Origin: an uncultured Bacilli bacterium
GTDB taxonomy: Bacteria > Bacillota_I > Bacilli_A > RF39 > UBA660
DNA length: 64,000 bases
Assembly: GCA_944363785.1 (NCBI GenBank)
Contig: CALVVF010000001.1
Location: 2,474-66,473, forward strand
Reading direction: 5' to 3'
Shown piece by piece: positions 1 through 64,000 of this stretch. A program made the translations under genes and the position numbers. Under the pieces are notes generated by a model, which made no database searches, was not told the origin of the DNA, and saw only the letters and a list, made by a program, of their open reading frames with translations. Numbering within the stretch: the stretch's first letter is position 1; each line of letters begins with the position of its first letter.

Positions 1-1
1 T

Positions 2-619
2 GATCCTGTCCTACCATCTAAAGTAAAAGAAAAAACTGTAGAGATTGCTTCTTTGTATAAAGATAAACTGATGGCCTTTCAAGTACTTGCTCCGATGTAT
101 AAAACATTAAATGGTATCGATCAGTTAAATGCTTCACTACAAGAAGTATTTAATCCACCAGCTAAGAATAAAAGAGAACTTTTAATTAACGATGTATTAT
201 TTAGAGAAGAAGATAAAGTCATTCAATTATCGAATATGCCAGATGAAAATATTTTTAACGGTGACATTGGTACGATCGATGAAATCAGAGTAGTAGGATC
301 AAAAAAAGAAGTATGGATTGATTTTGATGGCAATAAAGTACGTTATACAGCAAGTAATTTTAATAAATTTAAACATGCTTATGCGATTAGTATTCATAAA
401 AGTCAGGGTAGTGAATTTGATGTTGTCGTCTTACCGATCGTTAAGGGTTATGGTAAGATGCTTTACCGTAAATTAATTTATACTGCCGTTACAAGAGCTA
501 AGAAAAAACTTTATTTAGTAGGAGAAATCGATGCTTTAAAAATGGCTATTCAAAATTATGATACTGATATTCGTCATACCTCTTTAAAAAATTTTTTAAT
601 TGAAAATATAAATGAATAA
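2..619 (+). CDS. recD2: RecD2-like SF1B DNA helicase, C-terminal part (5' truncated by window edge)
   Basis: Frame open from base 2; motifs IFNGDIG, AYAISIHKSQGSEF, LIYTAVTRAK typical of the RecD2/UvrD_C_2 C-terminus. Confidence 0.92.
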   Translation, partial: DPVLPSKVKEKTVEIASLYKDKLMAFQVLAPMYKTLNGIDQLNASLQEVFNPPAKNKRELLINDVLFREEDKVIQLSNMPDENIFNGDIGTIDEIRVVGSKKEVWIDFDGNKVRYTASNFNKFKHAYAISIHKSQGSEFDVVVLPIVKGYGKMLYRKLIYTAVTRAKKKLYLVGEIDALKMAIQNYDTDIRHTSLKNFLIENINE

Positions 620-693
620 AAATGAACAAAATCGCTCATGATATGAATGGTATAGAAATATACTGATCATATTTTTAATTAAGAGGTGATTAA

Positions 694-861
694 ATGAAAA
701 AAAGCGGTATCGTCGGTGGTGTAGCATTAGGACTTGCCCTATGTGGTTATGGGGCATGGTGTGCTTATAAAAAATATTGTCCTGAATGTGCATCTGATAT
801 GAAAAAAGATATGAAAAAAATGAGCAAAGATGTAGAGAAAAGTATTGAAAATATGATGTAG
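694..861 (+). CDS. 55-aa small membrane-anchored protein (not in ORF track): MKKSGIVGGVALGLALCGYGAWCAYKKYCPECASDMKKDMKKMSKDVEKSIENMM
   Basis: RBS GAGGTGA at 683-689, ATG 694, TAG 859-861, terminator hairpin immediately after; N-terminal hydrophobic stretch. Confidence 0.8.
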   Translation: MKKSGIVGGVALGLALCGYGAWCAYKKYCPECASDMKKDMKKMSKDVEKSIENMM

Positions 862-889
862 AAAGAGAGAATAATCTCTTTTTCTTTTT
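862..889 (+). terminator. Intrinsic terminator
   Basis: AAAGAGA-gaataa-TCTCTTT followed by T tract. Confidence 0.6.
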
Positions 890-988
890 GCCTTTTTTGG
901 TCTTTTTATTGCTTTTCAACTACTTTTGTTTTACAATGAGTATAAATAGTAGGAGAGTAGCGAAATAGTAGGAGTGAAATAAAAGAAT

Positions 989-3327
989 ATGAAAAAAAAG
1001 TTAATAGTAGGACTAAAAGAGCAATATTACTTGTTGTTTTTGTTGCTTTTGTAATTTGTTTTGTATGTTTAAGATCATCTTTTGCCTATTATAAATTAAA
1101 AGAAGAAATAAAAGATGCGATTGTATTAGAAACAATAGATTTAAATTACACTTTTACTAATTTAGATGAGAATAATACTATAACGGTACCAGCTAGTAGT
1201 GAAAAGGAAATCACGGTAACATTAAATACCAAAAATCCGATTGAGATGAAATATCAATTGTATTATTTAATTCAAAACAGTAGTGATTTTTCTAATGATG
1301 AACTTGCTTCTTTACGTGTGAATTTAAGCCCTGATTCTAAGGATAATGGTGCAGGGACGGTAGAACAATCGACTTCTAAAGAGTTTACGTTGATTCTTAA
1401 GAATCCTACTTCAAAAGATGTTGTTTATCAAATAGGAGCCCAAGGAGGCTTAATCAATCAGGAATTAGAATTAGAAAATGGTAAACCGATTGTTTTAGTA
1501 AATTATTTACGTAGTGTTGCCTATGAAAAAGATGGAACTATTTATTTAACGAGTGATGCTTTTTGGGGTTATAGAGATAAAATTACCAATGTTTCTTTTT
1601 TGACTACGACAACTCCGCCTACTTCTTATAAAGAAAGCTTCGATGTCAGCGCTGCCCAGGATAAAAGTGTTATCGCTTATTTAATTCCTAATGAAGGTAG
1701 TGATACTTATCGAGTAACCATTCAAGCAGATGGTAAGATTTATTTAAATGAAGATAGTAGATCGTTCTTTGAAAAATTCACCATTTTAGAAACCATTAAT
1801 GGTCTAAATAACTTAGATACTTCAAAAACAACTGATATAAGAAATATGTTTTCTGATTGTAATAATTTGACTGCTCTTGACTTAAGTACTTTTGATACTT
1901 CAAATGTTACTGACATGCAATTAATGTTTTATAATTGTTATCAGCTAACAGAAGTTAATCTTAGTAGTTTTGATACTTCTAATGTTACCAATATGCGCTA
2001 TATGTTTTTCCGTTGTCAATCTCTACTTTCTTTAGATGTTTCTAGCTTTAATACTTCAAAAGTTACAAATATGATGGGTATGTTTGGTGGAAAGAATACT
2101 GTGATGGCTTTGACTCAAATTATCGGATTAGAAAACTTTAATACATCGCAAGTGACGAATATGCAAATTATGTTTCAACGTTGCGGTAATTTGACAAAAT
2201 TAAATCTTTCTAGTTTTGATACCTCCAATGTCACGGATATGAGTAATATGTTTGCTCATTGTGTTTCTTTAATTGACCTAGACGTCAGTCACTTCAATAC
2301 AGAAAATGTTACAGATATGAGTTATATGTTTTATTACTGTAAATCATTAAGTGCTTTAAATGTCAGTGGCTTCAAAACTTCTAAAGTTACTGATATGCAG
2401 CATATGTTTCATTTTTATTCAGATACTGTAAAAGAATTAGATGTTAGTGGTTTTGATACTTCTAATGTTGTTTATATGAATCAAATGTTTCAAGGTGCAG
2501 AGGCATTAACCACGATTGATGTTAGTCATTTTAATACTTCTAAAGTAGTAAGTATGCAAAGTATGTTCCAAAACTGTTATGCTTTAACTTCCCTAGACTT
2601 ATCTTCTTTTTCTTCTGAGTCTTTAGAAAATGTGACTTACATGTTTTATAGTAATACTTCTACTAATCAACTATCTTCAATTACGTTTGGTCAAAACTTT
2701 ACTCTTTCAAATGTTACTAATATGCAATATATGTTTTATGGTTGTAGTAGTTTAACTAGTTTAGATGTAAGCAATTTTAATACCGATTTAGTTACGAGTA
2801 TGAAGAATATGTTTTATGGTTGTAGTAATCTATTAAGTTTAGATTTAAGTAATTTTAGAACTTCGAAAGTAACAGATATGAGTGGAATGTTCTATAAATG
2901 TTTTGCTCTTACAACATTAGATGTTAGCACATTTGATACCAGTCAAGTTACCAATATGAGTACTATGTTCGCAGGATATGGTCAAGCGATGAATCTAAAA
3001 GAAATAATTGGTTTAGAAAATTTTGATACTAGTCAAGTCGTTAATATGGGCACTATGTTTCAACGTTGCAGTAATTTAACGACATTGAACCTTTCTAGTT
3101 TTGATACTAGTCATGTAACGAATGTGGGTTATATGTTTAATTATTGCTCCTCATTAACTCAGCTTGATCTTAGTAAAGCAACTTTTACTCAAATTGAAAA
3201 CTATGATTATATGTTTAATTCCTCTGTTCCAGCTAGTATAACGATTACGGTAAAAGATACAATAGAACAAGCTTGGTTACAAGAAAGATTAGGTAGTGGT
3301 AAAGGAAACTTTGTGATCGCCTCATAA
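989..3327 (+). CDS. Secreted BspA/DUF285-type LRR surface protein with class-1 N-terminal module; ATG 989 is out of frame through an A8 tract (phase-off, pseudogene or sequencing error)
   Basis: Many LDxSxFDTSxVTxMxxMF repeats in 1246-3327; frame stays open upstream through a signal peptide (AILLVVFVAFVICFVCLRSSFAYYKL) with no in-frame ATG; one extra A at 992-999 would join ATG 989 to it. Confidence 0.85.
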
Positions 3328-3393
3328 AGTTTCTTTTTTTTGTTGTCTTTTCCTTTAAGACTCTTTATAATAAAAGTACTTTGGAGGGATCTT

Positions 3394-4842
3394 ATGCAGA
3401 CGGATTTAAACAAGCAAGTGGATGCGTTTTTTGAACAACATTCCATATCAGAAATCAATATAGAAAATATAAATACTTGTTTTCCTGATCTTCAAGTAGA
3501 AAATGAATATGGCAATTTATTACATGCTGCCGTTCATCATTTATATCCAGAAGAAAAAGTACTAACCTTTATGAAGTGCCTTTTAGAGCATGGTATCGAT
3601 GTCAATAAACAAGGAAAAAATACCGGGTATAGTTTTATTCACTTAGCTCTTTACGGATATACCGATGAAGAGGAAGTTGATTATTCTTATTCGACGGAAT
3701 TTATTATTCAGTTAATCCAATTAGCTATTCCTTATGGCTTTAATGTTGGAATTGTTGATTCAGACCAAGATAGTATTATTCATACCGCTTTAGCTAGTGA
3801 AGTGTATACTGGAAAAACCATCGATTTAATAGGGGTATTAGGGGATAATTATGATTATACTTGTAAGGATGATCATAATCGAAATATCTATGAAGCTCTC
3901 CTAAATTATCGAGAAGAAGCAAAACGAGAAAAAAATACGGTTTGGTATGATCGGTTAAATAGTGAAGAACAGGAAATGAAATGGCTTGTAGAATCTTCTC
4001 GTTTTTCTTTAAAAGAGACAGAAAAAAAATTGAAAGAATTAAAAGAAAAAAGTCTTATTCTTTACCAGGATATCGCTCTCGAATATTTAATGAATAATTT
4101 TTCATTCATCGCACAGTTTAAAAAAGAGATAGAACATTTTCTTTCTTTATATCATTCCCTTACTTCTGATCAAACAGAATATGATTCTTTATGGAATCCT
4201 CTTTGTACAAAGATAAGAAAAGTATTGTCCGAATCTCTCAAAGAAGTAGTAACCAAACCTACTTTCTCTAAGTTAAATCATTTAGAAACTATCTGTATAT
4301 CTTTAGATTTAGACGAGGAAAAAAAGCTTTTACAAGAAATTCACCAGGCTTATGAAGGAAAAATTTCTATTCTTAAAGAAAAGACGGCAAAAATCAGTCA
4401 CTTAAAAGAATTGTTAGAGCTAAAAGCCGAGATAGAGAAATTAGAAAAAAGTGAAGAAGAAAAGGAATTATGCTCAACGGTTGACTCAAGGATAAATAAA
4501 GTAAGTTATTTAATTAACGAAGTCCAAGGATTGACAAGTGAGCTCATTTTCCTAAGAAAATTGATTGCTCCTGATGAGGCTATTATGGAAGATCAAGATC
4601 TATGGACGATCAATGAAGAGCTTCTTTTACAGAAAAAACAATCTCTTCAACAACAGATAGAAGAAACTAAAGAATCATGCCATCAACTTCTTTCAGATAA
4701 ATTAACAGAACTAGGTACATTCATTCAAATGGTACAGGAAAATGATCTTTTAAGTGATGAGGAAATTTTATCCCTTTTTAATGAAAAAGTAGCATTAAAA
4801 CCATACGTTTTAGTTAAAAAAAATAAACCTAGGGAGTGGTGA
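3394..4842 (+). CDS. Ankyrin-repeat N-terminus plus long coiled-coil, hypothetical
   Basis: RBS GGAGG before ATG 3394; ankyrin-like GNLLHAAV, GIDVNKQGKNTGYSFIHLAL, DSIIHTAL; E/K/L-rich helical C-half. Confidence 0.7.
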   Translation: MQTDLNKQVDAFFEQHSISEINIENINTCFPDLQVENEYGNLLHAAVHHLYPEEKVLTFMKCLLEHGIDVNKQGKNTGYSFIHLALYGYTDEEEVDYSYSTEFIIQLIQLAIPYGFNVGIVDSDQDSIIHTALASEVYTGKTIDLIGVLGDNYDYTCKDDHNRNIYEALLNYREEAKREKNTVWYDRLNSEEQEMKWLVESSRFSLKETEKKLKELKEKSLILYQDIALEYLMNNFSFIAQFKKEIEHFLSLYHSLTSDQTEYDSLWNPLCTKIRKVLSESLKEVVTKPTFSKLNHLETICISLDLDEEKKLLQEIHQAYEGKISILKEKTAKISHLKELLELKAEIEKLEKSEEEKELCSTVDSRINKVSYLINEVQGLTSELIFLRKLIAPDEAIMEDQDLWTINEELLLQKKQSLQQQIEETKESCHQLLSDKLTELGTFIQMVQENDLLSDEEILSLFNEKVALKPYVLVKKNKPREW

Positions 4843-4851
4843 TAAAGAATC

Positions 4852-7800
4852 ATGATCAACATATTTGAACCTCATCTTGAAGGTGATCAACTAGAAGAAG
4901 CATATTCCACTTATCTAACAGAAATAAATGATATTTTAGAAAATTATTCTACAATGCCTACTCAGAAAATCTTTTCTGTTCTTGGTGACTTCTCCCGCTT
5001 TTATGAAATAAAGCCAGAGTGTAGAGAAGAATTAAGTGCTTACTTTAAGAAGATCATTCTTTGTTGCCAAGATAAATTTACAGACGAACAGAAATTTGAT
5101 TTACTTTTTTACTGTTTTGATGAAAAGAGTTTAGAACAATATATTCAAATCAATAATGAAGCTTTACTAGCTTACTTTAAAAGCCATATTTTTATTGATA
5201 AATCATTAGTAAATGACACGGATGAGTTGTGGGAATTTCAAATGCATTTTGATTACACTTATCCAGAAAAACATTGCCGAGTAGCATGGTGGTATCCAGA
5301 ACATTTTTATAGTTATTTAATGTATCGCTATTTTTCTAAAGAAATAAAACTATTTGTAGATAATAAAATTAACCACACGACTTCTAGAATAATATCTAAT
5401 TTAACAGTAGAACAATTATCCAACTTGCTCGATATTGATGCTTTTCTAGAAGAGGATATGAAATTTGTTTTCTCTAGTATACTGAATAAAGCAAAATTGA
5501 TCGATAGTGAAGTAGATGAATCTTTTTTGCTTTCTTTTTTTCAAAAAATAGATCTCAATGTCAGCTTACGAACTTTGAAAGAACTTTATGAAGAACCTTC
5601 ATCGATCGATTATTCTTCTCTTAGTTATGTCTATTCTACTATTTTACGCAGACTGGTTCCTGATGAAAAAGAAGAAATAGAAGAAGTAGGAGAAGTCTTT
5701 TCTATTTCCTTTTTAAAGGCATTAAATCAACTAGAACTTAGTAAATCTAGCCAACTTACCCAAAATACTTTGTATCTAAACACGTTTCGGAAATTTTTAA
5801 CAGAATTTGTTCGCCATTATCAAGATCCTATTACCGTAGATACAATTAATCTGATCGAAGCTTTGTTTAAACGAGCGATTAATAGAAAAGATATTTTTTC
5901 TATGTTGAAAATTAATAACGAGAAAAGTTTGCTTCACTATTATAAGACTGATGAAGTAGTATTATCACTTTCTTGTTCCAAAGAAGAATTAAAAAAGTAT
6001 ACGGCTAAACAGTATTTAGCACTAAGAAAAATTCTTACTTCTAAACAACCAGAAGAAGGATATACTTCTAACAAATTAAGTGATCAAGATATTTATTATT
6101 TGATTCAAGGATTAAATCTATTGGGATTTGAACTTTGTAAAAAGATCTGTTTATCTTCTAAGGGTATGCTAAAAGAAATAGTAGGATATTTAACTCATAA
6201 AGACCGAATATACGTGAAGAAAGTGAAAAAGGTTTTAGAAGAATTTGTGACTTCATCTTCCAAAAATAACATCTCTTTATCTCTATTTTTCTCTGCTTTT
6301 GATACTTTTTATTCTCAAGGATTCACTAAAATTACTTTTCCTAGATTAGAAAAAACGATTTATTCTTCAGAGTTTTTGTTACTTCCTCATAACTATTTTC
6401 TTTTTCCTTATTTAGAAAAACTGAATTTAGTGGCTAAGGGTGATCCGTTTCGTGAGAAGTTAGCGGGAATTAATTTGTATGAGGAGTATCGTCATCGTTT
6501 AACTTCTACCATTCCAGATATGAAAGGGAAATATCAGGAATGTGATTATGAAATGGTAGATTTACATAGTCCTGAAATATTATCAAATGGAATTGGCCGT
6601 TACTTGTTTCCTAATGGAGAAAAAGCTTCTAGTTGTTTGACACCTAATGGTAAAGCAGCTAGTTGTTTAAGGCATGGAGCACTTAATCCAAATGGCAGAT
6701 TTTTTAAAGTGATGCATCAAGATAAACTTATTGCGTATAGTTGGGTTTGGCGTAGTGGTGAAGTCGTTTGTTTTGATAATATTGAAATTACAGAAGAAGT
6801 ATCAAAAGTAAAAAACAGTGAGGAACTCATTTACAAAATCTATCAATTAGCCGGAGAAACTATCAGAGAAATCACTAAACAGGAAGAACAAGGCGGCGTT
6901 AAGTTGGTAGTAGTGGGAAGAAATCCTAAAGATATTTCTAATCGTTATATTGACGTTCTTCCGCAAGTAAATGATTATACAGATACTTTGTATAAACCAG
7001 ATTGTTGTACAGATAAACTTTATTTAAAGGATTCTGCTGAGAAACAAGTAATTCTTGTAGGAAAATATTCTCCGGAATTAAATATAAAAAATGGTGAAGC
7101 TACCTATCTTTATCGAAGACTTCCTGTTCGTTCTTTTTCTTCATTATCTGTTTCAGAGTTAAATAAAAAGATAAATGCGATTTATTATGAATATTGTCTT
7201 GATCGTGGACAAAAATATATTCCTCTATCTTCTAATTATAAAAGAGGGTATTTTAACGAGGATTGGTTTGTTGGCTATTTACCTGATGGGAAACAGGATT
7301 TCTACTATGTCCAAAATGATGATCGGTTATTCGAAGAGGCAAAACCATATTTGGAACAAGAAATTTCAATTGTACCAACTATTATACCAGTTATTTCTCC
7401 GATGAGTGAACAAGAAAAAAGGATTTTAGATATCCATAACTTTTCCTTTGATTCAGATAAAATACATCAATATTTACAAGAAGTAAGTAATCAGAAAGAG
7501 CTTGGCTTGGAAGAAGGCTACTCTCATACAACTAATTCTCTAAAAACATTAAATACTATTTTTCATCAAAAAGCGATTACTGCTTCTTTATATGGAAAAC
7601 ATGAAGGAGGGGGTGGCTGTAATGGAGGACACTATATTTCTGTTGCCAAAATAGGAAGTGGTGCGCATAAGAATTATGCTACTACAGGTACTATGATTTT
7701 AGAGGAAAATCTTTTTGTCCATAAAAATCAGCTACATCCTAATAAACCCAATATAGGATTTGCCTTTGCTAATAGTTCTTATCCGTATCGTTTGACTATT

Positions 7801-8001
7801 TATGATGGTGAGTATCATGTTTTTCGCTCTATTCCTATCGAAAAAGTTAAAGCTCTCTTAGCTAAACCTATGGATATGGAAAAAATTATCCAACTGCTTT
7901 ATTTAGAAGATTTATACGAAATGAATATTCCGCTTATTTCGATGAATAATAATCAAGAAATAGACAAACAGTATATCAAAAAATATAGTAAATTAAGATA
8001 A
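4852..8001 (+). CDS. Large 1049-aa hypothetical protein: helical N-half, central SC...C.RHG...SWVWR...CFDNIE domain, C-terminal ADP-ribosyltransferase-like domain
   Basis: Long ORF with RBS; C-terminal YSHTT-x-L..I...AI / YISV / GEYHV...IPIEKV motifs in ART-fold order (by eye). Confidence 0.6.
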   Translation: MINIFEPHLEGDQLEEAYSTYLTEINDILENYSTMPTQKIFSVLGDFSRFYEIKPECREELSAYFKKIILCCQDKFTDEQKFDLLFYCFDEKSLEQYIQINNEALLAYFKSHIFIDKSLVNDTDELWEFQMHFDYTYPEKHCRVAWWYPEHFYSYLMYRYFSKEIKLFVDNKINHTTSRIISNLTVEQLSNLLDIDAFLEEDMKFVFSSILNKAKLIDSEVDESFLLSFFQKIDLNVSLRTLKELYEEPSSIDYSSLSYVYSTILRRLVPDEKEEIEEVGEVFSISFLKALNQLELSKSSQLTQNTLYLNTFRKFLTEFVRHYQDPITVDTINLIEALFKRAINRKDIFSMLKINNEKSLLHYYKTDEVVLSLSCSKEELKKYTAKQYLALRKILTSKQPEEGYTSNKLSDQDIYYLIQGLNLLGFELCKKICLSSKGMLKEIVGYLTHKDRIYVKKVKKVLEEFVTSSSKNNISLSLFFSAFDTFYSQGFTKITFPRLEKTIYSSEFLLLPHNYFLFPYLEKLNLVAKGDPFREKLAGINLYEEYRHRLTSTIPDMKGKYQECDYEMVDLHSPEILSNGIGRYLFPNGEKASSCLTPNGKAASCLRHGALNPNGRFFKVMHQDKLIAYSWVWRSGEVVCFDNIEITEEVSKVKNSEELIYKIYQLAGETIREITKQEEQGGVKLVVVGRNPKDISNRYIDVLPQVNDYTDTLYKPDCCTDKLYLKDSAEKQVILVGKYSPELNIKNGEATYLYRRLPVRSFSSLSVSELNKKINAIYYEYCLDRGQKYIPLSSNYKRGYFNEDWFVGYLPDGKQDFYYVQNDDRLFEEAKPYLEQEISIVPTIIPVISPMSEQEKRILDIHNFSFDSDKIHQYLQEVSNQKELGLEEGYSHTTNSLKTLNTIFHQKAITASLYGKHEGGGGCNGGHYISVAKIGSGAHKNYATTGTMILEENLFVHKNQLHPNKPNIGFAFANSSYPYRLTIYDGEYHVFRSIPIEKVKALLAKPMDMEKIIQLLYLEDLYEMNIPLISMNNNQEIDKQYIKKYSKLR

Positions 8002-8139
8002 GTAGAATAAGTTTCTTGTATTTATCTTTTTTTCTTATTTTCCTAGTTCTGATTGCGCATTTCTTAGTTTTGACATATAATAAGAACTGTAAGTAAAACA
8101 TAGATATAAAAAAATAAATAATAGAAGGGAGAAAGCAAC

Positions 8140-9297
8140 ATGGGTGTATTTAGAAAAAAAAGTAAAGATGATGCCTTAGATTACAAAAAAATTAATGAAG
8201 GTATAACAATCGGGGTTAATCTTTTACGAATCATATTCATTTTAGCTGTAGCACTTTTAATCTTTGTATGTAGTAAATTACTTCATGATTGGGGAATACT
8301 ACCGTTTGTTAAAAAGATTTTAACCATTATCTCGCCACTTTTCATCGGTATTTTAATTGCTTGGTTAGTAGACCCGATGGTAAAAAAATTAGAGAAAAAG
8401 AAAGTCAATCGAACACTCGGTACTGTCTTTGTCTATGTTATTTTTCTAAGTGCCGTATATTTAGTATTACGTCTGATGATTCCAACGGTATGGCACCAAT
8501 TGAACGAATTAATTTCTTCGGTTCCTTCGTTCTTGAATAGTATTAAAGATTGGATCGATAATTTCTTTGATCGCTTATCTGACATATCCGGTTATGATTT
8601 AAAAGATGCTCAGGAAAATATTTATGTGATGATCAATAATTTAGGAAATTCTCTTACTGTCGGTTTACCTTCGGCGATTATGAATATTGCGGGTAGTATC
8701 GTAACCGGTGGAGCTAACTTGTTTATCGGTTTATTAATCGGCTTTTACATGTCACTGGATTTTGGTAATGTCAAAGCCCACTTATTAACCTTTGTTCCTA
8801 GGCGCTATCGTGAAGATACCAGGCACTTGATGGAACAGTTGAATGCCAATTTGCGTAGTTACGTGCACGGTACTGTACGGATCATGCTAATCTTATTTAT
8901 ATTTCAATCGATTGCCCTTGGAATTGCAGGCTTAAAAGCACCGATGATTTTCGGACTATTCTGTGCAGTTACCAATGTTATTCCTTATATCGGTCCATAT
9001 ATCGGTGGGGCACCAGCAGTTATCGTCGGTTTATCCATGAGTCCAATGACCGGAATATGTGTATTGATCGCAGTAGTCATCGCTCAACTTTTAGAAAGCA
9101 ACTTCCTACAACCGTTAGTAATGGGCAAGACTATGAAACTACACCCAGTTACTATTATGCTCGGTCTATTAGTATTTGGAAATCTCTTTGGTATTTTAGG
9201 TATGATTTTCGCAACACCAATCATTTCCATTTTCAAAACAATTTGGACATTCTTTAATGAAAAATTCTCTTTAATGGAGAAAATGACAAATCAATAA
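8140..9297 (+). CDS. AI-2E (PerM/UPF0118) family transporter
   Basis: Multi-TM; NVIPYIGP, QLLESNFLQPLVMGKTMKLHP, GILGMIFATP. Confidence 0.93.
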   Translation: MGVFRKKSKDDALDYKKINEGITIGVNLLRIIFILAVALLIFVCSKLLHDWGILPFVKKILTIISPLFIGILIAWLVDPMVKKLEKKKVNRTLGTVFVYVIFLSAVYLVLRLMIPTVWHQLNELISSVPSFLNSIKDWIDNFFDRLSDISGYDLKDAQENIYVMINNLGNSLTVGLPSAIMNIAGSIVTGGANLFIGLLIGFYMSLDFGNVKAHLLTFVPRRYREDTRHLMEQLNANLRSYVHGTVRIMLILFIFQSIALGIAGLKAPMIFGLFCAVTNVIPYIGPYIGGAPAVIVGLSMSPMTGICVLIAVVIAQLLESNFLQPLVMGKTMKLHPVTIMLGLLVFGNLFGILGMIFATPIISIFKTIWTFFNEKFSLMEKMTNQ

Positions 9298-9363
9298 TCA
9301 CAGTAGTATAAGAAGATAGAAATAGACGAAGAAAACTTGCCAAAATTCATCGCAAAATGCCTC

Positions 9364-9392
9364 TTGCGTCTTTTTCTTTCTTTTGATATACT
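9364..9392 (+). promoter_or_regulatory. SigA-type promoter for the T-box/alaS operon
   Basis: TTGCGT-17 bp-TATACT with TG extended -10. Confidence 0.6.
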
Positions 9393-9440
9393 GGTAATAG
9401 TTTTCAACTAGAAGAAACTAGCTAATATAAGAAATAAGAT

Positions 9441-9630
9441 AAAACGTTGAAGAAGATGAGTAATATAATTTTTCTTGTTTAGAGAGCTAAGGGTTGGTGG
9501 AACTTAGTAAGAAAGTTATATGAAGCTACTTTGGAGTGAACTATCCGGTAAAAACCGTTATGCAAAAAAAAGATCTAAGTAGGATGGTACCGTGCTGTTT
9601 GGCACTCCTATATTTAGGTCTTTTGTTTTC
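9441..9630 (+). ncRNA. T-box riboswitch leader, Ala specifier (GCU)
   Basis: AGAGAG box 9481-9486, GGTGGAA loop 9496-9502, GAA-GCT specifier 9525-9527, antiterminator AGGA-TGGTACC-GTGC-tgtttg-GCAC-TCCT at 9581-9609; alaS downstream. Confidence 0.92.
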
Positions 9631-9649
9631 GCCAGAAAGAAGGGAACAA

Positions 9650-10204
9650 ATGAAAATATTTTTAGTGAGTGGTAGAGCTCGTAATGGAAAAGATACAATG
9701 AGTCGCATGATTGCCAAGAAGTATGAAGAAATGGGAAAAAAGGTTTGCTTTATTCAATTGATGCGTCCCTTAAAAGAGTATTTAAAAGACTATTTTGGAT
9801 GGGATGGTAGTGAAGAGACTAAACCAAGAGAAACACTTCAACAAATGGGAACGGAATTGATTAGAGAAGAATTAAATAAACCGCTCTTTTTTATCGATCG
9901 TTTGACGGAAGACATTGAGATTTTATCTCATTTCTTTGATGTATTTATGGTTACCGATGTTAGACTTCCTTTAGAGATAGAAGAGTTAAAGAAACGTTTT
10001 ACTAGTGCTGTTAGCATTAATATTACTAGAACTGATTATGTCGATGATTTATCTTTTGAAGAAAAGAAACATTATACGGAAACGGCATTAGATAATTATC
10101 ACGATTTCGATTATCAAGTTCTAAATACATCGTTATCGCAACTAGAAAAAGAAGTAGAGAAAATAGTAGATTGTGAGGTAAAAAAAGATGAAAAGAATGA
10201 CTAG
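9650..10204 (+). CDS. P-loop kinase, deoxynucleoside-monophosphate kinase / animal-type phosphomevalonate kinase-like
   Basis: True start ATG 9650 (upstream extension lies inside the T-box); SGRARNGKDT Walker A, RETLQQMGT, TDVRLPLE. Confidence 0.7.
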   Translation: MKIFLVSGRARNGKDTMSRMIAKKYEEMGKKVCFIQLMRPLKEYLKDYFGWDGSEETKPRETLQQMGTELIREELNKPLFFIDRLTEDIEILSHFFDVFMVTDVRLPLEIEELKKRFTSAVSINITRTDYVDDLSFEEKKHYTETALDNYHDFDYQVLNTSLSQLEKEVEKIVDCEVKKDEKND

Positions 10205-12866
10205 TACGGAAATTAGAAAAATGTGGTATGACTTTTTTGAAAGTAAAGGACATAAGAAGATGCCAAGTGCGCCTTTAGTTCCTATTAACGATGATAGTCT
10301 ATTATGGATAAATGCGGGAGTTACACCGTTAAAAAAATATTTCGATGGAACTGAAGTTCCCGAAAATAGACGAATCGTTAGTGTTCAAAAATGTATTCGA
10401 ACCAACGATATCGAAAACGTCGGAATGACTTCTCGCCATCAAACATTCTTTGAGATGATGGGAAACTTTTCTGTTGGGGATTATTTTAAAGAAGAAGCGA
10501 TCGAATTTGCTTACGAATTACTAACTTCTCCTAAATGGTTTGCGATAGATAAAGATAAGCTTTATATGACAGTATATACAGCGGATGAGGTTGCTTATCA
10601 AAAATGGAAAAGTCTAGGAGTAGAAGAATCACACTTAATTCGCTTAGATGAAAACTTCTGGGAAATAGGGGAAGGACCATGTGGACCAGACAGTGAAATT
10701 TTCTATGATCGTGGAGAAAAATACGATCCTAATCATGATGCGTTAGAAAAGTTTAAACAAGATCAAGACCAAGATCGTTATATTGAAATTTGGAATAATG
10801 TATTTAGTCAATTTAATGCTAAAGGAGGTATTCCTCGTGAAGAATATCCGGAACTTCCTAGTAAAAATATCGATACAGGTGCCGGCTTAGAACGTTGGGC
10901 ATGTATTTTCCAAAATGTCGATTCTAACTTTGATACCGATCTATTTGCCCCAATTATCAAAAAGATTGAAGAATTAAGTGGTGTACTTTATAACGGGGAT
11001 GCTTCATTTAAGATTATTGCTGACCATATTCGTGCCCTTACAGTAGCCCTTTCTGATGGCGCAGTATTCGAAAATGTTGGTCGTGGTTATGTATTAAGGA
11101 GACTACTTCGTCGTAGTGTCAGAATGGGAAAGAAACTAGGAATGAACGATGCTTTCATGTATAAGCTAGTCGATACAGTCATTACTACTATGGAAGAGTC
11201 TTATCCGGAATTACGCGAAAATCAAGGAACGATTGAAGCCTTAGTTTATGAAGAAGAAGAATTATTCCACAAAACTTTAGCTGCTGGAGAACGTAGATTA
11301 TTAGAACTAATGGAAAAATCAACCACTAAGACGATTTCTGGTGAAGAAGTATTCCGTCTTTATGATACTTATGGTTTCCCATACGAATTAACCTTAGAGT
11401 ACTTAGAAGAAAATGGCTTTACTACATCACGGGAAGAGTTCGACCGTTTCATGCAAGAACAAAAACAACTAGCTAAATCTTCTCGTAAACAAGAAGCCAA
11501 TATGAATATGCAAAATGAAGCTTTACTTAGCTTTACAGAAAAAAGTGAGTTCATCTATTCTAGTTATAACGAAAAAGGTCATGTAATCGGACTACTCGAT
11601 AATGATCACTTTGTCGATGAATTAACTAAAGAAGGTTACGTTATCTTAGATAGAACCTGTTTCTATGCTGAAAGTGGTGGTCAAGTTAGCGATACCGGAA
11701 TGTTGATCGGCAAGAATTTTAAAGCTCGAGTATTGGATGTATTAAAAGCCCCAAATGGTCAACACCTACACAAAATAAAACTCCTAGATGGAAAAATTAT
11801 GCTTCAAGATGAAGTAAAATCAAGTATTGATGAAATGAGAAGAAAACAAATTGAAGTCAATCACTCATGTGTTCATCTCCTTCAGTATGCACTACGAACA
11901 GTAATCAGTGATAAAATTCATCAAGCAGGTAGTAAAGTAGATGAAGATTCTCTTCGTTTTGATTTTACTTATCCAGGTAAAATATTAGATGAAAAGGTAG
12001 TAGAAGTAGAGGAGTTTATCAACCACTATATCGAGAATAACTACGCTTCAACCACTGAAATTATGAGCTTAGAAGAAGCTAAACAAACAGGAGCGATGGC
12101 CCTTTTTGGTGAAAAATACGGAAGTGAAGTTCGCGTAGTCACGATTGGCGATTCTAAAGAGTTATGTGGAGGAACCCATATTAAAAATACCAATGAAATT
12201 AAAAAAGTAGCAATTCTATCTGTAGAATCTAAGGGAAGTAATATCTATCGTATCGAAGCAGTAACTAACGACGCAATCGAAGATGCGTTAATGGATGCGA
12301 TCAAACCATACAATGACGAGAAAATTAAATTGTTGATGAAAGCAAGAGGCATCATTACAAAAGCTAAAAACGAGGGTATCAATTTGGACTTCAATATCGA
12401 TATTGATAATCTAGAACCAACTAGTTACCAAGATATTCTAAAAGAAAGAGGCGAGTTAGAGTATACCCAATCCGAAGTAAAAGAACTAGAAAAAGCATAT
12501 ATTGCGGAGAAACAAAAACAAGCACTTTCTCATTTAGATGAATATTTAGAAAAAGTCGAAACGATAAATGGTGTTTCTGTATTATTAATGAAAACTGAAA
12601 ACCAGGATATGACAGTGCTAAAAGAAATCATCGACAACTTATTAAACAAGATGGAAAAAGGATTTATCTTATTCGCCAATTGTAAAGCAGAACAAGTCAA
12701 CTTCCTAGCGAGAAGTAATATCGAATTAAGTGCCGGAGATATCGTCAAGATGGCTGCCCAAAAGTCAAATGGTAATGGCGGCGGTTCTAAAACATTCGCC
12801 CAAGGCGGCGGTAAGACCCCAGAATTTATCGAAGAAATTTTCGATATCGTCAGAAAAGAGATCTAA
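10188..12866 (+). CDS. alaS: Alanine--tRNA ligase
   Basis: QKCIRTNDIENVG, RHQTFFEMMGNFS, DTGAGLER, editing HSCVH and ELCGGTH, C-terminal GNGGG. Confidence 0.99.
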   Translation: MKRMTSTEIRKMWYDFFESKGHKKMPSAPLVPINDDSLLWINAGVTPLKKYFDGTEVPENRRIVSVQKCIRTNDIENVGMTSRHQTFFEMMGNFSVGDYFKEEAIEFAYELLTSPKWFAIDKDKLYMTVYTADEVAYQKWKSLGVEESHLIRLDENFWEIGEGPCGPDSEIFYDRGEKYDPNHDALEKFKQDQDQDRYIEIWNNVFSQFNAKGGIPREEYPELPSKNIDTGAGLERWACIFQNVDSNFDTDLFAPIIKKIEELSGVLYNGDASFKIIADHIRALTVALSDGAVFENVGRGYVLRRLLRRSVRMGKKLGMNDAFMYKLVDTVITTMEESYPELRENQGTIEALVYEEEELFHKTLAAGERRLLELMEKSTTKTISGEEVFRLYDTYGFPYELTLEYLEENGFTTSREEFDRFMQEQKQLAKSSRKQEANMNMQNEALLSFTEKSEFIYSSYNEKGHVIGLLDNDHFVDELTKEGYVILDRTCFYAESGGQVSDTGMLIGKNFKARVLDVLKAPNGQHLHKIKLLDGKIMLQDEVKSSIDEMRRKQIEVNHSCVHLLQYALRTVISDKIHQAGSKVDEDSLRFDFTYPGKILDEKVVEVEEFINHYIENNYASTTEIMSLEEAKQTGAMALFGEKYGSEVRVVTIGDSKELCGGTHIKNTNEIKKVAILSVESKGSNIYRIEAVTNDAIEDALMDAIKPYNDEKIKLLMKARGIITKAKNEGINLDFNIDIDNLEPTSYQDILKERGELEYTQSEVKELEKAYIAEKQKQALSHLDEYLEKVETINGVSVLLMKTENQDMTVLKEIIDNLLNKMEKGFILFANCKAEQVNFLARSNIELSAGDIVKMAAQKSNGNGGGSKTFAQGGGKTPEFIEEIFDIVRKEI

Positions 12867-12867
12867 C

Positions 12868-13806
12868 ATGAAACCGGTGTATATTATTGTTTCTAAAGAT
12901 CCGATAACGATAGAAGAAAGAATAAAAGAAATCACTTCTACAGCTAGTCAGAGTGAAATTGTTCGTTATGATCTTCACGAAATTCCTATTCAAAGAGTAA
13001 TTGAAGATTTGGATACGTGTAATTTATTTAGTAGTCAAAAACTCATCATCGCTTCTCCTGCTGTCTTTTTATCCGGTGAAAAGACAAAAGGAGTAGTCGA
13101 TCATGATATCACAAAATTAGAAAGATATCTTGAAAATCCCAGTCCAGTTAATATTCTTATCTTAGTAACAGACACCCTAGATAAAAGAAAAAAGATAACT
13201 ACCACGCTTTCTACTTCTTCTACTACCCAAATTTTAGAAGGAGAAATTTCACCCCAAGAATATATTAAACAACATTTAGATGACTACCAAATCGATAGTA
13301 AAAGCATAAATTTCTTAATCGAATATTGTGGCTGTGATAGTGCTAAAATCATGATGGAATGGGAGAAATTAAAACTATATAAAATCGATACCAAAACGAT
13401 CAATATCCAAGACATTCAAACTGTCGTAACCAAAAGTATCGACGATAATATTTTTACCTTTATCGATAATCTATTATCAGGAAAGAAAAAAGAAGCATTC
13501 GAAATCTACCAAGATTTACTTCTCCATGGGGAACAACCCACTAGTATATTAAGTAAATTAGCCAATAAAATTCGTTTGCTTTATCAAGTAAAAACTTTAT
13601 TAAAAACCGGAAAAAGTGATATGGAAATTGCGAAATTACTCGCCGTTCATCCTTATCCTGTCAAATTAGCTAGAGAGTCATCATACCGCTATCCTGAAAA
13701 TCTCCTCTTAGCTTACCTAAAAAAACTTTCTACTATTGACTTAGAAATGAAAAGTGGAAAAATAACCGATAGTGTAGCTTTAGAAATGATGATGGCTAGT
13801 ATTTAG
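12868..13806 (+). CDS. holA: DNA polymerase III delta subunit
   Basis: Start ATG 12868 right after alaS stop; LDKRKK, EWEKLKLY, NIFTFID, VHPYPVKLA, IDLEMKSG. Confidence 0.92.
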   Translation: MKPVYIIVSKDPITIEERIKEITSTASQSEIVRYDLHEIPIQRVIEDLDTCNLFSSQKLIIASPAVFLSGEKTKGVVDHDITKLERYLENPSPVNILILVTDTLDKRKKITTTLSTSSTTQILEGEISPQEYIKQHLDDYQIDSKSINFLIEYCGCDSAKIMMEWEKLKLYKIDTKTINIQDIQTVVTKSIDDNIFTFIDNLLSGKKKEAFEIYQDLLLHGEQPTSILSKLANKIRLLYQVKTLLKTGKSDMEIAKLLAVHPYPVKLARESSYRYPENLLLAYLKKLSTIDLEMKSGKITDSVALEMMMASI

Positions 13807-13832
13807 AATAAGAGGAAAACTCTTATTTTTTT
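13807..13832 (+). terminator. Intrinsic terminator after holA
   Basis: AATAAGAG-gaaaa-CTCTTATT + T tract. Confidence 0.75.
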
Positions 13833-13940
13833 CTACGCCCGGTAACTGATAGTAAACAAAATATATTGATGAAAAGTATTTTTATAGTGAAGAAAAACTA
13901 AACTTCATGCTATAATAGAAATAGAGTAAGGGTGATTTAG

Positions 13941-16900
13941 ATGTATAGAAAATTAAAACAATTTAAAAAAGATTTACGGATAATGGAAAAATATTATCGT
14001 TATTTAGTAAAACTAACTTCATCCCATCAAACAATCGGTGCCTTTAATGAATGGATTCTCGATAACTATGCGTCCATCTTAGAACACGAAAATATGGTAC
14101 TAGAGTATTATGGGGATGAAAAACTAATGTTATCTTCTAAGAGTAGTAGTGATATCATATGGAATTGCTTAAGTACGTATTTAGAGGGTAGTCATTATAA
14201 AATGTCGAAGAAAAACTTAATTCGCTGTTTTACCCAATATCAAAAGAATAATAATATTTCTTTTACTTACAGAGAATTATTGTTGATTCGCCCGATCCTT
14301 TCTATGATTGTCGTTCATAAAATGCGACTTCTTTGCGATATCGAAAAACATAACTTAGAAGAAAAAAGACGTGCAGAAAAAGATATTAAATACGTAGAAA
14401 AGAAACTACAAAAAAATAAAAATGCATCTATTCATCAATATATTTCTATCCAAGAAGATATTATTGAATATCCTGTTTGTTTAGAATATTTAAACGAAAA
14501 TCTTCATCGGTTGAACCGGGAAGCAAGTACTCTTTTTTACGAGTTAAATGAAAACTTAGAGAAGAATAATACCAATTTAAAGAAAGTATTAAATAGTGTA
14601 TATCAAAATCAAATCAATAATCATTTAATCATCAGTAATTTATTTCATATATTGAAATTAAATGAGAATTTAAAACTAGAAACTTTATACGAAGAAATCA
14701 GTGATACTGAAAAAGGGTTAAATACAGATAAAATCTATAAGGCAATGTCATCAGATACGAAAGATAGTTATCGTAGTCAGATCATTAAGAATGCCAAAAA
14801 GAAAAAAGTAAATGAATTGATCTATGCTAGACGTTTAATTGCTAAAGGGGAAAAAGAAAAGAAACATATTGGTTTTTTCTTATTTAAAGAACCGAATATC
14901 CATAGAAGAGAAGTTATTTATATTGTATCTATCGTTATGTTAACGACGATACTTTCTTACTTTCTATCTACCTTTTTAACTCCTTACTGGTTGCTTGGTA
15001 TTTTGATTTTATGGATTCCTACTAGTGAAGTGATTATTCAAATTCTCAATCATTTTTTAACTCGTCTTTGCAGACCGAAAGCACTACCTAAAATGGATTA
15101 TTCTAAAGGGTTAAAAGAGGATACAGCCGTTATGGTAGTTATTCCTACGATCTTAAAAGATACGAAAAAAATTGATGAAATGTATCGTAACTTAGAGACT
15201 TGTTACTTAGCCAACAAAACAAAGCATTTATACTTTACCTTATTGGGAGACTGTAGTGAACAGAAGCAACCTACAGTTAAATTGGATGAAGAAGTAGCTA
15301 ACTATGGCGTATTAAAAGCCAAAGAGTTAAATGAAAAGTATCAGGCAAATATCTTTTATTTTGCTTATCGTAATCGAGTATGGCACGAAAGTGAAGAGTC
15401 TTATCTTGGATGGGAACGAAAACGTGGAGCTTTAATTCATTTTAATTCTTTACTACTTCATAAATTCTCTAATGAAGAAAAAAAGAAACATTTCAGAGTA
15501 GAAACCTTATCCTCTCTAAAAGCCAAAATTAAGTACGTAATTACCTTAGATGCCGATACTAAATTAGTCGTAAATAGTGTAACAGACTTAGTAGGAACGA
15601 TGAACCATCCACTTAATCGACCTGTCTTAAATAAAGAACGAAATAAAGTAATAAGTGGTTATGGGATCATTCAACCTAAACTAAGTGTCGATGTCGAATC
15701 ATCCAATAAATCGATGTATGCAGAATTATTTGCTGGTTTAGGTGGTTTCGATGTCTATAATACCCTTGTTTCTAACTTCTATCAGGATGTTTTTCATGAA
15801 GGTAGTTTCATGGGTAAAGGGATCTATGATTTAAAAACCTATGATGAAGTAGTCACTCATCGTTTTCCTGAACAACTTATTCTAAGTCATGATTTGGTGG
15901 AAAGTAATTTACTTCATAGTGGCTATACTTCAAACATCGAGTTGTTTGATGACTTTTGTAGTCGTTACTTAACCGATATGACGAGACATCATCGTTGGAT
16001 GAGAGGGGATGTACAAGTAACAGGATGGTTATTCCCAACGGTAAGAGATGAAAGTGGTAAAAAATATCATAACCCTATGACTTTGATAGAAAAATGGAAA
16101 ATCTTCGATAATATTCGTCGCGGGTTCATCGAATTTTTCTTATTACTCATTTTATTGATCGCGTATTTCAACAGTCATATTAGTCTTACTTGGTGGGGAC
16201 TTTATATCATTTTAATTATTGCCTTACCAGTCATCTTTTATCTAATCGAAAAACTACGTCATCAATTTAATCGTAAAGTGAAAGTAAAACCATATACAAA
16301 TATTATTAAAAGTGGTGAAGCAGTAATCATAAGAACCGTTATTTCCTTTACGACTATTCCTTATAAAGCCAATTTATACTTGAATGCAACAGCCAAATCT
16401 CTTTATCGAATGTTTATCAGTAAAAAGAAACTATTAAATTGGTTAACGGCTGAAGAAGCAGAAAAAACAGTAAGTAATACCTTAACCAATTACATCGAAA
16501 ACTTTAAACCTAACTATGTAGTGATTGCAATTTTGATTATCTTTACTTATCTATTTCAAAATCAAAATCTAGTATCCGCTATGTGTATTAGTTTAGCTTT
16601 TGCTTTAGGACCATATATTACGTATTATATTAGTAAAGAATCAAGAAGAAGTAGATTTCAACTAGCTCGTAGTGAAAAAGAAGAGTTTAGAAAGTTAGCC
16701 TATAAAACTTGGAAATTCTTTGAAGAAAATCTAACGGAAGAAAATCATTATTTAATTCCTGATAATTATCAAGAAAATAGAGATAATAAAGCAGATAATA
16801 AAACATCGCCAACCGATATTGGCTATTCGCTAACTTCTGTAGTTTCTGCTTATGAACTAGGGTTTATCAGACGAGAAAAAGCCCTATTTTACTTAGAACA

Positions 16901-19900
16901 CATCTTAGATACAGTCGAACAATTAGATAAGTGGCATGGACACTTGTACAATTGGTATAACATTCATCATCTACAAGTGTTATTCCCTCATTTTATCTCT
17001 AGTGTCGATAGTGGGAATTTCGTTGCTTCTTTGATCGTAGTAAAAGAATTCTTATTGAAATTAAAAGAAGATAAATTAGCTCTAACGGTAAAAAAGATGA
17101 TCGACGATGCTGACTTTTCAAAATTATACACAGAAGATGACGTCTTTAGTGTCGGCTATAACGATTTAGAAAATGAATTATCCGTCTACAAATATAACCG
17201 TTTTGCGAGTGAGAGTAGATTACTTAGTTATGTGGCAATTGCTAAAGGTGATGTTCCTAGTAAGCATTGGTTCTGTTTAGATAAAACTCTAACCAAATAT
17301 AAACTACATAAGGGCTTAGCTTCTTGGGCAGGATCTTTATTCGAATATTACATGCCATTAATCTTTATGAAATCTTATCCAAATACTTTATTGGATGAAA
17401 GTTATGACTTTGCTTATGTTTGTCAACGCGCATACATGAGAGATAGAAAACCTAACTTCCCATGGGGAATTTCAGAATGTGCTTATGATGAGTTAGACAA
17501 TGGAATTAACTATAAATATAAAACTTTCTCCATTCCTTATTTAAAACTACAAGAAGTAGAAGATGAAAGAATTGTCATCTCTCCTTATAGTTCATTATTA
17601 GTCGTTACCGAAAAACCAAAAGAAGTCTATCATAATTATCAACGATTAAAGAAATTGAATTTAGAGTCTAATTATGGTTTATATGAATCCTTTGATACTG
17701 AGACTAATCGTCCTGTTTATGCTTATTTTTCTCATCATCAAGGAATGATTTTAGCATCACTAACCAATTATTTAACCGATGGAGTAATTCAGGATTTATT
17801 CATGGAAGATACCAATAATCAAGCATTTGAAATTCTAACGAAAGAAAAGATCCAATTAAATCCTGTTATCGATTGGAAGATTGCGAAATATAAGCGCTTT
17901 AACTACCAAAAAGAAGTCGTGGAAAACGATATGCGTTATTTTACTTACCCATCTAGTATCCCTGAAGTATCTGCCATATCGAATGGAAAATATACTGTCT
18001 TAATGAACGATCGTGGAGATGGCTTTAGTCGTTATAAAGAACTCCAACTTAATCGTTACCGTAAAGTAACTGAACAAGACTATGGAACTTTCTTATATTT
18101 AAAAGATGTCAAGACTGGAAAATATTGGTCAAATACCTATGCCCCAATCAATAAAAAACCAGAAAAGTACGAAGTAGTTTTTGCTTCTGACCGGCTAAAA
18201 TATGTCTTAGTCGAAAACGATATTGCGACAACAACAGAAATTGTCGTCAGTACGACTTATCAAGCAGAAATTCGCAAAGTAACCATTAAGAATAATGCGA
18301 AAGAGGTAAAGACAATCGAACTTACGACTTATCTAGAACCGACAATCATCGAAAATGTAAGTGATGTTACCCACAGAACATTCAATAGTTTATTTTTAGA
18401 AAGTGAATTCGATCTCGATACTGAGTCCCTCATCATGAAAAAAACCGTAAGAAACAGTGAGAATAACTATTACTTACTTCATCGCTTACATATACCAGAT
18501 AGAATAGAAGAATATAGTTGGGAAACGAGAAGAGATCTCTTTATCGGTAGAAACCATACCGCTAAAGACCCAATTGCCTTATTCAAAAACCTATCAAATA
18601 AAACCAAAACTCCAATCGATCCGGTAATGAGCATGCGTAGTCGTATTGTCCTTGAACCAGAAGAATCTCAAGAAATCTACATTCTAAACTGCTTTGGTAC
18701 AAGTAGAAAACAAGTAATCGAAGCAGCAAAGAACTATGAAGATCCATTAAAAATAGAAGAAGCTTTTGAAATAGCGACAATTACTAATGTCAACAGCATG
18801 AAGAAATTAAATATCACCGGAGAAGACATGCGTCTTTATAACATCATGTTAAATTACTTGTATCAAACGAGTAGAATGAATATTAATGATCAAAGAAAAG
18901 AACTACTAAAAGAAAACCAACTTTCTCAAGAAAACCTATGGAAATTTGGTATTTCTGGAGATAGACCGATGATTACCTTGACGATTCATGATCTTAATTC
19001 CCTAAGTTTAGCAAAACAAGTATTAAAAGCTTATGAATATTTCAAAAATAAAGGCATTTATGTAGATATTATTTTAATTAATGCCGAAGAAAATCCATAT
19101 GATAAAAACTTGAAAAAAGCCATCAACTTTGTGATTTATCAAATTCAAAAGACCAATTCTTTTGGATCTAGACCAGGCAATATTTATTATATTGAACAGG
19201 AAAAATTAACTCGTGAAGAAGAAATCTTATTGAATACAGTAGCTAGACTACGTTTAGATAGTAGAGAGACTTCATCATTAAAAGCTTATATTGAATCTCT
19301 ACAAAGTCAAAATAGTGCTAGTAACTATAAAGTAATTCAAAAACAAGATACGATTAAGATTCCATTCGATGAAAAAGAACTTACTTATTTTAATGGCTAT
19401 GGTGGTTTTGCTAAAGAGGGAAAAGAATATGTGATCATTAATGAACTTACACCAACTCCTTGGACCAATATTTTAGCTAATCAACAGTTTGGTACTTTAA
19501 TAACCAACAATGCAGCAGGCTTTACTTATGCGTATAATAGTCAAGACTTTAAACTTACTTCATGGACCAATGATATTGTATCTTTTGATCAATCTGAGGG
19601 TATTAGAATCAACGATGAGAGCTTTAATCCAGTAATTACCAGACATGGTTTTGGTTATACCACATTCCTTAGTGAAACAGAACAATTTAAAGAAGAATTA
19701 ACAGAGTTTGTTGCCGAAGAGGAAAAAGTAAAATTCTATCGTTTCCAAATTACCAATAAAACCGATAAAGAAGAGATTCGTCTTACTTTCTGGATGAACC
19801 CAGTACTAGGAAATCTAGAAGAAAAAACGAGTCGTTATATCTTAACCGAAGAAAGAAAAGAAGAAAATTATTTAGCTCTTAAAAACGTCTATCAAAAAGA

Positions 19901-21620
19901 GTATCGGGATCAAACGGTATTCTTAACTAGTAGTGAAAAAATTGATCGTATGAATACAAAACAAATATTAGTAAAATCAATCGAAGTAGATATCCAAGTA
20001 CCAAAAGGAAAAACAAAGACCATTACTTTCTTACTTGGATGTGGAAAAGAAGACGAAATTAAAAAAGTAATTAAGCAATTTCCTACTCAGGAAAGTATTG
20101 ACTTAGAATTAGAACGTGTTCAAACGTATTGGGATAAAACTTTAAGTAAAGTACAAGTAGAAACCCCAGATACTAGCCTAAATTACATGTTAAATGGTTG
20201 GTACTTATATCAGACACTAGTCGGTAGAATAATGGCTAGAGCTGGTTTTTACCAAGTAAGTGGTGCATTTGGTTACCGTGATCAATTACAAGACTCTATT
20301 AATGTTTGTCCTATTTATCCAGAGATGACTAGACGTCAGATATTAAATAATGCTAAACATCAATTTAAAGAAGGAGATGTTCTTCATTGGTGGTTAGAAC
20401 CGAAAAATTTTGGTTTAAGAAGTCGGTTTAAAGATGATTATCTCTGGTTAGTTTATGCGACGAGTGAATATTTAAAATATACTTCAGATACGGATATTTT
20501 ATTTGAAAAAGTACCGTTTATAGTAGGAGAGGCATTAGCGGATTATGAAGAAGAAAAGGGTGTAAGCTTTACTTTCTCTGAACAAGAAGAAACCGTATAT
20601 GAACATTGTCGTCTAGCTATCGAAAGAACCCTACATGATCTAGGAAAACATGGTTTACCTAAAATGGGTGGTGGCGATTGGAACGACGGAATGAATAAAA
20701 TTGGTATTCATGGTTTAGGAGAGAGTGTTTGGTTAGGTTTCTTCTTCTATGATCTACTAGAACGTTTTATTCAGATTACTCATCTTTACGATGACAAACT
20801 AGAAGTTACTACTTATCAAAAAGCCAAAGAACAATTAAAAGAAAAATTGAATAAAGAAGCTTGGGATGGAGAATACTACTTAAGAGCCTTCTTTGATAAT
20901 GGCGAACTAGTTGGTTCTAAAACAAGTGAAGAATGTAAGATTGATTTGATCTCACAAAGTTTCTCTATTTTATCAGAAGTAATTCCACAAGAAAGAAAAG
21001 AAAGTGTATTAAATGCCGTTCGGAAATATTTAGTGGATAAGAAAACAGGTATAGTTAAACTATTGACCCCAGCCTTTAAAAACTCGAAAAATTATCCAGG
21101 TTATATCATGGATTATCCAATTGGAGTTCGTGAGAATGGTGGTCAGTATACCCATGCCGTTTCTTGGTATGTGATGGCTTTACTAAAAGAAAATAAATTC
21201 GACGAAGCTTACGACATCTATCAAATGGTAAACCCAATCAATCACACCAACACCGATAAAGAAGTAGAAACTTATATGGTAGAACCGTATGTCATTGCGG
21301 CGGATATTTATTCTAATCCTGATCACAAAGGTCGTGGTGGTTGGACATGGTATACCGGATCTAGTGGATGGTTTTACCGAGTTGGATTAGAATACATTTG
21401 TGGATTCACACTTCGTGGTCAAGAATTAGTCATTGCGCCTCATATGCCAACTAAATGGAAGATATTGAAGATCAATTATCACTATTTAGATACGATGTAT
21501 CAAATTACCATTTCCAAAGAACAAAAACCAAAGATAGTTGTGGATGGTAAGAAACAAGATAAGATTTTCTTGGTGAATGACGGAAAAACTCATCAAGTAG
21601 AAATAGGGGTGGATAGATGA
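13941..21620 (+). CDS. Cyclic beta-1,2-glucan synthase-like (Cgs/NdvB/ChvB): GT84, TM region, cyclisation domain, GH94 phosphorylase
   Basis: EWILDNY, GWERKRG, TLDADT, LSHDLVES, RHHRWMRGD; PDNYQE, TSPTDIG, GHLYNWY, WGISEC; GAFGYRDQLQD, GGDWNDGMN, ENGGQYTHA, GGWTWYTGSSGW. Confidence 0.93.
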   Translation: MYRKLKQFKKDLRIMEKYYRYLVKLTSSHQTIGAFNEWILDNYASILEHENMVLEYYGDEKLMLSSKSSSDIIWNCLSTYLEGSHYKMSKKNLIRCFTQYQKNNNISFTYRELLLIRPILSMIVVHKMRLLCDIEKHNLEEKRRAEKDIKYVEKKLQKNKNASIHQYISIQEDIIEYPVCLEYLNENLHRLNREASTLFYELNENLEKNNTNLKKVLNSVYQNQINNHLIISNLFHILKLNENLKLETLYEEISDTEKGLNTDKIYKAMSSDTKDSYRSQIIKNAKKKKVNELIYARRLIAKGEKEKKHIGFFLFKEPNIHRREVIYIVSIVMLTTILSYFLSTFLTPYWLLGILILWIPTSEVIIQILNHFLTRLCRPKALPKMDYSKGLKEDTAVMVVIPTILKDTKKIDEMYRNLETCYLANKTKHLYFTLLGDCSEQKQPTVKLDEEVANYGVLKAKELNEKYQANIFYFAYRNRVWHESEESYLGWERKRGALIHFNSLLLHKFSNEEKKKHFRVETLSSLKAKIKYVITLDADTKLVVNSVTDLVGTMNHPLNRPVLNKERNKVISGYGIIQPKLSVDVESSNKSMYAELFAGLGGFDVYNTLVSNFYQDVFHEGSFMGKGIYDLKTYDEVVTHRFPEQLILSHDLVESNLLHSGYTSNIELFDDFCSRYLTDMTRHHRWMRGDVQVTGWLFPTVRDESGKKYHNPMTLIEKWKIFDNIRRGFIEFFLLLILLIAYFNSHISLTWWGLYIILIIALPVIFYLIEKLRHQFNRKVKVKPYTNIIKSGEAVIIRTVISFTTIPYKANLYLNATAKSLYRMFISKKKLLNWLTAEEAEKTVSNTLTNYIENFKPNYVVIAILIIFTYLFQNQNLVSAMCISLAFALGPYITYYISKESRRSRFQLARSEKEEFRKLAYKTWKFFEENLTEENHYLIPDNYQENRDNKADNKTSPTDIGYSLTSVVSAYELGFIRREKALFYLEHILDTVEQLDKWHGHLYNWYNIHHLQVLFPHFISSVDSGNFVASLIVVKEFLLKLKEDKLALTVKKMIDDADFSKLYTEDDVFSVGYNDLENELSVYKYNRFASESRLLSYVAIAKGDVPSKHWFCLDKTLTKYKLHKGLASWAGSLFEYYMPLIFMKSYPNTLLDESYDFAYVCQRAYMRDRKPNFPWGISECAYDELDNGINYKYKTFSIPYLKLQEVEDERIVISPYSSLLVVTEKPKEVYHNYQRLKKLNLESNYGLYESFDTETNRPVYAYFSHHQGMILASLTNYLTDGVIQDLFMEDTNNQAFEILTKEKIQLNPVIDWKIAKYKRFNYQKEVVENDMRYFTYPSSIPEVSAISNGKYTVLMNDRGDGFSRYKELQLNRYRKVTEQDYGTFLYLKDVKTGKYWSNTYAPINKKPEKYEVVFASDRLKYVLVENDIATTTEIVVSTTYQAEIRKVTIKNNAKEVKTIELTTYLEPTIIENVSDVTHRTFNSLFLESEFDLDTESLIMKKTVRNSENNYYLLHRLHIPDRIEEYSWETRRDLFIGRNHTAKDPIALFKNLSNKTKTPIDPVMSMRSRIVLEPEESQEIYILNCFGTSRKQVIEAAKNYEDPLKIEEAFEIATITNVNSMKKLNITGEDMRLYNIMLNYLYQTSRMNINDQRKELLKENQLSQENLWKFGISGDRPMITLTIHDLNSLSLAKQVLKAYEYFKNKGIYVDIILINAEENPYDKNLKKAINFVIYQIQKTNSFGSRPGNIYYIEQEKLTREEEILLNTVARLRLDSRETSSLKAYIESLQSQNSASNYKVIQKQDTIKIPFDEKELTYFNGYGGFAKEGKEYVIINELTPTPWTNILANQQFGTLITNNAAGFTYAYNSQDFKLTSWTNDIVSFDQSEGIRINDESFNPVITRHGFGYTTFLSETEQFKEELTEFVAEEEKVKFYRFQITNKTDKEEIRLTFWMNPVLGNLEEKTSRYILTEERKEENYLALKNVYQKEYRDQTVFLTSSEKIDRMNTKQILVKSIEVDIQVPKGKTKTITFLLGCGKEDEIKKVIKQFPTQESIDLELERVQTYWDKTLSKVQVETPDTSLNYMLNGWYLYQTLVGRIMARAGFYQVSGAFGYRDQLQDSINVCPIYPEMTRRQILNNAKHQFKEGDVLHWWLEPKNFGLRSRFKDDYLWLVYATSEYLKYTSDTDILFEKVPFIVGEALADYEEEKGVSFTFSEQEETVYEHCRLAIERTLHDLGKHGLPKMGGGDWNDGMNKIGIHGLGESVWLGFFFYDLLERFIQITHLYDDKLEVTTYQKAKEQLKEKLNKEAWDGEYYLRAFFDNGELVGSKTSEECKIDLISQSFSILSEVIPQERKESVLNAVRKYLVDKKTGIVKLLTPAFKNSKNYPGYIMDYPIGVRENGGQYTHAVSWYVMALLKENKFDEAYDIYQMVNPINHTNTDKEVETYMVEPYVIAADIYSNPDHKGRGGWTWYTGSSGWFYRVGLEYICGFTLRGQELVIAPHMPTKWKILKINYHYLDTMYQITISKEQKPKIVVDGKKQDKIFLVNDGKTHQVEIGVDR

Positions 21621-22819
21621 AGTTAAATACAGATTTCGTAAGAGGATATAGTTATATTACTAGTGATGAAGAAAAGAAATTAGAACGTATTCAAAAAAGC
21701 ATAGAGGAGAAATCTTCTATGCTGGATTGGATCGATATAGATACTTGTGTTTCAAAAGAAGAAAAACAAGAAATAAAAAAAGTAGCTAAACAGCTTAGAG
21801 AAAAATACCAAGTGTTTATTGTGATCGGTATTGGTGGTTCTTATCTAGGAAGTAAAGCGGTTATCGAAAGTTTATCGCCTTACTTTCCTAAAGAGGAACA
21901 AAGAGAAATTATCTTTGCGGGGTATCAATTATCTTCTTCTTATTTAAAAGAATTACTTCAGTACATAGAAGATAAAGAAGTTTGCCTACTGGTAATTTCT
22001 AAGTCTGGGTCTACATTAGAACCAGCAGTTAGCTTCGATGTATTAAAAAACCATTTAAAAGCCAAATATTCCAATTATCAGGAACGTATTGTTGTAATCA
22101 CAGATAGAGATCGTGGCATTTTACGAAGAGAAGCACAAGAAGAAGGATACCTATCGTTTGAGGTTCCTAAAAATATTGGCGGTAGATACTCCGTTTTATC
22201 TGCAGTTGGATTGTTGCCGATTGCCCTTAGTGGCATCGATATCGATAAGCTCTTAAAAGGAGCAAGTAGCATGCGTGATTGCTTTAAAGAAGCGAAAATG
22301 TTCGCAACGATTCGAGACCATTTAGAATATGTAGGAAAAAACATAGAAATGATTACCGTCTATGAAGAAAAACTTACCTCTTTCGCGATGTGGTATCAAC
22401 AATTATTTGCCGAAACCCAAGGAAAAAATCATAAAGGTATCTTACCGGTGGTCAATTTAAATACTACGAATCTACATTCTGTTGGTCAATATCTTCAAGA
22501 TGGAACGAGAAATGTATTTGAAACAGTAATCAAAGTAAAGAAAAGTGATGAATTATTCTTAGATAAATATAAGATCGATATGCATGAGTTGAATAGCTTA
22601 GTTCAAGAACAAGTAGCTAAAGCTCATCTTAAAGGAGATACCCTAAGTATCGTCATCGAAATTGACGAATTATCTCCATTCTGTTTAGGACAATTGATCT
22701 ATTTTCTAGAAATGAGTGCGGCAATCGGCGGTTACTTACTCGATGTTGATCCTTTCGATCAACCTGGAGTCGAAGAATATAAAAAGTTAGTTAACGAAAA
22801 ATTAGAAGAAAATAAGTAA
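21617..22819 (+). CDS. pgi: Glucose-6-phosphate isomerase
   Basis: IGIGGSYLG, ISKSGSTLE, GGRYSVLS, QQLFAETQGK, PFDQPGVEEYK; 4-nt overlap with upstream gene. Confidence 0.97.
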   Translation: MKLNTDFVRGYSYITSDEEKKLERIQKSIEEKSSMLDWIDIDTCVSKEEKQEIKKVAKQLREKYQVFIVIGIGGSYLGSKAVIESLSPYFPKEEQREIIFAGYQLSSSYLKELLQYIEDKEVCLLVISKSGSTLEPAVSFDVLKNHLKAKYSNYQERIVVITDRDRGILRREAQEEGYLSFEVPKNIGGRYSVLSAVGLLPIALSGIDIDKLLKGASSMRDCFKEAKMFATIRDHLEYVGKNIEMITVYEEKLTSFAMWYQQLFAETQGKNHKGILPVVNLNTTNLHSVGQYLQDGTRNVFETVIKVKKSDELFLDKYKIDMHELNSLVQEQVAKAHLKGDTLSIVIEIDELSPFCLGQLIYFLEMSAAIGGYLLDVDPFDQPGVEEYKKLVNEKLEENK

Positions 22820-22849
22820 AAAGTACTAGAAAAAAACTAGTGCTTTTTT
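22820..22849 (+). terminator. Intrinsic terminator after pgi
   Basis: AAGTACTAG-loop-CTAGTGCTT + T tract. Confidence 0.7.
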
Positions 22850-22962
22850 CGTACCAGAATGGTTAGCAAAATGTTAATTCTAAGAAAATTATACCCTTGT
22901 TTAAAGTAGTGAAAATGAGTATAATAATTTATAGAGTAGAGTAGAAAAGGAGTAATTAACTA

Positions 22963-24504
22963 ATGGATAAGATATTAAAAAAGAAATACGTACTTATTAT
23001 TATGATTTTAGCTGTTGTATGTATTTTGGCAGGTACTTCCTATGCCTATTTTACCGCAATGGCAGATTCTGATGATCAGATTGTCGATAGTGGAGTATTA
23101 CGGTTAACTTATCATACGGGGCAAAATATTGCTTTAGATAGTGTGTTCCCAGGAGAAGAAGCAGATGCCGGAATTCATGAGTTTACGATTGAGAATACGG
23201 GGACCTTAGAAGCAACCTATTATCTATATTTATCTAATGTAGTACTTCAAAAAGATGGGCAAGCTACCCAAAGTGAAAACTTGAAATGGAAATTATATAG
23301 TGCAGATGCAGATTATACGGAGCAAGAAGAAATTGCTTCTGGAGATTTTTCAGATGGTAGTAATACGATTGAACTTGATACGGATATAATCATTCAACCC
23401 CAAGAAAAACACTATTATATTTTAAAAATTTGGTTACAAGAAACCGGAAAACTACAAAATGAAGATCAAAGATTAAATTTAAGTACAATCGTAGAAGCAA
23501 CGACGATCAAGAAGAACATTAATAAAACCTTGATTAATACAATCAAAGGAGAAGCAGCACTTGATAATATAGCTAGTGAATTTGTTACTAGTTCCTCAGG
23601 AATAGACTTTTCACAAATCTCAAGTGATACAAATGGAAAAGGATTATATATTTTACATGGAACCGAAAATAATCCTAATCCAATCATGTATTACCGAGGA
23701 GCTGTAAAAAACAACAATGTAAAATTTGCGAACTTCTGTTGGAAAATTGTAAGAACAACCGAAACCGGAGGAGTAAAGTTAATTTATAATGGTAGTCCTG
23801 ATAGTAATGGACAATGTACTAATACTACAGGAAGTTCAACTGTGATACAAAATAGTGCATTTAATACTAATCTTAATGACAATGCTTACGTAGGTTATAT
23901 GTATGGGACATCAGAATCGTCTACTTATGAGGAAACACATAAAAATACGAATGATTCAACGATTAAGACGATAATCGATGAATGGTATAGGCAAAATATG
24001 ACAGAATATACTGAAGATCTTGAAGATACGGTATGGTGTAATGATCGAAGTGTAGTACAAGATAGTAGTTATTCAGGTACTGGTGCAGGAAAAGAAAGAA
24101 CAATGTATGGACCTAAGAATAGATTAGATACAAATAAAATTCCAAGTTTAGCTTGTGTAAATGAAAACGATCGATTTACAGTCAGTAGTGAGAATGGAAA
24201 TGGGGTCTTAACGTATCCAGCTGCATTATTAACAGCCGATGAATTTGTATATGCAGGAGCAGTTTATGGGCAAGGCAACAGTAATTATTATTTGTATAAT
24301 AATTATTCTTTGTGGTCTTTGTCGCCTAGCTATTTTAGTAGTAGCAATGCTGAAACCTTCAACGTGAATTCGGCAGGTTATCTCAGCAACCACTACACCC
24401 ACAATGCCTACGGCGCGCGTCCTTCCATATCTTTAAAGAAGGGAATTAAAGTAGAACTAGGAGGAGACGGAACAGCAGAAAATCCATATGTTGTAGTTGA
24501 ATAG
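22963..24504 (+). CDS. Secreted protein: SipW/TasA-like class-2 N-module plus head with DGR-target-like (C-type lectin fold) C-terminus
   Basis: Signal ending GTSYAYFTA; FTIENTGTL, LKWKLY, YILKIWLQETG..QNEDQ; C-terminal LWSLSP...GARPSISLK; paralogous to 60540 and 62072 over full length. Confidence 0.8.
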   Translation: MDKILKKKYVLIIMILAVVCILAGTSYAYFTAMADSDDQIVDSGVLRLTYHTGQNIALDSVFPGEEADAGIHEFTIENTGTLEATYYLYLSNVVLQKDGQATQSENLKWKLYSADADYTEQEEIASGDFSDGSNTIELDTDIIIQPQEKHYYILKIWLQETGKLQNEDQRLNLSTIVEATTIKKNINKTLINTIKGEAALDNIASEFVTSSSGIDFSQISSDTNGKGLYILHGTENNPNPIMYYRGAVKNNNVKFANFCWKIVRTTETGGVKLIYNGSPDSNGQCTNTTGSSTVIQNSAFNTNLNDNAYVGYMYGTSESSTYEETHKNTNDSTIKTIIDEWYRQNMTEYTEDLEDTVWCNDRSVVQDSSYSGTGAGKERTMYGPKNRLDTNKIPSLACVNENDRFTVSSENGNGVLTYPAALLTADEFVYAGAVYGQGNSNYYLYNNYSLWSLSPSYFSSSNAETFNVNSAGYLSNHYTHNAYGARPSISLKKGIKVELGGDGTAENPYVVVE

Positions 24505-24580
24505 AAGAATATGACTATTATAGAAAGTTATGCAAAAAAATAGATGAATAAAAACAAGAAGAAAAAGTTTTTTAAATATT

Positions 24581-24614
24581 AAGGGATGTTGAATGAATTT
24601 TCAGTATCCCTTTT
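24581..24614 (+). terminator. Intrinsic terminator
   Basis: AAGGGATGTTGAA...TTCAGTATCCCTTTT hairpin. Confidence 0.7.
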
Positions 24615-24687
24615 CATTTTCCAACTAAACTATATGAAATAAGTAATAAATAAAAAGTATGATATAATGTTTATGGTGATTGATTAA

Positions 24688-25248
24688 ATGAAAAAAATAA
24701 TTTATGTGACGGGTAATTGGTCAAAAATAATGAGTGCGAAGCAAATTCTAGAACCACTCGGAATAGAAGTAGACAATGTTAAATTAGAAACTACTGAGAT
24801 CCAGGCGGATACAGTAGAAGAAGTGGCAATACATTCTGCAAAGGAAGCAAGTGAAAGACTAAAGTGTACGGTTTTAAAAAATGATACAGGTTTATATGTT
24901 GAAGCTTTGAATGGCTTTCCTGGTCCATATACGCATTATGTTGATGAAAAACTTGGAGAAGAAGGACTTTTAAAATTATTAGAAGGCGAAAAGAATAGAA
25001 AGGCTTGTTTTATGGAAGCATTTGCTTATTGCGAATATAGTAAAGATCCAATTGTCTTTAAGTCCATTACAAAAGGAACAATTGCTCCTGAAAAATCTGG
25101 AAAGTATGGATGGAGTTGGGACTTTATCTTTATTCCTGAAGGAAAAGACAAGACGATGGGAAATTACCCTGATGAAGAAAGATGTCTAATGTGGAATACA
25201 GATGCTTATCATCAATTAGCTGAGTTTTTAAAGAATAAGGAAGATTAG
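24688..25248 (+). CDS. rdgB: Non-canonical purine NTP pyrophosphatase (RdgB/HAM1 family)
   Basis: VTGN..K, EIQAD, NDTGLYVEALNGFPGPY, WDFIFIP. Confidence 0.88.
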   Translation: MKKIIYVTGNWSKIMSAKQILEPLGIEVDNVKLETTEIQADTVEEVAIHSAKEASERLKCTVLKNDTGLYVEALNGFPGPYTHYVDEKLGEEGLLKLLEGEKNRKACFMEAFAYCEYSKDPIVFKSITKGTIAPEKSGKYGWSWDFIFIPEGKDKTMGNYPDEERCLMWNTDAYHQLAEFLKNKED

Positions 25249-25348
25249 TGATTTCAAATAAGAAATCTTGGACACAAAACAGCTATTATTTTTGACACTG
25301 TAAAAAGAAAATGTTAAAATGTATGTGTATTGAGTGAGGAGAAGAATC

Positions 25349-26212
25349 ATGGAAAACAAACTAGTAACGAACTTAATTATTGGAAGCAAAAATTTAATAA
25401 ATAAAGTGGGAATTTTGGTAAGACGACCATTACACCCAATTATTCTTAAACAAATGCCAAAAAGAAGAAATTTTGATCTCAAAGTATTAAACAAAAAACC
25501 AGAAGTTGTTGGGCCTGCCCTTTACATTGTTACACATTCAACTTGTCATGACGCACCAATTACTTGTGAAGTACTTAAAGATCATTTCTATCTTCTAGCT
25601 GGAAAACAAAAATTAGAACCCCTTGATCGCGTGTTTTTTCAACTAAATGGTAGACATTTTGTCGATCGTTCGGATTCCAAAAGTCAACAAAAAACAGCAG
25701 AAAAAATAGTACGTACAATAAATAACGGAACGAATTATGTTATCTATTCAGAACAAACTTGGTGTACTAAACCTAGTACACCTATCAATCATTTGCGTAG
25801 AGGGTGGGTAGATATTGCCAAAAAAGCCCATTGTCCTGTTATTCCACTTGCCTTAGAGTATTACGAATATACGGACAACATATGTTATGCTAAGTTCGGA
25901 GAACCATTCATTGTTGAGGAAAACGAGGATAAAATAGCAGTCAATAATCGATTAGAAGATACCTTAACAAGGTTGAAATTTGATATCTGGAATCAATTTC
26001 CTATTCAAGAAAGAGAAAAAATAGATTCTAATAGTTGGGATGAAATCATACAAAAAAGACAACAAGAATATCCTAAACTAGATCCTGAATTTGAAGCTCA
26101 ATTTGTAATTGATAGAGAAAATGATCCAGAGATAGTATTAAATTCTGAACCTTTCCAAACAGGTTTAAAAAAATTAGAAAATGGAACAAAAAATAAGCAA
26201 TTAATCAAATAG
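25349..26212 (+). CDS. Lysophospholipid/glycerol acyltransferase (PlsC-like)
   Basis: HxxxxD (HSTCHD), FVDR, YSEQT (FPEGT equivalent), PVIPLAL; RBS GAGGAG before ATG 25349. Confidence 0.8.
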   Translation: MENKLVTNLIIGSKNLINKVGILVRRPLHPIILKQMPKRRNFDLKVLNKKPEVVGPALYIVTHSTCHDAPITCEVLKDHFYLLAGKQKLEPLDRVFFQLNGRHFVDRSDSKSQQKTAEKIVRTINNGTNYVIYSEQTWCTKPSTPINHLRRGWVDIAKKAHCPVIPLALEYYEYTDNICYAKFGEPFIVEENEDKIAVNNRLEDTLTRLKFDIWNQFPIQEREKIDSNSWDEIIQKRQQEYPKLDPEFEAQFVIDRENDPEIVLNSEPFQTGLKKLENGTKNKQLIK

Positions 26213-26268
26213 ATATTTTCTCAAAAAAGTACATGTGATATACTATTAGTAGAATAGGGTGAAGTTTT

Positions 26269-28539
26269 ATGGCTAATTTGTATATTCCCGCATGTGCTTT
26301 TTTACTTGCATTACTTTTATTAATTATTTTTTTCGGAAGAAAGCGAGTGAATAACAAAGAAACTAGAATTTTTTCTGGATTAATTATCACTAGTTTCATC
26401 GATACCATTATGATGGTAGCTATTATTACAATTGGATACATAGACCCAACTCATTTTAGCTTATATATACTAAATCGAATTGATTTCGTTCAGTATTTAG
26501 GTTGGTCTTGGCTCTTCTTCTTATATATTTATTATGTTACTGTTTCTAATAAGAAAAATGGAGTCGATAAATATAATAGAATGATGAAAGTAACAAGAAT
26601 AATAAATACTATATCATTATTGTTTATTTTAACATTACCATTATATCTTCATAGTAAAAATGATGTAATGTACAGTTATGGTCCATCAGTTAGTATCTTG
26701 TATGTCTGTTGTGGTATTTATATTCTTTTATCTTTTGTAATTACATTATTTAATGCCAAAAATATCAAGAGTAAAAAGTATTTTCCTATTTTAGCACTAT
26801 TATTTTTAGGAACTTTAACACTTGGTATTCGAATGGTACAGCCTGGATTACTTGTTATTCCCTTTGTTATGGCATATATTAATTTGATTATGTATTTCAC
26901 GATTGAAAATCCAGATATTAAAATGATTGAAGAATTAAACGTAGCGAAGAGTTCCGCTGAAAAAGCTAACTTAGCTAAGTCAGAATTCTTATCTAGTATG
27001 TCTCATGAAATAAGAACTCCATTAAATGCTATCGTTGGATTTAGTGATTGTATTTTACGAGAAAACAATCTAGAAACAGCGAAAGATGATGCCAAAGATA
27101 TTATTACGGCTTCTCAAAACTTATTAGAAATTGTAAATGGAATTTTAGATATCTCTAAAATTGAAGCCAATAAAATGGAAATCAAAGAAATAGATTATAG
27201 CCCTAAAGAGACAATTTGTACTTTAGTAAAATTAATTGCCCCTAGAATTGGCGAAAAACCGATTGAGATGAAAGTAGGGATAAGTCCAGATTTACCTAAA
27301 GTTCTTTATGGAGATGTAAAGAAGGTTAAACAGATCGTGACGAATATTTTAACCAATGCGGTAAAGTATACGGATAAAGGTTATATTACGTTAACTCTAA
27401 ACTGTTTAAACCAACAGGATATTTCCACTTTAATCATTTCTGTTGAAGATACAGGTCGAGGAATAAAACCAGAAAAGATCAATAAACTGTTCACCAAGTT
27501 CGAGCGTTTAGATGAAGATAGGAATACGACGATAGAAGGAACAGGATTAGGACTTGCGATTACTAAACGATTAGTAGATATGATGGGTGGTAAGATCATC
27601 GTTCAAAGTAAATTTGGAGAAGGATCAAAGTTTACCGTTTATTTAAAACAAAGAATAAGCAAGTTAGATGCTGTTGAAGAAGAAAAGAAAGAAGCAGTAG
27701 CTAAACACTATCCAGGTAAGAAGATTTTAGTTGTCGATGACAATAAGATCAATCTAAAAGTAGCCACTAAGATTTTAAAAGAATTAGAAATTACGGTAGA
27801 AGAAGTAGATAACGGTTTTAGCTGTATCGAAAAAATTCAAAAAGAAAACTTCTATGACATGATTTTATTAGATGACATGATGCCAAGAATGAGTGGCTCT
27901 GAAACGTTAATAGAGTTAAAAAAGATTCCTACTTTTTCTTCTCCGGTTATTGCGTTAACCGCTAATGCGATCGAAGGAATGAAAGAAGAATATCTAAAAA
28001 AAGGATTTGATGGCTATATCGCTAAACCGATCGATCGTAATGAACTATATCAAACCCTAAACCACTTCTTTGATCAAGGCACAAAATCTTCAGCTGAAGA
28101 AAAAGTAGATTTCGGACCTCTACCTCAAGAAATTTATGAATTTAGTAGTCATTTTGATCAACAAAAAGAAACTTTTGATTTAGAATATCTAAAGAAAAAA
28201 GGAATCGATGTCGATAAAGGAATATCCTTACTAGGAGACGAAGAAACATATCGAGAAATGATGACGACATTCTTACAAGAAATTGATCAAAAGATAGAAA
28301 AAATGAAAACCTTGATCAGTGAGAAAAACACAAAAGAATATGCGGTATTGGCGCATGGAATAAAAAGTGATGCCAAGTATTTTGGCTTTACTAAGTTAGC
28401 CGATATTGCCTACCAACATGAATTAAAAGGTAAAGAAAACGATATCGATTTTATAGAAAAACATCATGAAGAATTCTTTGAAGAAATCAAAAAAACAAAA
28501 GAAATTATTCAGCCATACTTAGGGGAGGAACAAAAATGA
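26269..28539 (+). CDS. Hybrid sensor histidine kinase (multi-TM, HisKA, HATPase, REC, Hpt)
   Basis: [36 protein letters not shown]; REC ILVVDDN...LLDDMMP...YIAKP; Hpt AHGIKS. Confidence 0.95.
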
Positions 28540-29078
28540 AACTATTAATATTTTCTGATATTCATGGTATAAAAAATAATTTAACTTATTTAAAAGAAGT
28601 TTATGAAAAAGAAAAATGTGATCGAGTAATTGTATTAGGAGATCTATATTATATTGGTCCTAGAAATACGATGATACCTGGATATGATATTCAAGCAGTA
28701 AAGAGTTTTTTAGAATCATTTGGAGATAGACTAATTTCTATTCAAGGAAACTGTGATAGCCAAGTTGATCTAGATGTTTCTTCTTTTGTGATCGTTCCAG
28801 AGTTAGAATATTTACCATTAGATGGCTTAGACTTATATTTTACTCATGGTGATTTATATAATCACAAAAATTACGAGAAAATCCCATCTGGTAGCATCCT
28901 AATCTATGGACATGAGCATGACCCTTATATCGTAAACGAAAATAATAGGTGGTTCATCAATCCTGGCTCGATCTCACTTCCTAAAGGAAACACTTATCCA
29001 TCATATTTGATTTATGAAAATCGTACCTTTACCATTTATGACATTAAGGGACAACAACTATTTCAACAATCATTATAA
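28536..29078 (+). CDS. YfcE-family metallophosphoesterase
   Basis: SDIHG, LGD, GNCD, THG, GHEH, NPGS. Confidence 0.92.
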
Positions 29079-29094
29079 TCAAAAAAATCATGAG

Positions 29095-29130
29095 AAAAAC
29101 GTTGATGAGAGATACATCAGCGCTTTTTTT
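29095..29130. terminator. Bidirectional terminator between convergent genes
   Basis: AAAAACGTTGATG-agata-CATCAGCGCTTTTTTT. Confidence 0.7.
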
Positions 29131-29145
29131 GTCATAAATAGGATA

Positions 29146-30363
29146 TTACCGATAAATACTATTCGTCATTTTACTTACCGCAATAAAGATGTAGGAAATT
29201 TTATACCACGTTTGAAAATTTACCGTTCCCGTAGAGGAGAGATTAAATACTTCTTGAAACTTTCTGACAGCTTTGGTCGTGTCACTATCAAATAATCCCG
29301 TTGAATTTTTAATTACTGGTATTCCAGGATAGCTTCCCCGTATATAGTTTAATGTATTTTGTAATTTGTATACATCTCTACTACAGTCACCTTCTTTTAA
29401 TGTCCCATCAAAAGAGTAGGGGTAGCTTTGGGTAGTTTCTGCTTCATAGATATTGATATTATTGCCGTAGTAATATTTTAGAATCTCCAAATGATTATAC
29501 CCGCGGTCTCCTAATTCTTTAGATCCCCATTGACTTAAGTTACCGGGCTCTGTCGTACTGCTTTTGTAGTGGGCAAGTAATGGTTCTGGACGATATCCTT
29601 GTCTAATATAATCAGTAAATATTTCATCGACTATTCTGGAAATCGGTTCAAATATTGTGCCATTTACAGTATATTTTTGATCATAACTAGTTGTAGAAGT
29701 GATAGTAAAGTCATAGCCTCTACTTTTATACCACTCGGTAAAAATTCGATTTAACGTATAGGAAATAATTGCTAATACGTTGGCTTTGATCGTTTCAGTA
29801 GGCCAAGTACTATAAATCTCGCTACTAGCTACATTCTTGATATAATCGATAAACGAAACCGTATAATTTGGCGCACTTGAATTAGAAGGTATCCCATCAT
29901 GCACAATGATATTCTCAGGAATTAGTACTTCGTCTAAGACATGGGGAGCAATTTCTTCTTCAGTAGGTTCATTTCCCGTTATATTTTGTGGATATTCTTG
30001 CCATAGAGTATTCGGAGTAATTACTGAAGTTTCTCCTTTTTGATTTTCATCGATCGAAGTCAAATAGATGTTTTGAATAGAAGTTACCTCATCGAATATT
30101 TGAACCCCCTCGATCGTAGTTGGCGTAAGCCCAACCGCATTTACAGTAACATCATAAGTTTCATAAGGACGTACTTCATGTTGTTCTTCTTCAGAATAAC
30201 TCTTATCGACAGTCTCTAAAGTCATTTTAGGAGTGGCACCATCTTCATCCGTAGTCACTGTCATTAAATCCATGCCATCTTTTGAAATTTTTACAGTTGC
30301 CCCTTTAACTGGATTAGCGATAGTATCGCTATAAACATTGACGATTAAATATCCATTTGTCAT
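29146..30363 (-). CDS. sleC: SleC-like spore cortex-lytic enzyme (pro-region, SpoIID/LytB-like domain, PG-binding domain)
   Basis: IPENIIVHDGIP, DYIKNVASSEIYSTWP, LNRIFTEWYKSRGYDFTITSTTSYDQ, SQWGSKELG match clostridial SleC; C-terminal AVRKFQEVFNL..TG.V. Confidence 0.85.
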   Translation of the reverse strand: MTNGYLIVNVYSDTIANPVKGATVKISKDGMDLMTVTTDEDGATPKMTLETVDKSYSEEEQHEVRPYETYDVTVNAVGLTPTTIEGVQIFDEVTSIQNIYLTSIDENQKGETSVITPNTLWQEYPQNITGNEPTEEEIAPHVLDEVLIPENIIVHDGIPSNSSAPNYTVSFIDYIKNVASSEIYSTWPTETIKANVLAIISYTLNRIFTEWYKSRGYDFTITSTTSYDQKYTVNGTIFEPISRIVDEIFTDYIRQGYRPEPLLAHYKSSTTEPGNLSQWGSKELGDRGYNHLEILKYYYGNNINIYEAETTQSYPYSFDGTLKEGDCSRDVYKLQNTLNYIRGSYPGIPVIKNSTGLFDSDTTKAVRKFQEVFNLSSTGTVNFQTWYKISYIFIAVSKMTNSIYR

Positions 30364-30472
30364 ATCTCACCTTAGAATAGGGTTATCTAGTTTCACCCAT
30401 TTATTCTATCCTTTCTCTATATTATATATAAATTTTCCAAAACCAATGAATATAATTTAATGAGGTGATAAT

Positions 30473-31744
30473 TTGCTTAATCAAGATTTACAAATGGGAG
30501 ATCATGGTAATGATGTTAGAATTTTACAAGAAAAGTTAAAAATATTAGGCTTTTATCCAGCTTTGATTAATGGGGACTTTGGTCTTGCTACAGAAGCAGG
30601 AGTAAAAGCATTTCAAAAAGAGTACTCTTTACCAGAAACAGGAATAGTCGATGAAGAAATGTGGGAGTTACTATTTTCTTTGACTGAAGTTGCCTATTCG
30701 AGTGCATTTAGTAAATATCCAACCCTTAGTTTAGGAATGAGTGGGGAAGAGGTTAGAGATTTACAAACCAAGTTAAAAACACTTTTATATTATACCGGAG
30801 AGATTAACTCTTTGTTTGATACGGCAACCCAAACGGCTGTTAAACGATTTCAATTTCATAATAATTTAACCACAACCGGAGTGGTAAATAACCAAACTTG
30901 GAGTATACTGGACACCTTATATGGAAATATCAATGAATGTGTAATTGAAAAAGAAGAAAATAAGGACAATGTTCACATTGTAGTAAAGGGGGATACCCTA
31001 TATTCGATAGCTAGACGTTATAATACCACAGTGGATGCGATAAGAAGACTCAATCAGTTAACAAGTGATGTCTTAAGTATCGGTCAGGTATTAAAAATTC
31101 CTTCTAGTAGCTCAGATAATGGAACTATTCCATCCACTACTTATACAGTTCAACCGGGGGATACCTTATATTCAATAGCTAGACGTTATAATACGACCGT
31201 AGATGCGATTAGGAGTTTGAATAATCTATCTAGTAATGTCTTGAGTGTCGGTCAAGTATTAAGAATACCTTCTTCTAATCAAAATACTCCTCAGTTAACT
31301 CATACGGTTCAACCAGGAGAGACTCTATTTTCGATAGCTAGACGTTATAATACGGCTGTAGATGCGATTAAGAGTTTAAATAATCTATCTAGTAATGTCT
31401 TAAGTATCGGTCAAGTATTAAGAATACCATCCAATGAAAATAGTCCTCAGCTAACCCATACGGTTCAACCAGGAGAGACTCTATTTTCGATAGCTAGACG
31501 TTATAATACGGCTGTAGATGCGATTAAGAGTTTAAATAATCTATCTAGTAATGTCTTAAGTATCGGTCAAGTATTAAGAATACCATCCAATGAAAATAGT
31601 CCTCAGCTAACCCATACGGTTCAACCGGGGGAGACTCTATTTTCGATAGCTAGACGCTATAACACTACTGTAGATACCATTAAAAGATTAAATAATCTCA
31701 CAAGTAACGTCTTAAGTATCGGTCAAATATTAAGAATAGCATAA
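30473..31744 (+). CDS. Peptidoglycan-binding protein: 2x PG_binding_1 plus 5x LysM, no evident catalytic domain
   Basis: TTG start with RBS GAGGTG; two V..LQ..L...TE.AVK.FQ....L..TG.V repeats; five GDTL/GETL.SIARRYNT LysM repeats. Confidence 0.92.
   Translation: MLNQDLQMGDHGNDVRILQEKLKILGFYPALINGDFGLATEAGVKAFQKEYSLPETGIVDEEMWELLFSLTEVAYSSAFSKYPTLSLGMSGEEVRDLQTKLKTLLYYTGEINSLFDTATQTAVKRFQFHNNLTTTGVVNNQTWSILDTLYGNINECVIEKEENKDNVHIVVKGDTLYSIARRYNTTVDAIRRLNQLTSDVLSIGQVLKIPSSSSDNGTIPSTTYTVQPGDTLYSIARRYNTTVDAIRSLNNLSSNVLSVGQVLRIPSSNQNTPQLTHTVQPGETLFSIARRYNTAVDAIKSLNNLSSNVLSIGQVLRIPSNENSPQLTHTVQPGETLFSIARRYNTAVDAIKSLNNLSSNVLSIGQVLRIPSNENSPQLTHTVQPGETLFSIARRYNTTVDTIKRLNNLTSNVLSIGQILRIA
31301..31735 (+). 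repeat. 156-bp intragenic tandem repeat (LysM units 3-5)
   Basis: CATACGGTTCAACC recurs at 31301, 31457, 31613; first two units appear identical by eye. Confidence 0.9.
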
Positions 31745-31750
31745 ACAAAA

Positions 31751-31777
31751 AAAACTCGTTTCATTCAAACGAGTTTT
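31751..31777. terminator. Bidirectional terminator
   Basis: AAAACTCGTTT-cattc-AAACGAGTTTT. Confidence 0.8.
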
Positions 31778-31795
31778 CCTAATCTTATTAAGTTG

Positions 31796-33394
31796 TTAAG
31801 CCGTTAAATCTTCATATCGTTTTACTTTTTGATCATTTTTCTCTAATTGTTCATTCATTTCTTTTTGAATTCGTTCAATTTTGTCTTTGTTATCTGTCAG
31901 TTCTTTTTCCATATTTGAAATAGAAGAGAATAACTCTTGATATTCTGGTAAAACATCTTGATATTGACTAAAATTCTCTTCAAAATTTTGTTTTAGTTCA
32001 GCAATACTTTTTAAACTGTAATCGACAAGAAAAGTCACTTGATCAACATCACTAATTGCCATAGTAATATCTTCTTGATAGTTTTTAATATCCGCAACTA
32101 ACTGTACTTCTTCAACTTCTTTGGGATGTAATAGTTCATTTAATAAATGAATCGCCAGTAAAGCTTCAACCGTAGTTGCGCCCACTGACTCCATAAAAGG
32201 TTTCTTTTTTAAAAGAGCCATAAAAAGAAGCATTTGACCGATCACCGATAGAGAACTTTTTAATCTAGTTTTAACGATTTTTTCTACATGAACCGCTTCT
32301 TCTACTTTTCTTTTTATTTCTTCTAGTTGTTGATTAGCTTCATCGATTATTTTTTGAAGTTCATTAGTTGTTTTTTCAATTTCTAAGTAGTCCCATTTTA
32401 ATGCTTCAAATTCATCATCCCGAAGTTCTAGTTCATCTTGTTTTTCGCTTATTTGTTGTTGTAGCGCTTCCTGCATCTGTTCAAATAAAATAATCTCTTC
32501 TATAATCGATAAGTATTCAGGACTTCTTTTGAAGTCAGATACCTGTTCTATAACCAAATCTTGTTCGACCTGATGTTTATATTGATCGACTAGATAAGTA
32601 AAATAATCATCCTGTAATTGATAAATATTATCTAAATCATCAGTATCGATTAAAAGACTAATCTCTTTTTTGATTTGTTCTAAGCGATCGAGTAGTCTTT
32701 CTATTTCTTCTTGTAAATAATTGGCATCCGTTAAAGTAAAAACATCTTCTGTTTCTTGTTCTAAGATTTGATATTCACTAATTAATTTATCTAATTGATA
32801 TTGATTCTCTTTCACTAAGTTTTCTAATTCTTGAACGACTTTTAATTCTAAAGCAGGATTATCTTGATCAAAAGAAAGGGGAGAGTATTCTTCCTTTTCT
32901 TCCTTTTCGGAAAGTTCTTCTAAAGGAACTCCTGCTTTCTTTTTCGGTTTAATTCTTCTCGGTGTTACTTGTTTTGGTTTTTCCTGAATTCCTTCTTCCG
33001 TTAGCTCTAAATCTTCTTGTTTTTTCTCTTGTTTGTGTTCCGGTTTTTTTTCTTCTTGATGAATAATTTCGTCTTTATTTTCTTTACTAGTAATAACTTT
33101 ATCCGTATTTTTATTCTCGATCTCTTTTTTCTTTTCTTCTTCTAATTCCTCTTCTAAGGAAACACAAGTACCTGCTTTTTTCTTTCTTACTATTCTTTGT
33201 CTTGGTTGATTAGACGGTGGAGTAACTTCTGGTTTCTTTAATTTAATCTCTGTTTTTTCTTCAAGTTGTTTTTTCTCGTGTTCTTGTTTTATTTCTAATT
33301 CTAATTCTTTTCTTTTTTTCTTCTTTTGGCGATTACGTTCAGAGATAAGTAAATCTCTTTTTCCACCTTTAGCCCCTTTATTTTCACTAAACAT
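31796..33394 (-). CDS. Hypothetical protein, charged disordered N-terminus and acidic coiled-coil
   Basis: 532-aa ORF with RBS AGAGGAG; E/K/Q-rich heptads; one hydrophobic segment. Confidence 0.75.
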   Translation of the reverse strand: MFSENKGAKGGKRDLLISERNRQKKKKRKELELEIKQEHEKKQLEEKTEIKLKKPEVTPPSNQPRQRIVRKKKAGTCVSLEEELEEEKKKEIENKNTDKVITSKENKDEIIHQEEKKPEHKQEKKQEDLELTEEGIQEKPKQVTPRRIKPKKKAGVPLEELSEKEEKEEYSPLSFDQDNPALELKVVQELENLVKENQYQLDKLISEYQILEQETEDVFTLTDANYLQEEIERLLDRLEQIKKEISLLIDTDDLDNIYQLQDDYFTYLVDQYKHQVEQDLVIEQVSDFKRSPEYLSIIEEIILFEQMQEALQQQISEKQDELELRDDEFEALKWDYLEIEKTTNELQKIIDEANQQLEEIKRKVEEAVHVEKIVKTRLKSSLSVIGQMLLFMALLKKKPFMESVGATTVEALLAIHLLNELLHPKEVEEVQLVADIKNYQEDITMAISDVDQVTFLVDYSLKSIAELKQNFEENFSQYQDVLPEYQELFSSISNMEKELTDNKDKIERIQKEMNEQLEKNDQKVKRYEDLTA

Positions 33395-33580
33395 AGTATC
33401 TCCTCTTTTTAACTTATAGTATTATACTCGATATATAGGAAAAAAGTAAACCTGTTTTTAAACAATATGAACAAAACCATGAGGCCAATATTTTTTCTCT
33501 TCCTAACGGAATTCTACTTTTAAGTGGTATAATAATGGCGAAAAAAGCAGTATATTTGTCTCGTTAGGAGGAAATATTTT

Positions 33581-34378
33581 ATGGATCAAAAAAAGATTGG
33601 CAAATTCATTGCCCAGTTAAGAACAGAACGGAATTGGACCCAAACAGAATTAGGAGAAAAATTAGGGGTCAGTTATAAGGCAGTAAGTAAATGGGAAAAT
33701 GGGATCTGTTTACCAGATGCTTCTCTATATAATGATATATGTAAAATATTTAAAATTACCAAAGATGAATTGTTTGCGGGAAGTAGGAAAGAGATTAGTT
33801 ATCACGATAGAACCAGTTTTATTTTATTAATTCTTTGCCTAGTTTCTATCAGTATTTGTTTATTTATCCCACCCATCATCTCTAATGAAACGATAACTAT
33901 GTGTATAGTAGGAATAACACTCATCATTACTTTAGGATATTTTACTTTAAATATGGATAAATTAATAAATATCGATAAACAGAATAAAAAAATCAAAGTA
34001 ATCAAAATCGTAAATTATGGCATAATCCTTCTTGTTCCTATTTTTCTTCTTGGTGCTTCTGTATTTAAAGATTACATAGAAAGTGAAATAACAGCAATCT
34101 CTATCATATCTTTACTTATCGCAAGTGGAGTATTCTTCTACCGTTTTCCCTACAATAGATATATAGGCTTAAGATTACCATGGACAGTAAGAGATGAATC
34201 TACTTGGATCATCGCTCATCAGATATTAGGAATGATCTCGTTACCAATTTCGATCTTAACGTTGATTACGACGTTATACTTTCGTTCTGAAATCTGTCTC
34301 ATTACGGGAACTCTTTTATGGATACTTATCCCCAGTATTATTTCCGCAGTTCATTTCTATAGATTGTTTTGTAAATGA
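33581..34378 (+). CDS. XRE-family HTH regulator fused to membrane SdpI/YhfL-like domain
   Basis: TQTELGEKLGVSYKAVSKWENG; PYNRYIGLRLPWT...TW..AH SdpI-type motif. Confidence 0.85.
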   Translation: MDQKKIGKFIAQLRTERNWTQTELGEKLGVSYKAVSKWENGICLPDASLYNDICKIFKITKDELFAGSRKEISYHDRTSFILLILCLVSISICLFIPPIISNETITMCIVGITLIITLGYFTLNMDKLINIDKQNKKIKVIKIVNYGIILLVPIFLLGASVFKDYIESEITAISIISLLIASGVFFYRFPYNRYIGLRLPWTVRDESTWIIAHQILGMISLPISILTLITTLYFRSEICLITGTLLWILIPSIISAVHFYRLFCK

Positions 34379-34454
34379 TCTTAGTAAAAGTAAAGAACAC
34401 CTACTCACCAAACTAATTTAATGATAAAATGATAGTAGGAAAGAGGCGAGTAAG

Positions 34455-34838
34455 ATGAAGAAAAGACTTAATATTATTCTAATAGGAATAGTAGTAATCA
34501 TTATCTTGATTAGTATCTACTTAATCGGCTACAGAAATGGTCAACATTCAGAAGATAACCCTCAAAACCAACAAACCTTTTATGCTTCGATCAAAGATAT
34601 CACGGCTAATTATCTTCTTGTTGAAGGGTTAGAAGTCAATGATATAAATTATCGAAGCGAATTTACTTTTTCCCTCAGTGAAAACACAAAGCTATTATGG
34701 CGAGGAGAAAAAATTGATCCATCCGCTTTAAAGATCGATGATCATATAGCGATCACTTTTCAAGGGGAAGTATTAGAGTCTTATCCTGCCCAACTGACAG
34801 AAGTTATAAAAATAGAATTATTAGATGATGAAAAATAA
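34455..34838 (+). CDS. Small exported protein (DUF3221/YobA-like)
   Basis: N-terminal TM; GEVLESYPAQ motif. Confidence 0.65.
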   Translation: MKKRLNIILIGIVVIIILISIYLIGYRNGQHSEDNPQNQQTFYASIKDITANYLLVEGLEVNDINYRSEFTFSLSENTKLLWRGEKIDPSALKIDDHIAITFQGEVLESYPAQLTEVIKIELLDDEK

Positions 34839-35055
34839 GAAAAGATTAACGAGCTTAAATCTTGAGTAAACAAAAGTTTTTTTGAATTACTCAGGATTTT
34901 TTTGTATATTTAATGACCGAACATCTAACCAAAATTGATATAAAAAAAAGTAACAAATACTTTTATTTGAATAATACCTATAGTATACTTATCCTAAGTG
35001 AGATGTCACTGATGAGTAATGATAAAATTTGAAAATATGATTAAGGAGAAAAACG

Positions 35056-35313
35056 ATGAATGAGTTAGAAAAAAGAATTGAAGCAATAGAAAAAAGAAAT
35101 AAAAAAGTAGAAACAGATAAAGCCTGGGAAACCTCTTGGACTAGAAAAATTTGTATAATGATACTAACGTATATAGTGGTTATTTTATACTCTTATTTAG
35201 TAAGAAATTACGATAACATTTTACTAAGTTCCCTTGTTCCTGTTGTTGGTTTTGCTTTATCTACATTATCTCTTAAGTTAATTAGAAAAGTATGGGAAAA
35301 TAAGAGTAAATAG
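35056..35313 (+). CDS. Small two-TM hypothetical protein
   Basis: RBS AAGGAG; RNKKVETDKAWETSWTR followed by two hydrophobic helices. Confidence 0.75.
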   Translation: MNELEKRIEAIEKRNKKVETDKAWETSWTRKICIMILTYIVVILYSYLVRNYDNILLSSLVPVVGFALSTLSLKLIRKVWENKSK

Positions 35314-35463
35314 AAAAATATAAATAAATTTCAAAACAAATGTTTAGAAAAACTTTTAGTCGCCATTTCTATTAAGTGAGAAAATACAATCTTGTCATGG
35401 AAAAAAATTGTCAAATAAGACAAAATATTGTATAATGATGGAGGCAAAAGAGAGGAGTACATT

Positions 35464-37080
35464 ATGGAAAAAATATATATTTTTGGGCATCAGCGACCAG
35501 ATACGGATTCCGTAACTAGTGCGATAGCTCTATCTTATTTAAAAAATACATTAGGGTTAAATACTGAGGCTAGGGTTTTAGGAGAAATTAATCGCGAAAC
35601 CAAATTTGTCTTAGATTATTTTAAAGTTAAAGCGCCTAAACTACTAAATGATGTAAAATTACAATTAAAAGATTTGTATTATCATAAGAATTATGCGCTA
35701 AATCAAAATTCATCGATCGGGGAAACTTATCAATATCTATTAGATAAGGGGATTACTGGTGTACCGATTGTCGATGATAGTAATAAATTTGTTGGTTTAG
35801 TGACTATTAAAACGATAGCCAAGAATATGATTAATGGTAATTTTAATCATTTAGATACTTCTTACGATAATTTATTAAAAACATTAGAGGGAGAAGAAGT
35901 ACTTAGATTTGATGAAGAAATTAATGGAGAATTAGTAACAGCTGCTTATCGTAGTACGACTATTTTTAGTCAAGTTCATCTTAATCCTCAACATATTTTA
36001 ATCGTAGGAGATCGTCATAGTGTAATTGAATATGCGATTGAAAATAAAGTAAAATTAATGATTATTGTCGGAAGTGGGGAACTAAAAGAAGAACACTCAG
36101 CATTAGCGAAGAAACATAAAGTAAATATTATTCGTACTTCATTAGATACCTTTCATACCTGTAAGTTAATCAACTTAAGTAACTACATCAAAACTTTGAT
36201 CATAGGAGATCGTCCGTATACTTTCGATGAGAATTACTATTATGATGATTTCATCGCTAAAACTTCAAAATTAAAACACAATAACTATCCAATTATCAGT
36301 AAAAATGGAACGTGTAAGGGTCTAATTCGTATTACAGAAATCACAGAGAAAAACCGAAAAAAAGTAATTCTAGTCGATCATAACGAATTAGAACAAAGTG
36401 CTGAAGGATTAGACGAAGCAGAAATTATGGAAATTGTCGATCATCATAAAATTGGTACGATTTCGACAAAAAATCCGATTAATTTCAGAAATATGGCTGT
36501 AGGTAGTACCAATACCATTATCTATTTCCTATATAAAGAAAATCATATCGATATTCCTGAACATATCGCTGGGTTGATGGTATCTGGTATCTTATCAGAT
36601 ACATTAGCCCTAACTAGTCCAACGACAACTAAAGTAGATCGAACAGTAGCGAAAGAACTTGCTTACCTAGCTGGTATCGATATTGAAAAATACTCATTAG
36701 AAATGTTTAAAGCAGGTACTTCATTAGCCGGAAAAACCGAAGAAGAAGTCATCTTCACCGATATCAAAAGTTTCCAAAATGAAGAGAAGACATTCGCAAT
36801 TAGCCAAGTATTTACTTTAAACTTTGAAGAGATTATCCAAAAGAAAGATACCTATATTCATCTAATCGAAAAACTACAAGCCGATCAAAACTATGACTTA
36901 GTTTTACTTGTCGTAACCGATATTATTAAAAATGGTTCTTATGTCTTCTATACAAGAGAAAATCAAGAACTTCTAGAAGCAGCATTTAATAAAGAACATT
37001 TAAGTCAAGGCTATTATTTAGATGGTTTTGTCTCTCGTAAGAAACAATTTGTACCATTAGTCATGGATGTATTAAAGTAA
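35464..37080 (+). CDS. ppaC: Mn-dependent inorganic pyrophosphatase with CBS/DRTGG insert
   Basis: GHQRPDTDS, IVGDR, LVDHNE, VDHH, ILSDT, VSRKKQ; RBS GAGGAG before ATG 35464. Confidence 0.95.
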   Translation: MEKIYIFGHQRPDTDSVTSAIALSYLKNTLGLNTEARVLGEINRETKFVLDYFKVKAPKLLNDVKLQLKDLYYHKNYALNQNSSIGETYQYLLDKGITGVPIVDDSNKFVGLVTIKTIAKNMINGNFNHLDTSYDNLLKTLEGEEVLRFDEEINGELVTAAYRSTTIFSQVHLNPQHILIVGDRHSVIEYAIENKVKLMIIVGSGELKEEHSALAKKHKVNIIRTSLDTFHTCKLINLSNYIKTLIIGDRPYTFDENYYYDDFIAKTSKLKHNNYPIISKNGTCKGLIRITEITEKNRKKVILVDHNELEQSAEGLDEAEIMEIVDHHKIGTISTKNPINFRNMAVGSTNTIIYFLYKENHIDIPEHIAGLMVSGILSDTLALTSPTTTKVDRTVAKELAYLAGIDIEKYSLEMFKAGTSLAGKTEEEVIFTDIKSFQNEEKTFAISQVFTLNFEEIIQKKDTYIHLIEKLQADQNYDLVLLVVTDIIKNGSYVFYTRENQELLEAAFNKEHLSQGYYLDGFVSRKKQFVPLVMDVLK

Positions 37081-37160
37081 GAAATTAATAAACAAAAAAA
37101 CACATTCATATACTTTATTAGTTATGTTATAATTAGTGTTAGATAGTGAGGAGAGTTAGT

Positions 37161-38027
37161 GTGAAAAATATAATATTAGTCATTAAAGGGTTTATTATGG
37201 GGATAGCGAATATTATTCCCGGAGTAAGTGGAGGAACTTTGGCGCTAACCTTAGGAATCTATGAAGATTTCATTGGGGCGATCAGTCATTTCTTCCGTAA
37301 TATTAAAAAACATGTGAAATTTTTATTACCTATCTTTATTGGTATCTTATTATCCGTAATTACGATGAGTAATGTCATTTCTACTTGTTTTGACAAGTAT
37401 CCGATTCCAACTACCTTATTCTTTATGGGATTAGTTATCGGTGGTATTCCGATGTTATTAAAACGAGTAAAAAATACTAAAGAAAAGAAACAAGTATCGA
37501 GTTATGTGATTGCTTTAATTACATTCTCGATCGTTATGGTTATGGCTTTTTCTGAACAGATATTCGGCAGTGGGTTAGGTAATGTTAGTTTCAGTAATAT
37601 GGCAGTACTCGACTATGGAATTTTATTCCTTGTCGGTCTAATTGCGGCAGCTACTATGGTCATTCCTGGAGTAAGTGGTTCTTTAGTATTGATGTTACTT
37701 GGGTATTACTTACCAATTATCGGTGTATTAAAAGAACTAACGAAATTGGAAAACTTAGGACCTAATTTACTCGTTGCCTTTATCTTTGGACTAGGAGTTC
37801 TTGCCGGTATCGTCGTTATTTCGAAAATAATTGAATACTTATTAGAAAAATTTGAAGCAAAAACCTTCTTTGGTGTAATTGGTTTTATCTTAGCTTCTAT
37901 TATTGCGATTCCTGTTTCGGTATACCACGAAGTAGGAACGGTTGTCTTTAATGTTCCTCAAGGAATACTTGGTGTTTTATTCTTAGCTATTGGTATTGTA
38001 ATCGGCTATAAGTTAGGAGAAAAATAA
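37161..38027 (+). CDS. DUF368 family undecaprenyl-phosphate translocase
   Basis: Duplicated IPGVSGGT / IPGVSGS re-entrant motifs. Confidence 0.92.
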   Translation: MKNIILVIKGFIMGIANIIPGVSGGTLALTLGIYEDFIGAISHFFRNIKKHVKFLLPIFIGILLSVITMSNVISTCFDKYPIPTTLFFMGLVIGGIPMLLKRVKNTKEKKQVSSYVIALITFSIVMVMAFSEQIFGSGLGNVSFSNMAVLDYGILFLVGLIAAATMVIPGVSGSLVLMLLGYYLPIIGVLKELTKLENLGPNLLVAFIFGLGVLAGIVVISKIIEYLLEKFEAKTFFGVIGFILASIIAIPVSVYHEVGTVVFNVPQGILGVLFLAIGIVIGYKLGEK

Positions 38028-38028
38028 C

Positions 38029-38844
38029 ATGGATTTCGGGGTTATTCTATTAGCAATTATTCAAGGAATTGCCGAGTTTTTACCGATTTCATCAAGTGCG
38101 CATTTAATTATTTTCCGTGATTTATTTGGACTTGCGCAAAATACGATAACGGGGAATATGGAACTTGCCTTTGATATTGCCCTTCATTTTGGTACATTGC
38201 TAGCCATTTTAGTGTATTTCTTTAAAGATTTCTTTAAAATGGTTATCTCTGGTATCACTAAAGGAACTAAACAAAAAGAAGGCAAACTCTTCTGGTATAT
38301 TGTCGCAGCGACTATTCCTGCTGCGATTGCGGGGGTTTTATTTGAAGAAACGGTCGAAAATGTCATTCGTAAAAACTACATCTTAATCGGTCTAGCTTTG
38401 ATCATTATGGGTTTTATTATCTATCTTGTCGATAAAAAAGCTAAACAACAAAAAAGTGTAACGGACATGAATTTAAAAGAAGCTATTCTAATCGGTTGTA
38501 GTCAAGTATTTGCCCTCATACCTGGTTTTTCTAGAAGTGGTACTACCATAGCTGCTGCTAGAAGTCTAAAATTAAACCGGGAAGATGCAGCTAAGTTTTC
38601 CTTTTACTTATCAGCACCTGTTGTCTGTGGGGCAGTGGTACTTAGTATATTCAAAGAAAGTACTATCGTTGCGATCAGCAGTAATCTAAGTGTCTTTGTC
38701 GTTGGAATTTTAGTTGCTTTTATCTCAGGGTTACTATGTATCGAATTTTTATTAAAATATATTAAAAAGCATGATTTTAAAATATTTATGTGGTATCGTA
38801 CTATACTAGGAGTAATTGTCATTGTTTATACGTTATTAAGATAG
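38029..38844 (+). CDS. uppP: Undecaprenyl-diphosphatase
   Basis: QGIAEFLPISSSAHL, PGFSRSGTT, AAKFSF. Confidence 0.96.
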   Translation: MDFGVILLAIIQGIAEFLPISSSAHLIIFRDLFGLAQNTITGNMELAFDIALHFGTLLAILVYFFKDFFKMVISGITKGTKQKEGKLFWYIVAATIPAAIAGVLFEETVENVIRKNYILIGLALIIMGFIIYLVDKKAKQQKSVTDMNLKEAILIGCSQVFALIPGFSRSGTTIAAARSLKLNREDAAKFSFYLSAPVVCGAVVLSIFKESTIVAISSNLSVFVVGILVAFISGLLCIEFLLKYIKKHDFKIFMWYRTILGVIVIVYTLLR

Positions 38845-38854
38845 GAGAAAAACT

Positions 38855-39622
38855 ATGGATGGATTATTACTTACATTAATACTAGGATTATTTATTATCG
38901 TTGGTGCTTGCATTGTTTTTCTAACTAAGAATAACGATAAATTCATTGAGTTTTCTATTGCCTTAGCGGCTGGTGTTATTTTCATGTTATTATGGATCGA
39001 TATCTTACCAGAAGCCTATGAGGGAATTGAAGCGAGTAGTGGGTGGTGGAAAGCCCTTTATATTGTCGCAGGCACGTTGATTGGATTTTGTTTGTTAAAA
39101 GGACTAGATCATTTTATTCCTGATCATGAGGATGATTTAACTACAGATAAAGATGATCATGCTAACTTGAAGCATATTGGTTTAATTTCCAGTGTAGCTT
39201 TAGTCCTTCATAATATTGTCGAAGGAATGGCGATTTATACTTTAACGATCAGTGATTTTACTGCTGGTATAATGGCAAGCCTAGGGGTAGGGCTACACAA
39301 TATTCCTTTAGGAATGGTAATTGCTTCTACTTTTTATCAGACAACGAAAGATAAGAAAAAGACTTGGTGGTTAATCATTCTAATTTCTCTTTCTACCTTT
39401 TTAGGAGGATTAATTGTCTATGTGTTCCACTTTATGGAGATCATGAGCGTGATTAAGACCATTTCTCTAACCCTTACCCTTGGCATGTTACTTTATATAT
39501 TTACGATGGAATTATTACCTAAGATGATGCATAGTAAAAACAAAAAAATAACGATAAGTGGTTGTTTGTTGGGAGTTATCTTGGTGTTACTTACTTTATT
39601 GATGCATGGACATCATCATTAG
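38855..39622 (+). CDS. ZIP-family metal transporter
   Basis: LHNIVEG, LHNIPLG, IPDHE loop, His-rich tail. Confidence 0.9.
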   Translation: MDGLLLTLILGLFIIVGACIVFLTKNNDKFIEFSIALAAGVIFMLLWIDILPEAYEGIEASSGWWKALYIVAGTLIGFCLLKGLDHFIPDHEDDLTTDKDDHANLKHIGLISSVALVLHNIVEGMAIYTLTISDFTAGIMASLGVGLHNIPLGMVIASTFYQTTKDKKKTWWLIILISLSTFLGGLIVYVFHFMEIMSVIKTISLTLTLGMLLYIFTMELLPKMMHSKNKKITISGCLLGVILVLLTLLMHGHHH

Positions 39623-39634
39623 AGGAGGAAAAAA

Positions 39635-39991
39635 ATGTTATTGATTGAATATCCAAAATGTTCTACTTGTCAGAAAGCAAAGAAATTTCTTCTTGATCAT
39701 CAACTGGTATTTGAAGACAGAAATATCGTAGCTATGCCACCGACCGAAGAAGAGATCAATCAGTTTCTAGCTTGGGGCATTCCGATAGGAAAGTTGTTTA
39801 ATACGAGTGGCATGCTTTACCGCCAGTTAGGGTTAAAGGACAAGCTACCCATGATGAGCGAAAAGGAAAAGATTTCTTTACTCGCTTCTAATGGAATGTT
39901 AGTAAAAAGACCATTACTGATCGTTGGAGAAAAAGTACTTGTTGGCTTTAAAGAACAAGAATGGGCAAAAATAGTAAAGGAGAATAGGTAA
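39635..39991 (+). CDS. ArsC/Spx-family protein
   Basis: YPKCSTCQKA, FNTSG..YR, MLVKRP. Confidence 0.9.
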   Translation: MLLIEYPKCSTCQKAKKFLLDHQLVFEDRNIVAMPPTEEEINQFLAWGIPIGKLFNTSGMLYRQLGLKDKLPMMSEKEKISLLASNGMLVKRPLLIVGEKVLVGFKEQEWAKIVKENR

Positions 39992-40356
39992 TGAAAGAAT
40001 TAAAATTATATACGTGTAAACATTGTGGTTGTACAGTAAAATTATTAACCGAGGAGAATCATCTATCTTGCTGTGGAGAAGAAATGCAGGAAGTGATCCC
40101 TAATTCAGTAGAAGCTAGTTTTGAAAAACATATGCCTGTTTATCAAAAAGTAGGGGATAATATGGAAATTACTGTCCCTCATGTTATGGAAGAAGCTCAT
40201 TATATTGAATGGATCTATGTTAAGGGTGAAAAAGAAAATCATGAACGTTTACTTACACCTGGAGAAGAAGCAAAATTTGTAGTTCCTTATGAAAAAGGAG
40301 CTTTGATTTATTCCTATTGTAATTTACACGGCTTATGGAAAGTAGAGGTCGAATAA
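39991..40356 (+). CDS. dfx: Desulfoferrodoxin (superoxide reductase)
   Basis: CKHCG...[28 protein letters not shown]. Confidence 0.93.
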
Positions 40357-40357
40357 T

Positions 40358-41011
40358 ATGGATAATAAAGCTTTAGAAATGATTTCTTATGGTATGTATA
40401 TCGTAACGACAAAGGATGAAGAGAAAAACTACGGTTGTGTAATCAACACCCTAACTCAAGTAACCGCAAAGAATGTGTTAGTTGCGATTACTTTAAATAA
40501 AGAAAACGCCACTAATCAAGCCCTTAAGGCAAGTAAAAAGTGTGCGGTATCGATTTTATCAGAACAAGCAACGAGTGATTTGATTGCCCAATTTGGTTAT
40601 TTTTCTTCCCGTGATACCGATAAGTTTCAATCTGTTTACTACCAGGAAGTAGAAGAGCTTCCTGTAGTTACTGATGGTGTTTGTAGTTACATAATCGGGG
40701 AAGTCGTGAATATAGTATCTTGTGATACGCATGATATTTTCATCTTACGAGTAAGTAAAGCCGAAAAATTAACGGAAGAAAAACCGATGACTTATCGTTA
40801 TTATCATGAAGTACTAAAAGGAAAAGCATCTTCTAAAGCACCTACTTATCAAGAAGAAAAGGTAGTTTCTAATGGTAAAAAATATCGTTGTACTATCTGT
40901 GGTTATATCTATGATGATGAAAAAGAAGCAGTAAAATTCGAAGATTTACCAGAAGATTGGAAATGCCCACGTTGTGGAGTAGGAAAAGATAAATTCGTAA
41001 AAATAGATTAA
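40358..41011 (+). CDS. Flavin reductase-like domain fused to rubredoxin
   Basis: [23 protein letters not shown]; C-terminal [11 protein letters not shown]...WKCPRCG. Confidence 0.92.
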
Positions 41012-41012
41012 A

Positions 41013-41046
41013 AAAAGGGAACTAGTTCAAACGACTAGTTCCTTTT
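41013..41046. terminator. Bidirectional terminator
   Basis: GGAACTAGT-tcaaacg-ACTAGTTCC flanked by A and T tracts. Confidence 0.8.
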
Positions 41047-41950
41047 AAAATATAACGGTTTTTAAAATTCTTTCTGTGTTTTTAAAGTTTAATTTGGCTA
41101 CTTCTCTTAACTTGTCTCGTCCATAAGTCTCGACGATTTCTTCACCAATTTTATCGACATTAGGTCCAGCTCCTTTAGGAAGAGGAATATGTAGTGAGTC
41201 AGATAAACGATCAAACTCTTTTAAAAATAAATAACGACTGATAATAGAAGAACAAGCAACCGCTAAGTTCTTATCCTCTGCTTTAGTCATAAAAGTAATT
41301 CCTCTTTGAATCTCTTTAGCTTCTTGAATATATTCATAATAACGGTTTTCTCTAGCGAACTCATCAACGATAATATAGTCATACCCATCCTTTACTTCTT
41401 GAACGAGTTGAACTAAAACCTTGTTGTGCATAATCGCTTTGATCTTATTCATATTTGTCTCTCTTTGATGATGCCTATTATATTCTTCATTGGATAAGAT
41501 AATACTTTTATAACGAATTCTTTTCGCAATTTGAGGAGCTACTTTCAAGATAATTTCATCCGTCATCTTTTTAGAATCCTTTACCCCTAAACCATCTAAA
41601 AAAGAAACATCTTCTTTTCTAACATAACTAGCGGTTACGACGATCGGTCCAAAATAATCCCCAGTTCCTACTTCATCCGAACCGATCGAAGAACAATCAT
41701 GATATGGATTATCTTCTTCTTTTACTTCCTTGGTTTCTACCTGACCGTCCATCTCTTTCCACATCGCTGCATCAACATCAGCACTTACTCCTTGAAACAT
41801 AACCTTTCCCGAAGTGTACATCGTAATGACCGTATCCTCATCATCCGCTTGGAAAACAACATAAGGAATCTCCTTATCTCTCTTCTTAGGAGCATAATAC
41901 TTAATCATCTTTTCTTTGGTTTTCTCACTAACTTTAATTACTACGTTCAT
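41045..41950 (-). CDS. rnhC: Ribonuclease HIII
   Basis: YTSGKVMFQG N-domain; IGSDEVGTGDYFGP, GVKDSKK, VDEF, LPKGAG. Confidence 0.96.
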   Translation of the reverse strand: MNVVIKVSEKTKEKMIKYYAPKKRDKEIPYVVFQADDEDTVITMYTSGKVMFQGVSADVDAAMWKEMDGQVETKEVKEEDNPYHDCSSIGSDEVGTGDYFGPIVVTASYVRKEDVSFLDGLGVKDSKKMTDEIILKVAPQIAKRIRYKSIILSNEEYNRHHQRETNMNKIKAIMHNKVLVQLVQEVKDGYDYIIVDEFARENRYYEYIQEAKEIQRGITFMTKAEDKNLAVACSSIISRYLFLKEFDRLSDSLHIPLPKGAGPNVDKIGEEIVETYGRDKLREVAKLNFKNTERILKTVIF

Positions 41951-42088
41951 CTAATCATTCCTTTTTTTATATTCTATTTTAATCTTACCATATCTAAGCC
42001 GAAGTTTCTATGCTTTCTACTTGTTTTTCTTCTAAAATATGATAGAATGAAACTAAATAGTATAGTAGGTAAGTAGGAAGTGTTTTTT

Positions 42089-42664
42089 ATGAAATGTCCC
42101 CGTTGTCATGCGAATATGGCTGATCGTGACTATTGTATTCGTTGCGGATATATGAAAAATGGTAAAATTATCGGTGAGTACAACCCAATTGATAAAGATT
42201 CTGATTTAAAAGCTTATCAGGATCATTATGAAGAAATGGTATGGAATACGAAGTTATATAAACCTTTTTTCCTGGGATGTTTTTATTTTTCTTGGAATCG
42301 TCATTTATTGGTTGGCTTAGTTAGTGGTTTTATAGGACTAGCTCTTTATTATCTACTAATGCTTCTGCTTGTTAGTTTTCCACTTTTAGATAATATTCCC
42401 ATTAACGAATTCCAGCAGACTTCTCTTTTTATGTTTAATGCGATAGCGATCATCATTATTCGAATAATTTATGCGACAGTTGCGAATACGATTTGTCTAA
42501 GCCTAGATCGTAAAAAGATTTCCTATGTGAAGAAAAAATATCCAGAAGAGTATATGAAAAAATTGTTAAAACAGAAACCTCGTTCTTTTATGCAAGTACT
42601 GATGCATATTATGTTATATTTGTTATTTTTTGTTTTGTTCTTAATCTTAGCTAAAGTGTTTTAA
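42089..42664 (+). CDS. Zinc-ribbon plus membrane hypothetical protein
   Basis: MKCPRC...YCIRCG then 3 hydrophobic segments. Confidence 0.7.
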   Translation: MKCPRCHANMADRDYCIRCGYMKNGKIIGEYNPIDKDSDLKAYQDHYEEMVWNTKLYKPFFLGCFYFSWNRHLLVGLVSGFIGLALYYLLMLLLVSFPLLDNIPINEFQQTSLFMFNAIAIIIIRIIYATVANTICLSLDRKKISYVKKKYPEEYMKKLLKQKPRSFMQVLMHIMLYLLFFVLFLILAKVF

Positions 42665-42733
42665 TAAAAAGATTAGTTGTAAAATAGAAAAAATAACGAT
42701 ATAATAATACTATAGTTAGAAAGGAAGATAGAT

Positions 42734-43441
42734 GTGAATATAATAGATGCTTTAATTATATTATTTATTGCTTTGATGGGAGTTATTGGTTTTAAAAGGG
42801 GAGTAATTAAACAATTAGTTTCTACCGTTGGATTAGTGATTATCTTAATTCTTGCTTTTCAACTAAAAGATCCACTCGCTGAATTCCTAAGTTTACATTT
42901 ACCATTTTTCGATTTCTTTGGGGCTTTTAAAGGAGTTACCACTTTAAATATTATTTTATACCAGTTAATCTCTTTCTTAATTATTTTTGCTCTTTTAGAA
43001 ATAGTTTTAAATGTCTTAATTAGTATAACAGGAGTAATAGAAAAGATCTTTAAATATACGATTATTTTAGGAATACCATCTAAACTTTTAGGATTAGTAG
43101 TTGGATTAATAGAAGGCTTTATCATCGCATTTATTGTTTTATTCTTCTTTAAACAACCAGCTTTCAATATTAAACAATTTGAAGGTAGTGAATTAACGCC
43201 TAAGATTTTAAATTCTACCCCTGTTTTATCTGGATTTGCTAATGACTTAGTAGAAACTTTCCAAGATATATACACTCTTGGTGTAGAATATGGAGATAGT
43301 GATCCTAATACCTTAAATAAAGAAGCTATTGATGTAATGTTAAAACATGGTATTATCTCTACAGATTATGTAGTTAAATTAGTAGATGCGGATAAGATTA
43401 ACATTGTCGGTATCGATAGCATATTAAATAAATATAGATAG
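42734..43441 (+). CDS. CvpA family protein
   Basis: IDALII...GFKRG, SKLLGLVVGLIEG; position near rnhC as in Bacillus. Confidence 0.9.
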   Translation: MNIIDALIILFIALMGVIGFKRGVIKQLVSTVGLVIILILAFQLKDPLAEFLSLHLPFFDFFGAFKGVTTLNIILYQLISFLIIFALLEIVLNVLISITGVIEKIFKYTIILGIPSKLLGLVVGLIEGFIIAFIVLFFFKQPAFNIKQFEGSELTPKILNSTPVLSGFANDLVETFQDIYTLGVEYGDSDPNTLNKEAIDVMLKHGIISTDYVVKLVDADKINIVGIDSILNKYR

Positions 43442-43453
43442 GAGAATGATAGA

Positions 43454-43753
43454 ATGATTATAGAGTTAAAAGAAGAAAACTTTTTAGAAGAAATAAAAAA
43501 AGGAAAAGTATTAGTTGATTTTTATGCAACATGGTGTGGTCCTTGTAAAATGATGCATCCAGTTATTGATCAACTTGCAGAAGAACATAAAGATTTAAAA
43601 GTGATTAAAGTAGATGTTGATCAACATGAAGATATAGCTATGGATTACGGAATTATGAGTATTCCAACTTTAATCTTCTTTGAAAATGGAGAAGAAAAGA
43701 CTAAGAATATTGGTTTTACACCAAAAGAAAAGATAGAGTCTTGGTTAAAATAA
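43454..43753 (+). CDS. trxA: Thioredoxin
   Basis: DFYATWCGPCK, SIPT. Confidence 0.97.
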   Translation: MIIELKEENFLEEIKKGKVLVDFYATWCGPCKMMHPVIDQLAEEHKDLKVIKVDVDQHEDIAMDYGIMSIPTLIFFENGEEKTKNIGFTPKEKIESWLK

Positions 43754-43760
43754 TCAATGA

Positions 43761-43792
43761 AAGTGCTAATGAAAACATTAGTGCTTTTTTTA
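43761..43792 (+). terminator. Intrinsic terminator after trxA
   Basis: CTAATG-aaaa-CATTAG core hairpin + T tract. Confidence 0.65.
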
Positions 43793-43878
43793 TTATTTCA
43801 TAATCGTATTTGGATTTCGCCCTTGTCAAAACACCAACAGAAAGGTATACTATTATATAGTAGAATAGGAGTGGAATA

Positions 43879-45537
43879 ATGAGTCAGAAAAAATATTTTT
43901 TATTGATTATCATGCTACTCGGTGTTACTTTAGTAGTAACAGGAGTAAGTTATGCGTACTTTACCGCAATAGCGAATTCTGATGAACAAGTAGTAAAAAG
44001 TGGGGTATTAGAACTAACCTATCAGACAGAACAAAATATCTTGGCACAAAACATTATCCCAACCGAAGAAGAAAATGCCTCTATTCACAAATTTACTGTA
44101 GAAAATACGGGAACATTAGATGCCAATTATAATATTAGTTTTGTTGATATGAGCTTAACACAAAATAATATGGAGGTCACTTCATTTAATTTAAAATGGG
44201 CATTATATTTAGCCGATAGCGATTATACCGAAGGAACTCTTGTTAAAGAAGGTAACTTTTCCCCTAGTTCTGGTTATTTAAGTGGTGATGATGAGTTCGT
44301 CATTAAGACCAACATGGTTTTATCTCCTGAAGAAAGTCAAAGCTTTATTCTAAAAGTATGGTTACAAGAAACTGGTAAATTACAAAATGAAGATCAAGGA
44401 TTAAGTCTTAGATTAAAAATGCAGGTGGATACCTTAGAAAAACAAGAACCAACAGGAAAACAAAGTGTAATGCGAGAAAGAAATTATAATAATTCTACCG
44501 AGACCTTTTACCAATATAGTGATTCGATTACAAAAGTAGTATTCCAAAATAAAATGAGTCCTATTCCTGATGCTACCCATAGTTGGGATGTATCAAAAAA
44601 TAATGATGGTAACTGTATGGCTTATCTAGTATCAAACCAAGAAGAGACAGACCAAACTTATACTTTATATATTCAAGGAAATGATAAAATATATTTATCG
44701 AGCGGGTATTACTTATTTTCAGAACTTTCTAAATTAATCACAATAGAGAAAATAGAATATGTAGACACTTCTCAAGTAACAAATATGAGTAATATGTTTA
44801 ATAGATGCAGTAGTTTGACTAATATAGATTTAAGTCATTTTGATACTTCCCAAGTAACTAATATGCTTATGATGTTTAATAGATGCAGTAGTTTAACAAA
44901 CCTAGATGTTAGTCACTTTGATACATCACAAATAACAAGCATGAGTAGTATGTTTTCTGAATGCAGTAACTTAACTAATTTAAATTTAAGTAACTTTGAT
45001 ACTTCGCAAGTGACAGATATGAATAGAATGTTTTATCACTGCAAGAGTTTAGTAAATCTAGATGTTAATCACTTTGATACATCCCAAGTGATAGATATGA
45101 GTAATATGTTTTGGGGCTGTATTAATTTAACGAGTTTAAATTTAAGAAACTTCGATACATCAAATGTAACAAATATGAGAGAGATGTTTTATACTTGTGA
45201 TAGTTTAACAAGCCTAGATTTAAGTCATTTCAATACCTCGCAAGTAACAAATATGTATTATATGTTTAATGGATGTGATAATTTAAGAAGTTTGGATATC
45301 AGCAGTTTTGAAACATCACAAGTGACAGATATGGGTAGTATGTTTGCTAATTGTAATAATTTAACAAACTTAGATTTTCGCAATGCTATTTTTACAGCAG
45401 TAACTTCTTATGATAGCATGTTTTATGGTGTTCCATCTAGCATCCGAGTCATCGTAAAAGATGCTACAGCTCAGAGTTGGATACAAAATGCCCTAGATAC
45501 TGAAGGTGAAGGCGGTACAGCGATCATCGCATCATAA
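43879..45537 (+). CDS. Secreted protein: class-2 SipW/TasA-like N-module plus BspA/DUF285 LRR head
   Basis: GVSYAYFTA, FTVENTGTL, FILKVWLQETGKLQNEDQ; LDxSxFDTSQVTxMxxMF repeats. Confidence 0.88.
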   Translation: MSQKKYFLLIIMLLGVTLVVTGVSYAYFTAIANSDEQVVKSGVLELTYQTEQNILAQNIIPTEEENASIHKFTVENTGTLDANYNISFVDMSLTQNNMEVTSFNLKWALYLADSDYTEGTLVKEGNFSPSSGYLSGDDEFVIKTNMVLSPEESQSFILKVWLQETGKLQNEDQGLSLRLKMQVDTLEKQEPTGKQSVMRERNYNNSTETFYQYSDSITKVVFQNKMSPIPDATHSWDVSKNNDGNCMAYLVSNQEETDQTYTLYIQGNDKIYLSSGYYLFSELSKLITIEKIEYVDTSQVTNMSNMFNRCSSLTNIDLSHFDTSQVTNMLMMFNRCSSLTNLDVSHFDTSQITSMSSMFSECSNLTNLNLSNFDTSQVTDMNRMFYHCKSLVNLDVNHFDTSQVIDMSNMFWGCINLTSLNLRNFDTSNVTNMREMFYTCDSLTSLDLSHFNTSQVTNMYYMFNGCDNLRSLDISSFETSQVTDMGSMFANCNNLTNLDFRNAIFTAVTSYDSMFYGVPSSIRVIVKDATAQSWIQNALDTEGEGGTAIIAS

Positions 45538-45539
45538 GG

Positions 45540-45585
45540 AAAATGAGTTATTTATTAGCCTGAATAAATAGCTCATTTTTTCTTT
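45540..45585. terminator. Bidirectional terminator
   Basis: AAAATGAGTTATTTATT-agcctg-AATAAATAGCTCATTTT. Confidence 0.8.
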
Positions 45586-46905
45586 CTATTCTACTTGGAT
45601 GTAACCTCTTAGCTTTTTTACTTCTTCTAATTCACTGATCGTTACAAATTGAAATCCCTGTTCTTTTAAAATAGGGATAATTTTATCTAAAGCTTTCGCA
45701 CTGCGTTCAAAAATATCATGCATTAAAATAATATCCCCATCTTTAATATTCGTCGTTGCTTTCTCTACAATCCGATCGATATTCTTAATCTTCCAATCCT
45801 TAGTATCTACTGTCCATAAAACAATCTTTAAATCCGTATTTTTCCTGATCCTATCATTCACTGAACCATAAGTAGGGCGCAAGTACTTAGGTTGATAAGA
45901 AACCGTATCTTTCAAAATCTGTTGTGTCTTTTCCACTTGTTCTTTTAAACTACTAATCGATAGTCGGCTAAGCCATTTATGATTATAAGAATGGTTCCCC
46001 AGTTCATTATGATAAGCAATACTTTTTCTTAATACATCTTGATAATCTTCTACTTTATTGCCCAAGACAAAAAAAGTCGCACAAACCTCATACTTCTTTA
46101 AAATTTCGATAATCTCATTAGTATAAGCACTTGGTCCATCATCAAAAGTAAGTGCCACTACCGGCTTTTTAGGATCGATAATATTTTCTTCTATCTTTCC
46201 ACTTGTTTGTACTTGTTTAGGCTTATTCTTACTTAGTTTTATTTTAAGTGGTAATTCCTCAATCGGAAGTTTAACCGTAATCATTTCCGGATAATCACTA
46301 GCTAAAACCTCTTCTGGAAAATAAAAATAAAAGTAATCTTGATCAAAAGAAAAGTAGGGGTAATGAATAAAATCATCGGACAAAAGTTGTTCTAAGTTTT
46401 CAGGAAGAATAGAGTCCCGGTATTCTTCCATCATCATCGTTCTTATTTTATCGATAACGGTACCAAACTTTTCTTCCTGAAATAAATCCTTTAACTGCAT
46501 TTCTTTTTCCGTCTTACCGTTAAAATGATAAGTTTTAATATGCCAAGAGGGATACTGTAATTTATAACTATGAATATAGACAGTTAACGCAATACTAATC
46601 ACTTTATCTTCTGTTTCATAATACTGATAATCGATATTTAATTCATCTCTATCCATAAGATAATCACTATTTCCATACTGTTCATAGAAAGAAATATATT
46701 GCTTCACAATATCACTTTCTATTTTTTGATCTAAACGTTGAATATGAGTTTTCGGGTAATGAATACTGATTACCGCATCAGGATTATCTTCAACAATCGT
46801 CATGATTTCGGTCTTTTTTTCTTCTTTTTTAGGACATAAAAAACAAGAAACAATAATTAGGCTAATAATAAATAATCCCAGTATAATGATTCCTTTTTTC
46901 TTCAT
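45586..46905 (-). CDS. Membrane-anchored polysaccharide (peptidoglycan) deacetylase, PgdA/PdaC-like
   Basis: LTFDDGP, GNHSYNH, RPTYG, WTVDTKDW, ILMHD. Confidence 0.94.
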   Translation of the reverse strand: MKKKGIIILGLFIISLIIVSCFLCPKKEEKKTEIMTIVEDNPDAVISIHYPKTHIQRLDQKIESDIVKQYISFYEQYGNSDYLMDRDELNIDYQYYETEDKVISIALTVYIHSYKLQYPSWHIKTYHFNGKTEKEMQLKDLFQEEKFGTVIDKIRTMMMEEYRDSILPENLEQLLSDDFIHYPYFSFDQDYFYFYFPEEVLASDYPEMITVKLPIEELPLKIKLSKNKPKQVQTSGKIEENIIDPKKPVVALTFDDGPSAYTNEIIEILKKYEVCATFFVLGNKVEDYQDVLRKSIAYHNELGNHSYNHKWLSRLSISSLKEQVEKTQQILKDTVSYQPKYLRPTYGSVNDRIRKNTDLKIVLWTVDTKDWKIKNIDRIVEKATTNIKDGDIILMHDIFERSAKALDKIIPILKEQGFQFVTISELEEVKKLRGYIQVE

Positions 46906-46991
46906 CTACCCCACCTGCTAAATAATATGAGTTTTAAACAGATAATTGAACTAAAACGTGATATAATACTACTAGATGAAGGAGTGTTTCT

Positions 46992-48767
46992 ATGAAGGAT
47001 GAGATTAAACAACATATACGTCAAAAATTAAAACTAGTTCCGGAATTACCCGGTAGTTATCAGATGAAGAATAAAGATGGTATAATCATCTATGTAGGAA
47101 AAGCGAAGAACTTAAAAAATCGTTTAAAAAGTTATTTTACAGGGGCAGTAACAGGAAAAACCGCAATGTTAGTTGCGGATATCGTCGATTTTGAGTATAT
47201 TGTTACTTCAACAGAGTTAGAGTCCTTAATTCTAGAGATTACTTTGATTAAGAAGTATAATCCTAAGTATAATATTTTACTTAAGGACGATAAGAGCTAT
47301 CCTTATATTGAACTTACGGAGGAAAAATATCCACGGTTAAGAATCGTTCGTAACGTAAATCGTAAACGTCATAAAAGTCGTCTGTTTGGTCCTTATCCTA
47401 ATGTAGGAGCCGCTAGAAAGACCGTAAATATGTTAAACCGGATTTATCCCCTTAGAAAGTGTGAAAATCTAAAGAAAGAGTTATGTCTTTATTATCATAT
47501 TGGCGAGTGTTTAGGGTATTGTGAAAAAGAAGTAGATCCTAAACAACAAGAACAAATGATGGCAGAAATTGTTTCTTTCTTAAAAGGAAATAACGAAATC
47601 ATCATCAAACGTCTACAAGAAGATATGATGCGCGCAAGTGAAGCATTAAACTTTGAAAAAGCCTTAGAGTTAAAGAACATGTTAGCCGATATCGATATTA
47701 CCCTTTCTAAACAAAAAATCGATTTAAATAAGAACTATCATTTTGATTTGTTTGGCTTTTATCAAGATAAAAACTATCTTTCCGTTACAGTATTTTTTAT
47801 CCGTGAAGGCCTACTGTTTGGTAAACATAATGAAATCTTTCACAGTATCGATCAATTAGAAGAAGATCTAACCCATTATATTATTCGGTTTTATGATAAA
47901 AATAATCTACCTAAAGAGATTTTAGTATCAGAGAATGTAAATAGCGAATTACTTAGTGAATATTTAGATCGTAAAGTAACAACACCTAAGCGAGGAGATT
48001 TGAAAAAATTACTCGACTTAGCTTGTGAGAATGCGAAAGTTTCTCTTACTGAAAAATATGAAAATATCGAAAAAGAAGAGAATAATCGCTTACAAGTAGA
48101 AGAAGAGTTACGAAATTTACTTCATTTACCAAAACTAGAGCGAATTGAAGCATTCGATAACTCTCATCTTTTTGGTACGTTCTATGTAGGGGGTATGGTT
48201 GTTTTTGATCACTTCTTACCGAATAAAAACGAATATCGTAAATTTAAAATTACCGCCGAAGTAAAAGACGATCTCAGTGCGATGAAAGAAGTCATTTACC
48301 GTCGCTATTTCAAAGTGTTGATGGAAGAAGTAATTCCCCCAGATCTCATCTTAGTTGATGGGGGAGAACTACAAATAACAGCCGCTAAAGAAGTATTAGA
48401 AGAGTTACACCTTATGATTCCTATTGCTGGATTAAAGAAAAACGATAAACATAAAACCAATATCTTATTAAATCAAGATTTAGAAGAAATACCATTACCT
48501 AAAGATAGTAATCTATTCTTATTTTTAAATATCATTCAAGAAGAAGTTCATCGCTATGCGATCAGTTATCACCGAAATATCAAAAGTAAAGGCGCTCTTG
48601 CTTCCCTTTTAGATATGGCACCGGGAATAGGAGAAGTAAGAAAAAATGCCTTATTAAAGAAGTTTGGTTCCCTAAAGAAAATGAAAGAAGCATCATTAGA
48701 AGAATTAGAAACAGTATTAAATCACGATGTAGCTGTAAAATTTTTTGAATATTTAAAAGAATTATGA
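46992..48767 (+). CDS. uvrC: Excinuclease ABC subunit C
   Basis: PGSY...IYVGKAKNLKNRLKSYF, IEAFDNSH, LVDGG, EEVHRYAI, HhH. Confidence 0.98.
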   Translation: MKDEIKQHIRQKLKLVPELPGSYQMKNKDGIIIYVGKAKNLKNRLKSYFTGAVTGKTAMLVADIVDFEYIVTSTELESLILEITLIKKYNPKYNILLKDDKSYPYIELTEEKYPRLRIVRNVNRKRHKSRLFGPYPNVGAARKTVNMLNRIYPLRKCENLKKELCLYYHIGECLGYCEKEVDPKQQEQMMAEIVSFLKGNNEIIIKRLQEDMMRASEALNFEKALELKNMLADIDITLSKQKIDLNKNYHFDLFGFYQDKNYLSVTVFFIREGLLFGKHNEIFHSIDQLEEDLTHYIIRFYDKNNLPKEILVSENVNSELLSEYLDRKVTTPKRGDLKKLLDLACENAKVSLTEKYENIEKEENNRLQVEEELRNLLHLPKLERIEAFDNSHLFGTFYVGGMVVFDHFLPNKNEYRKFKITAEVKDDLSAMKEVIYRRYFKVLMEEVIPPDLILVDGGELQITAAKEVLEELHLMIPIAGLKKNDKHKTNILLNQDLEEIPLPKDSNLFLFLNIIQEEVHRYAISYHRNIKSKGALASLLDMAPGIGEVRKNALLKKFGSLKKMKEASLEELETVLNHDVAVKFFEYLKEL

Positions 48768-48817
48768 TATGATAAGAACCAATCTGAAGCAATATCTATA
48801 TTTAAGGGGGAGTAAGT

Positions 48818-49570
48818 ATGTCAGTAGTATATAATTTATGCGATTTATATGTAGGAGATATCTTTGTTGCGGGAAAGAATAAAAACTATTTTTTTCCTCA
48901 TAAAACAATCGTAGGAGTAGAAGAGAAAATTATCGATCCTCGCTTTTCTTCATTAGAAGTTTGGAAACAAGAAAAAGGAAATCATTATTCCTATCAATTG
49001 TTTCCCCATTTTTCTTCTTTTGGACAAGTCTTAGGCTTATATAAAGAGAAAAAAGAGCTCGATAACCGAAACCAGGGGTGTTATGTTTCTAATTTAAAAC
49101 CACTCTATGAGTATATGAACCAAATTGATAAACCATTTACGAATCAACATTTACTTCGCGCAACGTTTATTAATGAAGAGATGTTACTAGAGTGTTATAG
49201 TAAAATAAGAGCCTATGAGAAAGAAGAGAATAAAACGGAGTCTTTCTCTATGGAAGAATATCCTAATTTAGATTATCTTCATTATAAATTAGGTTTTCTA
49301 GAGGGTAGAATTAAACAATCTTCGTTAAGAAGTGGAGTACCTTTTCAAAAAGAAGAACAGGAACTAGATTTTGATAATTTTTATCAAATGGGTTTTCATA
49401 CAGCCGATCAATATTATCAATATCATCCTTTAGAGTTAGCAAGAACAGAAGGATTAGAAGAATTAATTAAACAACATTTCACAGAAAGTCTTACTTTGCA
49501 TAATATGATCTATGGTAAAGAAAAACCACTAGTAAAAGTATTAATAAACGAGGATAAAAAGCATGAGTAA
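48818..49570 (+). CDS. Hypothetical protein
   Basis: 250-aa ORF with RBS AAGGGGGAG; overlaps mutL start by 8 nt. Confidence 0.7.
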   Translation: MSVVYNLCDLYVGDIFVAGKNKNYFFPHKTIVGVEEKIIDPRFSSLEVWKQEKGNHYSYQLFPHFSSFGQVLGLYKEKKELDNRNQGCYVSNLKPLYEYMNQIDKPFTNQHLLRATFINEEMLLECYSKIRAYEKEENKTESFSMEEYPNLDYLHYKLGFLEGRIKQSSLRSGVPFQKEEQELDFDNFYQMGFHTADQYYQYHPLELARTEGLEELIKQHFTESLTLHNMIYGKEKPLVKVLINEDKKHE

Positions 49571-51341
49571 AATAAAAATAATGGATGAAATCTTAGCCAA
49601 TAAGATTGCGGCTGGAGAAGTAGTCGAAAGATGTATGAATGTCGTTAAAGAATTAGTAGAAAATGCGATTGATGCGAATAGTACAGAGATTAAGATTGAT
49701 TTAGAAGATTCAGGAGTAAAAAGAATTACGGTCACGGATAATGGTATCGGAATGGATAAAGATGATGCGGTGATCGCTTTTTCTAGACATGCAACATCTA
49801 AATTAAAAGTCGTCGATGATCTATTTAATATCGATAGCTTAGGGTTTCGTGGCGAAGCCTTACCGTCTATAGCTAGTGTTTCTAAAATGGAACTAAGAAC
49901 GAGTAATGGTAAAGAAGGAACTAAAGTGAACGTCGAAGGGGGTAAGATTCTAAGTATAGATTCTTGTGATTTAAGAAAAGGAACGATAATTACCGTAGAA
50001 AATCTTTTCTATAATACTCCTGTACGTCTTAAGTATTTAAAGAGTTTATATACAGAACTTGCTTATATTAGTGAATATATCGATAAGATGGCACTTAGTT
50101 TTCCGAATATTAAATTTGTGTTAACCAACAATCAAAAAACATTATTGAGTACGGATGGTAGTAATCGCCTGTTGAAAGTAATTCACGATATTTATGGATT
50201 ATCTGTTGTGAAAAAGATGGTTGCTGTTAAGAATGAAAATATGGATTATGAACTATCTGGTTATATTTCTTATCCGGAAGTAATGCGCAGTAATAAAAAT
50301 GCCATTACGACTTTAGTAAACGGTAGATTAATCAAAAATCATGATTTAATTCGGATGATTACCGATAGTTATCACACCTATATTCCTCCAGATAAATACC
50401 CGATCATCGTCTTAAAAATAGAAGTAGATCCAGCACTGATCGATGTAAATATTCATCCGACTAAAATGGATATTAAGTTTTCTAAGATGGATACATTGAA
50501 AGAGTTAATCACGACAACCATTAAAGACCAATTAGAAAAGTTAACACTAATTCCCGATGCTTCCTTAGAAACGAAAGTAGAGGGGGTAAAAACATCGATT
50601 AGAACCAATTATACCCCTAAGACTAACCTTGAATTTGATCCACAGGAAAAACAAAAAGAATACCAAGAATTTGAAAAAATGACTTTAAATTTTGAAGTTC
50701 AAGAAGAAAAAGCAACCTCTTTTTCTAAAGGCGAAGAACCAAAAACAGAAAAGAAAGAGCGGATTAAAAAAATGTATCCGGTCGGGTTAGTGCATGGAAC
50801 TTACATCATCGCTGAAAATGAAGAGGGAATGTTCATCATCGATCAACATGCGGCTAATGAGCGAATTAACTATGAGTACTATCTACACGAATTAGCTAAT
50901 CCCAAAAGGGTAACCACGGATCTATTAGTGCCCCTTACGTTAGAGTTTCCTACTAATGAATATCTACGTTTAAAACAAAACTTTTCGTGCTTAGATCAGC
51001 TAGGAATCACCTATGAAGAATTTGGCTTACAGACGATTGTGATTCGTTCTTTACCTGTATGGTTGACGAAAGCCAAAACAGAACAAGCCGTTCGTCAAAT
51101 CATCGATATTATCATTCAACAAGAAAACTTTCAATTAGAAAAGTTTTTCCATCATATCGCCGCAACCGTTGCTTGTAAAGCTTCAATTAAAGCCAATGAC
51201 CACATCATGTTAGAAGATATGGAAGTTCTACTGGAGCGCTTAAGAAACTGTGACAATCCCTTTACTTGTCCCCATGGTAGACCGACAATTATTACTTATT
51301 CCAAATATGATTTAGAAAAGCTCTTTAAAAGAGCAATGTAA
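49563..51341 (+). CDS. mutL: DNA mismatch repair endonuclease MutL
   Basis: IAAGEVVER, GFRGEAL, DVNIHPTK, DQHAANERINYE, CPHGRP. Confidence 0.98.
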   Translation: MSKIKIMDEILANKIAAGEVVERCMNVVKELVENAIDANSTEIKIDLEDSGVKRITVTDNGIGMDKDDAVIAFSRHATSKLKVVDDLFNIDSLGFRGEALPSIASVSKMELRTSNGKEGTKVNVEGGKILSIDSCDLRKGTIITVENLFYNTPVRLKYLKSLYTELAYISEYIDKMALSFPNIKFVLTNNQKTLLSTDGSNRLLKVIHDIYGLSVVKKMVAVKNENMDYELSGYISYPEVMRSNKNAITTLVNGRLIKNHDLIRMITDSYHTYIPPDKYPIIVLKIEVDPALIDVNIHPTKMDIKFSKMDTLKELITTTIKDQLEKLTLIPDASLETKVEGVKTSIRTNYTPKTNLEFDPQEKQKEYQEFEKMTLNFEVQEEKATSFSKGEEPKTEKKERIKKMYPVGLVHGTYIIAENEEGMFIIDQHAANERINYEYYLHELANPKRVTTDLLVPLTLEFPTNEYLRLKQNFSCLDQLGITYEEFGLQTIVIRSLPVWLTKAKTEQAVRQIIDIIIQQENFQLEKFFHHIAATVACKASIKANDHIMLEDMEVLLERLRNCDNPFTCPHGRPTIITYSKYDLEKLFKRAM

Positions 51342-51350
51342 GGAGTTTAT

Positions 51351-51932
51351 ATGGAACAACAATTACTAAAACGATTCGTTCGCGAAATTAAACAAGATCC
51401 CAGTTTATACACCTATTATTTAAATAGTTATTCTCCTATGGTTTTAGAGGAGTACTTAATGTTTTTAAGAAAACAATCCAAAAATAATTTTTCTTTTGCG
51501 AAAGCATTAAAACGATATCACTTAATTAAAGAAAGTGATCATCTATTAGAAACCGTCGCTCATGACGAATATAGTGTTACTTCTTACCTTGATCACTCGG
51601 ACTCGACGATTATTCAATCAGAATACGGAAAGTTAGTGATCCGTCAAGAACTAGATCCTAATCTTCAATTGGATCATAATACTTGTTATATCAGCAACGG
51701 TATTTATCGTGATACTGAAGCACTTGTTCATCATCTAGCTAGGGGAGGAAGTTTTGTTGTTGGGGTATGTGATAATGAAGACTCTCTCTTCTTTAAAGAA
51801 AATATAGAAGCACTAAAAGAATTAGAAAAAATAATCAAAAAGAGAAATCATTTTGAAATAAAAAAAGTTAAACACAAACAACATCGCGATACCTTTTATG
51901 CTCTTTACCATCGGGAGGGAAATGAACAATGA
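51351..51932 (+). CDS. Hypothetical protein
   Basis: 193-aa ORF with RBS AAGGAG; 4-nt overlap with miaA. Confidence 0.7.
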   Translation: MEQQLLKRFVREIKQDPSLYTYYLNSYSPMVLEEYLMFLRKQSKNNFSFAKALKRYHLIKESDHLLETVAHDEYSVTSYLDHSDSTIIQSEYGKLVIRQELDPNLQLDHNTCYISNGIYRDTEALVHHLARGGSFVVGVCDNEDSLFFKENIEALKELEKIIKKRNHFEIKKVKHKQHRDTFYALYHREGNEQ

Positions 51933-52801
51933 TTATTTGTATCGTAGGTCCAACCGGAGTAGGGAAGACCAAGTTAAGTATTGAACTAGCGAAGAAATTG
52001 AACGCAGAAATTATCAATGCCGATAGTATGCAAGTTTATCGCAAACTAGATATCGGAACCGCTAAAGTTAAAGAAGAAGAAAAAGAAAACATCCCTCATC
52101 ACTTATTCGATATTGTCGATGTTGAAGAAGAGTATAGTGTCTATGATTATCAAAGAGATTGTCGAAGAACTATCGAAGAGATTAGAAAAAGAGGTAAAAA
52201 CGTGATTATCGTTGGTGGAACCGGTCTTTATTTAAAAGCTGCTCTTTATGATTATCGTTTTCCTAAAGAAGAAAAAACAAATAGAAATAAAGATTTATCA
52301 AAAGAAGAAATTCTAGAAAAACTTCAACAATATACCGATGAGATCCCAGTTGATCCTAATAATCCTAGACGACTATTACGTCTATTAGAACGCTATGAAA
52401 ATAATACGGTCGAAGAAAAACGAGGTAACCAACCGTTATATGACTTTAAGATGATTGCCTTAACTTTAGATCGTGATCTTTTATATCACCGAATTAATCA
52501 AAGAGTAGATCAAATGGTAAAAGAAGGCTTGATCGAAGAAGTAAAGTTCTTCTATGATCAAAATATTCATAGCAAAGCATTAAAAACCGGGATCGGATAT
52601 AAAGAGTTATATGATTATTTCGACGGTAGTTGTTCCCGAGAAGAAGCAGTAGAGAAGATAAAGCAAAATTCAAGGCACTATGCCAAAAGACAATATACCT
52701 TTTTCCGTCACCAATTTCCTAATATTAAATGGTTAGAAGTAGACCTTAATCATTTTGAAAAAACAATTGAAGAAGCGATCCACATAATAGAAAGAGGATA
52801 A
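51929..52801 (+). CDS. miaA: tRNA dimethylallyltransferase
   Basis: GPTGVGKT, DSMQVY..LDIGTAK, VGGTGLY, IGYKE, YAKRQYTF. Confidence 0.98.
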   Translation: MIICIVGPTGVGKTKLSIELAKKLNAEIINADSMQVYRKLDIGTAKVKEEEKENIPHHLFDIVDVEEEYSVYDYQRDCRRTIEEIRKRGKNVIIVGGTGLYLKAALYDYRFPKEEKTNRNKDLSKEEILEKLQQYTDEIPVDPNNPRRLLRLLERYENNTVEEKRGNQPLYDFKMIALTLDRDLLYHRINQRVDQMVKEGLIEEVKFFYDQNIHSKALKTGIGYKELYDYFDGSCSREEAVEKIKQNSRHYAKRQYTFFRHQFPNIKWLEVDLNHFEKTIEEAIHIIERG

Positions 52802-52803
52802 CC

Positions 52804-53712
52804 ATGAGCCAAAATTTATTTGATAGAATTGATCAACTTGATCGAGCCATCATGAAATTATATAATCATTTAGTGGATTTAGAGGAAGCTACACCGTCTT
52901 ATTTAGAAACGAAACAACTTCTAGCTAAAGCTATTCAACTCGAAGATGATCTATATCAACACCTTGATCCACGTTCTAAGGAATATCAACAGTTTCAACA
53001 TCGGGTAAAGACTAGGATCAAGCAATGTCCAAAAAATAGTGCGGAATTATTACGAATGACTCGGAAAGAAGATCGATTAGCCAAGAAAACATCTTATTTA
53101 TATCAACCTCTATTCGATATTGCCAAACAAAATCATGAATATCGTCAGGAAGAATTAGGAAAAATTATTCAAATCGATCTCTTTAAAGAACTGATCAAAG
53201 CCGATTTTTTTAAACTACAATCCCTGTTTTATGAAGAAAAAATTAGCCGAGCCAAGAATAAAGAAAAAGCGATATTAAGAACGTATTATTACATGTATGC
53301 GTATTTAAGAACGTTAATGGAATCTTACTTTATCTATGATACCAGTAATCAAGAGAAAGAAGAATTAACGTCTATTCAATTATTAAATACTCAAAGTAAG
53401 AAGAAAAACAACATTCTTGAACAAGAACTATTTACTTTTCTTTATCAAGGCATCGAAAACACTTTAATAGGAATAAAACGACAACCTTCCCAGTTAAATA
53501 TAATGACACCAGCTGATGAGATCGCTTTAAAAGCAATAATTTTTCTTGTTCCAGAAGAAAATATCGATCCGTTTAGAAAAGAAGTAGAGAACCTCCTTCA
53601 AAGCAAAACTTATTCACTTTCTCAAGCGAAAAGCTCCATTCTAATGAAAAAAATCGATCAATTTTTTGAAGAAAGAAAAGAGAAACAGAAAACAAAATTA
53701 AAGGAATTATAA
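52804..53712 (+). CDS. Hypothetical all-helical protein
   Basis: 302-aa ORF with RBS AGAGGA, followed by terminator. Confidence 0.7.
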   Translation: MSQNLFDRIDQLDRAIMKLYNHLVDLEEATPSYLETKQLLAKAIQLEDDLYQHLDPRSKEYQQFQHRVKTRIKQCPKNSAELLRMTRKEDRLAKKTSYLYQPLFDIAKQNHEYRQEELGKIIQIDLFKELIKADFFKLQSLFYEEKISRAKNKEKAILRTYYYMYAYLRTLMESYFIYDTSNQEKEELTSIQLLNTQSKKKNNILEQELFTFLYQGIENTLIGIKRQPSQLNIMTPADEIALKAIIFLVPEENIDPFRKEVENLLQSKTYSLSQAKSSILMKKIDQFFEERKEKQKTKLKEL

Positions 53713-53742
53713 CCTGTTTTACGAGGTATAATTCCTTTTTTT
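53700..53742. terminator. Bidirectional terminator
   Basis: AAAGGAATTATA(A)CCT...AGGTATAATTCCTTTT. Confidence 0.75.
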
Positions 53743-54652
53743 AAGCGGCAGCTTCAATATAAACATTTTGATCATAAATATGTTGATCATTTTCTCTAGT
53801 CAGTAACTCTTCAGTAGTAATTAAGAAATAATCGTATTCTAAGATATCTTCTCCAGTATCCGTTACCGGATCATCCCAAGTTAGATCTAAGTGATACCAA
53901 GTACCATCAACCTTAACAAAATTCCAAATATGATTTTCACTCGCAATTTTAAAGTTTTCAATCCCCAATCGGTCAAGAAAAATCTTCATACTATCAGCAT
54001 ATCCACCACAAATCGCATAATGTTCAATTAAAGCCCCATAAGCAATATCAGAATGATATTTTTTAATCTTATTATCACTTCGTTCTTTATCATATTTCGT
54101 ATGATTAATAATATAATCATGAATGGCTTTAATCTGTTCTTCTTCACTCATCCCATCGGTTAGAATCGATGTCATAAGAGAATCAACAACCTCATCAATC
54201 GCTTGAATCTGCTCATCCGTATACGTATGATGAATCGTAACCTCAACTCTTCCTAAATTATCAAATTCCGTTTCGATATGACTAAAACTATTGTATACTT
54301 GAACAAAATTATTAATATTAGAAAGTAGCGATTGATTATTTGACACATAATTCACATCATTAATACATTCCGTATAATCCTTAGGACAATAGAAAACAAA
54401 ATTCGTCATCCCTGAATTAATCACTGTATAGTAAATATTTAAAATATCTTGTTTATTATGAGGAGTAAAATCATCCGTAATCTGAACAAATTGGTAATCA
54501 CGATTACTAGCATACTCATTATTTTCCAAAACAGTACTTGTCTTCTGTGTCTGAAAAAACTTCTCTACTATAAAGCCAATAATTTCTTCATTATAGACCA
54601 CACACCCTAAAAAGATAGCTACTAAAAGAACCAAAGTTATTATTTTTTTCAT
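53741..54652 (-). CDS. Exported transglutaminase-like (Cys-His-Asp) domain protein
   Basis: N-terminal signal; IHDYII, AICGGYA, HIWN.V, YHLDLTWDDP. Confidence 0.88.
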   Translation of the reverse strand: MKKIITLVLLVAIFLGCVVYNEEIIGFIVEKFFQTQKTSTVLENNEYASNRDYQFVQITDDFTPHNKQDILNIYYTVINSGMTNFVFYCPKDYTECINDVNYVSNNQSLLSNINNFVQVYNSFSHIETEFDNLGRVEVTIHHTYTDEQIQAIDEVVDSLMTSILTDGMSEEEQIKAIHDYIINHTKYDKERSDNKIKKYHSDIAYGALIEHYAICGGYADSMKIFLDRLGIENFKIASENHIWNFVKVDGTWYHLDLTWDDPVTDTGEDILEYDYFLITTEELLTRENDQHIYDQNVYIEAAA

Positions 54653-54707
54653 CGTATCACCCTATACTCATTATAGCAAACACAAAATAAAAAAAGAAGT
54701 AAAACTT

Positions 54708-54971
54708 TTACTCCATTTCATTTTTCTTTTTCATTAATCTTGATTTTTCTCTAGCTGCTTTATTTTTATGAACTAATCCACTAGCTACTGCTTTGTCGAT
54801 TCTTTTTACAGCTGTCTTTAATTCGATATCAGCTTGTTCTTTATCGTTTGTTTTTACTGCTTTTTCAAACTTCTTCATTGCAGTTCTCATACTAGATTCT
54901 ACAATATTATTTTGTTCTTTTCTTTTAGCGCTTGTGATCACTCTTTTTTTCGCACTTTTAATATTTGGCAT
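54708..54971 (-). CDS. rpsT: 30S ribosomal protein S20
   Basis: MPNIKSAKKR, IDKA...G.VHKNKAAR.KSRL. Confidence 0.99.
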   Translation of the reverse strand: MPNIKSAKKRVITSAKRKEQNNIVESSMRTAMKKFEKAVKTNDKEQADIELKTAVKRIDKAVASGLVHKNKAAREKSRLMKKKNEME

Positions 54972-55026
54972 GTTTTCACCTCACTTTTATAACAGTTTAA
55001 TTCTAACAAACTTTTGATAAAAATGC

Positions 55027-55056
55027 AAATAAAAGTTACTGTTTTTGGTAAAAATA
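55027..55056 (+). promoter_or_regulatory. Possible SigF-type promoter for gpr
   Basis: GGTAAAAATA at 55047-55056 fits the SigF -10 (GGnnAnAnTR); weak -35 15 bp upstream; gpr is forespore-expressed in B. subtilis. Confidence 0.4.
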
Positions 55057-55072
55057 ACTAGTAGGTGATACT

Positions 55073-56104
55073 GTGAACAAAGAAATTGATATGAAAAACT
55101 ACCAAATTAGGACGGATTTATTAATTGATTTATATACGGGAGAGTATGATAAAAACAAGGTTGATCTGCATACGGAGAAGGATAAAGAGATCGAAGTAGT
55201 CGATATTGTGATTAAAGATGAAGGCAATGAGTTTAAAAAGAAAAAGGGGAAATATACAACCGTTGCTTTTTTAGATGTAACCGATAAAGAAAATCAAAAA
55301 CGAGTAGAAGAAGTAGTTACGCGTTATCTAAAAGCGATGCTTAATCATTTAAAGATTAAAGAGGATGCTTCTTGTTTAGTAGTAGGACTTGGCAATAAAG
55401 AATCGACCCCAGACTCCTTAGGTCCAAAAGTCATCGAAAAAGTATTAGTCACTAAGTATCTATTCGATACTCCCGGAATAGAAGTATCTAGTAATTATCG
55501 TAATGTCTCTGCTTTTACCCCAGGTGTTTTAGCCACTACCGGAATTGAAAGCAGTGATATGATATTGGGAATTATCGAACGAACACATCCGGACTTTCTA
55601 ATTATTATCGATGCTTTAGCTTCCATTTCATTAGATAGAATCAACAAAACGATCCAAATGACCGATAGTGGAATTCATCCAGGTAGTGGGATTGGTAATA
55701 ACAGAAAAGCAATCGATCAAGAACACTTAGGAATTCCGGTAATTTCTATTGGTGTACCAACCGTAATTGAAGCGATTACGGTTGTTAGTGATACCATAGA
55801 ATACTTATATAAACACTTCGCATATAATAAAGAAAACATGAATAAAAATAAACTGATCCCGATTACTAAACGAAATTACCTAGATTATCCGGGAGAACTA
55901 GCTCCTCAAGAAAAAGAAGAATTATTTGGCCATATTGGCCTACTGAACGAAGAAGAACGAAAAGAACTAATTTTCGAGGTTCTAACCCCAATCGGTTATA
56001 ACATGATGGTAACACCCAAAGAAATTGATTTTTTAATGGAAAAACTATCTTCTGTAATCGCAAATAGTATAAATCGTACCCTTCATAAAAATTTCGACAT
56101 ATAA
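55073..56104 (+). CDS. gpr: Germination protease GPR
   Basis: RTDL, VVGLGN..STPDSLGP, IDALA, TIQMTDSGIHPGSGIGN, GVPTV, MVTPKEID. Confidence 0.97.
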   Translation: MNKEIDMKNYQIRTDLLIDLYTGEYDKNKVDLHTEKDKEIEVVDIVIKDEGNEFKKKKGKYTTVAFLDVTDKENQKRVEEVVTRYLKAMLNHLKIKEDASCLVVGLGNKESTPDSLGPKVIEKVLVTKYLFDTPGIEVSSNYRNVSAFTPGVLATTGIESSDMILGIIERTHPDFLIIIDALASISLDRINKTIQMTDSGIHPGSGIGNNRKAIDQEHLGIPVISIGVPTVIEAITVVSDTIEYLYKHFAYNKENMNKNKLIPITKRNYLDYPGELAPQEKEELFGHIGLLNEEERKELIFEVLTPIGYNMMVTPKEIDFLMEKLSSVIANSINRTLHKNFDI

Positions 56105-56147
56105 TTCGGAAGAAGCCTGCTATAGTAAACGTAAAGTAGGTGATAAA

Positions 56148-57131
56148 ACGAAAAAAAGAACAAGAAAAAAGAAAAAAAGTTATCTATTTAAACTAGTGGT
56201 TATACTCATTGTATTTGGAATTTCGTTTTCTTATACGATGAGTAAAATCTCTTCTTCCAAACCGATCAGTAACAGTGAATTTGTCCGTTTATTACTAGCC
56301 GAGGGAAACCCTAATTTTTCCTACGAAAAAGATAAAGAAAAATCCCCCTTAGACTCTATTCTTTCTATCTTTAATATCGATTTAAAAAATCCCTTTCAAA
56401 TGATCAAAAATCACTATTCATACCAGGACTATTCTTCAAACTCCAGCGATGAAAAGAGCCAACCAACAGGTAGTGAATATGTTCCTGATCCTTATCCCGA
56501 TAATGAAGAAGAAAAAGAACCGATCGTCTATTTATATAACACACATCAATTAGAAGAATACAAGCAAGAAAACCAAGAAAGCTACAACGTTACTCCTAAT
56601 GTGATGATGCTCAGTTATATTGTCCGAGAAAAATTAAACGACAAAGGAATACCGACAATAGTGGAAGAAAACGATGTTTCCGCTTTTCTTCAAACAAACA
56701 ACTGGAACTATGCTTCTAGCTATAAAGTAACTAAAATGTTAATGACCGACGCCAAAGAGAAAAATCCCTCCTTACAATATTTCATCGATCTACACCGTGA
56801 TTCCGTTTCAAAAAAGATCTCAACGGCGACGATCAATGGAAAAGGTTATGCCAAAATTTTATTCATTATCGGCTTAGAAAACCCCAATTACCAAGCAAAC
56901 TTAGAGGTAACCACTACCATCAATAATATGTTAGAAGAAAAATATCCAGGCATTACTAGAGGGATCTATAAAAAAGAAGGTAAAGGCGTAAATGGCGTTT
57001 ATAATCAGGATTTTGATAAAAATACGATTCTGTTTGAAGTAGGAGGAGCAGAAAACACAATTGAAGAAGTGTTAAATACTGCGGATGCTATTGCTACTGT
57101 ATTAGCAGAATATATAGGAGAACACTCATGA
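56148..57131 (+). CDS. spoIIP: Stage II sporulation protein P; probable start is an ACG codon at 56148
   Basis: YLYNTHQLEEY, DLHRDS, YNQD, LFEVGG..NT; follows gpr; RBS AGGTGA 4 nt before in-frame ACG. Confidence 0.92.
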   Translation, partial: TKKRTRKKKKSYLFKLVVILIVFGISFSYTMSKISSSKPISNSEFVRLLLAEGNPNFSYEKDKEKSPLDSILSIFNIDLKNPFQMIKNHYSYQDYSSNSSDEKSQPTGSEYVPDPYPDNEEEKEPIVYLYNTHQLEEYKQENQESYNVTPNVMMLSYIVREKLNDKGIPTIVEENDVSAFLQTNNWNYASSYKVTKMLMTDAKEKNPSLQYFIDLHRDSVSKKISTATINGKGYAKILFIIGLENPNYQANLEVTTTINNMLEEKYPGITRGIYKKEGKGVNGVYNQDFDKNTILFEVGGAENTIEEVLNTADAIATVLAEYIGEHS

Positions 57132-57448
57132 AAAATAATATTATCCGGATTATCTTTCTTACTTTAGTTTTTCTCTTTATCGGTCTTTATAGTGCTTCAA
57201 ATGCTGGGTATATCGATTATCAAGCACGAAACCAAACAGTATTAACCGAAAACCAAATCAAACAGTTTGAAGAAGATGTAAAAAATAACCGCCCAATCGA
57301 TATTGAGAACTATGTGATCAATAAAGAAGAAACATACAATAATAATCTTTCTAAATTATCTCTAAAAATATCTAATGCGATTGGAAAAACATTTCAAAAT
57401 ACCTTAGATTATCTATTTGGTAAATTAGAAAGTGTAATGAATGGATAA
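57128..57448 (+). CDS. Small membrane-anchored protein at the yqxA position
   Basis: N-terminal TM; 4-nt overlap with spoIIP; synteny with Bacillus gpr-spoIIP-yqxA-lepA. Confidence 0.7.
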   Translation: MKNNIIRIIFLTLVFLFIGLYSASNAGYIDYQARNQTVLTENQIKQFEEDVKNNRPIDIENYVINKEETYNNNLSKLSLKISNAIGKTFQNTLDYLFGKLESVMNG

Positions 57449-57450
57449 CT

Positions 57451-57484
57451 GTAGTCATCAAAAGCGGTGACTACTTTTTCTTTT
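57451..57484 (+). terminator. Intrinsic terminator
   Basis: GTAGTCATC-loop-GGTGACTAC + T tract. Confidence 0.75.
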
Positions 57485-57601
57485 GATAGAACGTGTAAAC
57501 TACTAATTATTTTCCGTTCTTACTTGACGAAGAAAAATACTTTCATTAAAATAGTATTAGAATAATATAAGCCATTAGACTATATAAGGTAGTGTGAGTA
57601 A

Positions 57602-59008
57602 ATGAAAATAATGAAAAAAATAAGGCCCAAACTAAAATATATAATCATCCCGGTATTATTTCTTTGTCTATGTGCGATAAGTAGTTCCTATTCATATTAT
57701 AAGTTAACTAAGGAAAATAAAAATGCCCTAACGTTAAATGGGGTAGAATTAGACTATACGATTACTTCGGATAGTTTAGAAAATAAAACGATTCAAGTAC
57801 CAGCTGGTTCTAAACAAACAATTACTTTCGATGTAACAAGTAATAATGAAAAGGATGCAGAATATGAAGTGTATTATCAAATCATAGAAGCACTAAGTCA
57901 GGAAGAAAAAGAGAAGATCAGTGTTACTTGTTATGAAAATATTAGTGAGAGTTTACCAACCGGTGAGATAACACCAGACGGAGTTAAAACGATTATTGTC
58001 GAAATAGAAAACAACAGTACATCCCCTGTAACGATTGAATTAGGTTGTCAAGGTGGATTAATAGGAAGAGACCTAGTCCTAGAACAAGGAAATAAGATCC
58101 CAGTTGTCTCTATCCCAATCTTACAAAGTGAAGATTCCAATGAAGCTTTCTGGCAGTACAAAAGTTCAATTACTAAAGTAATATTCCAAAACCAAAAACA
58201 AAGTATAAGTAATGCCGCATATCAACATGATATTTCCGAAGCAAACGATGGTAGTATTATGGCTTATTTAGTATTAAACAGCGATCAATCAACTTATACA
58301 GCTTATATCCAAAGTGATGGGGTTATGCAAGCTAATTCGGATTGTTATGAGTGGTTTGCGGATTTTAGCAATTTGCAAAGTATCGAAGGCTTAGAGTATT
58401 TTGATACTTCACAAGTGACAAGTATGTGGATGATGTTTTTTAATTGTAGAGGGCTAACCAACTTAGATCTACGTAATTTCGATACAAGCAAGGTGACAGT
58501 TACAAGCTCCATGTTTGGTTGGTGTACTAATTTGACGAGTTTAGATATCAGTAATTTTAATACTTCACAAGTAGATAATATGGCTTCAATGTTTGAAGGT
58601 TGCCAAAGCCTAACAAGTCTAGATTTAAGTCATTTCGATACTTCATAAGTGACAGACATGTCTAGTCTCTTTTGGTACTGCGATGCTTTAGTGCAAGTAG
58701 ATGTCAGTAGTTTCGACACATCAAAAGTGGAAAATATGGGTGGTATGTTTAATGAGTGTAGGAGTTTAACTACTGTAGATTTAAGTAATTTTGACACCAC
58801 ACAAGTAACCAATATGTGGAAGATGTTCGATAACTGTTTTAGTTTAACTAGCTTAGATTTAAGAAATGCTACTTTTACAGCAGTAACTGACTCTAGGGAG
58901 ATGTTTGGTAACAACCCATCTAACATCCAAATTATTGTAAAAGATGCTACAGCTCAAACTTGGATAAAAGACAAGTTAGGAAGTGAAGGTAGCGTAATTA
59001 TTGCTTAA
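57602..59008 (+). pseudogene. Class-1 N-module plus BspA LRR gene interrupted by in-frame TAA at 58646-58648
   Basis: GAT ACT TCA TAA GTG where sister repeats read GAT ACT TCA CAA GTG (DTSQV); frame continues to a C-terminus homologous to the 43879 protein (IVKDATAQ.WI). Confidence 0.88.
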
Positions 59009-59539
59009 TCGTAACATTGATATAAGAAAGGAATGATACTTAAAATGAAAAAAATAAAGCCCAAATTAAAATATATAATTATTGCGGTATTATTTATCTG
59101 TTTATGTGCAATCAATAGTTCTTATTCTTATTATAAATTAACCAAAGAAAATAAAAATGCCTTAACGTTAAATGGAGTAGAATTAACGTATACGATTACC
59201 TCGGATAGTTTAGAAAATAGAAAAATCCAAGTACCGTCTGGTTCTAAACAAACAGTGACAATGAATATAACAAGCAATAATGAAAAGGACACGGAATATG
59301 AAGTCTATTATCAAATTATGGAAGCACTAAGTCAGGAAGAAAAAGAGAAAATTAGTGTGGTTTGTTATGAAAATATTAGTGAGAGCTTACCGACCGGGGA
59401 GATAACACCAAACGGCACTAAAACGATTATTGTTGAAATAGAAAATAACAGTACATCTCCTGTAACAATTGAATTAGGTTGCCAAGGCGGATTAATAGGA
59501 AGAGAGCTAGTCTTAGAACAAGGGAATAAGATCCCTGTT
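57611..59539 (+). repeat. Direct repeat pair of 495 bp (57611-58105 and 59045-59539) encoding the class-1 N-module
   Basis: Colinear, highly similar DNA and protein from MKKI.PKLKY to GNKIPV, then abrupt divergence. Confidence 0.9.
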
Positions 59540-60523
59540 ACCATCGCTATCAGAGAATTAGTGGAGATGATAAAACCAGAAGCAGTATTGGATAATATTC
59601 AAAGTACTTATGTAAGCAGTCCTACAGGAATTGATTTTTCACAAACATCAAGTGATACAAACGGAAAAGGACTATATATTTTACATGGAACAGAAAATGA
59701 TGCTAATCCAATCATGTATTACCGAGGGGATGTAAAAAATAACAATGTAAAATTCGCAAACTTCTGTTGGAAAATAGTTAGAACAACGGAAACAGGAGGA
59801 GTAAAGCTAATCTATAATGGTAGTCCAAATAATAATGGGCAATGTACAGCTTGGGGAAGTTCATCGATGTTATCAGACAGTGTTTTTAATACGAATGATA
59901 ATGACAACGCATATGTCGGCTATATGTATGGTACAGCGGGATCATCTACTTATGAAGAAACACATAAAAATACGAACGATTCAACGATTAAGACGGTAAT
60001 TGATGAGTGGTATAGTCGAAATATGACAGAATATACAGATCAGTTAGAAGATACAGTGTGGTGTAATGATCGAAGCATTTCCCCATTTGATTCAGGAACA
60101 GGAGCGGGTGCAGATTATACAGATTATGGAGCAAGATACAGATTAATGATAAATAAGATACCTACTTTAGAATGTGTAAATGAAAATGATCGTTTCACAG
60201 TAAGTAGTGAGAATGGTAATGGGGCTTTAACTTATCCGATTGCGTTATTAACAGCAGATGAAATCGCATATGCAGGTATAATTGATGGGAGAGAGAATAA
60301 GAATAATTATTATTTGGATAATGCTGATCTCTGGTGGACTATGTCCCCTAACTATTTCTATAGCTACGATGCTCGTGTGTACTTTCTGAACACAACGGAT
60401 AGCCTCAGCTACTCCAGCTCATCCAATTCCGTCGGTGTGCGTCCCTCTATTTCTCTTAAGAAAGGCACTAAAGTAGAAAGCGGAGAAGGAACAGTAGAAA
60501 ATCCTTATGTTATACTTGAATAA
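59033..60523 (+). CDS. Secreted protein: class-1 N-module plus head with DGR-target-like C-terminus
   Basis: Signal ending SSYSYYKL; head shared with 22963; WWTMSP...GVRPSISLK. Confidence 0.82.
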   Translation: MILKMKKIKPKLKYIIIAVLFICLCAINSSYSYYKLTKENKNALTLNGVELTYTITSDSLENRKIQVPSGSKQTVTMNITSNNEKDTEYEVYYQIMEALSQEEKEKISVVCYENISESLPTGEITPNGTKTIIVEIENNSTSPVTIELGCQGGLIGRELVLEQGNKIPVTIAIRELVEMIKPEAVLDNIQSTYVSSPTGIDFSQTSSDTNGKGLYILHGTENDANPIMYYRGDVKNNNVKFANFCWKIVRTTETGGVKLIYNGSPNNNGQCTAWGSSSMLSDSVFNTNDNDNAYVGYMYGTAGSSTYEETHKNTNDSTIKTVIDEWYSRNMTEYTDQLEDTVWCNDRSISPFDSGTGAGADYTDYGARYRLMINKIPTLECVNENDRFTVSSENGNGALTYPIALLTADEIAYAGIIDGRENKNNYYLDNADLWWTMSPNYFYSYDARVYFLNTTDSLSYSSSSNSVGVRPSISLKKGTKVESGEGTVENPYVILE

Positions 60524-60539
60524 AGTAGGAGGGAGTAAT

Positions 60540-62057
60540 ATGAAAAAGAAGAAAATAATCGTTTGTGTATTGATTATAGTTGGTGTTTTAGCTTTAATAG
60601 GTATAAGTTATGCCTATTTTACAGCTTTGGAAAACTCGGATGAACAAATAGTGAAAAGTGGTGTACTAAGTCTAACCTATACAAATGGAAAGAATATATT
60701 ATTAGAAAATATAATTCCTTCTGAAGAAACAGAAGCTGGTATTCATGAATTTACGATAGAAAATACTGGGACCTTAGATGCAATATATTATTTATATTTA
60801 GATAATATTACCCTACAGAAAGAGGGAGAAGATACCCAGAGTAGTAATTTAAAATGGAAATTATATAGTGCCGATGAAGATTATACAGAGCAAGACGTAA
60901 TTGCTTCTGGAGATTTTTCGGACGGGAACAACACAATTGAACTAGATACGGATATTGCGATTGCCCCTCAAGAGAAACACTACTATATTTTAAAGATTTG
61001 GTTACAAGAAACCGGTGAATTACAAAATGAAGATCAGGGATTAAAATTTAGTACGATAGTTGAAGCAACAACGGTGAAAAAGAAAGTGAATAAAGCCCTA
61101 GTAAACGTGATTAAAGAAGAAGCAGTACTCGATAATATCGCTAGTGAGTTTGTTACTAGTTCTACAGGTATTGATTTTAGTCAAGTATCTAGTGATACTA
61201 ACGGTAAAGGTGTATATATCTTGCATGGAACAGAAAGTAACCCTAACCCAATTATGTATTACCGAGGAGATGTAAAAAATAATAATGTAAAATTCGCAAA
61301 CTATTGTTGGCAGATTGTAAGAACGACCGAAACAGGTGGAGTGAAATTAATTTATAATGGAGAGCCAGACGCAAGCGGAGCTTGTAATTCAGCTGCTAAA
61401 GAGATAGCTTTTAGTACTTTCAATAATAGGGATATATATACTAATGCTGGAGTTGACTATATGTACGGTAGTACAGATATTTCAGCTACTTACGAAGAAA
61501 TGCATACCAACATAAATGATTCGGCAATTAAAACTGTAATTGATGGTTGGTACGAAGAAAATATGACAGAGTATACAGATAAGTTAGAGGATACAGTATG
61601 GTGTAACGATAGAAGTATCTCCTTGAACTCACCAGGCGATGGAACAGATATTGAGGATGATACTCAATACGGAGCTTATTATCGATTATATGACAATAAA
61701 ACACCTAGTTTAGAATGTGTAAATCCTAATGACCGTTTTACCGTAAGCGAAGAGAATGGAAACGGTGCCTTAACCTATCCAGTAGCCTTATTAACAGCGG
61801 ATGAGGTGGCCTATGCGGGAGGAGTACACCAACAAAAAAGCAACACCTATTTAGCTACAAAAGACCATGTTTGGACACTATCACCTGGTTTTTATAGTCC
61901 AACGATAGCATATCATTTCACCCACGATATAGATGGACTTGAGATTGCGGTGTATGGTCAATTGAATGTTAGACCTTCAATTTCCTTAAAACGTGGAGTC
62001 AAAGTGACAGCTGATGGAGACGGAACCGCTGACAATCCATATATAGTAGTTGAATAG
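60540..62057 (+). CDS. Secreted protein: class-2 N-module plus lectin-like head
   Basis: RBS GGAGG before ATG 60540; GISYAYFTA; VWTLSP...NVRPSISLK. Confidence 0.82.
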   Translation: MKKKKIIVCVLIIVGVLALIGISYAYFTALENSDEQIVKSGVLSLTYTNGKNILLENIIPSEETEAGIHEFTIENTGTLDAIYYLYLDNITLQKEGEDTQSSNLKWKLYSADEDYTEQDVIASGDFSDGNNTIELDTDIAIAPQEKHYYILKIWLQETGELQNEDQGLKFSTIVEATTVKKKVNKALVNVIKEEAVLDNIASEFVTSSTGIDFSQVSSDTNGKGVYILHGTESNPNPIMYYRGDVKNNNVKFANYCWQIVRTTETGGVKLIYNGEPDASGACNSAAKEIAFSTFNNRDIYTNAGVDYMYGSTDISATYEEMHTNINDSAIKTVIDGWYEENMTEYTDKLEDTVWCNDRSISLNSPGDGTDIEDDTQYGAYYRLYDNKTPSLECVNPNDRFTVSEENGNGALTYPVALLTADEVAYAGGVHQQKSNTYLATKDHVWTLSPGFYSPTIAYHFTHDIDGLEIAVYGQLNVRPSISLKRGVKVTADGDGTADNPYIVVE

Positions 62058-62071
62058 AAGGTGAGAGTAAG

Positions 62072-63595
62072 ATGAATAAGAAGACTTTAATTGTTTGTTT
62101 ATTAATTGTAGCTGTTACTTTAATTTTAATGGGAGCAAGCTATGCCTATTTTACGGCTATAGGAACTTCTGATGAACAGGTAGTACAAAGTGGTGTGTTA
62201 GAGCTAACATATTTAACCGGTAAAGATATTACATTAGAAGGTATTTTTCCATCAGAAGAGGTAGATGCAGGAGTTCATCAGTTTGCGGTTGAAAATACCG
62301 GTACTTTAGATGCAACATATTATATGTATTTAGATAATATTGTTCTACAAAAAAATGGACAAGATACCCATAGTGAAAACTTGAAATGGAAACTATATAG
62401 TGCCGATGAAAATTATATAGAGCAAAGCGAGATAATAAACGGTAGTTTCATAGATGGAAATAGTACGATCGAACTAGATACTGAATTAGCTATTCGTCCA
62501 GGTGAGAAACATTATTATATTCTAAAAATATGGTTACAAGAAACCGGACAAGCACAAAATGAAGATCAAGGTTTAACTTTTAGTGCGCAAGTAATTGCAA
62601 CGACAGAACAGAAAACCATTAATAAAGCTTTGGTAGATACCATTAAAACAGAAGCAGTACCAGATAATATCGCTAGTGAGTTTGTTACTAGTCCTACAGG
62701 AATTGACTTTGGGAGGTTTTCTAGTGATACGAACGGCAAAGGATTATACACTGTACATGGAACAGAAAATAATCCTAATCCCATTATGTATTATCGTGGA
62801 GATGTAAAAAACAATAATGTAAAATTTGCGAACTTCTGTTGGAAAATAGTTAGAACGACCGAGACTGGTGGAGTGAAGTTAATCTATAATGGAGAACCTG
62901 ATGAAAATGGACAGTGTACGGCAATGTGGGATGATACTACTATAGGAACTAGTAGCTTTAATGCTAATAGTAATGACAATGCCTATGTAGGCTATATGTA
63001 TGGAACGCCAGGTTCATCTACTTATGAAGATACACATAAAAATACGAATGATTCAACAGTTAAATCAGTAATCGATACATGGTATAGTGAGAATCTAGCT
63101 TCTTATACAGCTAAACTAGAGGATACCGTATGGTGTAATGATCGAAGTTTCACATCCGGAACAGGAATAGGAAATACAGAAACAGCTTATAGTCCATATA
63201 GTAGGATTTTAGCTAGGGAACAACCAACTTTAGAATGTTCAAATGAAAACGATCGTTTCACGGTAAGTGAAGCAAACGGTAATGGAGCTTTAACCTATCC
63301 AATTGCCTTATTAACTGCAGATGAAGCAGTATATGCTGGTACATTACCATTAATTACACAAACCAATAAAGATCATTATTTATATAATAATGATACATGG
63401 TGGCTTCTTTCTCCTTATTGGCATTATGAAGACGATGCACGTGTAATGGTTATTTATCAAAGTGGCAATCTAGGTAATGATAATGTCTTTGATGGCGATT
63501 ACTGTGGGGTTCGTCCTGCCATTTCCCTCAAAAAAGGAACTAAAGTAGAAGCTGGAGGAGACGGAACGGTAGAAAATCCTTATGTCGTTAAATAA
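62072..63595 (+). CDS. Secreted protein: class-2 N-module plus lectin-like head
   Basis: GASYAYFTA; WWLLSP...GVRPAISLK. Confidence 0.82.
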   Translation: MNKKTLIVCLLIVAVTLILMGASYAYFTAIGTSDEQVVQSGVLELTYLTGKDITLEGIFPSEEVDAGVHQFAVENTGTLDATYYMYLDNIVLQKNGQDTHSENLKWKLYSADENYIEQSEIINGSFIDGNSTIELDTELAIRPGEKHYYILKIWLQETGQAQNEDQGLTFSAQVIATTEQKTINKALVDTIKTEAVPDNIASEFVTSPTGIDFGRFSSDTNGKGLYTVHGTENNPNPIMYYRGDVKNNNVKFANFCWKIVRTTETGGVKLIYNGEPDENGQCTAMWDDTTIGTSSFNANSNDNAYVGYMYGTPGSSTYEDTHKNTNDSTVKSVIDTWYSENLASYTAKLEDTVWCNDRSFTSGTGIGNTETAYSPYSRILAREQPTLECSNENDRFTVSEANGNGALTYPIALLTADEAVYAGTLPLITQTNKDHYLYNNDTWWLLSPYWHYEDDARVMVIYQSGNLGNDNVFDGDYCGVRPAISLKKGTKVEAGGDGTVENPYVVK

Positions 63596-63616
63596 TAGCT
63601 AGAAAATATATATAAA

Positions 63617-63655
63617 GCTGCAGGTAATCCTAAATAAACTGCAGTTTTTATTTTG
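63617..63655 (+). terminator. Probable intrinsic terminator after the surface-protein cluster
   Basis: GCTGCAG...CTGCAGT + T tract. Confidence 0.55.
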
Positions 63656-63740
63656 TTTTTCTAAGGTTATGTTTGATAAAACTTTTACTTAAATCTTTCT
63701 TCTTTTTCTGGTATCTGGTATAATGAATCTGGTGGTAAAA

Positions 63741-63998
63741 ATGAGAAAAGAGAATATACGTAATTTTTCAATCATTGCGCATATTGATCATGGTAAAAGT
63801 ACTCTTGCCGATAGATTATTAGAAGCAACTGGTGCTCTTTCTAAACGAGAATTAAAAGAACAGACTTTAGACTCGATGGATATCGAAAGAGAACGTGGAA
63901 TTACGATTAAATTAAATGCTGTAGAGTTAAATTATCATACTAAGGGAGAAGATTATATCTTACATTTAATCGATACCCCCGGACATGTTGATTTTTCT
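63741..63998 (+). CDS. lepA: Elongation factor 4 (LepA), 5' part, truncated by window end (not in ORF track)
   Basis: Manual translation [28 protein letters not shown]...[10 protein letters not shown]...[11 protein letters not shown]; TGGTATAAT promoter upstream. Confidence 0.97.
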
Positions 63999-64000
63999 TA

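What the first reader, a model, noticed from the sequence alone, without database searches (positions are those of the whole stretch)
57602..63595. Combinatorial surface-fibre system: two TasA/SipW-like N-modules x two adhesin heads, all four combinations present
Seen: N1+LRR (989, 57602), N1+lectin-like (59033), N2+LRR (43879), N2+lectin-like (22963, 60540, 62072). The N1 copies are near-identical for 495 bp and switch head right after GNKIPV. All signal peptides end S[YF][AS]Y[FY]; none has an LPXTG, lipobox or C-terminal anchor. Four genes form an array inserted between the yqxA-like gene and lepA. Established: SipW-cleaved TasA/CalY subunits (SYAYF, F.I.N.G.L motifs) polymerise into fibres. 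Inference: a sortase-independent pilus whose subunits display swappable heads, diversified by domain shuffling, DGR mutagenesis and ON/OFF switching. I do not recognise this combination as described.
Basis: partly seen in the sequence, partly recalled or inferred. Interest (0 to 1): 0.85.

Follow-up and report, generated by a model that had tools for sequence, protein, structure and literature searches.

The report
TasA-like handle fused to adhesin heads
Four neighbouring genes belong to a large family of secreted proteins in a small-genome chicken-gut bacterium, each joining a biofilm-fibre-type (TasA-like) front module to a swappable binding head, which suggests, but does not prove, adhesin-decorated fibres.

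Summary
The four genes at 57602-63595 are N1+LRR (with an in-frame TAA), N1+lectin-like, N2+lectin-like and N2+lectin-like. They belong to a family of about 27 genes (about 38 kb of a 1.38 Mb genome).

N2 is a Pfam Peptidase_M73 (TasA/camelysin) module behind a SipW-type signal motif. N1 is probably a remote relative. The genome holds three SipW-type peptidases over cut-off, two SipW-type genes (one weak) directly upstream of N2+lectin genes, and a conserved tandem of four headless N2 genes.

The heads are PARCEL/DUF285 LRRs or a 320-residue C-type-lectin-like domain. The only solved relative of the latter is the DUF6273 N-terminal domain of an IgA protease.

"Combinatorial shuffling" is overstated. 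Head type follows N-module subclade, with one exception: the N1 modules of the two adjacent genes, which exchanged once.

The DGR claim is half right. Seven of 11 lectin heads carry a DGR-type codon footprint, and sister species have a TR-RT cassette that mutates these heads at adenines only. This genome has no matching TR or RT, also not at the syntenic site.

Fibre assembly remains inference; the complex prediction gave no verdict. This is a new variant of a known kind.

The parts
57602..59008 (+). Gene 1: N1 module (about 57602-58111) + PARCEL/DUF285 LRR head. It is interrupted by an in-frame TAA at 58646-58648.
   Evidence: DUF285 124.6 bits. TIGR02167 173 bits.
59033..60523 (+). Gene 2: N1 module (59033-59557) + lectin-like head (59558-60523). 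A DGR-type codon footprint lies in about 60281-60433.
   Evidence: DUF6273 23.2 bits, just under the 23.5 cut-off; third-position C is 33% in the stretch against 10% in the rest of the gene.
60540..62057 (+). Gene 3: N2 module (60540-61094) + lectin-like head (61095-62057). It has no DGR footprint.
   Evidence: TIGR04088 15.1 bits; third-position C is 17% against 12%.
62072..63595 (+). Gene 4: N2 module (62072-62626) + lectin-like head (62627-63595). It has no DGR footprint.
   Evidence: PF12389 24.5 bits for the N2 module alone. DUF6273 27.4 bits; head model pLDDT 96.8; 9qa6 at Z 13.0.
57451..57552 (+). Terminator-like hairpin (57451-57474) after the upstream gene and a promoter-like site (57524-57552) ahead of gene 1. 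The gaps between the four genes are 24, 16 and 14 nt, so they probably form one operon.
   Evidence: (consensus scan only).
55073..57448 (+). Upstream flank: germination protease, SpoIIP and a 106-aa ORF of no known family.
63723..63998 (+). Downstream flank: the 5' end of a translational GTPase (lepA-like).
   Evidence: GTP_EFTU 103 bits. In one search the orthologous 600-aa gene lies next to a head gene in G044.
989..3327 (+). Family member: a divergent N1 + 15-repeat LRR head. ATG at 989-991 is followed by an A8 tract at 992-999, and the frame is off by one. A9 would restore it.
22963..24504 (+). Family member: N2 + lectin-like head with a DGR-type footprint in about 24262-24411.
   Evidence: third-position C 32% against 9%. 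In one search the stretch shows 24 non-synonymous against 3 synonymous codon differences to its closest paralogue.
43879..45537 (+). Family member: N2 + PARCEL LRR head.
   Evidence: PF12389 28.8 bits and DUF285 261.7 bits. TIGR04088 20.6 bits, over cut-off.

Best explanation
The array is four paralogues of a lineage-specific multigene family of secreted two-module proteins in an uncultured, small-genome, spore-forming Bacilli bacterium of the chicken gut.

Each protein has three parts:
(i) a signal peptide that ends in a SipW-type motif (G-x-S-Y-A | Y-F-T-A in N2; S-Y-S | Y-Y-K in N1);
(ii) a TasA/camelysin-like beta-sandwich module of about 150 residues (N2; N1 is a remote version);
(iii) a ligand-binding head. 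The head is either a PARCEL/DUF285 leucine-rich-repeat solenoid or a 320-residue C-type-lectin-like domain of the extended DUF6273 kind.

Shown here: the architecture, the family memberships, the presence of SipW-type peptidases and of headless N2 genes, the absence of any other anchor, and hypervariable head loops. Also shown: in sister species these loops are true DGR variable regions.

Inferred: a SipW-type peptidase cleaves at the conserved motif. The freed N-terminal strand and the N-module then act as an attachment or polymerisation handle. This handle would insert the protein by donor-strand exchange into TasA-type fibres, probably built mainly of the four headless paralogues, so that the heads are displayed as adhesins.

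The family grew by duplication within a few old fusion lineages (N1+LRR, N1+lectin, N2+LRR, N2+lectin, N1-like+discoidin). One N1 exchange, or gene conversion, occurred between the two neighbouring genes of this array. In this genome the DGR that once diversified the lectin heads is gone. Its variable regions are frozen, and six of 22 headed copies are disrupted.
For: Size of the family:
- 22 headed and 4 headless copies, plus an N1-like + F5/8-type-C protein.

N2 belongs to the TasA family:
- PF12389 is hit by 11 of 14 N2 modules at E<=0.01, best 2.3e-8. The 62072 module scores 24.5 bits over profile positions 15-188 of 196.
- TIGR04088 gives 16 hits in the genome. Fifteen are N2-family genes and one (C8:38576) is a neighbouring 342-aa protein. 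Eight are over cut-off.

N1 is linked to N2:
- hhalign probability 88.8%, E 2.5e-6, 124 columns.
- The ESM Atlas puts Peptidase_M73 clusters at feature score 0.92. This is a lead only.

SipW:
- TIGR02228 scores 91.8, 83.1 and 59.3 bits.
- C8:34514-35785 lies 111 nt upstream of an N2+lectin gene. A weak copy, C8:49505-50083, lies 152 nt upstream of another.

Headless genes and conservation:
- The headless tandem is conserved with one-to-one orthologues in G001 and G022.
- The cleavage motif is the most conserved stretch of N2 (mean pairwise identity 0.74, against 0.48 for the rest) across headed and headless copies.
- No other anchor was found in any of 25 proteins.

Heads:
- Model pLDDT 96.8.
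- 9qa6 residues 33-303: Z 13.0, 200 aligned residues, 20% identity. C-type lectin domains score Z 4-6.8.
- Foldseek E 8.8e-6.

Evolution:
- (trees, AU test).

DGR:
-. G001 N2+lectin VR against its TR: 19 of 32 A sites changed, 0 of 76 non-A sites changed.

General use of the handle:
- In 9 of 9 sister-species proteins examined, N2-like modules precede larger C-terminal regions. Seven carry Bact_surface_Ig-like, three Laminin_G_3, and two have no Pfam hit.

Precedent for the mechanism:
- TasA fibres assemble by an N-terminal donor strand after SipW cleavage (PMC9674648, passages read).
Against: - No test of assembly succeeded here.
- The fold evidence for N2 is weak. The full-length model has pLDDT 56 (60-88 in the N2 part). 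TasA fibre 8aur is rank 4 by Foldseek (E 9.8e-4). By VIA-align it is rank 13 (Z 6.7) and tied with many generic beta-sandwiches (top Z 7.8).
- A profile of N2 finds no TasA chain in the PDB by sequence at E<=10.
- N1 has no PF12389 or TIGR04088 hit.
- The array itself has no adjacent sipW, and neither has the headless tandem in two sister species.
- The TIGR04088 scores of the two N2 genes of the array are under the 19-bit cut-off (17.4 and 15.1).
- The mature N2 is smaller than TasA, and a 320-residue C-terminal head on every subunit has no solved precedent in TasA fibres.
- No expression data were found.
Confidence: 0.5

Rival explanations
1. The proteins are monomeric secreted or loosely wall-associated binding proteins. 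The N-module is only a beta-sandwich stalk or folding domain left behind a SipW-type signal peptide. No fibre forms, and the headless paralogues have a separate role.
For: - The N2 fold matches generic beta-sandwich/CBM-like domains as well as it matches TasA.
- In sister species the same N-module precedes long multi-domain proteins of the usual adhesin build, with Ig-like spacers and Laminin_G_3.
- There is no sipW or headless gene next to the array.
Against: - Without an LPXTG, lipobox, WxL or other anchor in any of 25 proteins, a monomer would be lost to the gut lumen.
- Sequence membership in the TasA family covers the whole N2 module.
- The cleavage motif and the strand that follows it are conserved between headed and headless copies.
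Confidence: 0.3
2. The hydrophobic N-terminus is not cleaved and acts as a membrane anchor. The N-module is then a wall-spanning base that holds the head at the cell surface.
For: - The hydrophobic stretch is 14-20 residues long and follows a Lys-rich start.
- There is no other anchor.
- Relatives have very small genomes.
Against: - The motif right after the hydrophobic stretch is the most conserved part of the module (0.74).
- It matches the SipW-cognate model TIGR04088 in 8 genes over cut-off.
- Several SipW-type peptidases are kept in a 1.38 Mb genome, two of them beside family genes.
Confidence: 0.12
3. The array is an active contingency locus. Heads are being swapped by recombination and mutated by a DGR, with ON/OFF switching, in this strain.
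For: - The N1 pair is incongruent with its heads.
- DGR footprints occur in 7 of 11 heads.
- There is an A8-tract frameshift.
- In other chicken-gut runs some contigs join array genes differently, for example 60522 to 62067.
Against: - Even the closest paralogue pair differs at 90 synonymous codons.
- The N1 pair is only about 87% identical.
- Head type is congruent with N subclade otherwise.
- No TR is present, and the only RT is that of C32, whose TR does not match.
- The syntenic site of the sister-species cassette is assembled without it.
- The joints have sides of only 22-29 letters in metagenome contigs laid at 90% likeness.
- Nonsense codons of different kinds (TAA, TAG) are not reversible switches.
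Confidence: 0.08

Closest known systems
TasA-TapA-SipW system of Bacillus subtilis (also CalY/camelysin of B. cereus, BsaA of Clostridium perfringens and archaeal AbpA bundling pili)
   Same: - N2 matches Pfam PF12389 over the whole module.
- The signal motif is SipW-type.
- SipW-type peptidases are present in the genome, partly beside family genes.
- Headless subunits of TasA-like size exist.
- The proteins are sortase-independent.
- TasA polymerises by an N-terminal donor strand (PMC9674648, passages read). AbpA was linked to PF12389 by HHpred in PMC9245690 (passages read).
   Different: - Here the module carries a 300-600-residue ligand-binding head.
- It is expanded to more than 20 copies, against one or two.
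- It is scattered over the genome and not in a tapA-sipW-tasA operon. No TapA-like gene was looked for.
- Polymerisation is not shown.
- N1 is not recognised by the family model.
WxL (Elr) pilus of Enterococcus faecalis and its modular tip adhesins (bioRxiv 10.64898/2026.10.17.759780; abstract and section 14 read)
   Same: - It is a Gram-positive donor-strand fibre in Bacilli.
[quoted passage not shown] The commonest payload is an LRR solenoid; lectins and Ig-like spacers also occur.
- The preprint proposes adhesins that both donate and accept a strand and so sit along the fibre.
   Different: - The attachment module there is a WxL domain, mostly C-terminal. It is assembled by a DUF916/DUF3324 chaperone and anchored by sortase.
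- This genome has no WxL match at E<=1 and no DUF916 match over cut-off.
- The handle here is N-terminal and TasA-like.
N-terminal DUF6273 domain of the Thomasclavelia ramosa IgA peptidase ThomasA (PDB 9qa6; PMC12402451, passages read)
   Same: It is the best and only strong structural match of the lectin-like head: Z 13.0, 200 residues aligned, 20% identity, chain residues 33-303; Foldseek E 8.8e-6. Both come from gut Bacillota.
   Different: - In ThomasA the domain precedes an M64 peptidase on a sortase-anchored protein.
- Its function is unknown. The paper reports no large effect on catalysis.
- There is no peptidase domain here.
DGR variable proteins with a C-type-lectin fold (TvpA of Treponema denticola, PDB 2y3c; phage 'tentaclins' with DUF6273, PMC10743442, passages read)
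   Same: - The fold is C-type-lectin-like (TvpA Z 4.6).
- The variable stretch lies just before the C-terminal strand.
- Codons are of the NNY kind, and a GC-rich element follows.
- In sister species the TR/VR differences fall almost only at TR adenines: 13-19 of 32 A sites and 0-3 of 76 non-A sites in 6 VRs.
   Different: - No cognate TR or RT is in this genome.
- The variable regions here differ from the sister-species TR at 16-27 of 76 non-A sites.
- A TasA-like N-module on a DGR target was not found in print.
PARCEL / BspA-type LRR surface proteins (TIGR02167, PF03382) of Mycoplasma, Listeria and oral bacteria
   Same: The LRR heads match TIGR02167 at 173-460 bits with 6-15 repeats, and DUF285 at 125-325 bits.
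   Different: Known members are lipoproteins or wall-anchored. Here the repeats hang on a TasA-like N-module and have neither a lipobox nor an LPXTG.

Membership tests
TasA/camelysin family (Pfam PF12389 Peptidase_M73) | Match to the family model at or over its gathering score (N2 modules) | tested here: met
   The N2 module of 62072 alone scores 24.5 bits against 22.5, over profile positions 15-188 of 196. Eleven of 14 N2 modules hit at E<=0.01. The 43879 gene scores 28.8 bits. As a full-length protein, 62072 scores 20.7, under cut-off, and 60540 gave no hit.
TasA/camelysin family (Pfam PF12389 Peptidase_M73) | Match to the family model (N1 modules) | tested here: not met
   None of the 3 N1 proteins scanned hit at E<=0.01. 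The only links are indirect: hhalign N1 against N2 at 88.8%, E 2.5e-6, and ESM Atlas features at 0.92 to Peptidase_M73 clusters.
TasA/camelysin family | Jelly-roll beta-sandwich fold like TasA (5OF1/8AUR) | tested here: inconclusive
   The model has pLDDT 60-88 in the N2 part. 8aur is Foldseek rank 4 with E 9.8e-4. By VIA-align it has Z 6.7 with 133 aligned residues at rank 13, tied with generic beta-sandwiches.
TasA/camelysin family | SipW-cognate signal peptide (TIGR04088) | tested here: inconclusive
   Eight N2-family genes are over the 19-bit cut-off, including 43879 (20.6). The array genes 62072 (17.4) and 60540 (15.1) and gene 22963 (15.5) are below it. No N1 gene is listed.
TasA/camelysin family | Dedicated SipW-type (archaeal/ER-type) signal peptidase | tested here: met
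   TIGR02228 scores 91.8, 83.1 and 59.3 bits, over the 51.85 cut-off; two weaker hits score 31.7 and 31.6. One copy over cut-off and one weak copy lie directly upstream of N2+lectin genes on C8. None is adjacent to the array.
TasA/camelysin family | Polymerisation by N-terminal donor-strand exchange | not testable with these tools
   It needs biochemistry or EM, or a multimer prediction with a verdict.
PARCEL / DUF285 LRR surface proteins | Tandem 26-residue repeats matching TIGR02167 / PF03382 | tested here: met
   Gene 57602 scores 173 bits with 6 repeats, 43879 scores 266 bits, and 1246-3327 scores 460.5 bits with 15 repeats. DUF285 scores 124.6-325.3 bits.
DUF6273 (PF19789), C-type-lectin-like | Match to PF19789 | tested here: inconclusive
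   Only the last 55-60 residues match. Gene 62072 scores 27.4 bits (over 23.5), 59033 scores 23.2 (under), and 60540 and 22963 give no hit.
DUF6273 (PF19789), C-type-lectin-like | Fold shared with a solved DUF6273 domain and with C-type lectin domains | tested here: met
   The head model has pLDDT 96.8. 9qa6 NTD gives Z 13.0 with 200 aligned residues. Lcl C-terminal domain gives 5.9, 4eps 6.8, and many CTLDs 4-5. The depositors annotate the NTD as DUF6273 (PMC12402451).
DGR target (variable region) | A template repeat in the genome that differs from the variable region at adenines only, beside an RT | tested here: not met
   In G000 there is one RT (C32), and its TR does not match the heads. 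The framework search finds head genes only. There is no homologue of the sister-species RT or TR. The syntenic site on C18 is contiguous without the cassette. The feature is met in sister species: G001 shows 19 of 32 A sites and 0 of 76 non-A sites changed, and five G044 VRs show 13-17 of 32 and 1-3 of 76. There the RT carries RVT_1 at 68.1 bits.
DGR target (variable region) | Codon footprint of AAY-templated mutagenesis (NNY codons, adenine-free invariant framework) | tested here: met
   Seven of 11 heads have third-position C at 30-38% (6-12% in the rest of the gene) and A at 4-10% (35-43% in the rest). They include 59033 and 22963 but not 60540 or 62072. Among six heads, 34 of 108 columns are invariant, and only 2 of those are A.
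WxL (Elr-type) pilus | WxL domain and DUF916/DUF3324 chaperone | tested here: not met
   PF13731 has 0 matches at E<=1. The best PF06030 match is 12.1 bits against a 27.3 cut-off. The genome is 94.7% complete.
Sortase-assembled pilus or LPXTG surface protein | C-terminal LPXTG-type sorting signal | tested here: not met
   None of 25 family proteins has one. One sortase gene exists elsewhere in the genome.

The most novel reading that the evidence does not exclude
A TasA-type, SipW-dependent donor-strand fibre in which head-bearing subunits both donate and accept strands. The fibre would then be a multivalent, mixed array of LRR and C-type-lectin adhesins drawn from more than 20 paralogues. In sister species its lectin heads are rewritten by a DGR. 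This would be a sortase-independent, chaperone-free 'programmable' adhesive fibre of Gram-positive gut bacteria, and a second, independent origin of the 'attachment module plus variable payload' design just reported for WxL pili.
Probability: 0.25. Interest if true: 0.8.

Novelty: new variant of a known kind. Interest (0 to 1): 0.62.

Why it matters
TasA-type fibres are known as plain structural scaffolds of biofilms. If the TasA-like module here really is a fibre handle, it would show that this widespread, sortase-independent assembly route is also used to display adhesins. It would also show that such adhesins can be DGR targets.

That would give a testable model for how very small-genome, uncultured gut Bacilli hold on to host or microbial surfaces. 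This genome spends almost 3% of its length on the family.

The head domain is very common: 6021 cluster representatives at E<=0.001. Its only solved relative is an unexplained domain of an IgA protease, so any ligand found for it would annotate thousands of proteins.

The frozen variable regions give a natural example of what becomes of DGR targets after the retroelement is lost.

Tried and rejected
- Complex prediction with three copies of the mature N2 module (residues 26-185 of the 62072 protein, alignment A1) gave 'no answer', score 0.00 in two runs, and the controls were not folded. This is no evidence either way.
- A profile of the full-length family (A1) and a profile of N2 alone (A4) found no PDB chain by sequence.
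- A DGR beside gene 22963 was sought and not found. The upstream ORF is a phosphoglucose isomerase, and no TR-like repeat lies within 20000-26500.
- I first rejected the DGR idea. The reasons were that blastn of contig C32 found no head, and that averaged codon-position divergence over all paralogue pairs looked ordinary. Searches overturned that for the family, though not for activity in this genome.
- The lectin-head tree is a star: 0 of 8 inner branches are well supported. So it cannot be said whether N1 heads nest within N2 heads.
- No RNA holder was listed for the array, so nothing can be said on expression.
- laid Logan contigs of three runs and raw reads of one. The array is present in pieces in X2, X3 and X4. 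The table of differences is cut (168 rows not shown), so I could not see whether the TAA at 58646 is shared. The raw-read run X12 gave only 10 reads at 90-95% likeness. The joints have short sides (22-50 letters).
- A camelysin-like protease role was considered and rejected. None of 25 family proteins has an HExxH motif.
- The weak WxLIP_PGBD hit of gene 59033 (18.6 bits) was followed up and dropped.
- Supplementary files of the papers cited were not seen. The lists of TasA-like proteins in PMC9245690, and the adhesin catalogue of the WxL preprint, may hold related architectures.

Full report
**1. The observation**

The window is contig C1:2474-66473 of a 1.38 Mb, 36-contig genome that is 94.7% complete, with about 32% G+C.

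Between a germination protease gene, a SpoIIP gene and a 106-aa ORF of no known family on one side, and an EF-Tu-type GTPase start (lepA-like) on the other, lie four same-strand genes separated by 24, 16 and 14 nt.

- Gene 1 (57602-59008) reads through an in-frame TAA at 58646-58648 (DTS*VTD).
- Gene 3 starts at 60540, behind GGAGGG.
Genes 1 and 2 share an N-module (N1). Genes 3 and 4 share another (N2).
- Gene 1 carries a DUF285/PARCEL LRR head (124.6 and 173 bits).
- Genes 2-4 carry a head of about 320 residues that Pfam touches only at its C-terminal end (DUF6273: 23.2, none, and 27.4 bits against a 23.5 cut-off).

Other checks:

- The two N1 copies are about 87% identical in DNA over about 500 nt, with sharp borders at the start codon and after GNKIPV. 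They carry many synonymous differences, so 'near-identical' is too strong.
- The other window members (989, 22963, 43879) are as stated.
- The 989 gene is out of frame after ATG + A8 (992-999). A9 would restore the frame.
- None of 25 family proteins has a sorting signal, a lipobox or a C-terminal hydrophobic tail.

**2. A large family**

tblastn and blastp with the four modules against the whole genome find:

| Architecture | Copies | Notes |
|---|---|---|
| N1+LRR | 4 | one nonsense, one frameshift |
| N1+lectin | 2 | |
| N2+lectin | 9 | one nonsense, one with most of N2 deleted in frame |
| N2+LRR | 7 | two nonsense |
| Headless N2 | 4 | tandem at C23:11199-13621 |
| N1-like + F5/8-type-C head | 1 | on C27 |

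- The family adds up to about 12,660 codons, or about 38 kb and 2.8% of the genome (lengths).
- Six of the 22 headed copies are disrupted, with both TAA and TAG among the stops. This is decay, not recoding.
- N2-like modules occur in 15 of 24 other species of the genus, and in none of 16 genomes of other families sampled.
- Public protein sets hold 4116 hits to the full-length protein at E<=1e-5 among the 7998 candidates scored. All are unnamed except one 'hypothetical protein' of a chicken-gut Bacilli MAG.
- Runs holding the array are chicken-gut metagenomes.

**3. The N-modules**

N2 belongs to the TasA/camelysin family by sequence.

- PF12389 is hit by 11 of 14 N2 modules at E<=0.01. The 62072 module alone scores 24.5 bits against 22.5, over almost the whole profile.
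- The SipW-cognate signal model TIGR04088 finds 16 places in the genome. Fifteen are N2-family genes and one (C8:38576) is a neighbouring 342-aa protein. Eight are over cut-off, though the two N2 genes of the array are just under it.

The fold evidence is weaker.

- The N2 part of the AlphaFold model is an all-beta sandwich with pLDDT 60-88.
- The TasA fibre (8aur) and two archaeal donor-strand filaments (7ueg, 7pnb) are among the top Foldseek rows.
- By VIA-align, TasA (Z 6.7) is tied with generic sandwiches.

N1 has no direct family hit. It aligns to N2 in register from the signal motif onward (hhalign 88.8%, E 2.5e-6). The protein-language-model search puts Peptidase_M73 clusters among its nearest neighbours. 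I treat N1 as a probable remote TasA-like module.

The stretch around the predicted cleavage site (G-x-S-Y-A-Y-F-T-A) is the most conserved part of N2 across headed and headless copies (0.74 against 0.48).

**4. The machinery**

- Three SipW-type peptidases are over the TIGR02228 cut-off, and two weaker hits exist.
- On C8, one copy (423 aa, 58.4 bits) lies 111 nt upstream of an N2+lectin gene. A degenerate copy lies 152 nt upstream of another. These sit within a 20-kb region full of small secreted proteins with similar N-terminal motifs.
- The four headless genes are conserved one-to-one in two sister species. They are followed there by a protein O-mannosyltransferase-type gene, and no sipW is next to them.
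- No WxL or DUF916 system is present.
- One sortase gene exists, but no family member has its signal.

**5. The heads**

- The LRR heads are ordinary PARCEL repeats.
- With 47 diverse homologues, the lectin-like head folds at pLDDT 96.8.
- Its only strong solved relative is the N-terminal DUF6273 domain of the Thomasclavelia ramosa IgA peptidase: Z 13.0, 200 residues aligned, 20% identity; Foldseek E 8.8e-6. The function of that domain is unknown (PMC12402451, passages read).
- Below that come a Bacteroides fimbrial protein (Z 6.8), the Legionella Lcl C-terminal domain (5.9), the DGR target TvpA (4.6) and dozens of C-type lectin domains (Z 4-5).
- 'Lectin-like' is therefore right at the level of fold. 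PMC10743442 (passages read) reached the same view for phage DUF6273 domains.
- The domain is very common: 6021 representatives at E<=0.001, in proteins of 200-4900 residues.

**6. How combinatorial is it?**

- In the N2 tree, all 8 lectin-bearing copies form one clade (support 89/93) and all 7 LRR-bearing copies form another (99/98). That is the minimum possible number of changes.
- In the tree of LRR caps, the four N1-linked heads form one clade (92/90).
- The lectin-head tree is unresolved.
- The one clear conflict lies inside this array. The N1 of gene 1 (LRR) is sister to the N1 of gene 2 (lectin) (91/98; holding the lectin-bearing N1s together is rejected, AU p = 0.006). Yet the LRR head of gene 1 is sister to that of C35 (97/90).
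- So the N1 module was exchanged or converted once between the neighbours, long enough ago to leave about 13% DNA divergence.
- The site between the SpoIIP neighbour and lepA holds one N1+LRR gene in G022. In G044 a lectin-head gene lies next to lepA.

The four architectures are therefore old lineages that grew by duplication. They are not a currently shuffling system.

**7. The DGR question**

- The genome has one RT. It lies on C32 in a complete cassette whose target is a type-IV-pilin-like protein with a DUF6273 head. Its TR does not match the family heads.
- Yet in 7 of 11 family heads the roughly 50 codons before G-V-R-P have third-position C at 30-38% (6-12% in the rest of the gene) and A at 4-10% (35-43% in the rest).
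- The invariant framework is almost free of adenine: among six heads, only 2 of 34 invariant columns are A. A GC-rich element follows the stretch.
- Against its closest paralogue, gene 22963 shows 24 non-synonymous and 3 synonymous codon differences in this stretch, but 9 and 33 in N2.
- Genes 59033 and 22963 have the footprint. Genes 60540 and 62072 do not.
- A pattern search in 29 genomes of the genus found the framework in G000, G001 and G044. It included an Asn-codon-rich copy that lies beside a 510-aa RT (RVT_1 68.1 bits) in G001 and in G044.
- An intact N2+lectin gene of G001 differs from that TR at 19 of 32 adenines and 0 of 76 other sites. Five G044 heads differ at 13-17 of 32 and 1-3 of 76.
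- The heads of this genome differ from that TR at 16-27 of 76 non-A sites.
- This genome has no homologue of that RT or TR.
- At the syntenic site, the gene that flanks the cassette in G001 lies directly beside two N2+lectin genes, with only a 210-nt gap.

So the family is a DGR target in sister species. Here the retroelement is absent and the variable regions are frozen.

**8. Mechanism**

I think the most likely model, at about even odds, has these steps:

- export, and cleavage by a SipW-type peptidase at the conserved motif;
- exposure of an N-terminal strand;
- insertion of the N-module by donor-strand exchange into TasA-type fibres built mainly of the headless paralogues;
- display of LRR or lectin-like heads as adhesins.

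The first and last steps rest on family membership and gene neighbourhood. The middle steps rest only on analogy with TasA (PMC9674648) and on the lack of any other anchor. The complex prediction gave no verdict.

The main rival is a monomeric secreted or loosely attached binding protein. A second rival is an uncleaved signal anchor.

**9. Comparison and novelty**

- Full-text searches found no paper with SipW and 'leucine-rich repeat' together, and none with 'diversity-generating retroelement' and TasA together.
- The TasA, Peptidase_M73 and SipW searches listed only headless TasA-type systems.
[quoted passage not shown] It uses a different module, a chaperone and a sortase.

I therefore file this as a new variant of a known kind: TasA-family handles carrying adhesin payloads, expanded into a multigene family and linked to a DGR in sister species.

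Noticed in passing
G000 contig C32 (locus L026:1-7707): A complete DGR cassette. It holds a 444-aa target with a type-IV-pilin N-methylation motif and a DUF6273 head (62.9 bits), a 179-aa accessory ORF, a TR at 2178-2285, a 375-aa RT and a 576-aa transposase-like ORF. The TR/VR differences fall mostly at TR adenines. The first 1923 nt of the contig recur at its end, so the contig may be circular or a collapsed duplication.
   Followed up: partly
G000 contig C8:37688-58315 (loci L024, L027): A 20-kb region holds three SipW-type genes and at least seven small secreted proteins with SipW-like motifs after their hydrophobic start (TYAWFTA, AYAWFVF, TLTAYES...). None of the seven has a Pfam hit. 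It also holds an N2+lectin gene and a 2740-aa surface protein. This may be the fibre-building locus.
   Followed up: partly
G000 C23:9252-13621; L043 (G001) and L044 (G022): The four headless N2 genes are followed in all three species by a 571-aa protein O-mannosyltransferase-type membrane protein (PMT 83.9 bits; 88% identical between species). This hints that the subunits are glycosylated.
   Followed up: partly
window 989-1000: ATG followed by an A8 tract puts the 775-codon N1+LRR gene out of frame, and A9 would restore it. It is either a slipped-strand switch or a fixed frameshift. No read data were examined for this place.
   Followed up: partly
G000 C27:4821-6275 (L025:322-1776): This is a third head type. 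A 484-aa protein has a distant N1-like front (29% identity over 124 residues) and an F5/8 type C (discoidin) domain (44.8 bits).
   Followed up: partly
Loci L034-L042 (G004, G007, G010, G012, G015, G019, G020, G023): In sister species, N2-like modules (SYAFFTT..., SYAMFRF...) head proteins of 589-998 residues. They carry Bact_surface_Ig-like (7 of 9) and Laminin_G_3 (3 of 9) domains. Eight of 9 end in a W-F-x-R-x-G-x-W...F-R-[IL]-V-L type tail that looks like another C-type-lectin/DGR-target end.
   Followed up: partly
L060:5839-7371 (G001:C35): The RT of the sister-species DGR is 510 aa long and has a weak MutS_I match (21.6 bits) in its C-terminal part. In G044 the orthologous RT is split into 193-aa and 145-aa ORFs.
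   Followed up: no
window 13941-21620: A 2559-aa GH94-family protein (Glyco_hydro_94 378 bits, with supersandwich and glucoamylase-like domains) takes 7.7 kb of a 1.38 Mb genome. It sits directly upstream of a phosphoglucose-isomerase-like gene and the N2+lectin gene 22963.
   Followed up: no
window 3340-8001: Two ORFs of 500 and 1049 aa lie directly after the 989 family gene and have no Pfam match at E<=0.001.
   Followed up: no
window 57621-63769 and 60522-62067 (run X3): Contigs of another chicken-gut sample join the start of gene 1 to the lepA start. Others join the end of gene 2 to the start of gene 4, with 10 other letters in between. This fits strains that lack the array or gene 3, but the sides are only 22 and 27 letters.
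   Followed up: no

What the first reader, a model, noticed from the sequence alone, without database searches (positions are those of the whole stretch)
60332..60448. Second DGR-like variable region, colinear with the one 36 kb upstream
Seen: 9 of 11 codons end in C (AGC CTC AGC TAC TCC AGC TCA TCC AAT TCC GTC, 60401-60433), then GGTGTGCGTCCC. It aligns gap-free (39 codons) with 24310-24426. In the 10 codons from CTC, third positions match in 9 while positions 1-2 vary, the opposite of normal drift and consistent with a template like CTC ARC AAC AAC AAC ACA AAC AAT ACC AAC. The 5' half also differs at third positions, so different templates or older events are possible. Inference: multi-target DGR activity on dispersed chromosomal paralogs.
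Basis: partly seen in the sequence, partly recalled or inferred. Interest (0 to 1): 0.8.

Follow-up and report, generated by a model that had tools for sequence, protein, structure and literature searches.

The report
Relic DGR variable region in paralogs
The C-rich patch at the end of this secreted-protein gene is the scar of a retroelement (DGR) that once rewrote it, but no matching template is in this genome and the patch now looks frozen, so it is a real but fairly ordinary case of a known system.

Summary
Window 60401-60433 has 9 of 11 C-ending codons, against 53 of 486 in the rest of the gene. Only five frames in the genome reach that density, and all five are this family's C-terminal patch.

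The patch (60335-60445) ends ORF 59033-60523. This is one of 11 paralogs with a DUF6273/C-lectin-like C-terminal domain.

Two same-genus genomes (G048, G303) carry a DGR cassette whose AAC-rich template is codon-for-codon colinear with the patch. Among six colinear copies here, template-adenine columns vary far more than other columns (pairwise diversity 0.61 vs 0.27, p=6e-9). The DGR origin is therefore well supported.

Current activity is not supported:
- No cognate template was found at 90, 60 or 42 nt.
- The genome's only RT (contig C32) has an unrelated template.
- Each copy has 9-16 private changes at 74 non-adenine columns, where in-register variable regions (VRs) in relatives have none.
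- The post-stop hairpin that follows the in-register VRs is missing.
- The VR is nearly unchanged in contigs from three studies.

Best reading: a frozen, drifting DGR footprint (about 0.7). The rival is a live target of an unassembled cassette (about 0.2). This is a new member of a known kind.

The parts
59033..60523 (+). Gene P0001 (496 aa): secreted or surface paralog with an N-terminal signal/TM segment and a C-terminal DUF6273/C-lectin-like domain
   Evidence: ORF, translation. DUF6273 hit at residues 421-476, 23.2 bits against a cut-off of 23.5. Model of residues 175-496 has pLDDT 93. Fold matches.
60335..60445 (+). DGR-type variable-region footprint: 37 codons, colinear with the templates of G048 and G303
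   Evidence: Against the G048 TR, 18/32 template-adenine columns are substituted but so are 28/79 non-adenine positions. 16/58 mismatches at columns where the two TRs agree and are non-A.
60401..60433 (+). Run of 9/11 C-ending codons: NNC codons left from AAC template codons
60434..60445 (+). GC-rich 3' end of the VR (GGTGTGCGTCCC). It corresponds to the last 12 bases of TR/VR homology in relatives, an IMH-like position
22963..24504 (+). Gene P0002 (513 aa), a paralog 36 kb upstream
24313..24423 (+). Partner footprint in P0002. It retains the unmutated core TTCAACGTGAATTCG, identical to the L053 template
   Evidence: 11/32 adenine columns substituted, 21/79 non-A mismatches to the G048 TR
60507..62057 (+). 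Tandem paralog directly downstream of P0001. Its VR-equivalent is AT-rich (C3 3/37), with no footprint. It leaves no room for a post-stop hairpin after P0001
62072..63595 (+). Second tandem paralog. DUF6273 scores above the cut-off (27.4 bits). Its VR-equivalent is AT-rich (C3 5/37)

Best explanation
Window 60335-60445 is a relic (frozen) variable region of a diversity-generating retroelement.

The gene belongs to an 11-member paralog family of secreted proteins. Their C-terminal DUF6273/C-lectin-like domain is a DGR target in this genus. In the past, an AAC-rich template RNA of the type still present in G048 and G303 was reverse-transcribed with errors at adenines. The cDNA replaced the 3' end of the gene. 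This left NNC codons, hypervariable codon positions 1-2, and a GC-rich island in a 31% GC genome.

In this genome the copy is no longer being rewritten. Its cognate template and RT are not in the assembly, it lacks the post-stop hairpin that accompanies in-register targets, and it has since drifted by ordinary point mutation.

Shown: the footprint, the homologous templates, the drift, the stability across samples. Inferred: the past homing events, the role of the hairpin, and that duplication without the hairpin froze the variants.
For: 1. Footprint. C3 is 9/11 inside the run against 53/486 outside. The genome's only five frames with 9 or more of 11 C-ending codons are all this family.

2. Homologous templates with Avd-like ORF and RT in the same genus. 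G303 has the full order target-TR-Avd-RT, and its VR differs from its TR at 15 adenines and 0 other positions. A further template sits next to a family-domain target in L053.

3. With columns classified only by the G048 TR, the six colinear G000 copies have pairwise diversity 0.612 at 32 A-columns and 0.27 at 79 non-A columns (Mann-Whitney p=6e-9). Outside the VR, codon positions 1/2/3 give 0.195/0.178/0.383.

4. No cognate template. Adenine-tolerant scans of the whole assembly at 90, 60 and 42 nt returned only A-rich background.

5. Drift. VRs in register with their TR in G048 and G303 have 0/58 mismatches at TR-conserved non-A columns. G000 copies have 9-21/58, and P0001 has 16/58. Each copy has 9-16 private deviations at 74 non-A columns, mostly at third positions.

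6. Hairpin. CCACGAAA-ACCC-TTTCGTGG follows the stop codon of the VRs that are in register with a known TR (G048-L072, G303, L053). It is absent from the window (0 matches at up to 2 mismatches). In G000 it exists only as one broken copy, after the C2 paralog.

7. In G048, of six paralogs examined (of 10 matches), only the hairpin-bearing one is in register (0/79). The others have 11-43/79 non-A mismatches.

8. Stability. Contigs from three studies span the VR with 1/768, 3/864 and 14/1167 differences, and none of the 40 listed differences (686 more not shown) lies in the VR. P0004 (98% identical) and P0005 (88-90% identical) differ in the VR at 2 and 1 residues. P0002's VR is unchanged in its 99%-identical cluster-mate except A485V.
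Against: - The assembly is about 95% complete and its smallest contig is 6.3 kb. A short TR-Avd-RT contig could have been left out.
- Contig C18 ends inside a TnpB-like ORF at the place where G303 has the cassette beside the small-ORF/TrmB pair.
- All three strain-level VR substitutions (D446Y, S461Y, S462N) fall on codons that are AAY in the templates. This could be low-level DGR action rather than selection.
- Logan contigs are consensus sequences and hide minority variants. The only raw-read run (X9) laid only 29 reads, none at 95% identity or more, so within-population diversity is untested.
- The need for the hairpin is inferred from its co-occurrence with in-register VRs, not shown.
Confidence: 0.7

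Rival explanations
1. The VR is a live remote target. A cognate TR-Avd-RT cassette exists in this organism but was not assembled or binned, for example beyond the IS at the end of contig C18, and it still rewrites P0001 and other paralogs occasionally.
For: C18 breaks in a TnpB-like ORF where G303 carries the cassette. The smallest contig is 6.3 kb and completeness is 94.7%. The strain-level VR substitutions hit AAY-derived codons in 3 of 3 cases. G048 shows that one template can have VRs on other contigs.
Against: The six copies each carry 9-16 private non-adenine deviations, so a single template could currently match at most one of them. There is no hairpin after P0001 or P0002. The VR is nearly identical in contigs from three studies. 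A homing event would change many adenine columns at once, not one or two (established DGR behaviour, recalled). No better-fitting template turned up among 28 metagenomic TRs of this family; the best had 16-28 non-A mismatches.
Confidence: 0.2
2. The DGR on contig C32 (the genome's only RT) diversifies the window VRs.
For: It is a complete cassette (target, Avd-like ORF, TR, RT) in the same genome.
Against: Its TR is unrelated in sequence to the window VRs. A scan with the C32 TR finds only its own two VR copies on C32, and the next best hits have 38 or more incompatible positions out of 125. Its target is a different, prepilin-like protein.
Confidence: 0.02
3. There is no DGR history. The patch reflects selection for Ser/Tyr/Asn-rich binding loops, local codon bias, or gene conversion among paralogs.
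For: The region is a surface-exposed hairpin of a binding domain where diversifying selection is expected. Paralogs could exchange segments.
Against: Amino-acid selection does not explain C-ending synonymous codons in a genome with 9.7% C3. Variation is concentrated on the columns that are A in independently found templates. Those templates are codon-colinear and sit beside RTs. Gene conversion would homogenise the copies, not diversify positions 1-2.
Confidence: 0.03

Closest known systems
DGR cassettes of same-genus genomes G048 and G303 (target-hairpin-TR-Avd-like-RT)
   Same: Same protein family and domain. The template is codon-colinear with the window VR (37 codons). Same GC-rich 3' end position. 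NNC codon signature.
   Different: There the VR differs from the TR only at adenines (0/58 and 0/79 non-A mismatches) and is followed by an intact hairpin. Here there are 16/58 mismatches, no hairpin, and no template or G048-type RT in the assembly.
DUF6273-domain DGR targets of gut phages (Faecalibacterium prophages; 'tentaclins')
   Same: DUF6273 domain described as C-lectin-like, with the VR at its C-terminal part forming a surface beta-hairpin (passages read in PMC11792537 and PMC10743442). The P0001 model matches phage DUF6273 proteins in BFVD (E down to 3e-5).
   Different: Those are phage tail or receptor-binding proteins next to their cassette. These are chromosomal, multi-copy cellular genes among housekeeping genes (GH94, PGI, Ham1, SpoIIP) with a different N-terminal part.
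Remote variable proteins and CLec paralogs of cyanobacterial DGRs (PMC7517822, passages read)
   Same: Intragenomic duplication and dispersal of DGR target domains. The paralogs have varying VR/TR homology, always near the 3' end.
   Different: Those genomes still hold the DGR. Here the cognate cassette is not found, and the decay is measured column by column against templates of sister species.
Bordetella phage BPP-1 Mtd / Treponema denticola TvpA (classical C-lectin-fold variable proteins)
   Same: C-terminal VR in a C-lectin-type fold. TvpA (2y3c) aligns at Z 5.0, 132 residues. Adenine-directed variation. GC-rich VR end and a downstream hairpin as cis elements (BPP-1 requirement recalled, not read here).
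   Different: No detectable sequence similarity. The hairpin in this lineage lies about 115-135 nt downstream of the VR end, after the stop codon.
N-terminal DUF6273 domain of Thomasclavelia ramosa IgA peptidase (PDB 9qa6; PMC12402451, passages read)
   Same: Closest solved structure: Z 13.5, rmsd 3.6, 199 residues aligned, 14% identity.
   Different: It is part of a metallopeptidase and is not known to be a DGR target. P0001 has no peptidase domain.

Membership tests
DGR variable region (target of mutagenic retrohoming) | Sits at the 3' end of an ORF, inside a ligand-binding (C-lectin-like/DUF6273) domain | tested here: met
   The VR 60335-60445 ends 78 nt before the stop of ORF 59033-60523.
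DGR variable region (target of mutagenic retrohoming) | Variation concentrated at positions that are adenine in a template repeat | tested here: met
   Tested against homologous templates from other genomes, not a cognate one. Diversity is 0.612 at 32 A-columns and 0.27 at 79 non-A columns, p=6e-9. For P0001 alone: 18/32 against 28/79, Fisher p=0.036.
DGR variable region (target of mutagenic retrohoming) | A cognate template repeat in the same genome that differs from the VR only at adenines | tested here: not met
   Adenine-tolerant scans at 90, 60 and 42 nt for all 11 paralogs found only A-rich background. blastn with two known TRs found only VRs and chance hits. Caveat: the assembly is 94.7% complete.
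DGR variable region (target of mutagenic retrohoming) | No mismatches at non-adenine template positions (recent homing) | tested here: not met
   P0001 has 16/58 mismatches at columns where the G048 and G303 TRs agree and are non-A. VRs in register with their TR have 0/58. P0001 has 16 private deviations at 74 non-A columns.
DGR variable region (target of mutagenic retrohoming) | DGR-type reverse transcriptase (with accessory Avd) in the genome | tested here: inconclusive
   One RT with an Avd-like ORF is on C32, but it has an unrelated TR. The G048-type RT was found in 2 of 11 same-genus genomes searched and not in G000, where only 27-37% identical matches to the C32 RT appear.
DGR variable region (target of mutagenic retrohoming) | Cis elements: GC-rich VR 3' end and a downstream hairpin | tested here: not met
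   The GC-rich end is present (GGTGTGCGTCCC). The hairpin that follows the in-register VRs of G048-L072, G303 and L053 is absent from the window. In G000 it is present only as one copy with 2 stem-breaking changes after the C2 paralog. That it is required is an inference.
DGR variable region (target of mutagenic retrohoming) | VR hypervariable between or within populations | tested here: not met
   Contigs of three studies have 1/768, 3/864 and 14/1167 differences, and none of the 40 listed differences (686 more not shown) lies in the VR. Close homologs differ at 1-2 VR residues. Within-sample diversity is not testable because the raw-read run lacked the organism.
Pfam DUF6273 (PF19789) | Match to the family HMM at the gathering threshold | tested here: inconclusive
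   P0001 scores 23.2 bits against a cut-off of 23.5. The tandem paralog 62072-63595 scores 27.4 bits, above the cut-off. P0002 has no hit. Many homologs carry precomputed PF19789. Structure agrees: 9qa6 DUF6273 domain at Z 13.5 and phage DUF6273 proteins.
C-type-lectin-fold DGR variable proteins (Mtd/TvpA class) | C-lectin-like fold with the VR on the ligand-binding face | tested here: inconclusive
   Lcl C-terminal domain at Z 6.2, TvpA (2y3c) at Z 5.0, and dozens of CTLDs at Z 4-5 covering model residues about 65-301. These Z values are below the level the tool calls decisive. The VR maps to strands 260-294 of the model. Surface exposure was not computed.

The most novel reading that the evidence does not exclude
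The family records a 'diversify, duplicate, freeze' cycle. In this genus the DGR rewrites only the copy tagged by a conserved post-stop hairpin (CCACGAAA-ACCC-TTTCGTGG, about 115-135 nt beyond the VR). Duplications that leave the hairpin behind freeze individual VR variants. These accumulate as a hard-wired repertoire of six or seven differently tipped lectin-like proteins. The repertoire persists after the retroelement itself is lost or moves on an IS-flanked unit.

If so, the hairpin would be a distal target-selection signal, and orphan NNC patches would be a general way to detect past DGR activity in genomes that no longer have the element.
Probability: 0.35. Interest if true: 0.6.

Novelty: new member of a known kind. 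Interest (0 to 1): 0.4.

Why it matters
It shows that a DGR footprint can be recognised from raw sequence alone. The signs are NNC codons, reversed codon-position variability, and a GC island in an AT-rich genome. The footprint can then be dated relative to its template by counting non-adenine drift.

It extends DUF6273-type DGR targets from gut phages to a multi-copy chromosomal family in small-genome gut Bacilli.

It also gives a concrete, testable idea of how DGR-made variants become fixed as paralogs. DGR surveys that require an RT next to the VR miss remote targets (passage read in PMC8144416), and by extension such orphan VRs.

The biology is otherwise that of a known system. Activity in this genome is not supported.

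Tried and rejected
- **Template scans of the assembly.** Adenine-tolerant scans at 90, 60 and 42 nt for all 11 paralogs gave only A-rich background. Random 42-nt controls give a best of 2-5 incompatible positions, and the one near-hit on C3 is a 49% A intergenic stretch.
- **C13 hit.** The blastn hit of the L053 TR on C13 is a Q/E-rich coiled-coil ORF, a chance match.
- **C32 TR as template.** Rejected.
- **Cassette remnants.** There are no remnants of TR, Avd or RT downstream of the C2 paralog that keeps the broken hairpin. Only unrelated housekeeping genes follow. The TR-leader motif was not found in G000.
- **Metagenome scan for a closer template.** It returned 28 TR-like stretches, none fitting G000 better than the G048 type. 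The pattern required all adenines and a fixed skeleton, so a divergent template would be missed.
- **Cis templates in other genomes.** Of 36 VR-equivalents in 64 homologous loci, only L053 had a template within the fetched flanks of up to 10 kb.
- **Raw reads.** Run X9 laid only 29 reads, none at 95% identity or more, so no within-population test was possible.
- **PDB by sequence.** No meaningful hit.
- **Literature on orphan or relic VRs.** One query was too loose to be useful. 'diversity-generating retroelement' plus 'orphan' listed 10 of 24 papers, none visibly on this topic by title or abstract start. I make no claim that it is unpublished.
- **Not accessible.** Supplementary tables of DGR surveys, which may list this target family, could not be consulted.

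Full report
**1. Observation**

The sequence is as described. Window 60401-60433 is in frame with ORF 59033-60523 (P0001, 496 aa). It has 9 of 11 C-ending codons, against 53 of 486 elsewhere in the gene (binomial p about 1e-7).

The genome is 31% GC, and C3 is 9.7% over 399,047 codons of long frames. Only five frames in the whole assembly reach 9 or more C-ending codons in an 11-codon window. All five are the same position of this gene family, and they include P0001 and P0002, the partner 36 kb upstream (ORF 22963-24504).

The two regions align gap-free in frame. In the ten codons from CTC the differences by codon position are 7/4/1. This is the most extreme window of the gene pair, whose overall pattern is the normal 163/131/214 of 481.

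**2. The gene family**

tblastn finds 11 paralogs in the 1.38-Mb, 36-contig assembly. Four are in the window, including two tandem copies directly after P0001. One copy on C8 is interrupted by a stop.

Seven of the 11 share a GC-rich, NNC-codon patch with a common skeleton between the W-x-x-SP motif and G-V-R-P. The other four are AT-rich there.

P0001 hits Pfam DUF6273 just under the cut-off (23.2 vs 23.5 bits). A tandem paralog scores above it (27.4), and many database homologs carry PF19789.

An AlphaFold model of residues 175-496 is confident (pLDDT 93.2, pTM 0.92). It matches:
- phage DUF6273 proteins (BFVD, E down to 3e-5);
- the DUF6273 N-terminal domain of the T. ramosa IgA peptidase (9qa6, Z 13.5, 199 residues);
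- more weakly, Legionella Lcl (Z 6.2), the DGR variable protein TvpA (Z 5.0) and many C-type lectin domains (Z 4-5).

Published work describes DUF6273 as a C-lectin-like DGR target domain with the VR at its C-terminal end (passages read in PMC10743442 and PMC11792537).

The neighbouring genes are chromosomal housekeeping and surface genes: GH94, PGI, Ham1, SpoIIP and DUF285/PARCEL repeats.

**3. Template search in this genome**

The assembly holds one RT, on contig C32. It is part of a complete DGR with target 3' end, Avd-like ORF, an Asn-rich TR and the RT. Its TR is unrelated to the window VRs. A scan with it finds only its own two VR copies on C32.

I ran adenine-tolerant scans of both strands of the whole assembly with the VR of each of the 11 paralogs, at 90, 60 and 42 nt. 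They found nothing beyond A-rich background. Random controls and inspection of the best near-hit confirm that it is background.

**4. Templates in relatives**

Of 64 homologous loci from gut Bacilli/'Tenericutes' MAGs, one (L053) has an AAC-rich template about 330 nt downstream of the homolog's VR. Over the 60-nt segment scanned, 12 of 13 mismatches are at template adenines. The RT-bearing cassette of that genome is on another contig (L068). It has its own, different TR and a target ending in the same domain type.

A 15-nt unmutated core is shared by that TR and P0002's VR. I searched it in 301 genomes of the order. It hit only G000 itself and the same-genus genome G048. There it is part of a TR followed by an Avd-like ORF and an RT. 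A second same-genus genome, G303, has the full order target-hairpin-TR-Avd-like-RT, and its target belongs to this family.

These TRs are codon-for-codon colinear with six G000 copies over 37 codons.

I used the G048 TR only to label columns. The six G000 copies then show pairwise diversity of 0.612 at the 32 adenine columns and 0.27 at the 79 other columns (Mann-Whitney p=6e-9). Outside the VR the usual third-position excess holds (0.195/0.178/0.383). This establishes a DGR origin for the patch.

**5. Is it active here?**

Several independent results say no.
- VRs in register with their TR have 0/58 mismatches at columns where the G048 and G303 templates agree and are non-adenine. G000 copies have 9-21/58, and P0001 has 16/58.
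- Some of those mismatches could belong to a G000-lineage template. Even so, each copy has 9-16 private deviations from the six-copy majority at 74 non-adenine columns, mostly at third positions. This is ordinary drift. No single template could currently serve more than one copy.
- The VRs that are in register with a known TR (G048-L072, G303, L053) share a conserved hairpin just after the stop codon, about 115-135 nt beyond the VR end. The window has none. G000 has one copy, with two stem-breaking changes, after the C2 paralog.
- In G048, of six paralogs examined (of ten matches), only the hairpin-bearing one is in register (0/79). The rest have 11-43/79 non-adenine mismatches.
- Contigs from three studies span the P0001 VR with 1/768, 3/864 and 14/1167 differences. 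None of the 40 listed differences (686 more not shown) falls in the VR.
- P0004 (98% identical) and P0005 (88-90% identical) differ in the VR at only D446Y and S462N, and S461Y. P0002's VR is unchanged in a 99% identical protein except A485V.

**6. What keeps the rival alive**

- The assembly is 94.7% complete and has no contig under 6.3 kb.
- Contig C18 ends inside a TnpB-like ORF at the spot where G303 has the cassette next to an orthologous small-ORF/TrmB pair.
- All three strain-level VR substitutions fall on AAY-derived codons.
- Logan contigs hide minority alleles, and the only raw-read run laid only 29 reads, none at 95% identity or more.

A metagenome scan for family templates found 28. 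None fits G000 better than the G048 type, with a best of 16-28 non-adenine mismatches.

**7. Mechanism and model**

Shown:
- the footprint;
- homologous templates next to RTs in the same genus;
- one template with VRs on other contigs in G048;
- drift and stability here.

Inferred: an ancestral or since-lost cassette of the G048/G303 type rewrote these 3' ends by adenine-mutagenic retrohoming. Copies that lost the hairpin were no longer targeted and froze as distinct variants, which then drifted. P0001 is one such copy, because the next paralog starts at its stop codon.

**8. Comparison and novelty**

DGR targets with DUF6273 domains, remote targets, and dispersed CLec paralogs with graded VR/TR homology are all described (passages read in PMC10743442, PMC11792537, PMC7517822 and PMC8144416). 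This case adds three things:
- a chromosomal multi-copy family in small-genome gut Bacilli;
- a column-wise measure of VR decay;
- a conserved distal hairpin that co-occurs with in-register VRs.

I file it as a new member of a known kind. The probabilities are about 0.7 for a frozen relic, about 0.2 for a live target of an unassembled cassette, and about 0.05 for other readings.

Noticed in passing
G000 contig C32 (L001 = C32:1324-4881): A complete second DGR: target, Avd-like ORF (179 aa), Asn-rich TR and RT (375 aa). The target starts with a prepilin-like KKGFTLIELL N-terminus. The TR/VR pair shows adenine changes plus 2 non-adenine mismatches and a one-codon indel. The 7.7-kb contig is a 5,625-bp unit with target and Avd repeated at both ends and a 576-aa transposase-like frame, so it may be circular, tandem or an assembly artefact.
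   Followed up: partly
L072, L077, L053, L028, L002 (downstream of family genes); G000 C2:79334-79353: A conserved hairpin, CCACGAAA-ACCC-TTTCGTGG, sits just after the stop codon of family genes. It follows the VRs that are in register with a known TR and also the family gene in L028. It has no T-run, so it does not look like a terminator. The only G000 copy has 2 stem-breaking changes.
   Followed up: partly
L053 (TR at 2793-2900) and L068, both genome G001: One genome has a DGR-type RT cassette with its own TR (L068). It also has a second, different TR beside another family-domain target (VWA/Flg_new protein) on a contig with no RT. This may be one RT serving two templates.
   Followed up: partly
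G000 C18:22565-22918 (contig end): A TnpB-like (IS200/IS605-type, named from recall) ORF runs off the contig end. It lies next to the small-ORF/TrmB pair that flanks the DGR cassette in G303.
   Followed up: partly
G000 C8:31320-32846 (minus strand): One GC-rich-VR paralog is interrupted by a stop after about 100 codons (100 aa + 408 aa frames). It is probably a pseudogene or an assembly error.
   Followed up: no
window 22963-23100 and 59033-59150; other paralogs: The N-termini carry a hydrophobic segment followed by S/A-Y-A/S-Y-F/Y-T/K. This resembles SipW/TasA-type signal peptides (recalled, not tested). There are weak Peptidase_M73/camelysin hits, and the N-terminal 170-aa module also occurs in about a dozen other genes.
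   Followed up: no
window 57602-59008: A DUF285/PARCEL-repeat surface protein is split into two adjacent ORFs (348 aa and 119 aa) just upstream of P0001.
   Followed up: no
L081-L108 (metagenome contigs): 28 contigs, many labelled human gut, carry TRs ending in the same NNNNVNN(T/S/N)NGVRP coding pattern, in several sequence variants. This template family is therefore widespread.
   Followed up: partly
window 13941-21620: A very large ORF (2,559 aa) with GH94 catalytic, supersandwich and glucoamylase-like domains (cellobiose or cyclic-glucan phosphorylase type).
   Followed up: no
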